NCBI GenBank assembly: GCA_028698185.1 | Contig: JAQVDW010000005.1 | Span: 69,441-101,440 of the forward strand | DNA from: Erysipelotrichaceae bacterium | GTDB taxonomy: Bacteria; Bacillota_I; Bacilli_A; Erysipelotrichales; Coprobacillaceae | Length of the DNA: 32,000 bases | Reading direction: 5' to 3' | Part shown: positions 1-32,000 of the stretch, piece by piece | Layout: every line of letters begins with the position of its first letter | Position numbering within the stretch: position 1 is the first letter of the stretch | The notes under the pieces: generated by a model | The model's input: only the letters and a program-made list of their open reading frames with translations | Database searches by the model: none | What the model was told of the DNA's origin: nothing | Position numbers and translations under genes: made by a program

Positions 1-798
1 AGTGTCCTGACAGCTGGCAGCTTCAAAACATCCACACCGGACAAGCTGTTCACCGGCTATTGCACAATCCTGATGTTTGTCGAATATCTTATAAAAATGC
101 AGCATGTCCTGGAAATTGATTCACATGAATATCAAGGGAAATATGACAGGATCAAAGATGCCATTACCTCCAAGTTCCAAAACAGCGACGGTTCTTTTGG
201 CGACGCGACCCAGACATCATATGCCTTTGCAATCGAAGCCAATCTAGGCGACATTGAAAATCTGGTCAATCAGTTAGTGGGAAAAATCGAAACTGATGAT
301 TATGTGATCAATGCCGGGATTTTTGGAATGGCGTTTATTTATGACATCCTGAACAAGCACCATTTCGATGAAGTGATCGAAAAATGGCTTAACCGGGAAG
401 AAGCACCTTCATTCAAGAATATGCTTGCCAAGGGGAGCAAGGTTCTTGAGGAGCAGTTCTTCAACAAATATTCATCATATAACCATGCGATGTTCTCAAG
501 CTATGTCCAATGGTATTACCAGGGACTAGGCGGCATCCGGGTCGAGCAAGATGCCATTGGCTGTGACAGCGTGTCAATCTGTCCGTATTTTTCCAAGCGG
601 GTCAATGACTACGAATGTTCCTTCGATTCACGACAAGGAATGTTTAGAGTAGCCTGGCAAAGAACCGGGGACCATGTTGAATGCACCATTGATTTGCCTG
701 AATGCCTGAACGATTGCCGGATAAATATCGGGGCAAGATATGAGGTTGTAAAGGAAAATCACAGCACCACCAGACATGCATATGTAATCAAGGATTAA
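1..798 (+). CDS. alpha-L-rhamnosidase (GH78-like), C-terminal portion; 5' end outside window
   Basis: Frame 1 has no stop from nt 1 to TAA 796-798, so the listed ATG at 73 is internal. SYNHAMFSSYVQWYYQGLGGI matches my recollection of the conserved NH..G.V..W.Y....GI region of bacterial rhamnosidases. The gene lies next to rha catabolic genes. Confidence 0.65.
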   Translation, partial: SVLTAGSFKTSTPDKLFTGYCTILMFVEYLIKMQHVLEIDSHEYQGKYDRIKDAITSKFQNSDGSFGDATQTSYAFAIEANLGDIENLVNQLVGKIETDDYVINAGIFGMAFIYDILNKHHFDEVIEKWLNREEAPSFKNMLAKGSKVLEEQFFNKYSSYNHAMFSSYVQWYYQGLGGIRVEQDAIGCDSVSICPYFSKRVNDYECSFDSRQGMFRVAWQRTGDHVECTIDLPECLNDCRINIGARYEVVKENHSTTRHAYVIKD

Positions 799-810
799 TA
801 ACAGACAAAT

Positions 811-840
811 GAAAAGATAACCAGGTTATCTTTTCATTTA
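811..840 (+). terminator. rho-independent terminator after the rhamnosidase gene
   Basis: GAAAAGATAAC (811-821) pairs with GTTATCTTTTC (825-835): perfect 11-bp stem, 3-nt loop, followed by ATTTA. Confidence 0.6.
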
Positions 841-869
841 CCCAAAATACATGAATTGAGGAAGAGAAA

Positions 870-2708
870 ATGAGAAAGAAGTTAATAACAACCGCAGTAT
901 CATCATTGATGGTGGCTTCACTGTTGTCTATGAACACGGTGAATGCTGCTGTCAATATTTTTTCACCAGCCAATGTAAGCGGTACTACTGCGAGCTATAA
1001 AGCGAGCGAGGCAGGATTCAAATCGATCTACAGCGACTTGCTCACTCCGACATATTATATCTTTGCCGGGGCCAGAACGGACCAGCAGGCCAACGAACTG
1101 ATTGATGAACTTGGCATGATGGCCAATATCGAAGAGTGGGCCAGCGATGTCAATGTCATTTCGCCATTGAACGGGACAGACTATACCCAAGCTGATATGG
1201 ATGCCTTCATCAATTCGGTGGGAATAGCGAGAAACGTCAAGGTCATCGGAATCGATACGGGGGCTACTTTCGTCAACAATTTCATCTCGCAAAACTGCTA
1301 CTTCGTCGCCGGAATCATGGTTTATGGCGGGGAAATGAATGAGGGACTGGACTACAATGTGGCGGTGCCGGCTTATCTAAGCAATCAGAGTGAAACTGCG
1401 GTCAACTATTACAAACAGGCCAATGGAACAGACTCAAATCAAAGCAATGAAGGCTATGAACTTGACAGCAACAAGGCGCATCCGCTCCAACAGGTGGGGA
1501 TTGCCAACGGTGAAGAAACCCTGGCTCAGGCTTTTGCGAATGCCTGGGATGCGGTTTTCTCAAAGAATTACCGCCACCATATCTCAACAACCGAATTCTA
1601 CAATATGCCAGTTACCGGGGTGAATTACGTAGGCAGCGTCCTGGAGAACGCCTTCGAACCTTACACTTTGGTGGAAATTCCGCAATTCGACGATCTGGGC
1701 ATAACTTACAACCAGATGTTCGATCAGCCGGTTTCGAATATGCCAGGAGCATACACCTGGTTTGAATACCTGCCTGAAGACACTCTGGCAAGTGCCGATG
1801 GATCGGTTCCTCTGGTTGTGACTCTTCATGGCAACCAGAATGATCCGCGCCTGCAAGGTGATGCATCGGGATGGGTTGAACTGGCGGCTCAGGAAAATTT
1901 CATGGTTGTTTCACCGGAATATCAGGACAAGAGCGAAAACAACTTTTTTGGCGGTGACGGTCTTGGTGATGAAGGGCTGTACAACCTGATCAAGGATCTG
2001 GAAGTCAAGTATCCCCAAATCGATTCTTCAAGAATCTACGTTACCGGTCTTTCTCAAGGCGGGGCCAAGTCATCGCTGCTTGGCATCAAATACAGCGATG
2101 TCTTCGCGGCGGTCGGAGTGGTTTCCGGAGTCAATGTCTACAATGATGAAATTCAAAGTCTCGTGGCCGATTACCAGGGCAATCAGACGGCATACCTTTA
2201 CATGTGCGGGGATCACGACTTCTTCCAAATGATTCCAGTCGATGGTTCAAGCACCCATGGATTAACTGAACTGACTAATGGCGAAGCCAATATCTGGCAA
2301 CTGGATCCCAACACCCATATCTACCCGGCTCTTCAGGCTTATCAAAAAATCAACGGCCTGGCAGTGACTGAAATGGATATGTCAGCCAACAGCTATTACG
2401 GTATGGCTCTTGACAACTGGCATGATGAAACGTTGGGCGACAAGACAATGCATGTTGGAACCCTGTCAAACGACAAAGGTGTGGTGATGAAGCTGGCAGC
2501 CGTGGAAAACCTGGCACACTGGAACTATAAACCAGAAGCAGCCTACATCTGGGATTTCTTCAACAACTATCAAAGAGACATGGTAACAGGTGAGCTGGTG
2601 CTTGTCAAAAACGACAGCAATTCAATCAGTCCATTCGTCATTGTCGGTGGTATGGCGGTGATCGGTGTGGCAATCTACATTGTTATCAAAAGGACGAAAA
2701 AAGCTTGA
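870..2708 (+). CDS. secreted, C-terminally membrane-anchored serine esterase (PHB-depolymerase/feruloyl-esterase-type alpha/beta hydrolase)
   Basis: GAGGAAG RBS precedes the ATG. N-terminal signal peptide MRKKLITTAVSSLMVASLLSMNTVNA. Block LVVTLHGNQND...VSPEYQ...IYVTGLSQGG contains a GxSxG nucleophile elbow. C-terminal hydrophobic helix plus KRTKKA tail, with no LPXTG. Confidence 0.8.
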   Translation: MRKKLITTAVSSLMVASLLSMNTVNAAVNIFSPANVSGTTASYKASEAGFKSIYSDLLTPTYYIFAGARTDQQANELIDELGMMANIEEWASDVNVISPLNGTDYTQADMDAFINSVGIARNVKVIGIDTGATFVNNFISQNCYFVAGIMVYGGEMNEGLDYNVAVPAYLSNQSETAVNYYKQANGTDSNQSNEGYELDSNKAHPLQQVGIANGEETLAQAFANAWDAVFSKNYRHHISTTEFYNMPVTGVNYVGSVLENAFEPYTLVEIPQFDDLGITYNQMFDQPVSNMPGAYTWFEYLPEDTLASADGSVPLVVTLHGNQNDPRLQGDASGWVELAAQENFMVVSPEYQDKSENNFFGGDGLGDEGLYNLIKDLEVKYPQIDSSRIYVTGLSQGGAKSSLLGIKYSDVFAAVGVVSGVNVYNDEIQSLVADYQGNQTAYLYMCGDHDFFQMIPVDGSSTHGLTELTNGEANIWQLDPNTHIYPALQAYQKINGLAVTEMDMSANSYYGMALDNWHDETLGDKTMHVGTLSNDKGVVMKLAAVENLAHWNYKPEAAYIWDFFNNYQRDMVTGELVLVKNDSNSISPFVIVGGMAVIGVAIYIVIKRTKKA

Positions 2709-2744
2709 CAATCAAATAACAAGGTGGATAACAACCCTTGAATC

Positions 2745-2777
2745 CAAAACCCTTGCATGCAAGGGTTTTGAATTTGT
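2745..2777 (+). terminator. hairpin terminator after the esterase gene
   Basis: Perfect 26-nt palindrome CAAAACCCTTGCATGCAAGGGTTTTG (2745-2770) followed by AATTTGT. Confidence 0.55.
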
Positions 2778-2835
2778 CTGGGCTGTAAATTATGGTATAA
2801 TGCGATTACAAGGCAGTTATGAAAGAGGTGGCAGC

Positions 2836-3807
2836 ATGATTTCACAAGATATCCTGGAGAAGCTGATCTGTTTTACAGATGAGGAGATCGACAATCTCAA
2901 CAAGAAGAACACCATCGACTACAGCATCTTCGAAAGCGAAGATTCCAATGTCATCGATGCGGCCAAGATTCTTGAAAACGGGGCTCAGCTGGCCATCCGC
3001 AAGCATGCCCGGTTCATGGAATATCCCAAACACCGCCACAACTATCTCGAGTTGATGTATGTGTACAGCGGCAAGATGACCCACCATATTGAAAACAAAG
3101 CCATCGTCATCAACCAGGGCGAACTGCTGCTGCTCAACCAGAATATCGAGCATTCGATCGAGTATTGCAATGAGGACGATATCATCTTCAATTTCATCAT
3201 CAGACCGGATTTCCTTGAGTTTTTGGCAACGATGATCGAGGATGAAAATGAAATCAACCAGTTCATCTTCAATGCCCTCTATTCCAGTGCCAATAATGGC
3301 GAGTATCTGGTTTTCAAGGTTGCCGAAATCGAAAAGATCAAGGATGATGTCGAGTCGATAATTACCTCGCTATATCAGGGCGCAACGACGACCTTGACCC
3401 TCAAGCTGCTGGTCGGCCTGCTTTTAAGCGATCTGATGTATTATCCCGAGACAATCGAAACCTACAGCGCCAACAGTTTCGATTTGGTTGTTCTTAGCGG
3501 CATCTACAAATACATCGAAACCAACTACCAGAAGGCCTCGCTAGGTGAGCTTTCCAGGAAGATAAACCAGCCCGACTACAAGATCTGCAAGATTGTCAAG
3601 AAGATGACCGGCAAGACGTTTAAGGCGCTGGTCCAGGAGGTCCGGCTCAACAAGGCGGCCAGCCTGCTCAAAACGACCAATTTGCCGGTTTCGTCAATCA
3701 TCAATGAAGTCGGTTACGACAACATGACTTACTTTTATCGGATTTTCGGCGATAAATTCAAGCAAAAGCCGAATGAATACCGGATTGGCAGCAAACCAAA
3801 CAAGTGA
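2836..3807 (+). CDS. AraC family transcriptional regulator (cupin sensor + HTH), probable rhamnose-locus regulator
   Basis: I prefer the ATG at 2836 (MISQDILEKL), preceded by GAAAGAGGTGG. The longer ORF from 2665 would run through the upstream terminator. The C-terminus (EVGYDNMTYFYRIFGDKFKQKPNEYR) is a typical AraC HTH. It sits directly upstream of rhaBAD. Confidence 0.85.
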   Translation: MISQDILEKLICFTDEEIDNLNKKNTIDYSIFESEDSNVIDAAKILENGAQLAIRKHARFMEYPKHRHNYLELMYVYSGKMTHHIENKAIVINQGELLLLNQNIEHSIEYCNEDDIIFNFIIRPDFLEFLATMIEDENEINQFIFNALYSSANNGEYLVFKVAEIEKIKDDVESIITSLYQGATTTLTLKLLVGLLLSDLMYYPETIETYSANSFDLVVLSGIYKYIETNYQKASLGELSRKINQPDYKICKIVKKMTGKTFKALVQEVRLNKAASLLKTTNLPVSSIINEVGYDNMTYFYRIFGDKFKQKPNEYRIGSKPNK

Positions 3808-3905
3808 ATCGATATAACCTGATTGCAAATCAGGTTAATAAATAAGACAACCCACGACATTACAAAACGGGCTGTTTTTTTTTATACTTGTTTTGAGGTG
3901 AGAAT

Positions 3906-5282
3906 ATGAATTATTATCTGGCAATCGATATCGGCGCATCCAGCGGCCGGCATATCCTGTGCAGCCTGCAAGATGACAAACTGGTCCTGGAAGAAGTATA
4001 TCGGTTTTGCAACAATGTAGTTAAAAAAGAAGGTCATTATCATTGGGATATCGACAATCTCTTTGATCAGATCAAAACGGGTTTGAAGGAATGCAAGAAA
4101 GTGGGCAAGATCCCCAAGACAATGGCGATCGACACCTGGGCGGTTGATTATGCCCTGCTTGATAAAAGCGGCCAGGCTATCAACGGGGTTTACGCCTATC
4201 GGGATTCCCGCAACGATAAGGGGGTCAAATCAATCCAAAGCAAGATCGCTCCAGAAAAGCTTTACGGACTGACCGGACTCCAGTTCCAAAAGTTCAACAC
4301 CATCTATCAGCTTTCAAGCGAAGATGACAGGGCTAAAAAGGAAGCATGTGATTTCCTGATGGTTCCCGACTATCTCAACTATCTCCTTACCGGAGAAATG
4401 GCAAACGAGTACACCAACATGTCGACAACCCAGCTGCTCGACATCAAGACCAATAAGCTTGATGAAAGCCTGGTGGAACTGACGGGATTCAATCCGGACA
4501 TCTTCAAGAAGATGGTGATGCCTGGGACCAAGCTGGGCCACTTTGCTAAGGACATTGCCGGCGAAGTTGGTTTTGACTGCGAAGTTGTCGTTCCGGCAAC
4601 CCATGATACCGGCAGCGCCTATATGGCGGCTATCGAAGCCAACAGCATCATCCTTTCATCGGGAACCTGGTCGCTGCTGGGCATCGAGAGCTTGGAGCCG
4701 ATTGTCAATGAGGCGGCCCGGTTGGCCAACTTCACCAATGAGGGCGGCTACAATTACCGTTACCGGTTCTTGAAAAACATCATGGGGCTCTGGATCATCC
4801 AGGAAGTAGCCCGAGAGTACCATGGCGAATACGGTTTTGGCCAGCTGGTCGAAATGGCAAGAAAAGAGCCGTTTAAAGGGATCTTCGATGTCAATGCCGA
4901 CCGCTTCTTGAAGCCGGAAAACATGATTGAAGAAATCATTGCCTACTTCAAGGAACGCGACCAGGCCTGTCCCAAAACCGCAGGCGAAATCGCCTATTGT
5001 GTCTACAATTCCCTGGCGTACTGCTACAAAGAGGCCATCGAGGAATTGGAAGCAATCACCGGCAATGAGTATGGAACAATCAATATCATCGGCGGTGGAT
5101 GCCAGAATATCCTGCTCAATGAGATGATTGCGGCCACCTGCAATAAGAGGGTCGTGGCTGGTCCAATCGAGGCAACGGCATTGGGCAATATCCTTTCACA
5201 GCTAATCAGTGATGGTGTGGTCAACTCGCTTGAGCAAGGCCGTAAGCTGATCCGGGATTCATTTGAAATTAAAACATACTAG
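3906..5282 (+). CDS. rhaB: rhamnulokinase
   Basis: FGGY-kinase N-terminus AIDIGASSGRH. Blocks GIDTWAVDY, YRDSR, NEYTNMSTTQL, SSGTWSL, FLKNIMGLW and IGGGCQN align with E. coli RhaB as I recall it. GAGGTGAG RBS. Confidence 0.93.
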   Translation: MNYYLAIDIGASSGRHILCSLQDDKLVLEEVYRFCNNVVKKEGHYHWDIDNLFDQIKTGLKECKKVGKIPKTMAIDTWAVDYALLDKSGQAINGVYAYRDSRNDKGVKSIQSKIAPEKLYGLTGLQFQKFNTIYQLSSEDDRAKKEACDFLMVPDYLNYLLTGEMANEYTNMSTTQLLDIKTNKLDESLVELTGFNPDIFKKMVMPGTKLGHFAKDIAGEVGFDCEVVVPATHDTGSAYMAAIEANSIILSSGTWSLLGIESLEPIVNEAARLANFTNEGGYNYRYRFLKNIMGLWIIQEVAREYHGEYGFGQLVEMARKEPFKGIFDVNADRFLKPENMIEEIIAYFKERDQACPKTAGEIAYCVYNSLAYCYKEAIEELEAITGNEYGTINIIGGGCQNILLNEMIAATCNKRVVAGPIEATALGNILSQLISDGVVNSLEQGRKLIRDSFEIKTY

Positions 5283-5294
5283 AGGAGAATAGAG

Positions 5295-6554
5295 ATGGAT
5301 TTTGAAAAAAGATATCAAGAAGCAAAAGAAGTGTATGCGACTTTAGGCATCGATGTCGATGGAGCGTTGGAAAAATTGGATAATTTCCCGATTTCAATGC
5401 ACTGCTGGCAAGGTGATGACGTGGTCGGATTTGACGGGGCAGGTGCTCTTAGCGGTGGAATCCAGACAACTGGAAACTATCCCGGAAAAGCGACAACTCC
5501 CGAGCAACTGATGGGAGACATCGACAAGGTTTTTTCACTGACACCGGGAAAAAAACACCGGATCAACCTTCACGCCTGTTATGCGATTTTCCAGGAAGGT
5601 CAATGGGCTGACCGTGATCAACTTGAACCAAAACACTTCCAGGCTTGGGTTGACTATGCCAAACAAAGAGGGCTGGGACTGGATTTCAATCCGACTATCT
5701 TCTCCCATCCAAAAGCGACAGGGTTGACTCTGTCTTCACCGGATAAGGAAATCCGCGATTTCTGGATCAGACACAGCCAGGCCTGCATTAGAATCAGCGA
5801 ATATTTCGCAACTGAACTGGGCACACCTTGTCTGATGAATATCTGGATTCCCGATGGTTTGAAGGATATCCCCGGTGACCGGATGGCACCACGAAGAAGA
5901 TTCAAGGAATCGTTGGATGAGATCCTGTCAATCGATTATGACAAGGAAAAAGTTCTTGTATGTCTGGAATCGAAGGTGTTTGGAATCGGGATGGAATCAT
6001 ACACCGTCGGATCATCGGAGTTCACCTTGAACTATGCCAAGAGTGCGGGAATCACTCCATTGATGGACAACGGCCACTATCACCCGACCGAAGTCGTTTC
6101 CGACAAACTTTCGGCAATGCTGCTGTTCAATGACAAAGTGGCTCTTCACGTGACTCGTCCGGTACGTTGGGACAGTGACCACGTAGTCCTGTTCGATGAT
6201 GAAACAAAAGAAATCGCCAAGGAAATCGTCAGAAATGATGCCATGGAACGGGTTCTTGTCGGGCTTGACTTCTTCGATGCGAGCATCAACCGCATATCGG
6301 CTTGGACTGTTGGGATGCACAACATGCAAAAGGCGATGCTCAACGCCTTGTTGACACCACACGCGCAGCTGGCAAAACTGCAGGATGAAGGCAACTTCAC
6401 GAAAATCATGGCGATCCAGGAAGAGCTGAAGACTTATCCATTCGGTGATGTATGGAACTACTACATGGCCAAAAACAATCTGCCATCATATCTTGACTGG
6501 TTCAAAGAGATTGAACAATATGAAACAGATGTATTATCGAAAAGGGGACAATAG
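5295..6554 (+). CDS. rhaA: L-rhamnose isomerase
   Basis: [46 protein letters not shown] and [12 protein letters not shown] are near-identical to E. coli RhaA blocks. Confidence 0.95.
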
Positions 6555-6555
6555 A

Positions 6556-7383
6556 ATGAATATATTGGAATTGGAATTTATCAAAGGATTCATCCGGATG
6601 TGCGACGACGGGTTCAACCAGGGCTGGCATGAACGCAACGGCGGGAACCTGACTTACCGAATCAAGGCTGAAGAGATTGCAAAAACAGCAGGAATGCTTG
6701 ACGAATCCAAGGAATGGGTGGCCATCGGTACCGAAGTGCCTAGCCTGGCTGGGGAGTACTTCCTGGTTACCGGTTCGGGAAAATATTTCCGCAACGTGGC
6801 TCTTGCTCCTGAAACAAATATCGCGATCATCAAAATCGATGATACCGGAACAAAATACCAGCTGCAATGGGGTCTTGTCGATGGCGGGAAACCGACAAGC
6901 GAGCTGCCATCACATCTGATGAACCATGCGGTCAAAAAGGCGGCATCAAACGGTAAACATCGGGTTATCTACCATGCCCACACGACCAATGTGATCGCCC
7001 TGACTTTCGTATTGCCTTTGCGTGATGAAGTTTTCACTCGGGAACTTTGGGAAATGGCTACGGAATGTCCGGTTGTCTTCCCAGGGGGAATCGGAATGGT
7101 TCCTTGGATGGTGCCTGGAGGCAAAGCAATCGCTGTGGCAACCTCTAAACTGATGGAAAAATACGATGTGGCGATCTGGGCTCATCACGGGATGTTCTGC
7201 TCAGGTGAGGATTTCGATCTGACTTTTGGTCTGATGCATACGGTTGAAAAATCGGCGGAAATCCTGGTTAAAGTACTGTCAATCCAGCCAACCAAGCTCC
7301 AAACTATCCAGGCCGATGAGTTCCGCGAATTGGCTAATGATTTCAATGTCAATTTGCCTGAAGAATTTCTGTTTGAAAAATAG
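6556..7383 (+). CDS. rhaD: rhamnulose-1-phosphate aldolase
   Basis: Start ATG 6556, 1 nt after the rhaA stop, with an AAAGGGGA RBS. GWHERNGGNLTYR, VTGSGKYFRNV, TSELPSHL, TECPVVFPGGIGMVPWMVPG and TVEKSAEILVKV match E. coli RhaD. The ORF-track start at 6445 lies inside rhaA. Confidence 0.93.
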   Translation: MNILELEFIKGFIRMCDDGFNQGWHERNGGNLTYRIKAEEIAKTAGMLDESKEWVAIGTEVPSLAGEYFLVTGSGKYFRNVALAPETNIAIIKIDDTGTKYQLQWGLVDGGKPTSELPSHLMNHAVKKAASNGKHRVIYHAHTTNVIALTFVLPLRDEVFTRELWEMATECPVVFPGGIGMVPWMVPGGKAIAVATSKLMEKYDVAIWAHHGMFCSGEDFDLTFGLMHTVEKSAEILVKVLSIQPTKLQTIQADEFRELANDFNVNLPEEFLFEK

Positions 7384-7397
7384 GAGGGGGAACAAAG

Positions 7398-8555
7398 ATG
7401 TCAAAAAGATTTATATTAAACGAAACCAGCTACCATGGTAGCGGTGCAATCAAGGAAATTGTAAGCGAAGCAGTTTCCCGTCAATTCAAAAAAGCCCTTA
7501 TTGTCACTGACAAGGACCTGGTGAAATTCCAGGTGGTCAAAAAAGTCACTGACCTGTTGGACGAGGCGGGACTGGCATACGAGATTTTCGACGAAGTCAT
7601 GGCCAATCCGACCATCGAACTGGTTACCAATGGAGTCGCTGCCTTCAAAAAAAGCGGGGCCGACTACATGATCGCCATCGGGGGCGGGTCACCTCAGGAT
7701 GCGGCCAAGGCGATCGGAATCATCATCAACAATCCAGAATTCGCCGATGTGAGATCTTTGGAAGGAGTGGCGCCGACCAAAAACAAATGCGTTCCGATTA
7801 TTGCAGTGGCAACGACAGCTGGAACCGCAGCCGAAACGACAATCAACTACGTCATCACCGACGTCCAAAACAAGCGCAAGTTCGTCTGCGTCGATGTCCA
7901 TGACATCCCGGTTGTGGCGATCGTTGATCCGGACATGATGGCTTCGATGCCAAAAGGACTTACTGCGGCTACCGGCCTTGATGCCTTGACTCATGCGATT
8001 GAAGGGTATACGACTCTAGGAGCGTGGGAACTCGCTGATACTCTCAATCTTAAAGCGATCGGACTGATTGCAAGAAGCCTGGAAGCAGCCTGCCAGAACG
8101 ATCCCAAAGGTCGAGAAGACATGGCTTTGGGTCAATATATGACCGGAATGGCTTTCTCGAACGTGGGACTGGGTGTGGTCCATGGGATGGCTCATCCACT
8201 AAGCGCATTTTACGACACGCCTCATGGCATCGCCAATGCCGTGCTGCTTCCTTACGTGATGGAGTACAACAAGGACTTCACCGGTTCGAAATTCAGGGAA
8301 ATCGCCAGAGCGATGGGTGTGAGTGGTGTCGACGCCATGAGCGAAGCACAGTACAAGCAAGCAGCTATCGATGCTGTTGTCACATTGTCTAAAAACTGCT
8401 CAATTCCTCAGACCTTGAGGGAAATCGGTGTCAAGGAAGAAGACCTGGAAGCCTTGAGCGAAGCGGCTATGGCCGATGTGTGCACCGGGGGTAATCCGCG
8501 TCCTTGCCAAAAGAGCGAAATCCTGGATCTATATAAAAAAGCATATAACGGTTGA
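7398..8555 (+). CDS. fucO: lactaldehyde reductase (L-1,2-propanediol oxidoreductase), Fe-dependent ADH family
   Basis: ILNETSYHGSGA, GGGSPQDAAKAIGIIINNPEFADVRSLEG, TTAGTAAETTINYVITD, GLGVVHGMAHPL and DVCTGGNPR closely follow E. coli FucO. TAGGAGGGGG RBS. Confidence 0.9.
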   Translation: MSKRFILNETSYHGSGAIKEIVSEAVSRQFKKALIVTDKDLVKFQVVKKVTDLLDEAGLAYEIFDEVMANPTIELVTNGVAAFKKSGADYMIAIGGGSPQDAAKAIGIIINNPEFADVRSLEGVAPTKNKCVPIIAVATTAGTAAETTINYVITDVQNKRKFVCVDVHDIPVVAIVDPDMMASMPKGLTAATGLDALTHAIEGYTTLGAWELADTLNLKAIGLIARSLEAACQNDPKGREDMALGQYMTGMAFSNVGLGVVHGMAHPLSAFYDTPHGIANAVLLPYVMEYNKDFTGSKFREIARAMGVSGVDAMSEAQYKQAAIDAVVTLSKNCSIPQTLREIGVKEEDLEALSEAAMADVCTGGNPRPCQKSEILDLYKKAYNG

Positions 8556-8647
8556 TCGGCTGCCATGATTGACCTTATCCTCCAATAATATTGATCACCT
8601 GCGGCTATACCATTTTTGATTTTACAACACTACCACGAATATTATCC

Positions 8648-8672
8648 GACCGTGCCATAAGCACGGTCTTTT
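8648..8672 (+). terminator. rho-independent terminator of the rha operon
   Basis: GACCGTGC (8648-8655), loop CATAA, GCACGGTC (8661-8668), then TTTT. Confidence 0.75.
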
Positions 8673-9030
8673 CGCCAAATGTAAAATTGCAGTCAATGAC
8701 CTGAGTGGAAAAGGTAATTAGAAACGAAACAGAAGGAAAGATAAGATTTTTATGGAAAAATTTCAAGTTAGATTCAATTCCGTAGAGGGATTTGGAGCAG
8801 ATAATATCTGTTAAGCTAAGCACAAGGCACTCCGCTATCTAATCAATATCTGTATGCTAATATTCTAGGCTGAGAAGATAACCAATGTCAATTACGAATT
8901 CCATGCAAAAGAGCGAGCGGAAAAGGATTGTATTATTGGAAGTTATTTTTTCCATAGTAATGCAGTATCCAAGTATACACATAAATGTAGTAAAAACCTA
9001 TATCTTGCATGTAAACATCTCAAGACCTCA

Positions 9031-9049
9031 GTACAATGCAATTGTGCCT
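9031..9049 (-). repeat. copy of the AGGCACAA(W)T(W)TGTAAC motif, minus orientation with a 2-nt insertion
   Basis: The reverse complement reads AGGCACAATTGCATTGTAC. Its first 10 nt are identical to the copy at 9855-9864. Confidence 0.6.
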
Positions 9050-9086
9050 GGTTGATGACAGTCGTTAAATCGTAATTTCTCCTTAC

Positions 9087-9138
9087 AGAAAATAAAAGTA
9101 GGCACAAATTTGTAACTATCACTACAAACTTATGCCTA
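9087..9138 (-). terminator. terminator of the minus-strand gene 9162-9788; its stem is built from two motif copies
   Basis: TAGGCACAAATTTGTA (9099-9114) pairs with TACAAACTTATGCCTA (9123-9138), 14 of 16 positions, 8-nt loop. On the minus strand the hairpin is followed by CUUUUAUUUUCU. Confidence 0.6.
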
Positions 9139-9161
9139 TAACATTTGAAATATTCGGAATG

Positions 9162-9788
9162 CTATTTTTTTGTGATTTTCAGATCTTTGAAATATGCTTC
9201 GGTGCCGATTTCCGACCAAAGTCCGATTCCTCCGGTCGCATCGCTGCCATGGAACATGTCGTTGACAATCAGGGCCGGCTGGGATGCGTTGTTGACAAAA
9301 AGTAGGGCTTTTGAACCTTCGACTTCGATTTTCAAATCAATCCAGGCTTCAAATTCCATGTCCGCATAGGCTTCATATTTGCCCGCGGCAATCTCGCGCA
9401 ATCTGTCATATTTGTATTCCGGATATGAATAGTATTGGATTGAATGGTTGCGGCGCAGCTGGTCATCGCAGCGGGCGTTCAGTGGCCGGACGTAAATCGA
9501 TTCATAAGCGGTATTGGCAGAGTTGATGCGAAATGCCACTCCTAAAAAGCCACGGGCATGAGCGGGAGCGTCTTTCAACAGGCGGCTGAACACTTTGACT
9601 TCGATGATGCCATCATGGAAATCATCGCTACCATTGAATCGGGCGTAGGTCGGTTCATCGTCTTTGATGACTTCCGGGCTTTTCAATACTTTCAATACCG
9701 GGTCGCCATCGAGCGGTGTTTCTTCGACTGTGGAATTGACAGCGGTGAAATATTCAAGTGTCATTGGGATAAAATCAGTTTTGTTCAT
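9162..9788 (-). CDS. hypothetical cytoplasmic protein, possibly a concanavalin-A/LamG-like beta-sandwich (weak call)
   Basis: I prefer the second ATG (9788), which lies 6 nt after AGGAGA; the first ATG (9794) abuts the SD. No signal peptide. The pattern GFLGVAFRI...IYVRP...WIDLKIEVEGSKALLFVNN...GGIGLW suggests a jelly-roll fold. No recognisable catalytic motif. Confidence 0.6.
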   Translation of the reverse strand: MNKTDFIPMTLEYFTAVNSTVEETPLDGDPVLKVLKSPEVIKDDEPTYARFNGSDDFHDGIIEVKVFSRLLKDAPAHARGFLGVAFRINSANTAYESIYVRPLNARCDDQLRRNHSIQYYSYPEYKYDRLREIAAGKYEAYADMEFEAWIDLKIEVEGSKALLFVNNASQPALIVNDMFHGSDATGGIGLWSEIGTEAYFKDLKITKK

Positions 9789-9824
9789 TTGCATTCTCCT
9801 TTGTTTTTCATGATCACACTATAG

Positions 9825-9852
9825 ATTATAGCATCATAAAAAAGGATGTAAA
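9825..9852 (-). promoter_or_regulatory. candidate sigma-A promoter for the 9162-9788 gene
   Basis: On the minus strand: TTTACA (9852-9847), 16-nt spacer, TATAAT (9830-9825). One motif copy (9855-9871) lies directly upstream. Confidence 0.4.
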
Positions 9853-9854
9853 TA

Positions 9855-9944
9855 AGGCACAATTTTGTAACTGTGGAATTTTTTGAAATAAGTCGTTTCA
9901 AATCGAGATTCAAATTAAGTTCTCTTGGTTACATATTTGTGCCT
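9855..9944. repeat. inverted pair of the 17-nt motif in the divergent promoter region
   Basis: AGGCACAATTTTGTAAC (9855-9871) and GTTACATATTTGTGCCT (9928-9944; reverse complement AGGCACAAATATGTAAC) are identical at 15 of 17 positions with a 56-nt spacer. Confidence 0.8.
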
Positions 9945-9946
9945 AC

Positions 9947-9975
9947 TTAACATTGATAACTTCCCGGTGTATACT
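9947..9975 (+). promoter_or_regulatory. candidate sigma-A promoter of the precursor/rSAM operon
   Basis: TTAACA (9947-9952), 17-nt spacer ending in TG (extended -10), TATACT (9970-9975). It starts just 3' of the right motif arm. Confidence 0.5.
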
Positions 9976-10019
9976 TTTAGCGGATTGGAAAATCCAAATC
10001 AAGAAAAAGGAGAAATATC

Positions 10020-10238
10020 ATGACAACATTCCAAAAAAAATTAAGTGCCCAAGCTTTCTTTAGAGCGGCGGCAACTGAGGCTTCATCATCTTGTGGCAGC
10101 GCCTGTGGTGCTGGCGATAAGGAAGTCAAAGAAGAAACTCCAAGTGCTTGTGGCAGTGCCTGTGGTGCTGGCGACAAGGAAGTCAAAGAAGAAACTCCAA
10201 GCGCTTGTGGCAGCGCTTGTGGTGCCGGGGACAAATAA
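10020..10238 (+). CDS. candidate RiPP precursor: 24-aa leader plus three tandem Cys-rich units (CGSACGAGDK) with EVKEETPSA linkers
   Basis: AAGGAG at 10007-10012 lies 7 nt before the ATG. 72 aa: MTTFQKKLSAQAFFRAAATEASSS-[CGSACGAGDK-EVKEETPSA]x2-CGSACGAGDK-stop. Same strand as the radical SAM/SPASM gene and 107 nt upstream of it. Confidence 0.75.
   Translation: MTTFQKKLSAQAFFRAAATEASSSCGSACGAGDKEVKEETPSACGSACGAGDKEVKEETPSACGSACGAGDK
10092..10235 (+). repeat. in-frame 57-bp tandem repeat, 2.5 copies
   Basis: Units start at 10092, 10149 and 10206. Units 1 and 2 differ at 3 of 57 nt. All 7 variable sites across the three units are third codon positions. Confidence 0.95.
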
Positions 10239-10263
10239 TTCTTAGAGTTTTTTCATCCGTTCT

Positions 10264-10290
10264 AGCTGACAGTCTTGTCAGCTTCTTTTA
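10264..10290 (+). terminator. intra-operon hairpin (leaky terminator/attenuator) between precursor and maturase genes
   Basis: AGCTGACA (10264-10271), loop GTCT, TGTCAGCT (10276-10283), then TCTTTTA. Confidence 0.55.
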
Positions 10291-10345
10291 GAAATCACGC
10301 AAGAGCGTTGAGATAGATCATCAATAACGAAAGAGGATAATAATC

Positions 10346-11371
10346 ATGGAATATTTCGCATTTCAATTTCATATAACCGACCAGTGTGACCAGCGGTGCG
10401 AGCACTGCTACATCTTTGCCGAGGACAACAACATCTGCTTGAAAGAGATGGAATTGGAGGATGTTGAAAAAGTCATCACCAATTGTGTCGACATGTGTAC
10501 GAGAATGGAACGACTGCCTTATTTTTACATTACCGGAGGCGATCCGATCCTCCATCAGAATTTCTGGGATATCGCAAAACTGCTCAAAGAGCGCAACATC
10601 CCTTTTGGCATCCTGGGCAATCCGTTCCATCTCAACGATGAAACATGTGCCCGGTTGGCCCAACATGGCTGCAAGAAATACCAGCTTTCGATCGATGGGA
10701 TGGAAAAAACCCATGACTTCATCCGCAAGCCTGGTTCGTTTGCGACCACCCTTGCCAAGATTCCGGTTCTCAAAAAAGCCGGTATCGATGTGGCCATCAT
10801 GACGACAGTTTCTGGAACAAATATAGATGAGATGGAAGACATTGTCGACCTGGTTGTCGAACACGAAGCGGACATTTTCGCTTTTGCCCGCTACTGCCCG
10901 ACCAGCTTTGAAAAGGAAACCCACATTGAACCATTGGAATATCGGAATTTGCTTGACCGGTTGTGGCAAAAGTTCGAAACGTACCAGGATGGGCCCACTA
11001 CCTTCAACCTCAAGGACCATCTATGGAATCTCTACCTTTATGAAAAGGGCCTGTATCAGATTCACGAAGGATTGGAACAAGACAAAATCCATGACGGATG
11101 CAACTGCGCCAACTGTCATATGACGATTTTGCCTGACGGTGCTGTCTATGCCTGCCGCCGGATGGAAAGCAATATCGGCAATGTATTGAGCCAGAGCATC
11201 TATGATCTTTATCATGGCAAGGAAATGGAAGCATACCGCCAATATGACAAGTTTGAAAAATGCGCCAAATGCGAGCTGCTCAACTTCTGCCGCGGGTGTC
11301 CGGCGGTGGCCTATGGCTATACCCACGACATGTACGCGCCCGACCCGCAGTGCTGGAAAGAAATCGATTAG
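10346..11371 (+). CDS. radical SAM/SPASM-domain enzyme (putative peptide maturase)
   Basis: CDQRCEHC gives CX3CX2C at residues 14-21. The C-terminus has CNCANCHMTILPDGAVYAC ... CAKCELLNFCRGC ... DPQCW, a SPASM-type auxiliary-cluster Cys pattern. AAGAGGA RBS. There is no N-terminal extension that could hold an RRE. Confidence 0.9.
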   Translation: MEYFAFQFHITDQCDQRCEHCYIFAEDNNICLKEMELEDVEKVITNCVDMCTRMERLPYFYITGGDPILHQNFWDIAKLLKERNIPFGILGNPFHLNDETCARLAQHGCKKYQLSIDGMEKTHDFIRKPGSFATTLAKIPVLKKAGIDVAIMTTVSGTNIDEMEDIVDLVVEHEADIFAFARYCPTSFEKETHIEPLEYRNLLDRLWQKFETYQDGPTTFNLKDHLWNLYLYEKGLYQIHEGLEQDKIHDGCNCANCHMTILPDGAVYACRRMESNIGNVLSQSIYDLYHGKEMEAYRQYDKFEKCAKCELLNFCRGCPAVAYGYTHDMYAPDPQCWKEID

Positions 11372-11384
11372 TGAGGAGGATATC

Positions 11385-11978
11385 ATGGAACAAACCAATG
11401 AAGTAATTGAATGTTTGCAAAAGCGCCGGACCTACCGCCAGTTCCAGGACCGGTCAATTGAAAGGGAGAAACTCGACCTGATTGTCAATGCCGGTCTGGT
11501 CGCCCCCAATGCCGGAGGCCGCCAGGGCCCGGTATTCATCGTTTGCCAGGATAAGACAGTCAATACATTGTTGGGAGAAGCCAGACGGCAGGCCAGTTCC
11601 ATTCCAACCGGACGTCACGTTTCTAAGGAACAGCCCAGTGTGATCGACAATCCAAACATCAAAAACAGTTTCTATGGGGCTCCGGTGGTTGTCACCATCG
11701 CCGCACCGAAAAATTTCATTTTCAGTCAAAGTGATGCGGCTATGGCAGCCCAAAATATGATTATCGCGGCCACCTCCCTGGAAATTGCATCTTGTTTTAT
11801 CGGTAGGGCGGAAACGACTTTCAATACCGGAATCGGCGTAGTTATCTGGAATGATTGGAATATCGCAGAAAATCTCAAACCGTTCTGTCATATCCTGCTT
11901 GGCTACCCGGCGGGAATTCCGCCCAAACCTAAACAAATCAAGGAAAACCGGGTTTTCTTCGTCAACCAGGACCAATAA
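11385..11978 (+). CDS. nitroreductase-family flavoprotein
   Basis: Start ATG 11385 after GAGGAGGA, 13 nt after the rSAM stop. The N-terminus RRTYRQFQDRSIEREKLDLIVNAGLVAPNAGGRQ is the typical nitroreductase signature. The ORF-track start at 11202 lies inside the rSAM gene. Confidence 0.85.
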   Translation: MEQTNEVIECLQKRRTYRQFQDRSIEREKLDLIVNAGLVAPNAGGRQGPVFIVCQDKTVNTLLGEARRQASSIPTGRHVSKEQPSVIDNPNIKNSFYGAPVVVTIAAPKNFIFSQSDAAMAAQNMIIAATSLEIASCFIGRAETTFNTGIGVVIWNDWNIAENLKPFCHILLGYPAGIPPKPKQIKENRVFFVNQDQ

Positions 11979-12927
11979 TGCATGATATCTGGAATCCCTG
12001 GCATGGCTGTGTGAAAATCAGCGAAGGCTGTGCCAACTGCTACATGTATTTTCTCGACAAGAAAAACGGAAAAGATGGGGCAGTGATCTATCGTTCCAAA
12101 AACAACTTTGATTACCCTTTGAAAAGGACCGCCAGGGCGAATACAAAATCAAAAGTGGCGAAATAATCCGGGTCGCGATGACTTCGGACTTCTTCCTCGA
12201 ACAAGCCGACCAGTGGCGTGATGAGGCCTGGAAAATCATGGAAGCCCGTAGCGATGTCATCTTTTTCCTGTTGACCAAACGGGCCCAACGGATCAATGAG
12301 TGCCTGCCCGAAAGTTTCCAAAACGGCCGATGGGATATGGCGAATATCTTCATCAATGTCTCGTGCGAGAATCAGCGCCTGGCCGATTTGCGGATCCCCT
12401 ATCTTTTGAAAGTCCCGATAAAGCACAAGGGGATCATGGCGGCGCCTTTTATCGGGCCAATCAACATCGAAAAGTATCTGGCAACCGGAATGATTGAACA
12501 GGTGATTTGCGGTGGGGAGAATTATGGCGGGGCGAGGATGTGCGACTTTGACTGGGTCAGGGATCTGGGGGGCCAATGCCGGGACCATCAAGTCAAGTTC
12601 GCTTTCATCGAAACCGGGTCTATTTTTTGCAAGGATGGCCAGCGTTACAAGATTGCCCCAAAAGCCATGCAAAGCCGTCTGGCCTACAAATCGAAAGCCA
12701 GTCTTGAAGGCAAGAAGATAACTTTCGATCTGCATGATGTCAATAAAAATCCGATTCCCAAAGACAAGTTGCATGTGCCCCATTACCGGGAAACTTGCCG
12801 CTATTGTGGCAGCAGATCCATCTGCAATGGTTGCAGTGACTGTGGCCGATGTAATGGCGAAATAATCACTCAGGAACAAATGAAAATCCATGACCAGGAA
12901 TATTTCAAAAAAGGAGCTAAAAAATGA
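11978..12927 (+). pseudogene. DUF5131 (phage Gp37/Gp68 family) three-Cys protein with a Cys-rich C-terminal tail; reading frame broken by a -1 shift
   Basis: WNPWHGCVKISEGCANCY (C-x6-C-x2-C) is in frame 2 (11978-12166). The family continuation ...GEYKIKSGEIIRVAMTSDFF...LLTKR...GGENYGGARM...FAFIETG is in frame 1, open from 12112. One extra A in the A4 run 12122-12125 would fuse the frames as DYPLKKDRQGEY. The start overlaps the nitroreductase stop (TAATG) and the stop overlaps the next ATG (ATGA). Confidence 0.7.
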
Positions 12928-13895
12928 AAGCAGTATTGTTGGAGAAACCGATCAAAGCCAATGAAATGAAAATTGTCGAAGTGCCAAAGCTTAAAATCAG
13001 ACCAGGATGGGTTTTGATCAAAGTCAAAGGTTTCGGGTTGAACCGGGCCGAATTGATTTTGCGCAATCATGAAATCGCAGCGGATTACATCCAGAAGCCG
13101 GTTGTTCCGGGTATCGAGTGTGTCGGGGAAATTCATGATGGAGGCGACAGCCGTTTCAACAAGGGCGATAAAGTAGTCGCCTTGATGGGCGGAATGGGCC
13201 GGAGTTTTAACGGCAGCTACAGTGAGTATGCCTTGTTGCCGGCCCACCATGTGTTCAAGGTGGAAACCGCAATGGATTGGGTCGAATTGGCTGCGATTCC
13301 CGAAACGTTTTACACGGCCTACGGTTCGCTGTTCGAATCGCTCCAGCTCAAAGGAGATGATATCCTGCTTGTCCATGGGGCGACCTCGGCGCTTGGTTTG
13401 GCAGCCATCCAGCTGGCCAAAACAGTGGGAGCTACGGTTATTGGCACCTCACGCAAGGAAGAACGCCTGGACTTGTTGCGGGAGGTTGGTTGTGACCATG
13501 CCCTTGTGGATGATGAAAACCTGGTTGCCAAGATCAAGGATATATATTCAAAGGGCATCACGAAAATTTTGGAATTGGTCGGAGCCCATACGATCGCCAA
13601 AACAGCCCAACTGCTTAGAATTGGGGGAATTGTCTGTGTCACTGGCAAACTGGGCGGGGGCCAGACTAACGGCTTGGATCTGATCCGCCTGCTGCCAAAT
13701 GGCACCTATCTTTGTGGTTTCTACAGCAATTATCCGACCCAGGCGGTGATTGATGATATCTTCAGGATCATCGAACAACACAACATCAAGCCGGTAATTG
13801 GCCGGGTCTTCGACTTTGAGCAGATCGGTGAAGCCCATGAGGTGATGGAAAACAACCAGGCCCAAGGGAAAATTGTCATCAGAATGAGTGAGTGA
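12924..13895 (+). CDS. MDR-superfamily zinc-type alcohol dehydrogenase / NADPH:quinone oxidoreductase-like protein
   Basis: The N-terminal GroES-like part (VKGFGLNRAELILR, PGIECVGEI) and the Rossmann GxxxxxG region (VHGATSALGLAAIQLAK), ending in NQAQGKIVI, are typical of the QOR/zeta-crystallin subgroup. AAGGAG RBS. Confidence 0.85.
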   Translation: MKAVLLEKPIKANEMKIVEVPKLKIRPGWVLIKVKGFGLNRAELILRNHEIAADYIQKPVVPGIECVGEIHDGGDSRFNKGDKVVALMGGMGRSFNGSYSEYALLPAHHVFKVETAMDWVELAAIPETFYTAYGSLFESLQLKGDDILLVHGATSALGLAAIQLAKTVGATVIGTSRKEERLDLLREVGCDHALVDDENLVAKIKDIYSKGITKILELVGAHTIAKTAQLLRIGGIVCVTGKLGGGQTNGLDLIRLLPNGTYLCGFYSNYPTQAVIDDIFRIIEQHNIKPVIGRVFDFEQIGEAHEVMENNQAQGKIVIRMSE

Positions 13896-13911
13896 GACAC
13901 GCAATTAAACC

Positions 13912-13975
13912 AAAAAAACCTCGCATCGACTGATCCCTGAACTGCTCAGGAGATCACAATCTTGGCGAGGTTTTT
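13912..13975. terminator. possible bidirectional terminator between convergent QOR and HxlR genes
   Basis: An A7 tract, then CCTCGC ... GCGAGG, then T5. Inner stem GATCCCTGA (13933-13941) / TCAGGAGATC (13946-13955) has one bulge. The outer loop is long, so the structure is non-canonical. Confidence 0.45.
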
Positions 13976-14006
13976 AAGTTGGCAGATTCCATAGATGAGT
14001 CTGTGG

Positions 14007-14333
14007 CTATCCGACGAAGTCCTTGTACTGGTTGCCCCATTCTTCCATCGATTTGAACAAGGGTCTAAGACTGTTGCCCATGTCGGTGAGCGAATACTCC
14101 ACTTTCGGGGGCACGACCGGGTAGGCCTTGCGGTCGACAATGCCATCGGCTTCCAATTGGCGCAGGTTGTCGGTGAGCACCTTCTGGGAAATTCCTGGCA
14201 GGCTGTTTTTCAGCTCGCCAAAACGGCAGGTCGAAACCAGAAGATTCCGGATGATCAATAATTTCCATTTGTTGCCGATGATCTCAACCATGGTGGCCAC
14301 CGGGCAAGCAGGCAGTTCGTCTTTGGTAAGCAT
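14007..14333 (-). CDS. HxlR/YodB-type (DUF24) winged-helix transcriptional regulator
   Basis: CPVATMVEIIGNKWKLLIIRNL, FGELK, GISQKVLTDNLRQLEADGIV and PPKVEYSLTDMG form the classical HxlR signature, including the conserved N-terminal Cys (C10). AAGGAG RBS. Confidence 0.9.
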   Translation of the reverse strand: MLTKDELPACPVATMVEIIGNKWKLLIIRNLLVSTCRFGELKNSLPGISQKVLTDNLRQLEADGIVDRKAYPVVPPKVEYSLTDMGNSLRPLFKSMEEWGNQYKDFVG

Positions 14334-14583
14334 AATTTTCTCCTTAGTATCTGATATGGTGTAAGTATAAAATATAATGTATGGATTGTCAATATGGTCC
14401 CGCTGATTAACCTATCTCGTTGGCCATAGTCACTTTCAGGTAACTAGATAATAAAAAAGTGCGTACTTTTGCGAATGAATTATTTTTGGTAAGATGAATT
14501 TGGCTCAAGGAGGGCCGATGAAAATCTAATATTATAATCAGATTCAAGATGGGGATCAATCGGTTATGGAAGGAGTTGTAATC

Positions 14584-15504
14584 ATGGAATTTTACAGCAA
14601 TTATTGTCAGAAAAAAAATAAAAGTCAAAATTATCCGAGTTTGGAACAGAGAGTCAAAACTGTTCGGGAATTGCTTGAAGAGGCCGAGTATGTTGTCATC
14701 GGGGCCGGTTCGGGTTTGTCGTCGGCGGCCGGTCTTGACTTTGGCGGCGAGCGGTTTGAAAAATATATGGGCGAATTCGGATCAAGGTATGGCTATCATG
14801 ACATGTATAGCGGTGATTTTTACAACTACCAGACGCGTGAGGAATTCTGGGCGTTCGAGGCCAAGACAATCCTGGTTAACCGCTATGAGGTGCCCGGTTT
14901 GAAACTGTATCACAAGTTGTTTGACTTGATCAAGGATAAAAACCATTTCGTGATCACAACCAATGTCGAAAGCCAGTTTGCCAAATCGGGATTCGATTCC
15001 AATCGCATCTTCGCGACCCAGGGTGATTACAGCAAGCTTCAATGTGGTGGCGCCTGCCACGACACCCTGTATGACAATGAAAAGTTGGTCAAAGAAATGG
15101 TTGCCAAGACAAGAGACTGTGCCATCCCGACTGAACTGATTCCCAAATGTCCGATATGCCATAGGGAAATGAAGGTCAACTTGCGCAGCGATGGCTACTT
15201 TGTCGAAGACAAATCATGGCATGAGGCCTGCAGCCGCTATGAATCATTCATCAGCTCCATCAATAAGGCACCGGTGGTTTATCTGGAATTCGGGGTCGGC
15301 TACAATACGCCGGGCATCATCCGCTATCCCTTCGAACGCTTCACATACGCCAACCCCAACGCCCATCTAATCCGCTTCAACCGGGACTATCCCGAAGGAA
15401 TCACTGAAAACAAAGACAAGACGATCGGTTTCACCGAGGATATGAATATGGTCCTCGCCATGTTATTCGAACCGACAAAAGGAGAACAGGAAAATGAGCT
15501 TTAA
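14584..15504 (+). CDS. SIR2-family protein, class M-like sirtuin (SirTM-type, putative protein ADP-ribosyltransferase)
   Basis: I prefer ATG 14584, 8 nt after GGAAGGAG. GAGSGLSSAAGLDF NAD-binding loop. TTNVESQF replaces QNID. ATQGDYSKLQCGGAC has Gln where canonical sirtuins have the catalytic His (HG). Zn-ribbon Cys pairs CGGAC and CPIC. GVGYNTP replaces GTS. Confidence 0.75.
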   Translation: MEFYSNYCQKKNKSQNYPSLEQRVKTVRELLEEAEYVVIGAGSGLSSAAGLDFGGERFEKYMGEFGSRYGYHDMYSGDFYNYQTREEFWAFEAKTILVNRYEVPGLKLYHKLFDLIKDKNHFVITTNVESQFAKSGFDSNRIFATQGDYSKLQCGGACHDTLYDNEKLVKEMVAKTRDCAIPTELIPKCPICHREMKVNLRSDGYFVEDKSWHEACSRYESFISSINKAPVVYLEFGVGYNTPGIIRYPFERFTYANPNAHLIRFNRDYPEGITENKDKTIGFTEDMNMVLAMLFEPTKGEQENEL

Positions 15505-16033
15505 AGAAATAGGAATTGAAGAATTGGAAATAAACCCGATGACAATGATCGGAGGCGACTGGTGGTTGATCAGTGCTGGTAATGAACAAAATGGTTACAA
15601 TGCGATGACGGCCTCATGGGGGCATCTAGGCGCAATCTGGGAAAGACCTGAAGGCAAAGCCCACATGGGATTGCCGACTGCCTGTGTCTATTTGCGCCCG
15701 CAACGCTATACCAAGGAATATCTTGAGCGCGAGGACATTTTCACACTGAGTGTGTTCGAAAGCAATCACAAAAGGGCCCTAGGCTACCTTGGCAGCCACA
15801 GCGGCCGCAATGAAGATAAAATCGCCAATGCCAACCTGACACCAGTATTCGATCAGGGCACAATCTACTATGAACAGGCTAAAATGGTCTTTGTCTGCAA
15901 GAAGATCTACAATGCCCCATTGCAAGAAAGCGGCTTTGTCGATACCAGCCTGGTTGAAAACAACTACCCGAAAAAAGATTTCCACGAAATGTATATCGGA
16001 GAAATTGTCAAAGTCCTGGTCAAGAATGACTGA
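15494..16033 (+). CDS. flavin reductase-like (FMN-binding split-barrel) protein
   Basis: AAGGAG RBS, 11-nt overlap with the sirtuin gene. NAMTASWGHLG is the characteristic N.MT.SW motif of the flavin-reductase-domain family. Confidence 0.75.
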   Translation: MSFKEIGIEELEINPMTMIGGDWWLISAGNEQNGYNAMTASWGHLGAIWERPEGKAHMGLPTACVYLRPQRYTKEYLEREDIFTLSVFESNHKRALGYLGSHSGRNEDKIANANLTPVFDQGTIYYEQAKMVFVCKKIYNAPLQESGFVDTSLVENNYPKKDFHEMYIGEIVKVLVKND

Positions 16034-16763
16034 TGATTTGGATAACTTGACTCAAGAGCTCAACGATTTCGTCCAGGAAAAAGGGATCGATATTTTCGGG
16101 ATCGGGGATGTCGACTATCTCAACCAGATGGCCCGACCCGGCCGCCGGCTAGAAGATCTGTTTCCCGGTGGCCAGGCGGTGTTGATCTTTGGCTGTGGCA
16201 TAGACCATTCCCTGGCGCGGGCTTGGGTCAAATCCGGAAGAGGAAAATATCTGACTCTGACGATGACTGCCTTGGAAAACCGTAAGTGGCTGATCAAGGA
16301 TTTTCTTGCTAGAAAAGGCTACCGCACATTCGGGGGTGAATTTCACGGCGGAGGAATTTGGGAAACCGGAATCCGTCTGGGAGAAGCCGGAGCCAGTGCC
16401 GGTCTGGGCTACATTGGCAAAAACAATATGCTTATCACTCCCAAATACGGACCCCGGGTCAACCTGGCGTACCTGGTCACCGATGCCCCGCTGCAAACGA
16501 CAGTGGTCACTCCCAAAAATGAATGTGGCACCTGTGCGATCTGCGAAAAATATTGCACCAGCAAGGCGATTTTAGGTGATGGTTATTTCCATGGCCGGGC
16601 CTGCGAGAGTGTCATCAACTGCATGGCAAACAAGATCCACCTGACCAGTCAGGTCACGATGGATTGCGATATGTGTCAAAGGATGTGTCCCCAAGGGGAA
16701 ATCAAATATTCAAAAATAGAACGTCAGGGTACCTGGTGGGACAAATTGGAGCAATATCAATGA
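16026..16763 (+). CDS. QueG/reductive-dehalogenase-like 4Fe-4S protein (short form)
   Basis: GLGYIGKNNMLITPKYGPRVNLAYLVTDAPL resembles the epoxyqueuosine reductase core. CGTCAICEKYC and CDMCQRMCP are ferredoxin-type Cys motifs. Start ATG 16026 overlaps the upstream stop by 8 nt. The SD is weak. Confidence 0.7.
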   Translation: MTDDLDNLTQELNDFVQEKGIDIFGIGDVDYLNQMARPGRRLEDLFPGGQAVLIFGCGIDHSLARAWVKSGRGKYLTLTMTALENRKWLIKDFLARKGYRTFGGEFHGGGIWETGIRLGEAGASAGLGYIGKNNMLITPKYGPRVNLAYLVTDAPLQTTVVTPKNECGTCAICEKYCTSKAILGDGYFHGRACESVINCMANKIHLTSQVTMDCDMCQRMCPQGEIKYSKIERQGTWWDKLEQYQ

Positions 16764-17487
16764 AAGCGAACTGGAAAATCCGCAGGCTGCCCAAAGACTT
16801 GGCTATCCTGGAAAAATATCTTGAAAAGACCCCAAAGCAGCAGGAACGCCGCGAGCTGACGATGCTTGTCTAGGAGGCGGCTTTTGCCAAGGGAATCGAG
16901 CTTTTCCACATCCGTGATCTCAGCTGCGGATCGCAGGACATTGATTTTGGATGGGACTTTCCTCATGCCCATGCGGTTGTTTACCTGGGCATGGTGGTCA
17001 AGGACCCATTTCTACTGAGTTGCCAGTCGGTTCCCGGGAACAAGACCGGACTGTATTCGATCGCAGCTTTGCAAGTGGAAAATTACCTTTGGGAATTTGC
17101 CGGGATCCTTGAGCTTCAAGGCTACCGGGTCAAAAAAATGGTTGGAATACCCGACCTGATTTCCAGTTCGCCAAGGCCCTGGCCAACAGCGGCAGGGGGA
17201 TGGTTGGGAAAAACGGCCGCTATTTGATTGGTGATTTTGGTTGCAAAGTCTGTCTTGGCTATCTGGTTACCGATGCCCCGCTCCAGGGGGACGATTACCG
17301 GGATACCCAAGTAGTGCTGACCAATCCCTGTCAAAACTGCACTGTCTGCCTTGATGTCTGCCCAACCCAGGCCATCTTGCCAGGTCACATCGATCAAGAC
17401 AAGTGCCTGGAAGGATGTCTTGCCTGCATGGAACATTGCCTGGCATCCCAAATAAGATGGGAAAAACTGCCTTGTGGCGAATTATGA
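16760..17487 (+). pseudogene. second QueG-like paralog, interrupted by an in-frame TAG and a -1 frameshift
   Basis: ATGA overlap with the upstream gene. In-frame TAG at 16871-16873 falls where paralog 1 reads NDFVQEKGIDIF (here TMLV*EAAFAKGIELF). The frame changes from 2 to 1 somewhere within 17113-17227; the A7 run at 17132-17138 is a candidate site. The downstream part MVGKNGRYLIGDFGCKVCLGYLVTDAPLQ ... CQNCTVCLDVCP parallels paralog 1. Confidence 0.65.
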
Positions 17488-17508
17488 CAGATTGAAGGAG
17501 AAAAGCTG

Positions 17509-18351
17509 ATGGAAAACCTGACCCAAAACCAACGACTGGATTGTCTGATTGACTGGCTCAAAGGGGAGTCTTATCATTACCGCAATTTGAAAGTCGATGG
17601 CGATCATGAAAAAAAGAAAGCAACCCTCAGGGCGTTGATGAATATCCGGATGCCCCGGAATGTCCCGATGTCAATCATGACCATCCAGGATGAATATTTG
17701 CAACAAGAACGCCAAGCCACAGGTGTCGTCGGCCCTGATGCCATTCCTTCAATCGAAGAAACATTAGGATCTGAATTGCCGTTTGGTTCCAAACTGGCCT
17801 TATGGCAGGGGGACATCACCACCCTGGAAGTCGATGCGATCGTCAATGCCGCAAACAACCAGCTGCTGGGCTGTTTCATTCCCAATCATCACTGCATCGA
17901 CAACGCGATCCATTCCGGTGCGGGAATGGCCTTGCGGCTGGAGTGCGCCAATTACATGAACAGCAGGCAAAAAATCCACGGCGACCAATATCTGGAGCCA
18001 ACCGGTCAGGCAATGATCACCAATGGCTACAATCTCGCAGCTTCGTATGTGATTCATACAGTCGGCCCGATTGTCACCGGAAAGCTCGAAAATAGCCACC
18101 GCATCGCATTGAAAAGCTGTTATCACAACGTGCTGGAACGGGCCCGGGAAAATGGGCTACGGACCTTGGCGTTGTGTTGCATCTCGACCGGGGAATACCA
18201 TTTCCCCAATCTCGAAGCAGCCCATATCGCTGTGGCAACTGTCCGCGATTACCTGGAAAATCACGGTGACTGTTTCGATTTGATCATCTTCAACGTGTTC
18301 AAGGACCAGGATTATGAATGTTACAAGAATGTACTGTCGTCAATGAAATAG
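17509..18351 (+). CDS. macrodomain protein-ADP-ribose hydrolase (SirTM-partner type)
   Basis: GAAGGAG RBS. The ~95-aa helical N-terminal extension, then LWQGDITTLEVDAIVNAANNQLLGC, HSGAGMALR, YVIHTVGP and CCISTGEYHFP, is the architecture I recall for the Staphylococcus/Streptococcus operon macrodomain. Confidence 0.85.
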   Translation: MENLTQNQRLDCLIDWLKGESYHYRNLKVDGDHEKKKATLRALMNIRMPRNVPMSIMTIQDEYLQQERQATGVVGPDAIPSIEETLGSELPFGSKLALWQGDITTLEVDAIVNAANNQLLGCFIPNHHCIDNAIHSGAGMALRLECANYMNSRQKIHGDQYLEPTGQAMITNGYNLAASYVIHTVGPIVTGKLENSHRIALKSCYHNVLERARENGLRTLALCCISTGEYHFPNLEAAHIAVATVRDYLENHGDCFDLIIFNVFKDQDYECYKNVLSSMK

Positions 18352-18363
18352 GAGGATTCGGAC

Positions 18364-18972
18364 ATGGATTTCATCGATATTTCCAAAAAGCGCCAGACCG
18401 TGCGCAAGTTTTCCAATGAACCGGTCGAACCAGAAAAACTGGAAAAAATATTGGAGGCGGGAAGGTGGGCACCTACGGCTGTCAATGGCCAACCCCAGCG
18501 GATTCTTGTCCTGGACAATCCCGAGAACCTCATGAAGGTGAAGCAGTTCTGCAGTTTTGGCTATGACCAGAAGTATGTCGATCTGGCCCATGAGTGCGAC
18601 GATTCGAAAAACGGGAAAATCAACTTGTACTATGGAGCCCCGCTGGTTCTGTTTGTCTGCTATGACCAGGATGCCTGCTGGAGACATCCCCAGACCGGAG
18701 AGAGTTCCGGAGCGACCGATGCGACAATCGTCGCCACCCATCTGATGCTTGAGGCGGCCAGTTTGAATCTTGGCAGCGTGTGGATCAGCTATTTTGATGA
18801 AACCAAAGCCCGGGAATTGTTGAACATTCCCAAGCAGTGGCAACCCGTATGCATGCTGTATATCGGCTATCCGGCCGCGGATTTTGTGCCCAACACCCAT
18901 CTAGGAGGCAAACGCCTGCCAATCGGGAAAACCTGTTTTTACAACGGGGTTCCCGGGCAACACAATTCGTGA
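18364..18972 (+). CDS. nitroreductase-family flavoprotein
   Basis: AGGAGG RBS, 12 nt after the macro gene. KRQTVRKFSNEPVEPEKLEKILEAGRWAPTAVNGQPQR is the typical nitroreductase N-terminus. Confidence 0.85.
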   Translation: MDFIDISKKRQTVRKFSNEPVEPEKLEKILEAGRWAPTAVNGQPQRILVLDNPENLMKVKQFCSFGYDQKYVDLAHECDDSKNGKINLYYGAPLVLFVCYDQDACWRHPQTGESSGATDATIVATHLMLEAASLNLGSVWISYFDETKARELLNIPKQWQPVCMLYIGYPAADFVPNTHLGGKRLPIGKTCFYNGVPGQHNS

Positions 18973-19037
18973 ATCAACAATCGCCCAGCCGGGCCATGAA
19001 ATATCTTGACCTGGCTAAATTTAATTAAGTCTACTTT

Positions 19038-19067
19038 TTGCGCTCTGGACTCGAATCAAGAGCGCAA
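19038..19067. promoter_or_regulatory. palindrome upstream of the MFS gene (operator or RNA stem; function unknown)
   Basis: TTGCGCTCT (19038-19046) pairs with AGAGCGCAA (19059-19067) with a 12-nt spacer. No T-tract follows, so it is not a canonical terminator. Confidence 0.3.
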
Positions 19068-19098
19068 TAATCAACTGGAAAATACAGGAGGAACAATT

Positions 19099-20319
19099 AT
19101 GGAACAGGAATTCAATATGACAGAACTGAACCGAACGAAACAAAAATTTTTAGGTGAGCGGGGCTTTGTCGGGTTCATCGCCTTTCTGGGAGCTTTTATC
19201 CCGCTGTCAACCGATATCTATTTGCCGGCGATGCCTGGCATGGTTGCCAATTTGAATACGACAATCTCCCTGGTAAATCTGACCCTGGTGCTGTTTTTCG
19301 TCTTTTATGCGATCGGCACCTTGTTCTGGGGGCCGCTAAGCGACAAATATGGCCGCAAGCCAGTTTTGCTTGTGGGGCTTGGCATCTATCTTGTTTCCAG
19401 TGTCTTATGTGCGATGGCCTGGAATGTTTATGTCCTGATCGCCTTTAGGATTTTCCAGGCGATCGGTTGCGGGGCGGCCACGGCGGTTTCCACAGCGATG
19501 ATCAAGGACACGTTTGAAGGAGCCAAGCGAGTCAAAATCCTGGCGATTGTCCAAACGATGGCTACAACTTCGCCAATCGTCTCTCCGGTTATCGGGGCCT
19601 TCATTTTAAGTGCCATTTCCTGGCGGGGGGCTTTCATTTTTCTGGCCCTGATTGGAGCTTTGAGCGTTCTGGGCGCCTTGGTCATGCAGGAGACGAATAA
19701 TTCAAAATCCCAAGAGAAGATTTTCAAAACTATCGGTCGGCTGGGAGTCGTGGCCAAAAACAAAGCTTTCATGTCTTTGCTATTGATGTTCTCATTGTTG
19801 AACGTGGCGTTCATGTCTTTTATCACGGCCTCTTCATTCATCTATGTTGACGGTTTCGGGGTCAGTGAACAAATGTACAGTTATTACTTCTCGGCCAATG
19901 CGGTTTTCCTGCTTTTAGGTCCAATGGTCTATCTGTTTTTGGCAAGATTCATTTCCACCAAGAACCTAATCAAGATCGCCTATTCAATTATCGTCTTGAG
20001 TGGAATCATGGTGGTTACCATCGGAACGAAATCACCGCTGTTGTTTTGTCTGGCTTTGATTCCGGCTTCTCTTGCTGGCAATATGATCGGACCACCGCGG
20101 ACCAATCTGATGATCGAACAGGTTGATGGGGATACTGGAGCTGCTTCGTCTTTGATCAATGGCGTGTTTACAATATTCGGCAGCTTCGGAATGCTTTTGA
20201 TTTCCTTCAATTTTGTCGACAAGATTATTTTGATGGGAAGCATGTACATCCTGGCGGGAACAATAACATTGGCAGCCTGGATTATCTTGGCACGTAAATC
20301 ATACATCATACAAAATTAA
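19099..20319 (+). CDS. MFS efflux transporter, Bcr/CflA-like
   Basis: I prefer ATG 19099, 7 nt after AGGAGG. The protein is multi-TM throughout. LFWGPLSDKYGRKPVLL is the MFS loop 2-3 motif as seen in Bcr/CflA drug exporters. Confidence 0.85.
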   Translation: MEQEFNMTELNRTKQKFLGERGFVGFIAFLGAFIPLSTDIYLPAMPGMVANLNTTISLVNLTLVLFFVFYAIGTLFWGPLSDKYGRKPVLLVGLGIYLVSSVLCAMAWNVYVLIAFRIFQAIGCGAATAVSTAMIKDTFEGAKRVKILAIVQTMATTSPIVSPVIGAFILSAISWRGAFIFLALIGALSVLGALVMQETNNSKSQEKIFKTIGRLGVVAKNKAFMSLLLMFSLLNVAFMSFITASSFIYVDGFGVSEQMYSYYFSANAVFLLLGPMVYLFLARFISTKNLIKIAYSIIVLSGIMVVTIGTKSPLLFCLALIPASLAGNMIGPPRTNLMIEQVDGDTGAASSLINGVFTIFGSFGMLLISFNFVDKIILMGSMYILAGTITLAAWIILARKSYIIQN

Positions 20320-20384
20320 AGTAAAATATGCTTGACTGGAGTTGACTTCAATGCCGTATGATTGAATGTAGGAGGAATATTAAG

Positions 20385-21503
20385 ATGACTTATACATTTG
20401 ACGACATTAAAAAATTAGGCTTCGGTCTGATGCGGCTGCCTAAAATCGGCGATGCGATTGATATCGAACAAACCAAAGTTATGGTTGATGACTTTCTGGC
20501 AGCGGGATTCACGTACTTCGATACGGCCTGGGCCTACAGTGGCTCCGAAGATGCCATCCGGCAGGCTTTGGTGGAACGTTATCCCAGGGATGCTTTCCAG
20601 CTGGCGACCAAGAATGCGGCCTGGATCAATTGCAAAAACCGGGAAGAAGCGATTGATCAGTTTGAAACTTCACTTCGACAAACCGGAGCTGGTTATTTCG
20701 ATTTCTACCTGCTCCACAACCTGGGAGAATCAAGAACCCATTTCTTCGATGATTTCGACATGTGGACTTTCGTTCAGGAGAAAAAAGCTCAAGGGCTGAT
20801 CAAGCATGTCGGTTTCTCGTTCCATTCGACTCCCGAAGAATTGGAAGAAATCCTGATCGCCCATCCGGAGGTCGAATTCGTCCAACTTCAGATCAACTAT
20901 GCCGACTGGGAAAATCCGGCAATCCAATCCCGGGCTTGTTATGAAATGGCCCGCAAATACAACAAGGCGGTAATCGCCATGGAACCGGTCAAAGGAGGCA
21001 TGCTCGCCAACCCTCCCCAACCCGTGGCCGAAGTTTTCCAGGATGCCAATCCTGAAGCTTCACTGGCTTCGTGGGCGATCAAGTTCGCGGCCAATCTTGA
21101 TGGGGTGGTTACTGTCCTTTCGGGAATGAGCGACGTTGAACAGATGGCTGACAATCTGGATTACATGAAGGATTTCACCAAATTGGATGAAGGTGAAATG
21201 GCAGTCATTGCCAAAGCCCAGGAAGAACTGGCCAGAATCGACATCATCCCATGTACGACTTGTGATTACTGTGCTAAGGTCTGTCCGATGAATATCGGAA
21301 TTTCCGGTTCATTCACGGCCATGAACATGATGATTGTCTATGGTGACAAGGCCAAAGCCAAACAACAGGAAAACTGGCTAGTTACCCGCCATGACAAGCA
21401 ACAGGCAAGCGAGTGCATCAAGTGCGGTCTTTGCGAGGAAGTCTGCCCCCAACATATCAAAATCCGCGACCAGTTGGATCGCGTAGTTGCAAAATTGCTT
21501 TAA
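20385..21503 (+). CDS. aldo/keto reductase fused to a C-terminal 2x[4Fe-4S] ferredoxin domain (COG1453-type)
   Basis: ATG 20385 lies 9 nt after AGGAGG. AKR N-terminus GFGLMRLP...YFDTAWAYSGSE. The C-terminus has CTTCDYCAKVCP and CIKCGLCEEVCP. Confidence 0.85.
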   Translation: MTYTFDDIKKLGFGLMRLPKIGDAIDIEQTKVMVDDFLAAGFTYFDTAWAYSGSEDAIRQALVERYPRDAFQLATKNAAWINCKNREEAIDQFETSLRQTGAGYFDFYLLHNLGESRTHFFDDFDMWTFVQEKKAQGLIKHVGFSFHSTPEELEEILIAHPEVEFVQLQINYADWENPAIQSRACYEMARKYNKAVIAMEPVKGGMLANPPQPVAEVFQDANPEASLASWAIKFAANLDGVVTVLSGMSDVEQMADNLDYMKDFTKLDEGEMAVIAKAQEELARIDIIPCTTCDYCAKVCPMNIGISGSFTAMNMMIVYGDKAKAKQQENWLVTRHDKQQASECIKCGLCEEVCPQHIKIRDQLDRVVAKLL

Positions 21504-21530
21504 GAGTTGGAATCCCAACTCTTTTTTTTT
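21503..21530 (+). terminator. rho-independent terminator
   Basis: AGAGTTGG (21503-21510), loop AATC, CCAACTCT (21515-21522), running into T9. Confidence 0.85.
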
Positions 21531-21640
21531 GTATTTCAATTCTACATAACCAAAAACAACTTTGTCAGTTGTCATATCGTTTTGCGACTGCGACCGCCAA
21601 TGATTTCAACCAATGGTGTTTGATGAATTTTGATTTCCAC

Positions 21641-21665
21641 AAAAAAACGCCACCTTGTGGGGCGT
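21641..21665 (-). terminator. terminator of the LysR gene (minus strand)
   Basis: On the minus strand ACGCCCCACAAGGUGGCGU forms a ~7-bp stem with one bulge and is followed by U7 (the A7 tract at 21641-21647 on plus). Confidence 0.65.
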
Positions 21666-21691
21666 AAATGGAACCTTTAGTTGAATCACAT

Positions 21692-22555
21692 TCAAACTTT
21701 TTTCCAGTCGATATCTTTAATTTCTTGTTCGATAAACTCAAACAGTTTTCTTTTATCTTTATGAAATACTGCATAATATTTCATCTTTGCAGCGTCGTCA
21801 GTAATGGGCACATTGACTCTATTGGTATCATTGTTGCGCAATATCGTAATGTCAGTTCTAAAATGAGGCAGTGCAGAAGCTTTTCTTATCTCATTGAACA
21901 CTGTCTCATCATTTTGTGGCAACAGGTGTGAATCGGGCAGGTATTTCAGGTTTATTTCGTTCCAAACTCCTATTTTGGACATAAGCAAAATGCTTTCACC
22001 ATTGAGTTCCTGAAACGAGACCTCTTTAAACATTGCCAGCGGATGAGCCGGTGGTACTGACAGATAGAGTTTTTCGGTGAATAATTCAATGGATAGATAA
22101 TCGTTATGTTCATATGGATGGTTGAGAACGATTATGTTATATTGATTGTTTTTTAACCCCTCAATCAACGAAGTATCCGAATTCCCAATTACGTCCTCAA
22201 TGACCATACCAGGATATTTCTGTTTGAAGAGATAGGTAAGGGCCCAAATTGGTGCCGGTGCCAAAGAACCGATGGAAATTGTCGTTGCCATTCGATCAAA
22301 TTCATAAAGCGCAGTTTTCATATTGTGAGCCATTTCCAGGATTTTCTTGGCGTGTTCATAGGCTAACTTCCCATTGTCGTTCAAAGTTATTTTATTTTTT
22401 TTTCGGTCGAAAAGTTCCACTTCCAAGGTTTCTTCCAGGTTTTTTAGCGAACGGGTTAACGCCGGCTGAGAGACTAACAGAACCTCTGCGGCTTTGGATA
22501 TGGTATTTTGCTCGACTATCGTAACGAAATAAAGTAATTGGCTAAGGTCAAACAT
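21692..22555 (-). CDS. LysR family transcriptional regulator
   Basis: I prefer ATG 22555 (MFDLSQLLYFVTIVEQNTISKAAEVLLVSQPALTRSLKNLEE, a classic LysR HTH), preceded by GGAGG. The longer ORF to 22747 would overlap the divergent AKR gene. Confidence 0.88.
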   Translation of the reverse strand: MFDLSQLLYFVTIVEQNTISKAAEVLLVSQPALTRSLKNLEETLEVELFDRKKNKITLNDNGKLAYEHAKKILEMAHNMKTALYEFDRMATTISIGSLAPAPIWALTYLFKQKYPGMVIEDVIGNSDTSLIEGLKNNQYNIIVLNHPYEHNDYLSIELFTEKLYLSVPPAHPLAMFKEVSFQELNGESILLMSKIGVWNEINLKYLPDSHLLPQNDETVFNEIRKASALPHFRTDITILRNNDTNRVNVPITDDAAKMKYYAVFHKDKRKLFEFIEQEIKDIDWKKV

Positions 22556-22591
22556 AATCACGCCTCCTTCACTATGCATTTTAATTATAGC

Positions 22592-22612
22592 ACAATATTT
22601 TATTGATATTGT
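22592..22612. promoter_or_regulatory. candidate LysR-type operator in the divergent promoter region
   Basis: ACAATAT (22592-22598), 7-nt spacer, ATATTGT (22606-22612): perfect 7-bp dyad between the LysR gene and the AKR operon. Confidence 0.4.
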
Positions 22613-22664
22613 ACTTTTTGTGCGAATGAAAATAAAATATAGATGTAAGGAATGGGAGGCGCAA

Positions 22665-23513
22665 ATGGAATACACGAAATTGAATAATGGAGTCGAGATG
22701 CCGATGTTGGGATATGGAACGTTGCACATAGCGCCAGACAGGACCAAGAACTGTATTTTGAAAGCACTCGGATGTGGCTATCGCTTGATTGATACCGCGG
22801 CGAGTTATCTCAACGAGAAGGAAATCGGTATGGCAGTGGTTGAATCAAATATACCAAGAAAAGAAATTTTTCTGACTTCAAAGGTCTGGGTCCAGGATGC
22901 CGGATATGAGAATACTTTAAAAGCATTTCAGACAAGTATCGCCAATCTGCAAGTGGACTATTTGGATCTGTATCTGATTCACCAGCCCTATGGCGATTAT
23001 TATGGATCGTGGCGGGCGTTGGAAACGTTGTATCAGCAAGGGAAAGTAAGAGCGATTGGTGTATGCAATTTTTCAAGAGAGAGATTCATGGATTTGTGGC
23101 TTAATGCCACAGTCAAGCCAATGGTCAATCAGATTGAAATTCATCCCTTTTACCATCAGGATCATACGACCGCATTGCTGAGAAAATGCGACTGCGCTGT
23201 CCAGGCGTGGGGACCTTTTAATGAGGGCCAAAGCGATATTTTTACAAATGGAATTTTGACTGAAATTGCGAAAAAGCATGAGCGGTCCGTAGCCCAAATC
23301 ATTTTACGATGGCATTATCAAAGGGGTTTGATCACAATTCCCAAAACGTTCAGTGAATCAAGAATGAAAGAAAACTTGGCCATTTTTGATTTCAACCTGG
23401 ACGAAGAAGATTTCACAATGATCAAACAATTGGATATTGGCCATAGTGAGATTATTGATCATCAATGTTACACGACAGCCAAATGGCTGAACAAACATAA
23501 AATACACGATTAG
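22665..23513 (+). CDS. aldo/keto reductase (paralog 1)
   Basis: ATG 22665 after GGGAGG. LNNGVEMPMLGYGT, LIDTAASYLNE (Asp/Tyr), TSKVW (Lys) and LYLIHQP (His) show the catalytic tetrad is present. Confidence 0.88.
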   Translation: MEYTKLNNGVEMPMLGYGTLHIAPDRTKNCILKALGCGYRLIDTAASYLNEKEIGMAVVESNIPRKEIFLTSKVWVQDAGYENTLKAFQTSIANLQVDYLDLYLIHQPYGDYYGSWRALETLYQQGKVRAIGVCNFSRERFMDLWLNATVKPMVNQIEIHPFYHQDHTTALLRKCDCAVQAWGPFNEGQSDIFTNGILTEIAKKHERSVAQIILRWHYQRGLITIPKTFSESRMKENLAIFDFNLDEEDFTMIKQLDIGHSEIIDHQCYTTAKWLNKHKIHD

Positions 23514-24288
23514 GAGGAAAAACAATTTATATTCTACTTTACGGCAACCGGGAACAGCCTGTTTGTCGCCAGACAATTTGGTCATGATTTGAGAAGCATC
23601 CCCCCAGACAATCAATCAGGAAAATCTGGAATTTGAAGATGATACAATCGGGGTGGTCTGGCCGATTTATGCCGGTGAACCACCGAAGATAGTTCTTGAT
23701 TTCTTGAAGCGGGTAACCTTCAAGGCGAACTACTTTTATATGATATTGACATATGGAAAAGATGATACGGATGCCCCGGAATGGATTCATGCAAAAGCCC
23801 GGGGTTTTGGCCTGAATATCGATTACATCCATACAGTGGAGATGGTTGACAATTATTTGCCGTCTTATGACATGAATGAACAAATGACAATGAAGAAAAC
23901 AACAGAGCGGGACATCCTCCAGGCCGTAGAAGACGTTAAAAACAGAAAGAAAGAAATTCCCGAAGCGAATGATGCCGGCCGGGACTTTCATAAAAGAGCG
24001 GCTCAGATTTTTGCGGAAAAACCCGGGCTGATCAATGGAGAACAGATAACCGTGACCGATAAATGTATCGGTTGTGGCATCTGCGCCAAGGTCTGCCCTG
24101 TGGGAATATTCCAGATTGAAGATAAAAAAGCGAAAAGGACAAGAAACACTTGTGAGTTCTGCCTTGCCTGTGCCCAGAACTGTCCCCAAAAAGCAATTAC
24201 CACTTCGATTTTTGATAAGAATCCCAATGCGAGATTTAGAAACGAACACGTTACTTTACAGGATATCATCGTATCAAACAAACAATAA
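23514..24288 (+). pseudogene. flavodoxin-like domain + 2x[4Fe-4S] ferredoxin fusion (EFR1-like), frameshifted and without an obvious start codon
   Basis: KQFIFYFTATGNSLFVARQFGHDLRSI is open in frame 3 directly after the AKR stop/AGGAGG but contains no ATG, GTG or TTG. The family continues in frame 1 (open from 23593: ...PQTINQENLEFEDDTIGVVWPIYAGEPP...). Removing one C from the C6 run 23600-23605 joins the frames. The C-terminus has CIGCGICAKVCP and CEFCLACAQNCP. Confidence 0.6.
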
Positions 24289-24302
24289 AGGAGAAAAATT
24301 AA

Positions 24303-25151
24303 ATGGAAAACTTTACTTTAAACAACAACACAACAATACCAGCAGTAGGATTTGGGGTCTTCCAGATTCCCAATGATGGGCCGACTTATGATGCGACTCT
24401 GGCGGCATTGAAAGCGGGATATCGCCATATCGATACTGCGGCTGGCTACATGAATGAGAGCGACGTCGGTAAAGCGATAGTTGATAGCGGGATTGAAAGA
24501 AGCGAAATATTCATCACTTCCAAATTGTGGGTCCAGGATCATGGTTATGAAAATGCGAAAATCGGGATTGAAAATTCGCTGCGCCTTTTAGGGGTTGATT
24601 ATATTGATCTTTATCTCTTGCATCAGCCTTATGGGGACTATCTTGGTGCTTGGAAAGCGCTCGAAGAAGCCGTGGCGAAAGGAAAAATCAGATCAATCGG
24701 TATCTCCAATATCACAGTCAATCTTTGGAACAAATTCAAGGATGGCATGAATTTGATGCCAGTTGTCAACCAGGTGGAATTCAACCCATTCACTCAGCAA
24801 AAAGAATTAAGAAAAGTGATGGCGGAAAATGACATCCGTTTGGAAGCTTGGTATCCCTTAGGTCATGGAAACAAGGATCTGCTGGAAAACAAGATAATTG
24901 TCGATCTTGCAGAAAAATACAACAAGAATGTGGGCCAAATCATTTTGAGATGGATCTACCAGGAAGGGGTTGTCTCATTGCCAAAGTCGACCAACCCGGA
25001 AAGAATGAAAGGCAATATCGATATCTTTGATTTTGCCTTGAATGATGATGAAATGAAGGCTATTGAAGGATTGGATACTGGAAAAGCATCTCACAATCCC
25101 GAAGATCCAGCGGTTGAACAAAGACTGATGGGAATGAAAATTCATGAATAA
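24303..25151 (+). CDS. aldo/keto reductase (paralog 2)
   Basis: AAGGAG RBS. HIDTAAGYMNE, TSKLW and LYLLHQPYGD. About half of the residues look identical to the neighbouring paralogs by eye. Confidence 0.9.
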   Translation: MENFTLNNNTTIPAVGFGVFQIPNDGPTYDATLAALKAGYRHIDTAAGYMNESDVGKAIVDSGIERSEIFITSKLWVQDHGYENAKIGIENSLRLLGVDYIDLYLLHQPYGDYLGAWKALEEAVAKGKIRSIGISNITVNLWNKFKDGMNLMPVVNQVEFNPFTQQKELRKVMAENDIRLEAWYPLGHGNKDLLENKIIVDLAEKYNKNVGQIILRWIYQEGVVSLPKSTNPERMKGNIDIFDFALNDDEMKAIEGLDTGKASHNPEDPAVEQRLMGMKIHE

Positions 25152-25165
25152 GGAGTAATGGCGAT

Positions 25166-26005
25166 ATGGAAGATATTATATTGAACAATGGGGTCAGGAT
25201 GCCAAAATTGGGATTTGGAACAATCAATCAGTTTGGCCAACAGGTCAGCGCGAATGTGAGCCATGCCTTGAATAATGGTTATCGGTTGATTGATACCGCG
25301 AACCGTTATGGCAATGAGACTGAGGTCGGCGTTGGTATAGTTGAGTCAGGTGTTGAAAGAAAGAATATCTTCCTGGAAACCAAATTAGGACCGACACTAT
25401 ACGAAAATGAGCAGGCTATCGATGATACATTGAAAAGGCTGAATGTCGATTATATCGATCTGATGATTTTGCATCATCCAGTCAACAACTACATCCATGG
25501 CTATAAAATGCTCGAAAAAGCTTATCATGAAGGTAAACTTAAGGCTATTGGAATCTCAAATTTTCCAGTCGAAAAAATCCAGGAAATCTTGGATCAGTGT
25601 GAAGTAGTACCTGCGGTCATGCAGGTGGAATGTCATCCTTACTACCCTGCTGAAGCGGTAAAGTCTTTCTGTGAAGAACACGGGATTGCCTTGCAATCAT
25701 GGTTCCCTTTGGGCCATGGCAATAGCGACATGCTCAATGATCCGGTATTTGTCGAACTCGCTAAGAAATACAATAAATCAACAGTTCAGGTTATTTTAAG
25801 ATGGCATATCCAGATGGGGTTCGGTTTGGTGTCGGGGAGTACCTCTTTGGAACATATCAAAGATAATGCCCAAATTTTCGACTTTGGTTTGACTGATGAA
25901 GAGATGACGCTGATTGCAACCCTGAACAAACATCGCCCATTTTACACAGTGACCCCGGAATCGTTGGCAAGAATGGCAACGACAAAATGCAATTTTGAAG
26001 AATGA
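25166..26005 (+). CDS. aldo/keto reductase (paralog 3, most divergent)
   Basis: AAGGAG RBS. LIDTANRYGNE, ETKLG and LMILHHP. Confidence 0.88.
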   Translation: MEDIILNNGVRMPKLGFGTINQFGQQVSANVSHALNNGYRLIDTANRYGNETEVGVGIVESGVERKNIFLETKLGPTLYENEQAIDDTLKRLNVDYIDLMILHHPVNNYIHGYKMLEKAYHEGKLKAIGISNFPVEKIQEILDQCEVVPAVMQVECHPYYPAEAVKSFCEEHGIALQSWFPLGHGNSDMLNDPVFVELAKKYNKSTVQVILRWHIQMGFGLVSGSTSLEHIKDNAQIFDFGLTDEEMTLIATLNKHRPFYTVTPESLARMATTKCNFEE

Positions 26006-26018
26006 GAGGGAAAACGAA

Positions 26019-27747
<1,729 letters not shown>

Positions 27748-27793
27748 CTGGAAAAAGACCAAAATAGGTAGTTAAAATGGAGGATTGAATCAA

Positions 27794-28153
27794 ATGGAAA
27801 ACAAAGTACTGGAAGCATCGCAAAATTTCTGGAAATCAATGGAAAATGCGGACGAAAAGGGAATGCGGTCATATGCCAAAGAAGAATGCCAATTCGTCCA
27901 TATCGGCATTACCTGTGACTTGAACCGGGAAATCGAGTTCTACACTAGCGGGACCTTCAAGCCTACTAGCATCATTTTCAATAACCAGGATGTCCGGATT
28001 TTCAACAATACCGCCATCGTCATCACCGATTGCGATTATGCATTGTTGTTGGATGGAAAAGAAACATCCCATCATTTTGCAGTAACCGAGGTTTACGTGT
28101 TCGAAGATACCTGGAAGCTGGTCCAATTCTCATTTACGGCATTGGTGTATTGA
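27794..28153 (+). CDS. NTF2-like (SnoaL/DUF4440-type) small protein
   Basis: ATG 27794 lies 9 nt after GGAGGA. Its ~119-aa size and the pattern FWKSMENADEKGMRSY...FVHIG...HFAVTEVYVFEDTWKLV are typical of the NTF2 cone fold. Confidence 0.65.
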   Translation: MENKVLEASQNFWKSMENADEKGMRSYAKEECQFVHIGITCDLNREIEFYTSGTFKPTSIIFNNQDVRIFNNTAIVITDCDYALLLDGKETSHHFAVTEVYVFEDTWKLVQFSFTALVY

Positions 28154-28165
28154 TTTCGAAATGAT

Positions 28166-28204
28166 GAGTATGAATTACGGACATAGGTAGGTCATACTCT
28201 TTTT
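28166..28204 (+). terminator. possible terminator (large-loop hairpin)
   Basis: GAGTATGA (28166-28173) pairs with TCATACTC (28192-28199), then TTTTT. The 18-nt loop is long for a terminator. Confidence 0.4.
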
Positions 28205-28239
28205 AGAATAATTGTGATTTGAGGAAAGAGGAAATAATT

Positions 28240-28860
28240 GTGAAAGTATTGATGATCAACGGCAGTCCTCATCTTAAAGGAAATACCAGAATCGCTTTTG
28301 AAGAGATGATTAAGATTTTTGAAAACCAAGGAATTGAAACCGAGATATTGAATATCGGCAACAAGGACATCCGCGGGTGCATTGGCTGCATGAAATGTAA
28401 AAATGGATCCGGCAAATGTGTGTTTGACGATATCGTCAATGAAACAGCAGCTAAACTTGAAGAATGCGATGGTCTGGTTGTCGGAACCCCGGTATATTTT
28501 GGTTCGGCCAACTCGACACTGATATCATTTTTAACCCGACTGTTCTATAGCACGTCATTCGACAAAACGATGAAGGTCGGCGCAAGTGTGGTTGTGGCCA
28601 GACGGGGCGGTATTTCAGCAACTTACGATGAGATAAACAAATTCTTCGCGATTTCCGGAATGCCGATCGCCTCGTCGCAGTACTGGAATGCGATCCACGG
28701 CCGCGAAGCAGGAGAAGCAATGCAGGATGAGGAAGGTCTCCAAGCAATGCGGGTCCTGGCGAGAAACATGTCATTCTTGCTTAAGAGCATTGGCGATGGC
28801 AAAGAAAAATACGGCTTGCCTCAAAAAGAAGAGTTTCATCGAACGAACTTCATAAGGTAG
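28240..28860 (+). CDS. flavodoxin-fold NADPH-dependent FMN reductase / iron-sulfur flavoprotein-like protein
   Basis: I prefer GTG 28240 (MKVLMINGSPH), 7 nt after AAGAGGA. The compact Cys motif CIGCMKCKNGSGKC (CX2CX2CX6C) and GTPVYFGS resemble Isf-type flavoproteins. Confidence 0.8.
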   Translation: MKVLMINGSPHLKGNTRIAFEEMIKIFENQGIETEILNIGNKDIRGCIGCMKCKNGSGKCVFDDIVNETAAKLEECDGLVVGTPVYFGSANSTLISFLTRLFYSTSFDKTMKVGASVVVARRGGISATYDEINKFFAISGMPIASSQYWNAIHGREAGEAMQDEEGLQAMRVLARNMSFLLKSIGDGKEKYGLPQKEEFHRTNFIR

Positions 28861-29118
28861 GGAGTTATCCAGACAAGATTATGAAATTCAAAAGAGATCC
28901 GTGAATGCCGGAACTCGACATCCTGATCCTTTTGAAACAATGGCAGTTCAATAGACTGACATATTTTGTGGGAGCAACACCTTTACGAGATAGTCAAACA
29001 ATAGAAAATATATTTAATCAGATATGCAAAATTCAAAATAAAACCTAACTAGAACAAAGAAAAGGGTATGGATAAATTGGCTGATTGATGAGTCGTTTAT
29101 GATATGCAAGGATACATT

Positions 29119-30090
29119 ATGGAAAAAAGAAAAATCGGAAAATTAATGGTATCACCTGTAGGGATGGGTTGCATGGCGTTTTCACATGGTTATGGCCAGA
29201 TTCCTGGAGAAGAACAAAGCATTGAAGCGATTCGCAAAGCTTATGAGTTTGGCTGCACGTTTTTTGACACGGCTGAAGTATATGGCAGCCAGCTTTATTA
29301 TACGGGGCACAATGAACAAATAGTTGGTAAGGCAGTGGAACCGTTTCGTAAGGATGTGGTTCTTGCAACAAAACTGTTTATCACGCCTGAAGAATATCAA
29401 TCAGGGCTGGAGGAGGCAATCCGCCGCCACTTGATCAAATCCCTCGAAAATTTGCGGACCGACTATCTGGACTTGTACTATCTCCACCGGGTCAACAAAG
29501 AGGTGCCTGTGGAAGAGGTTGCCAAAGTTATGGGTAAACTCGTCAATGAGGGATTGATTGCTGAATGGGGATTGTCGCAAGTTGCCAAAGAGACACTTGA
29601 AATCGCCCATCGCATCACACCAGTAGCGGCAGTGCAAAATTTGTACAATATGCTTGAACGTGACTGTGAACAGGAAATTTTCCCTTATTGTTTGGAAAAC
29701 AATATAGCCGTGATCCCTTTTTCACCGGTTGCCAGCGGATTGCTTTCCGGTAAAATCACATCAGATACGGAGTTTGAGAAAGTTGACGATGTGAGAAACT
29801 GGGTGCCACAACTTGCAAAAGAAAACCTATCAGGCAATCAGGCTATAGTTGATGCTTTGACAAGTTTTGCCAAGAAAAAAGGTGCGACAACCGCCCAAAT
29901 AGCACTGGCATGGATGTTGAAAAAATATCCCAATGTCATCCCAATCCCCGGTTCAAAGAATCAAGAACGAATTATCGAAAATCTGGGATCTTGGAATGTT
30001 GTCTTAAGTGACGAAGAATTCAAAGAACTTGATGCTATGGTTGATGGGTTTGAAGTTCACGGTCACCGAGGTATCGTCCAGTTTGCTTAA
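29119..30090 (+). CDS. aldo/keto reductase, long Tas/YajO-like subgroup
   Basis: MEKRKIGKLMVSPVGMGCM, FFDTAEVYG, ATKL and LYYLHR. 323 aa. The start is uncertain (29104 or 29119) because neither has a strong SD. Confidence 0.82.
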   Translation: MEKRKIGKLMVSPVGMGCMAFSHGYGQIPGEEQSIEAIRKAYEFGCTFFDTAEVYGSQLYYTGHNEQIVGKAVEPFRKDVVLATKLFITPEEYQSGLEEAIRRHLIKSLENLRTDYLDLYYLHRVNKEVPVEEVAKVMGKLVNEGLIAEWGLSQVAKETLEIAHRITPVAAVQNLYNMLERDCEQEIFPYCLENNIAVIPFSPVASGLLSGKITSDTEFEKVDDVRNWVPQLAKENLSGNQAIVDALTSFAKKKGATTAQIALAWMLKKYPNVIPIPGSKNQERIIENLGSWNVVLSDEEFKELDAMVDGFEVHGHRGIVQFA

Positions 30091-30588
30091 TTGAACTTTT
30101 TGATGATGTTCTTCAAATTCGGGATTTAATTGGTGTAACTGAAATATTTATGGGCTCTTGATTAGTTTGTGTGTTAGCTAAAATGCTTCAAACACTTATT
30201 ATTAATCGGTTTTGGTATTGAAAAAGCATAAATTTTTCTGTGAGATTTTTTGCTAAAGAAAAATCTAAAATACAAAGGTAAATGTATGCTCAATAAAAGA
30301 ATAATCAAGAATCTACTCAATGCCAAGCACACATGCATTGAAACCCACCTGTAAGAACGACCGCGTCATCGGGGATGTCTTCCATGCCCGCGATGCCCAA
30401 AAAGCGATCTTCGAGGCAACAAAGCTGGCAATCGAGCTGTAACATCGATATGAATTGGCAAAGAATCTTATTCGATAAATGGTGATCCTATTTGTACTAT
30501 TATGGATGTGAGAGTATAATAAGCTTAGATAAAGTGAAAATTATTAATTCCACAATCCATAATCGAATACTGAAAGGAGATTATCACT

Positions 30589-31077
30589 ATGAGTAAGATT
30601 CTGATCGCTTATTTTTCGGCTAACGGCCACACAGCCCGGCTGGCCGATACGCTGGCCAAGGCTATCGACGGCGAACTTCATGAAATCAAACCGATGCAAC
30701 CATATTCAAAAGCCGATTTGAATTGGAACGATATGCAAAGTCGGGCCAACCTGGAAATGCAGGATGCCCTTGCCAGACCGGAAATTGAAAATCCGCTTGC
30801 AAGTATCGAGGAGTATGATGTTGTTTTCGTCGGTTTCCCGATCTGGTGGTACAATGCGCCCCGGATCATCCAGACGTTTTTGGAAAGTTACGATTTTTCA
30901 AACAAGACTGTTGTCCCTTTCGCCACCTCAGGAGGCAGCGACATGGGCAACACGATTGACATTCTCAAACCATCATGTGCAAGAACGACAGTCTGGAAAC
31001 CGGGCAAATGTCTGCGTTCCTTTTCTGACCAGGCAATGCTGAGCAACTGGGTGGAATCCCTGGATATTTCCAGCTGA
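30589..31077 (+). CDS. flavodoxin
   Basis: AAAGGAG RBS. ILIAYFSANGHT phosphate-binding loop, FVGFPIWWYNAP and PFATSGGS. Confidence 0.85.
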   Translation: MSKILIAYFSANGHTARLADTLAKAIDGELHEIKPMQPYSKADLNWNDMQSRANLEMQDALARPEIENPLASIEEYDVVFVGFPIWWYNAPRIIQTFLESYDFSNKTVVPFATSGGSDMGNTIDILKPSCARTTVWKPGKCLRSFSDQAMLSNWVESLDISS

Positions 31078-31083
31078 CAAGAT

Positions 31084-31749
31084 ATGGAAGCTTATCAAGA
31101 TTTCAAGGCGTATTCGAGTCTCAAAGCCAAAACGCCTGTGGATGCCCTGGTAAAAGAAGCAATATCGAATCCCGGTCTGATTGAGCAATATCTTAAAATC
31201 ATCGACAATGCAAAAGGCGGCATCAAATTCGGGGCCGAAAAAGTGATCCGGCTGGTTAGCGAATCCAGACCCGAACTCGTCTATCCCTTTTTCCAGGAAA
31301 TTGCCGGCCTGATTGACAGTGAAAACAGCTTCATCAAATGGGGAGGAATCATCACCCTTTCCAACCTGGCGGGTGTCGATGAACTGGAACTGTTTCCTGG
31401 AATCTTCGAAAGGTATTTTGATTTGCTTAATGACAGGAAAATGGTGACAGCCGCCAATGTGGCCGGCAACGCCTGGAAGATTGCCAAAAGCTATCCGGAA
31501 CTCGAGCCGGAAATAACCCGCCGGTTGATCAGGGCAGTCGATAATGTCTATTACTACAAGGAGGAACCTTCGCCCGAGTGCAACAATGTGTTGCGCGGCC
31601 ATATCATCGATTGCTTCGACCGTTATTTCGAGGAATCCCGAAGTAAAGATAAAATAATCGAATTTGTGAGGAACCAGCTGGCTAATTCCCGGAAAAAAGT
31701 GGTTCTCAAGGCGGAATCCTTCTTTAAAAGGCATGAACGTTCTGCATAA
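31084..31749 (+). CDS. hypothetical alpha-helical protein (HEAT/ARM-repeat-like by composition)
   Basis: The ORF starts 7 nt after the flavodoxin stop on the same strand. Its sequence is more protein-like than the antisense 260-aa ORF. No recognisable catalytic motif and a weak SD. Confidence 0.5.
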   Translation: MEAYQDFKAYSSLKAKTPVDALVKEAISNPGLIEQYLKIIDNAKGGIKFGAEKVIRLVSESRPELVYPFFQEIAGLIDSENSFIKWGGIITLSNLAGVDELELFPGIFERYFDLLNDRKMVTAANVAGNAWKIAKSYPELEPEITRRLIRAVDNVYYYKEEPSPECNNVLRGHIIDCFDRYFEESRSKDKIIEFVRNQLANSRKKVVLKAESFFKRHERSA

Positions 31750-32000
31750 ACACAAATATATGCCGGATTTTTAGTGCATGGGGATCGGATCCGCCTGATA
31801 TGAGGGCACTGGATATGTCCAATAATCAAATGGATTACATCATAATTATTCTGGTTATATTGAAATAACAAGAATTTTTTAGGTTTAAAACCTTATCGTA
31901 TTGAAAGATATGAATACGACACATTTGAAGTGGCGACAAACCTGATATAAATTAACACAACTACCATAATGGTGACATGATCTCTCAAAAGCAGAAAACG

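Follow-up and report, generated by a model that had tools for sequence, protein, structure and literature searches.

An Erysipelotrichaceae locus of the catalogued ACGX peptide system and its redox-stress gene set

The window, a stretch of 32,000 nucleotides from an Erysipelotrichaceae bacterium, contains a short gene with a triple cysteine repeat next to a radical SAM (rSAM) enzyme gene. To which system do these genes belong, and what might the modified peptide do? The short gene (10020..10238, plus strand) encodes a precursor peptide of 72 aa, with AGGAG 8 nt 5' of the ATG. The peptide reads MTTFQKKLSAQAFFRAAATEASSS, followed by three CGSACGAGDK units with EVKEETPSA linkers between them. The leader of 24 aa carries an LSAQAFF motif, and the motif x(S/T)AQx(Y/F) is conserved in the leaders of the whole family. 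The good ribosome-binding site, the leader-like segment of 24 aa, the repeat units and the linkers had been described in the earlier note, and all were found again at the stated positions. The peptide matches NCBIfam TIGR04341 (ACGX-repeat peptide) with E = 4.4e-13 and 49.7 bits (cutoff 28). The repeat units differ by 2, 5 and 5 nt and the two linkers by 1 nt; all of the changes are synonymous. A short ORF was expected beside the homologous rSAM genes, and an ACGX peptide indeed lies 5' of the rSAM gene in 76/76 related loci having upstream sequence. In independent gene calls, PF27855 (Target_ACGX) was assigned to the gene upstream of the rSAM. The family score, the synonymous-only repeat differences and this conserved position support the ORF far beyond chance.

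The rSAM/SPASM maturase gene (10346..11371, plus strand) follows after a gap of 107 nt, which contains a hairpin with a T-run (10264..10290, plus strand; 8-bp stem, z = -2.07). The hairpin is a possible attenuator or partial terminator, with modest support. The enzyme has 341 aa and shows the reported cysteine motif, C14-x3-C18-x2-C21; the Pfam search identified Radical_SAM and SPASM domains. These three cysteines and the SPASM cysteines are invariant among its relatives, and no N-terminal RRE domain was found in it. The HMM searches proposed earlier all gave matches (PF04055, PF13186, and the NCBIfam subfamily TIGR04340), and the score for TIGR04340 (rSAM/SPASM, ACGX system) was 575.8 bits, with a cutoff of 400. 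NCBI (PGAP) lists a protein of identical sequence as 'radical SAM/SPASM domain protein, ACGX system'. The locus had been put forward as an undescribed system; this claim fails on the two NCBIfam matches, the Pfam family PF27855 and the PGAP name. The locus does belong to the ACGX system, which is already catalogued. What is new is the finding that the ACGX pair is part of a conserved redox-stress gene set, often with an ADP-ribosylation switch. Because no experiment on any ACGX member was found in the searchable literature, we infer the chemistry as well as the physiological role.

Judged by HMM scores, the closest characterised relative of the rSAM is SbtM (TIGR04082, 183.6 bits; next best, 123), rather than PapB or anSME. 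The score falls well under the SbtM family cutoff of 350, and the N-terminal region of SbtM (~195 residues) is absent from the ACGX enzyme. SbtM takes away four hydrogens and yields a thiooxazole from cysteine (PMC11002830). The core cysteines of the ACGX peptides almost always stand in [A/S]-C-G, with the fuller context [A/S]-C-G-[S/A]-[G/A]. There are 2-5 units per peptide, and the cysteines within a unit are spaced C-x3-C (four residues). The units differ in length and number across the family, and contain one Cys in some members and two in others.

The C-G-A-G-D segment had also been compared with the CX3D motif of PapB and with the anSME motif. A secreted thioether-crosslinked RiPP of the sactipeptide or ranthipeptide type, with PapB-like Cys-to-Asp/Glu links and an antimicrobial or signalling function, would agree with the nearest folds of the rSAM/SPASM model in Foldseek (SkfB, SuiB, and anSME) and with the D or E found four residues past the second Cys in most units. 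However, the analogies are weak. The PapB and anSME HMMs scored about 70 bits on the rSAM (cutoffs 340-349); the PapB match (69.5 bits, cutoff 340) and the sactipeptide-maturase match (65 bits, cutoff 625) are both far below cutoff. The acidic residue is missing in several members, which end in ...ACGSACGAK, ...CGASN, or ...CGAGGN. Moreover, the core is near-invariant from Bacteroidota to Firmicutes to Spirochaetes, unlike that of bacteriocins, the conserved regulator is of the stress-type HxlR family, and no exporter, leader peptidase, immunity gene, or RRE was found conserved in 83 related loci. Such a product is very unlikely.

The comparison of these 83 loci showed a cassette of an HxlR-type regulator, the peptide, the rSAM, and one NAD(P)H reductase. 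The peptide and the rSAM form an obligate pair in several bacterial phyla and in one Methanosarcina MAG contig; the same gene order was found in Desulfotomaculum, Caldicellulosiruptoraceae, and C. akagii, and the carriers are mainly anaerobes. In the 80 genome loci used for the neighbourhood figures, which are strongly skewed to Bacteroidales MAGs, the gene directly 3' of the rSAM is a quinone-oxidoreductase-like (QOR) gene in 50 and a nitroreductase in 25; at a distance of up to 3 kb from the rSAM there is an HxlR gene in 64 and a DUF5131 gene in only 5. The window has both reductases. The nitroreductase-fold FMN reductase (11385..11978, plus strand; PF00881, E = 1.5e-20) starts 13 nt after the rSAM, and its end overlaps the DUF5131 gene (11978..12927, plus strand) in a TAATG. 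The latter overlaps in turn, by an ATGA, the MDR-family QOR-like NAD(P)H reductase (12924..13895, plus strand), which has ADH_N and ADH_zinc_N domains and reached 200.6 bits against a PIG3-like family (cutoff 296.8). QOR homologues directly 3' of the rSAM matched with E = 1e-100 to 1e-126. These spacings agree with the earlier description; the intact DUF5131 reading frame does not. A 1-nt deletion near 12121-12127 breaks it into two frames, 11978-12166 (62 aa) and 12178-12927 (249 aa). The frameshifted allele recurs in a second assembly, whereas a third, independent assembly has an intact gene of 316 aa. DUF5131 is listed as a subgroup of the radical SAM superfamily by SFLD/RadicalSAM.org (PMC9477430), and is an occasional accessory here. 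The repeat peptide travels with the rSAM as had been supposed; the nitroreductase, QOR, and DUF5131 do not travel together, and the five genes are not a conserved unit, as the two reductases are alternatives for one slot. The shared regulator and reductase could mean co-regulation alone, without direct action on the peptide.

Unbiased neighbourhood clustering identified no conserved transporter or exporter, protease, or RRE protein, and no immunity gene is conserved among the 83 loci. The absence of an RRE, a PqqD-like ORF, a protease, and an exporter thus holds in the window and in the related loci, and the intracellular redox, thiol, or cofactor-like role proposed in the earlier note fits better than a bacteriocin. 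Two such roles were considered besides the one that we prefer. The precursor might, like those of mycofactocin and PQQ, give rise to a small cofactor or a low-molecular-weight thiol, with housekeeping peptidases excising the repeats and the QOR or nitroreductase acting as a tailoring or cognate enzyme. The extreme conservation of the core across phyla, unusual for antibiotics, would suit this reading, as would the several identical cores in one precursor, the redox nature of all the accessory enzymes, and the mainly anaerobic carriers, which belong to lineages that are not known to make glutathione. However, the systems for mycofactocin and PQQ depend on an RRE protein and a protease, both absent here; neither the cassette nor its surroundings contain a conserved peptidase, and the MftC HMM scored 77 bits (cutoff 265). 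The variation of the units in length, number, and Cys count (one or two) speaks against one defined small molecule. We regard such a cofactor as quite unlikely.

The other is a metal-binding peptide, an anaerobic cytoplasmic counterpart of the bufferins or methanobactin, in which the rSAM would turn each Cys pair into thiooxazole-type ligands and every unit would chelate Cu(I) or a different thiophilic metal. In the bufferins made by MNIO enzymes and in related copper-binding RiPPs, the metal is bound by 5-thiooxazoles formed from Cys, and both the relationship to SbtM and the C-x3-C spacing in repeated units might point in this direction. The C-G-S context of the units presumably resembles the modified Cys motif in methanobactin precursors. 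However, bufferins are exported, and the ACGX peptide lacks a signal peptide. The genes conserved in the 83 loci include no metal-responsive regulator (CsoR, CopY, ArsR, or MerR type), metal transporter, or chaperone; the regulator among them is a thiol sensor of the HxlR type, and the partner enzyme is an NAD(P)H reductase, for which a chelator would have no use. A metal-binding function is therefore considered unlikely.

The HxlR-family transcription factor of the window (14007..14333, minus strand; PF01638, E = 2.3e-34) reached 125 bits against an RrpB-like family, below its cutoff. The Cys of the N-terminal CPV is kept in 44/44 HxlR regulators, and the protein is a candidate redox or electrophile sensor of the regulon. 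A box, GTTAC-N6-GTGCCTACTT in its short form, is shared by several promoter regions in the window. An exact copy, GTTACATATTTGTGCCTACTT (9928..9948, plus strand), lies 72 nt 5' of the peptide ATG and abuts the -35 of a predicted promoter-like site (TTAACA-17-TATACT, 9947..9975, plus strand; 10/12 consensus matches); it is a candidate HxlR operator. A copy with 2 mismatches (9851..9871, minus strand) abuts the -35 of a promoter-like site (TTTACA-16-TATAAT, 9852 to 9825) of a divergent gene encoding a conserved 210-aa protein, up210 (9162..9794, minus strand). A long-form box, GTAACTAGATAATAAAAAAGTGCGTACTT (14440..14468, plus strand), lies between the HxlR gene and a class-M sirtuin (SirTM) gene, 98 nt 5' of the SirTM ATG, and fits the cross-phylum consensus from the box alignment. 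One box type thus precedes the peptide operon, the up210 gene, and the SirTM/Zn-Macro operon. Another exact short-form copy (9096..9116, minus strand) is located in a 600-nt stretch without a convincing ORF (8556-9161), for which blastx and blastn searches against all collected loci gave no match. The GTGCCTACTT 10-mer also occurs on the plus strand, roughly 35-90 nt 5' of the peptide ORF, in six loci (L002, L003, L015, L030, L040, and L041); all loci in which the box was demonstrated are non-Bacteroidota. Sporomusa has a second copy beside HxlR. Searches of up210 against Pfam and NCBIfam gave no hit except a weak 3keto-disac_hyd match (E = 0.017). Its homologues lie near ACGX or SirTM genes in four loci (L011, L031, L049, and L126), and up210 is probably co-regulated with the peptide operon.

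These comparisons moderately favour a peptide that stays inside the cell, is regulated by stress, and has its cysteines chemically rewritten, probably in an SbtM-like manner. The rSAM would recognise the leader motif, abstract a hydrogen atom at the Cys of each [A/S]-C-G, and rewrite the cysteines oxidatively; the likeliest chemistry would be conversion of Cys to 5-thiooxazole, as in SbtM. The modified peptide would remain in the cytoplasm of its mostly anaerobic hosts and, as a buffer or carrier based on sulfur, counter redox or electrophile stress. The operon might be induced once the sensor Cys of HxlR becomes modified, and the QOR or nitroreductase might complete the modification or recycle the product. 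HxlR-type sensors mostly answer to oxidants or electrophiles, while rSAM enzymes are oxygen-labile, so that an oxidative-stress role is awkward. Electrophile stress under anoxia would not be.

The extent first given for the system, 10020-13895, is too short, as it leaves out the HxlR gene, the shared boxes, and the SirTM/Zn-Macro pair. The SirTM gene (14566..15504, plus strand) matches the S. pyogenes SirTM (PDB 5A3A) with E = 3.6e-54 over residues 29-276, and residues Q152, G153, and R207 are invariant; its product is a predicted protein ADP-ribosyltransferase. The operon also encodes a flavin-reductase-like protein (15494..16033, plus strand; PF01613, E = 4.8e-09), whose homologue adjoins Macro in L003, and a 4Fe-4S protein (16029..16763, plus strand), which is QueG-like or reductive-dehalogenase-like at scores below the family cutoffs and has an uncertain start codon. 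The predicted SirTM partner is a Zn-Macro protein-ADP-ribose hydrolase (17509..18351, plus strand; NF003163, 293.4 bits, cutoff 272), with PDB matches to 8RSI (E = 3.6e-62) and 5KIV (E = 1.2e-47). SirTM homologues are found inside the ACGX operon in 14/83 loci from four phyla, and Zn-Macro lies close to the cassette in 13/83. Many lineages might add a SirTM/Zn-Macro switch, by analogy with lipoyl-GcvH-L, and the modified ACGX peptide may be the target of 'lone' SirTM/Macro pairs. A second nitroreductase, NTR2 (18364..18972, plus strand; PF00881, E = 4.7e-34), has near homologues in two ACGX loci (L003, 6e-110; L014, 4e-76). The wider neighbourhood abounds in nitroreductases, FMN reductases, and aldo/keto reductases.

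The 72-aa ORF at 10020-10238 (+ strand), with AGGAG 8 nt upstream of its ATG, is followed after a 107-nt gap by a 341-aa radical SAM/SPASM enzyme (rSAM; 10346-11371, +). The other genes are a nitroreductase (11385-11978), a DUF5131 protein that starts at 11978 and is interrupted (11978-12927), and an MDR-family quinone-oxidoreductase-like NAD(P)H reductase (QOR; 12924-13895). The genes described in an earlier note on this DNA were all found in the window, with the same coordinates, spacings, and overlaps. The system had been considered undescribed there, which does not hold. The peptide scores 49.7 bits against the NCBIfam model TIGR04341 ('ACGX-repeat peptide', cutoff 28), and the enzyme scores 575.8 bits against TIGR04340 ('radical SAM/SPASM domain protein, ACGX system', cutoff 400), with residues 2-340 of 341 aligned (E = 3e-173). 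The identical enzyme is named in NCBI as 'MAG: radical SAM/SPASM domain protein, ACGX system [Erysipelotrichaceae bacterium]'; the names of its neighbour genes are generic only. Since both family cutoffs are passed and the NCBI name is in place, the peptide and the rSAM are a catalogued ACGX pair, already annotated. The window and the ACGX system share the upstream position and strand of the peptide, the ACG repeat, the CX3CX2C motif, and the SPASM cysteines, and nothing defining differs. In precomputed Pfam calls of related loci, the peptide is labelled Target_ACGX (PF27855). No paper on the ACGX system, its accessions, the peptide motif, or the combination of HxlR, radical SAM, and SPASM was found in the literature searched, and the chemistry of the family appears to be without experimental study there. 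The locus is thus of value as an experimental target in a known family; the peptide/rSAM pair itself is no discovery.

The rSAM family is widespread and strongly conserved. A relative of the enzyme was found in at least 577 species genomes of GTDB. The best matches listed are mostly from Bacteroidales, and also from Clostridia, Neobacillus, Sporomusa, Treponema, and a Methanosarcina MAG; ACGX is abundant in Bacteroidales of gut and rumen and in Clostridia, Negativicutes, and Spirochaetes. The enzymes share about 63~78% sequence identity across phyla. Among 12 diverse members, 134 positions are invariant, including all the cluster cysteines (C14, C18, C21, C252, C254, C270, C306, C309, C315, C318, and C336). 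The cassette in the Methanosarcina sp. MAG (L053) is a full peptide-rSAM-QOR set on a 4.7-kb contig, with 65% identity to the bacterial enzymes; the contig was either acquired by horizontal transfer or wrongly binned as archaeal. A single genome apparently carries two paralogous rSAM genes of the ACGX type (P0030 and P0040, 72% and 69% identity to the window enzyme), implying that an organism can have more than one such cassette.

The window peptide consists of MTTFQKKLSAQAFFRAAATEASSS, followed by three identical CGSACGAGDK units with EVKEETPSA linkers between them. The small ORF is under protein-level selection: the nucleotide differences among the three units (2, 5, and 5) and the sole difference between the two linkers are all synonymous. 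The ORF has no internal stop; no in-frame UGA for selenocysteine was found in it, and only Cys is encoded. Between the peptide gene and the rSAM gene, an 8-bp hairpin followed by TCTTTT (10264-10290; z = -2.07, modest support) could be an attenuator setting the ratio of precursor to enzyme. The peptide leaders of the family have a common x(S/T)AQx(Y/F) motif. It takes the form LSAQAFF in the window peptide; the Bacteroidales forms are RSAQSYLCA and HTAQAYLCA. The cores contain 2-5 units, either [S/A]ACG[S/T]ACGAG[D/E]K or a shorter form with one Cys (SACGAGDD, for example), and the linkers between units are of the KPEPKP type. The cysteines within one unit are 4 residues apart. The core Cys is preceded by A (71%) or S (14%) and followed by G (88%); the remainder at position +1 is mostly A (10%), and these cases are taken to be the leader Cys in ...YLCA.

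The sequence of the rSAM was compared with characterised maturases. The Pfam domains Radical_SAM (PF04055) and SPASM (PF13186) both match. The enzyme has no N-terminal RRE, because its CX3CX2C motif begins at residue 14. Among characterised families, SbtM (TIGR04082) has the highest score after TIGR04340 (183.6 bits, below the SbtM cutoff of 350), and the alignment joins rSAM residues 3-336 to model positions 198-515 of 516, the C-terminal two-thirds only. SbtM has an extra N-terminal region of about 195 residues, which is missing in the ACGX enzyme. The next scores are AhbD (123 bits) and NirJ-type enzymes (about 100 bits), followed by MftC (TIGR03962; 77.4 bits, cutoff 265), anSME (TIGR03942; 69.7 bits, cutoff 349.45), and PapB (NF047865; 69.5 bits, cutoff 340). 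In the PDB, the best sequence match is SkfB (E = 1.5e-11). In the AF2 model, the core is confident and the SPASM half weak (mean pLDDT 63.5); a Foldseek search with it returned SkfB, SuiB, anSME, TigE, and PqqE. The solved structures found by sequence and fold are all generic SPASM/twitch peptide maturases, with identities of at most 21%. These matches are consistent with a peptide maturase, and do not discriminate which reaction it catalyzes.

The earlier note had likened each unit to the CX3D motif of PapB (freyrasin) and to the anSME motif. Those enzymes are also of the rSAM/SPASM type, and act on Cys; anSME is likewise RRE-less, and a C-x3-D/E arrangement is present in the window peptide and in most family units (position +4 after Cys is D in 33% and E in 21%). 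In the ACGX family this acidic residue is frequent, though not universal, and there is no export machinery. Some peptides end in ...ACGSACGAK, ...CGASN, or ...CGAGGN, without an acidic residue after the second Cys, and the anSME substrate motif C-x-[PA]-x-R is absent from the window peptide. Both analogies were dropped, given HMM scores of about 70 bits against cutoffs of 340-349 and an acidic residue that is not universal. By score, the SbtM/SbtA system (Lewis et al. 2021, summarised in PMC11002830) is the closer parallel. SbtM takes four H from Cys or Sec to give a thiooxazole (PMC11002830); it is an rSAM/SPASM enzyme acting anaerobically on the Cys of a small peptide, as the ACGX enzyme would. 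The ACGX peptide differs in having no selenocysteine, and its repeat architecture and HxlR/reductase context are ACGX-specific. The thiooxazole product class is also made aerobically, by MNIO enzymes, in copper-binding peptides. The bufferins and methanobactins are similarly Cys-rich ribosomal peptides, whose cysteines become heterocyclic sulfur ligands; they serve in protection or housekeeping and not as antibiotics. They differ in using an O2-dependent non-haem iron enzyme (DUF692) with a partner protein, and in exporting their precursors; their genes have no sequence relationship to the ACGX genes.

The window proteins were compared with the six-frame ORFs of 80 genome loci of the ACGX system, and every ORF within 4 kb on either side of the rSAM was also clustered without bias. 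In 76 of the 80 loci, an ACGX peptide is encoded 5' of the rSAM and in the same orientation; in the other four, the sequence ends less than about 200 nt from the rSAM start. The earlier note had allowed that the short ORF might be absent from homologous loci; it is present in all 76 that have upstream sequence. An HxlR-family regulator is found within 3 kb of the rSAM in 64/80 loci, mostly upstream and divergent. The first gene 3' of the rSAM is a QOR in 50 loci and a nitroreductase in 25. Three of the remaining five have a class-M sirtuin (SirTM, a predicted protein ADP-ribosyltransferase) directly 3' of the rSAM, with the QOR further downstream or, in L003, about 4 kb upstream; the contig ends after SirTM in L002 and at the rSAM in L042. 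Gene calls made independently for Desulfotomaculum, Caldicellulosiruptoraceae, and Clostridium akagii gave HxlR on the minus strand, Target_ACGX, rSAM-SPASM, and ADH_zinc. From these counts and gene calls, the conserved unit is a regulator, the peptide, the rSAM, and one NAD(P)H reductase. SirTM, its hydrolase partner Zn-Macro, and DUF1848 or DUF5131 are optional additions. The five-gene unit proposed earlier does not travel together: QOR and nitroreductase are alternatives, and DUF5131 is within 3 kb of the rSAM in 5/80 loci only. The choice of reductase is correlated with the leader. Among the 80 loci (L001-L080), the HTAQ leader occurs with QOR in 23 and nitroreductase in 4, and the RSAQ..LCA leader with nitroreductase in 12 and QOR in 1. 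This imperfect correlation indicates two cassette sub-lineages with occasional swaps, and is no proof of a peptide-reductase interaction.

In the clustering, only the cassette families and shadow ORFs were recovered from the 80 loci, with no transporter, protease, or RRE/PqqD protein, and neither an RRE protein (MftB-like) nor a peptidase (MftE-like) is conserved in the 83 ACGX loci overall. The description of an RRE-less system without a PqqD-like ORF, leader protease, or exporter is thereby borne out. A secreted thioether RiPP, the kind of product to which the PapB comparison pointed, is less consistent with the absence of export genes and the near-invariant core. A small cofactor-like molecule excised from the peptide, proposed by analogy with mycofactocin or PQQ, is also less consistent, as no peptidase accompanies the cassette. 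The best-supported model is an intracellular peptide, the ACG cysteines of which would be oxidatively rewritten by the rSAM; SbtM-like thiooxazole formation would be the likeliest chemistry, and the QOR or nitroreductase may complete or recycle the product. The earlier preference for an intracellular product over a secreted bacteriocin is retained in this model; the cofactor and metal-binding readings offered with it survive only as rivals.

The window is unusual, because both reductases and a DUF5131 gene are present and the HxlR gene (14007-14333, - strand) is downstream and convergent. The SirTM and Zn-Macro genes are also placed in a separate operon, with a putative operator box in front. 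The start and the overlap of the DUF5131 gene are as described earlier; the single intact ORF is not, since there is no read-through. A 1-nt deletion near 12121-12127 (TTG-AAAAGGACC in the window, TTGAAAAAGAACC in the intact allele) gives pieces of 62 and 249 aa, and intact homologs run uninterrupted across this site (...DYPLHKNRKGQYKIKSGE...). The same frameshifted allele is found in a second assembly (L164), and an intact 316-aa gene in a third (L165). The frameshift is therefore a real polymorphism, and DUF5131 is dispensable here. In a related contig (L167), DUF5131 and QOR are both split, at other positions. DUF5131 is a radical-SAM-superfamily subgroup in SFLD; no solved structure or functional literature was found in searches for DUF5131 and DUF1848.

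The window regulator belongs to the HxlR family (PF01638, E = 2.3e-34). Among the 44 regulators matching the search pattern, all have a CPV Cys about 10 residues ahead of GNKW. This Cys presumably corresponds to the sensor-Cys position of YodB, HypR, and QorR, which are HxlR/DUF24 regulators controlling nitroreductases and quinone reductases. Such thiol-sensing regulons include YodB-azoR1/yodC, HypR-hypO, and QorR-qor2. The ACGX loci resemble them in that an HxlR protein with an N-terminal Cys adjoins a nitroreductase or a quinone oxidoreductase; to our knowledge, those regulons contain no peptide/rSAM pair. A metal chelator, another rival reading of the peptide, is less consistent with this type of regulator. 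In the model of an intracellular, oxidatively rewritten peptide, an HxlR thiol sensor would control ACGX expression.

A genuine shared promoter element, GTTAC-N6-GTGCCTACTT, is a candidate operator of this regulator, and the window has four copies of it. The exact 10-mer GTGCCTACTT is found on the + strand about 35-90 nt 5' of the peptide ORF in six taxa (Neobacillus, Vallitaleaceae, Clostridiaceae, Sporomusa, Treponema, and a Bacillota MAG), within a conserved block of about 45 nt. In the window, an exact short form (9928-9948, +) adjoins the promoter-like TTAACA-17-TATACT of the peptide gene. A mirror copy with 2 mismatches (9851-9871, -) adjoins TTTACA-16-TATAAT of a divergent 210-aa gene, and a long form (14440-14468, +) lies 98 nt 5' of the gene at 14566. 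Another exact short form (9096-9116, -) is in a 600-nt stretch without a convincing ORF. Neither blastx nor blastn found similarity between this gap (8556-9161, between convergent genes) and the loci compared, and Rfam has no match to it; it could hold a small gene or RNA that is not annotated, or be the remnant of a regulon member. The 210-aa protein (9162-9794, -), divergent from the peptide operon and with its own box copy, belongs to no family and has a weak match to 3-keto-disaccharide hydrolases (E = 0.017); homologs are near ACGX or SirTM genes in four related loci (L011, L031, L049, and L126). In Sporomusa silvacetica (L030), a promoter/operator block of about 90 nt occurs twice, beside the HxlR start and before the peptide gene (8150-8225 and 9337-9420 of that locus), with about 1.1 kb of uncharacterised sequence between the copies. 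A second motif, GCACAG-N8-CTGTGC, was found 5' of the rSAM in 27-36 loci and was rejected as an operator: it is inside the peptide gene, encodes the leader AQAYLCA, and has a single 1-mismatch match in the window, at background frequency.

The gene at 14566-15504 encodes the SirTM. It has no Pfam match, and was identified by the Streptococcus pyogenes SirTM structure (5A3A, E = 3.6e-54), in which QGE aligns with QGD of the window protein. Replacement of the catalytic His by Gln, with a partner Arg, is a SirTM hallmark (PMC4518038), and the corresponding Q152 and R207 are invariant in 12 homologs. The Zn-Macro (17509-18351) scores 293.4 bits against the protein-ADP-ribose hydrolase model NF003163 (cutoff 272), and matches 8RSI (E = 3.6e-62) and 5KIV (E = 1.2e-47) in the PDB. 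It is about 2 kb 3' of SirTM in the same + strand gene run; in most related loci the two genes are directly adjacent. SirTM homologs are present in 14 of the 83 ACGX loci (9 of the 13 non-Bacteroidota loci and 5 from Bacteroidota), and Zn-Macro homologs in 13. They are mostly in one tight operon with the rSAM. With intergenic distances in brackets, the order is rSAM (4) SirTM (2) Macro (-4) QOR in Treponema, where HxlR is on the opposite strand ahead of the peptide; rSAM (4) QOR (30) Macro (-4) SirTM (-43) DUF5131 in Marinilabiliales; and rSAM (28) SirTM (50) QOR (13) Macro in Mobilitalea. Sporomusa, a Bacillota MAG, and Desulfotomaculum have rSAM, QOR, SirTM, DUF1848, and Macro. The slot beside SirTM holds DUF1848 in six loci (L030, L041, L081, L083, L084, and L136) and DUF5131 in three (L003, L011, and L013), and this alternation suggests analogous accessory roles.

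The linkage was also examined in reverse, from 80 metagenomic SirTM loci, of which 29 have at least 3 kb on both sides. Among these 29, Macro is adjacent in 27, HxlR in 21, and an ACGX rSAM in 6. No other dominant gene family occupies the slot between HxlR and Macro/SirTM in the 80 loci, and no non-regulatory family exceeded the ACGX rSAM as a partner. By these counts, the combination of HxlR, Macro, and SirTM is widespread as a module, and ACGX is the addition most often identified with it. Each of the two is also found without the other nearby. In the model of an oxidatively rewritten peptide, the SirTM/Zn-Macro pair would be an optional switch. The conserved neighbourhood of HxlR, reductase, and SirTM/Zn-Macro around ACGX appears to be unreported, and it turns an 'unknown RiPP' into testable hypotheses.

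In Staphylococcus and Streptococcus, SirTM ADP-ribosylates lipoylated GcvH-L at Asp27 and Zn-Macro reverses this; OYE and LLM oxidoreductases are linked, and the lipoyl dithiol is protected in oxidative stress (PMC4518038, PMC11490716, PMC12440151). According to PMC11490716, GcvH-L is the sole known SirTM target, and what other SirTM/Zn-Macro systems modify has stayed elusive. Lone SirTM/Macro pairs are reported from Clostridiaceae, Lachnospiraceae, Spirochaetaceae, and Veillonellaceae (PMC4518038). The ACGX loci resemble the GcvH-L/LplA2/SirTM/Zn-Macro/OYE/LLM operon in several respects: a SirTM with Gln for the catalytic His, a Zn-Macro, a formal counterpart of the small acidic sulfur-bearing carrier with its dedicated modifying enzyme, two oxidoreductases of the flavin or NAD(P)H type, and a connection with oxidative stress. 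However, no GcvH or lipoate-ligase (LplA2) domain was found in the window ORFs scanned, and the candidate carrier would be a ribosomal peptide with Cys repeats, with the rSAM as its modifying enzyme, rather than a lipoylated protein. QOR and nitroreductase take the place of OYE and LLM. The parallel is a hypothesis drawn from gene linkage. By analogy, it is possible, though we consider it rather improbable as a whole, that the modified ACGX peptide is the substrate or carrier of lone SirTM/Zn-Macro pairs, a ribosomal-peptide analogue of lipoyl-GcvH-L. Reversible ADP-ribosylation of a conserved Asp/Glu, or of Cys, in each unit would then gate or protect the sulfur chemistry, the QOR or nitroreductase would be the counterpart of the staphylococcal OYE and LLM, and one HxlR-type thiol sensor would control the whole SirTM/ACGX set. 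Its scope may be Clostridia, Negativicutes, Spirochaetes, and some Bacteroidota. If true, the ACGX peptide would be a same-operon candidate for the elusive SirTM targets outside GcvH-L operons (cf. PMC11490716).

The wider surroundings contain two further gene clusters. A rhamnose utilisation cluster (73-8555), apparently unrelated to the ACGX locus, includes a rhamnosidase fragment, an esterase, an AraC regulator, an FGGY kinase, a RhaA isomerase, a class II aldolase, and an Fe-ADH. The region at 20358-30090 contains eight aldo/keto-reductase genes, one fused to a 4Fe-4S domain, and among them a LysR regulator, a ferredoxin-like gene, an FMN reductase, and a SnoaL-like protein; an MFS transporter is just upstream and a flavodoxin just downstream. 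As a group, these genes make up a carbonyl or electrophile detoxification island adjoining the ACGX/SirTM region.

Follow-up and report, generated by a model that had tools for sequence, protein, structure and literature searches.

The window, which is the whole 32-kb stretch of DNA analysed here, carries at about 14.0–21.5 kb the predicted genes of a class M sirtuin (SirTM) and a zinc-dependent macrodomain (Zn-Macro), flanked and separated by those listed below. We compared this region with 83 related loci (59 bacterial and 24 from Methanobrevibacter, up to 21 kb each). The nearest to it are L001, an independent assembly that is 99.9% identical, and then L002 (73% identity), in which both Fe-S genes are absent and the flavin-reductase-like (FlavRed) and nitroreductase genes are present.

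14007–14333, minus strand: HxlR/DUF24-family regulator, divergent from SirTM (PF01638, 117.6 bits)
14456–14469, strand-neutral: candidate operator palindrome AAAGTGCGTACTTT, in the HxlR–SirTM intergenic region
14584–15504, plus strand: SirTM, class M sirtuin, 306 aa, predicted NAD+-dependent protein mono-ADP-ribosyltransferase
15494–16033, plus strand: FlavRed, flavin-reductase-like protein, 179 aa (PF01613, 37 bits, cut-off 27)
16026–16763, plus strand: FeS1, QueG/RdhA-superfamily-like Fe-S protein, 245 aa
16760–17487, plus strand: FeS1′, pseudogene of a paralogous Fe-S protein
17509–18351, plus strand: Zn-Macro, zinc-dependent macrodomain, 280 aa, predicted protein-ADP-ribose hydrolase
18364–18972, plus strand: NTR, nitroreductase-family flavoprotein, 202 aa (PF00881, 118 bits), syntenic in L002
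19099–20319, plus strand: MFS efflux transporter, Bcr/CflA-type, 406 aa (TIGR00710, 223 bits, cut-off 201)
20358–21503, plus strand: AKR-FeS, aldo/keto reductase with a C-terminal 4Fe-4S dicluster domain (PF00248, 153 bits, and Fer4 families)

Judged from its sequence, the product of 14584–15504 is a class M sirtuin, as an earlier sequence-only reading had proposed. A phmmer search of the PDB matched it to SpySirTM (5A3A, E=3.4e-54) and to the fungal Mfs1 fusion (8RSN, 1.8e-19), and returned no canonical sirtuin below 0.01. It is 45% identical to SpySirTM over the aligned region, and its residues N127, Q146 and R201 correspond to Spy N118, Q137 and R192, a catalytic trio that is invariant across our alignment A1; the profile of this alignment matched canonical sirtuins only at E>=1e-4. 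CobB-type NCBIfam models gave at most 25 bits, against cut-offs of 221–395. The three motifs singled out in the earlier reading are all present, namely FATQGDY at residues 143–149, where Q146-G147 replaces the catalytic HG, TTNVE at 125–129 and GVGYNTP at 237–243. The match to 5A3A, the class M trio with its Gln/Arg signature (Q146 and R201) and the absence of the catalytic histidine support the assignment.

The sequence of the 17509–18351 product likewise identifies it as a Zn-Macro of the SirTM type. It passes the NF003163 model (293 bits, cut-off 272) and holds the complete motif set as defined in PMC11490716: NAAN at 113–116, the Zn-loop C121-x4-H126-x-C128 (Cx4HxC) and D130-x3-H134 (Dx3H). 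The long helical N-terminal extension ascribed to it was borne out, with about 95 residues that align with the three-helix bundle of solved zinc macrodomains. Its PDB matches were 8RSI (E=3.6e-62), which we take to be the pair-type enzyme of Methanobrevibacter oralis (MorMacro), SauMacro 5KIV (1.2e-47) and 8RSM, another Zn-Macro chain (5.8e-44). In the GcvH-L-binding patch the basic residues are missing, with T/G at the positions of SauMacro R175/R176 and I/G at those of SpyMacro R172/K175.

The genes are co-oriented and packed in the manner of a single operon, as had been claimed. SirTM and FlavRed overlap by 11 nt, FlavRed and FeS1 by 8 nt, and FeS1 and FeS1′ by 4 nt (ATGA); gaps of 21 and 12 nt precede the macrodomain gene and the nitroreductase gene that was correctly placed after it. 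L002 keeps the operon gene order minus the Fe-S genes, with FlavRed again between SirTM and Macro and AKR-FeS in synteny, and L001 and L002 both have the MFS transporter gene in the corresponding place. The operon likely ends with AKR-FeS, which is followed at 21502–21523 by a terminator-like hairpin with a T-run, the sole strong site of this kind.

Between the sirtuin and macrodomain genes, the reading had placed a flavin-reductase-domain protein and two QueG-like Fe-S proteins. The former and one of the latter were confirmed, but the second Fe-S gene turned out to be a pseudogene, with an in-frame stop at 16871–16873 and a frameshift, intact orthologues of 255–260 aa aligning to two frames that switch at about 17155–17180. 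The independent assembly L001 has exactly the same sequence here, so FeS1′ is a genuine pseudogene rather than an artefact of sequencing. FeS1 matches the QueG structure 5D6S (E=1e-12) over residues 88–223 and scores 40.9 bits with a reductive dehalogenase model; its identification as QueG itself was rejected, given 59.6 bits with TIGR00276 against a cut-off of 200. In L044, L053, L056, L060 and L075, FeS1 orthologues come first in a tandem pair.

By analogy with characterized DUF24 systems, the SirTM operon is probably controlled by the HxlR/DUF24 regulator. Upstream of SirTM, at a distance of no more than 4 kb, a divergent homologue is found in 34/59 bacterial and 22/24 archaeal (Methanobrevibacter) loci, that is, in 56/83, and the N-terminal Cys-Pro, present in the window's regulator, is retained in 62/62 HxlR homologues. 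Thiol-based sensing has been described for this family, whose DUF24 members control nitroreductases and quinone reductases via a thiol switch (PMC3351151). The palindrome block is fully conserved between the window and L002, with diverged flanks, and its consensus ahead of the operon is AAAGTGC[CG]TACTTT. AAAGT-N4-ACTTT occurs 21 times in the related loci versus 4.1 in shuffles, at least 14 of these sites being located 35–115 nt before the opening gene of an operon that includes SirTM, in many taxa; within the window, GTGC[CG]TACTT occurs 3 times, with 0.03 expected. L044 and L069, in which a nearby HxlR was not detected, have the palindrome as well. The Sigma-70-like hexamers near the window's palindrome depart from the ideal, and in the best pair, TTGCGA / 15 nt / TAAGAT, the spacer is short. 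DUF24 regulators may be activators or repressors, so that control of the operon could run either way. HxlR genes often adjoin reductase genes, and the accessory reductases could therefore explain part of the co-occurrence; loci with only HxlR, SirTM and Macro exist (L045, L055, L059).

A copy of the operator core, GTGCCTACTT at 9939–9948, lies ahead of the ACGX peptide gene and overlaps a promoter-like -35 hexamer. The genes that follow, upstream of the regulator, are:

10020–10238, plus strand: ACGX-repeat peptide, 72 aa, with three SxCGSACGAGDK repeats (TIGR04341, 49.7 bits, cut-off 28)
10346–11371, plus strand: rSAM_ACGX, radical SAM/SPASM maturase (TIGR04340, 576 bits, cut-off 400)
11385–11978, plus strand: nitroreductase (Pfam), a recurrent SirTM neighbour
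11978–12927, plus strand: DUF5131 (Pfam), frameshifted in the window, a recurrent SirTM neighbour (7/59 bacterial loci)
12924–13895, plus strand: QOR, PIG3-type quinone oxidoreductase (Pfam; 14/59 bacterial loci)

The DUF5131 frameshift comes from the loss of 1 bp from an A-run near 12122, and the L001 copy is intact. The rSAM_ACGX family adjoins SirTM in 11/59 bacterial loci; conversely, SirTM is present in 20/35 ACGX loci with at least 5 kb of downstream sequence, a sample biased by a query alignment built from SirTM-linked loci. In some compact loci, L106 and L108 among them, the gene order is HxlR, ACGX peptide, rSAM, SirTM, Macro, with rSAM and SirTM overlapping, and in L025 and L050 the module separates SirTM from Macro. 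In the majority of SirTM loci, a range of 6 kb contains no ACGX genes.

The surroundings of the pair vary widely. Other genes split it in 16/59 bacterial loci, and FlavRed is found in 5/59, the Fe-S tandem in 6/59 and a nitroreductase in 11/59. Other loci interleave unrelated genes (DUF1848, ABC transporter genes, QOR, the ACGX module), and many consist of HxlR, SirTM and Macro alone. As the interleaved genes are variable cassettes, a conserved target is unlikely to be among them and is more likely encoded outside the window; lineage-specific targets would be compatible with this variable neighbourhood.

Pfam detected no GCV_H, lipoate-ligase, OYE or LLM domains in the window's ORFs of at least 110 aa, and phmmer queries with E. 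coli GcvH and LplA (sequences that a domain check confirmed as bona fide family members) matched none of its ORFs of at least 60 aa. The reported absence of GcvH-L and LplA2 from these 32 kb thus holds, and phmmer found no GcvH or LplA in the 83 related loci either. That this absence defines a new variant was overstated, since SirTM/Zn-Macro pairs without GcvH-L/LplA2 are already known, including in Lachnospiraceae and Clostridiaceae, and their targets are called unknown (Rack 2015, PMC4518038; Ariza 2024, PMC11490716). The locus is a member of these known pairs. We found no description in the literature of the divergent HxlR/DUF24 gene upstream, the palindrome or the recurrent ACGX linkage: neither of the two papers mentions HxlR, the palindrome or the cassettes (ACGX, QOR, DUF1848, DUF5131, Fe-S tandem), and no paper came up in a full-text search that combined SirTM and HxlR. 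The locus looks like a redox-regulated operon variant that is, as far as we found, undescribed.

The reading that we favour, with moderate confidence, is that the region of about 14.0–21.5 kb forms one oxidative/electrophile-stress operon under divergent HxlR/DUF24 control, in which reversible ADP-ribosylation would act on a target encoded outside the stretch. The operon would comprise SirTM, FlavRed, FeS1, the FeS1′ pseudogene, Zn-Macro, the nitroreductase, the MFS efflux pump and AKR-FeS. Oxidation or alkylation of the regulator's N-terminal cysteine thiol would alter palindrome binding and induce the operon, as in DUF24 systems (PMC3351151). SirTM would then use NAD+ to mono-ADP-ribosylate an acidic residue on the target protein, by analogy with its S. 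aureus and S. pyogenes counterparts (Rack 2015), and Zn-Macro would strip the mark, providing a reversible switch; the co-expressed reductases and pump may handle the stressor. All of these mechanistic steps are drawn from homology or gene context. The target would be other than GcvH-L, and probably a conserved protein whose gene lies in another part of the genome; the ACGX peptide is a less likely candidate.

GcvH-L is the sole known SirTM substrate (PMC4518038, PMC11490716), and the pair could modify a lipoylated GcvH as in Staphylococcus, but from an unlinked gene. We consider this improbable, as the basic patch residues that extended-operon Zn-Macros use are missing from the macrodomain, which is closest to pair-type 8RSI, and pair-type Zn-Macros cannot demodify GcvH-L, complex models with GcvH being of low confidence (Ariza 2024, PMC11490716); these points, with the lack of GcvH/LplA in the related loci, weaken the suggestion of a distant GcvH, albeit indirectly. 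The other target suggested in the sequence-only reading was a local redox protein (FlavRed, FeS1 or the nitroreductase), whose activity would be switched by ADP-ribosylation. These genes lie physically between or beside writer and eraser with translational coupling, FlavRed and the nitroreductase are kept in L002, and the staphylococcal substrate comes from the same operon (PMC4518038). The low cassette counts, the loci with unrelated interleaved genes or none, the decay of FeS1′ and the loss of both Fe-S genes from L002 nevertheless make such a target unlikely. It is less plausible still that the SIR2-family protein belongs to an NAD+-depleting anti-phage defence with unrelated neighbours. 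SIR2 domains are common in defence systems, and the upstream DUF5131 matches two PADLOC candidate-defence components, but PADLOC matched neither SirTM nor Macro nor any of the interleaved proteins, similarity to solved SirTM and Zn-Macro enzymes is strong and specific, and the neighbours are metabolic or redox genes with a redox-type regulator; we regard this possibility as very remote.

The small, Cys-rich, radical-SAM-modified ACGX peptide could itself be the substrate or a functional partner, acting, like lipoyl-GcvH-L, as a thiol carrier in which the Asp/Glu after each CGxxCGAG repeat would accept ADP-ribose. Its placement with its maturase downstream of a further copy of the operator core, the module's contacts with SirTM in other loci and the compact L106 and L108 arrangements speak for this role. 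It is doubtful all the same, given that most SirTM loci lack ACGX genes nearby and that the sample is biased; shared HxlR co-regulation would explain the linkage without an enzyme–substrate relation, and a literature search on the term gave no relevant paper.

The ACGX system (TIGR04340 and TIGR04341) is a RiPP-like cassette defined by bioinformatics alone, and the window's peptide and maturase score above the curated cut-offs; we found no description of its frequent linkage to HxlR and SirTM/Zn-Macro. On the regulatory side, the locus resembles the DUF24/HxlR electrophile-stress genes of Bacillus subtilis (YodB with yodC/azoR1, HypR with hypO) and Corynebacterium (QorR with qorA) (PMC3351151). 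Common to both are a divergent HxlR gene with an N-terminal cysteine, a palindromic site in the promoter region, and a regulator that adjoins nitroreductase, quinone-oxidoreductase and flavin-reductase genes. The DUF24 regulons, unlike the window, include no ADP-ribosylation enzymes (PMC3351151), and the window palindrome differs from the HypR box GTATCAAAATTGATAC.

With the extended operon of Staphylococcus aureus and Streptococcus pyogenes (GcvH-L, Macro, SirTM and LplA2, with OYE and LLM), the window shares the writer and eraser families, associated flavin oxidoreductases and an oxidative-stress context. It lacks GcvH-L, LplA2, OYE, LLM and the basic GcvH-L-binding patch, and its oxidoreductases are of other families (PF01613, PF00881, AKR and QueG-like Fe-S). 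The lone-pair, or 'operon', type of Enterococcus faecalis, Treponema pedis and Methanobrevibacter oralis has the same QG-R class M sirtuin and Zn-loop macrodomain clustered on the same strand, likewise without GcvH-L/LplA2, and, on our reading of 8RSI as MorMacro, includes the best structural relative of the window's macrodomain. In this type as published the two genes are adjacent, whereas in the window three genes (about 2 kb) lie between them and the operon runs on into the nitroreductase, efflux pump and AKR-FeS genes.

Between positions 14584 and 21503, eight tightly packed reading frames, all on the + strand, include a predicted writer and eraser of ADP-ribosylation, with a regulator gene of the HxlR/DUF24 family diverging from them.

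Genes of the SirTM cluster and its divergent regulator
14333 to 14007, - strand (divergent): HxlR-family regulator (PF01638, 117.6 bits)
14584-15504, + strand: SirTM, SIR2-family protein of 306 aa assigned to the class M sirtuins (writer)
15494-16033, + strand: FlavRed, flavin-reductase-like protein
16026-16763, + strand: FeS1, QueG/RdhA-like Fe-S protein
16760-17487, + strand: FeS1', second, paralogous Fe-S frame, pseudogene
17509-18351, + strand: Zn-Macro, zinc-dependent macrodomain protein of 280 aa (eraser; with 293 bits it clears the cut-off of 272 for NF003163, the curated NCBIfam model of protein-ADP-ribose hydrolase)
18364-18972, + strand: nitroreductase
19099-20319, + strand: MFS pump of the Bcr/CflA type
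20358-21503, + strand: AKR-FeS, aldo/keto reductase with a 4Fe-4S domain

From SirTM onwards, successive genes overlap by 11, 8 and 4 nt and are then separated by 21 and 12 nt, as described in the sequence-only reading, which took the genes for one operon with a nitroreductase behind the macrodomain gene; 126 nt precede the MFS pump. The sole convincing terminator-like hairpin on the + strand (21502-21523) follows AKR-FeS. SirTM and Zn-Macro are co-oriented members of the same cluster, the latter lying 2 kb downstream and three genes away. The same reading had placed a flavin-reductase-domain protein and two QueG-like 4Fe-4S proteins between them; FlavRed and FeS1 are present, and it is correct except for the pseudogene that occupies the second Fe-S position. 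QueG (epoxyqueuosine reductase) proper was excluded for FeS1: its TIGR00276 score of 59.6 bits falls short of the cut-off of 200, and it aligned to QueG structures over residues 88-223 only. When compared to intact orthologues of 255-260 aa from five other genomes (found in Acetobacterium and Parasporobacterium, among others), FeS1' shows a switch of frame at approximately 17155-17180, and an in-frame stop interrupts it at 16871-16873. An independent assembly of the locus, which differs from the window by 10 substitutions and 1 indel over 12.4 kb (99.9% identity), is exactly the same in this stretch, which rules out sequencing error as the cause and identifies FeS1' as a genuine pseudogene.

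A single-sequence search of the PDB with SirTM returned 5A3A (Streptococcus pyogenes SirTM, E=3.4e-54) and 8RSN (the fungal macrodomain-SirTM fusion Mfs1, 1.8e-19), and no canonical sirtuin structure below E=0.01. The protein carries QG (Q146-G147, within FATQGDY) where the catalytic HG is expected, aligned with Q137-G of the S. pyogenes enzyme. N127, Q146 and R201, identical in all 12 sequences of an alignment, correspond to N118, Q137 and R192 of that enzyme (offset verified on chain 5A3A), the catalytic trio defined in Rack et al. 2015 (PMC4518038; also PMC8120803); C154, C158, C189 and C192, the expected structural-zinc ligands, are invariant as well. The SIR2-family motifs quoted from the sequence alone are thus present, and the Gln/Arg signature is borne out by Q146 and R201. 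Against SIRT6, SIRT7, SIRT5, SIRT1 and archaeal (Af) Sir2, a profile of the alignment reached no E-value below 1e-4, and CobB-type NCBIfam models gave at most 25 bits against cut-offs above 220. Both the match to 5A3A and the profile scores place the protein with class M, not with classes I-IV or U. By all sequence criteria it is a class M sirtuin and a predicted ADP-ribosyltransferase.

The nearest solved structure to Zn-Macro was 8RSI (E=3.6e-62), followed by the S. aureus enzyme (1.2e-47) and by 8RSM (5.8e-44), which we take to be SpyMacro. The three forms deposited for 8RSI fit the Methanobrevibacter oralis enzyme, MorMacro, studied by Ariza et al. 2024 (PMC11490716). In that work the family is defined by a zinc loop, the NAAN and Dx3H motifs and an N-terminal three-helix bundle, and the window protein carries all of them: Cx(4)HxC (C121-FIPN-H126-H-C128), replacing the catalytic loop rich in glycine, N113-AAN116, and D130-NAI-H134 as the catalytic dyad. 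Its alignment to 8RSI begins at residue 6 and spans the extension, which by sequence alignment corresponds to the three-helix bundle; this coverage and the full-length match to NF003163 confirm the long N-terminal extension noticed earlier.

In order to place the locus, we compared it with relatives. The SirTM family comprises 6,665 clusters (90% clustering, E<=1e-5), and 83 loci were analysed in the end, 80 from GTDB species representatives and three on contigs encoding close relatives, with all ORFs within 6 kb of SirTM clustered; 59 are bacterial and 24 are from Methanobrevibacter. Among GTDB species representatives the best SirTM identity was 63% (nearest, a Lachnospiraceae MAG and [Clostridium] fimetarium), which indicates that the organism of the window is absent from that set. 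A macrodomain gene was found in 71 of the 83 loci. In the bacterial loci it was adjacent to SirTM in 32 cases and split from it by other genes in 16; six loci lacked it with at least 3 kb on both sides (L003, L004, L008, L013, L037 and L054), and in five more the contig end was too near. Class M sirtuins thus appear not to be always linked to an eraser, or the eraser lies elsewhere in the genome. The genes that flank or split the pair form a recurrent yet variable set.

Families beside or between the pair, number of the 59 bacterial loci
DUF1848: 15
QOR, PIG3-type quinone oxidoreductase: 14
NmrA-like NAD(P)H-binding protein: 13
ABC transporter: 12
Nitroreductase: 11
ACGX radical SAM enzyme: 11 (peptide detected in 7)
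Rrf2 regulator: 8
PNPOx-ferredoxin fusion: 8
AKR-FeS: 7
DUF5131: 7
FeS1/FeS1' tandem: 6
FlavRed: 5

The closest relative after the near-identical assembly, L002 (73% identity), has the order SirTM, FlavRed, Macro, nitroreductase, MFS, AKR-FeS, with no Fe-S genes between the pair, and several related loci consist of HxlR, SirTM and Macro only. The peculiarity of the window is mainly that many cassettes are gathered at once. Indeed, further genes lie upstream of HxlR (10020-13895), encoding an ACGX-repeat peptide, its radical SAM maturase, a nitroreductase, DUF5131 and QOR.

DUF1848 (15 loci), DUF5131 (7) and an SplB-like radical SAM protein (4) occupy mutually exclusive sets of loci beside SirTM; homology between the three was rejected, hhalign finding nothing in common beyond a brief Cys motif (probabilities 0.9-55%). 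In the window DUF5131 (11978-12927) matches the PADLOC candidate-defence components PDC-M30B and PDC-M41B, and it is frameshifted there only, by a 1-bp deletion in an A-run at approximately 12122 that is the sole indel relative to the independent assembly, where the gene is intact (316 aa). Either the strains differ here or the homopolymer was misread in sequencing. SIR2-based anti-phage defence was also considered and set aside, with no PADLOC match for SirTM, Macro, FlavRed, FeS1 or the nitroreductase. Rfam searches at gathering thresholds matched no riboswitch and no further known RNA, whether in the leader or in the rest of the window. Downstream of the operon (21692-31077), six aldo/keto-reductase paralogues come after an oppositely oriented gene for a LysR-family regulator; ferredoxin-like, SnoaL-like, FMN reductase and flavodoxin genes are scattered among them, giving an unusually dense run of reductases adjoining the SirTM operon.

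In 34 of the 59 bacterial loci, SirTM has a divergent HxlR gene no more than 4 kb upstream. The same holds for 22 of the 24 Methanobrevibacter loci (distributed over L014-L078), where the regulator gene precedes an adjacent Macro-SirTM pair by approximately 0.9 kb; the association therefore spans the boundary between bacteria and archaea. All 62 SirTM-linked HxlR homologues keep an N-terminal Cys-Pro. In this family the conserved N-terminal cysteine acts as a thiol switch, the targets being nitroreductases, azoreductases and quinone reductases and the inducers diamide, quinones, aldehydes and hypochlorite (PMC3351151). No long inverted repeat was detected in the HxlR-SirTM intergenic region at seed 6, and a short palindrome surfaced only through comparison with L002, with which this region is 77% identical overall and shares one perfectly conserved block, GTAATAAAAAAGTGCGTACTTTT.

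Candidate operator and copies of its core in the window
14456-14469: candidate operator palindrome AAAGT-N4-ACTTT, inside GTAATAAAAAAGTGCGTACTTTT
14459-14468, + strand: GTGC[CG]TACTT, promoter-like site ahead of SirTM
9939-9948, + strand: GTGC[CG]TACTT, overlapping a -35-like hexamer ahead of the ACGX peptide gene
9096-9105, - strand: GTGC[CG]TACTT, within an 18-bp hairpin terminator (3' arm) that follows the 9162-9794 (-) gene

The palindrome occurs 21 times in 1.47 Mb of loci, versus 4.1 in shuffles, and the three copies of the core in the window compare with 0.03 expected. At least 14 sites fit the longer consensus AAAAAGTGC[CG]TACTTT and precede the leading gene of a SirTM-containing operon by 35-115 nt, whether this gene encodes SirTM, Macro, FeS1, NmrA or a member of an uncharacterised family. 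From this we infer that HxlR would control the SirTM operon through the palindrome, in either direction. The 210-aa ORF at 9162-9794 (-), which has no match in Pfam, NCBIfam or PADLOC, sits between rhamnose-utilisation genes (1-8555) and the ACGX genes.

The ACGX system in the window (10020-11371) is complete, both components scoring above the curated cut-offs.

Components of the ACGX system
10020-10238: ACGX-repeat peptide of 72 aa with three SxCGSACGAGDK repeats (TIGR04341, 49.7 against a cut-off of 28)
within 10020-11371, adjoining the peptide gene: ACGX radical SAM/SPASM maturase (TIGR04340, 576 bits against a cut-off of 400)

Metagenome contigs were searched with an alignment of the maturase, and the best 80 hits were taken as loci. 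Among these, a sample biased by a query alignment drawn from SirTM-linked loci and by the restriction to best hits, a divergent HxlR was present in 41 of the 53 loci whose upstream sequence reached far enough, and those with at least 5 kb downstream carried SirTM in 20 of 35 cases and a macrodomain in 18 of 35. Some compact operons read HxlR, ACGX peptide, radical SAM maturase, SirTM, Macro. A literature search on the ACGX term returned unrelated papers only.

Neither GcvH-L nor LplA2 had been seen in these 32 kb, and this was confirmed: Pfam searches of window ORFs of at least 110 aa returned no GCV_H, lipoate-ligase, OYE (PF00724) or LLM (PF00296) domain, and phmmer gave no GcvH or LplA match in ORFs of at least 60 aa from the window and the 83 related loci (E. 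coli queries, confirmed as strong family members). The lack of the two genes does not by itself make a new variant, since the state is already known. Rack et al. 2015 (PMC4518038) reported that bacterial SirTM and macrodomain genes occur as independent operons or inside extended operons, in carriers including Clostridiaceae, Lachnospiraceae, Enterococcaceae, Spirochaetaceae and Veillonellaceae, and Ariza et al. 2024 (PMC11490716) distinguished three arrangements, namely the extended operon, the pair alone and a fusion protein. The locus is a member of this known category of SirTM/Zn-Macro systems lacking GcvH-L and LplA2. GcvH-L is the sole known SirTM substrate (PMC4518038, PMC11490716), and the targets of the remaining systems are still elusive (PMC11490716).

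We considered which protein the pair could modify. The sequence-only reading had proposed an interleaved redox protein or a distant GcvH. The interleaved proteins lie within the cluster and may be lineage-specific substrates; they are poor candidates for a conserved one, because they are variable among loci, not being conserved with the pair, and not all intact, FeS1' being broken. A distant GcvH would be the established kind of substrate. On indirect evidence it appears less likely here, because Zn-Macro seems at the sequence level to lack the basic patch that binds GcvH-L, with R175/R176 of SauMacro aligned to T/G and R172/K175 of SpyMacro to I/G, and because it groups with pair-type enzymes; GcvH-L was not demodified by pair-type or fusion Zn-Macros (Ariza et al. 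2024, PMC11490716). The linkage of SirTM to ACGX genes is compatible with simple co-regulation, and we consider it improbable that the ACGX peptide is the SirTM substrate. A joint reading, which we regard as a long shot, is that in the large clade of pairs lacking GcvH-L reversible ADP-ribosylation would be an arm of an HxlR-controlled thiol/electrophile-stress regulon, that the substrate would be the radical-SAM-modified ACGX peptide, a small Cys-rich carrier replacing lipoyl-GcvH-L, and that the variable flavin and Fe-S reductases would take the role of OYE and LLM in Staphylococcus. If the peptide were the substrate, orphan ACGX systems and orphan SirTM pairs would both gain a function.

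The locus and its relatives narrow, and do not answer, the target question of pairs lacking GcvH-L: the evidence argues against the interleaved enzymes and against GcvH, and would place the pair under the control of a regulator of the thiol-switch type, whose candidate operator can be recognised. Neither in Ariza et al. 2024 (PMC11490716) nor in a full-text search for SirTM with HxlR did we find described a divergent HxlR with a candidate operator around such pairs, the way in which interchangeable redox cassettes often separate writer from eraser, or the SirTM-ACGX linkage. The main value of the analysis lies in the candidate SirTM substrates that it offers for testing in these pairs; the recurrent partners (ACGX peptide, QOR, DUF1848 and DUF5131) can be assayed directly. 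Because the family is large and its members come from gut Clostridia, Bacilli, spirochaetes and methanogens alike, a defined target would matter beyond pathogens.

When compared to known systems, the window differs from the extended operon of Staphylococcus and Streptococcus, in which GcvH-L and LplA2 stand beside the pair and OYE and LLM oxidoreductases are associated with it, whereas all four are missing here. It is closer to the pair type lacking GcvH-L, in which the two genes are adjacent in one operon, whereas in the window three genes lie between them, a split shared by 16 of the 59 bacterial loci.
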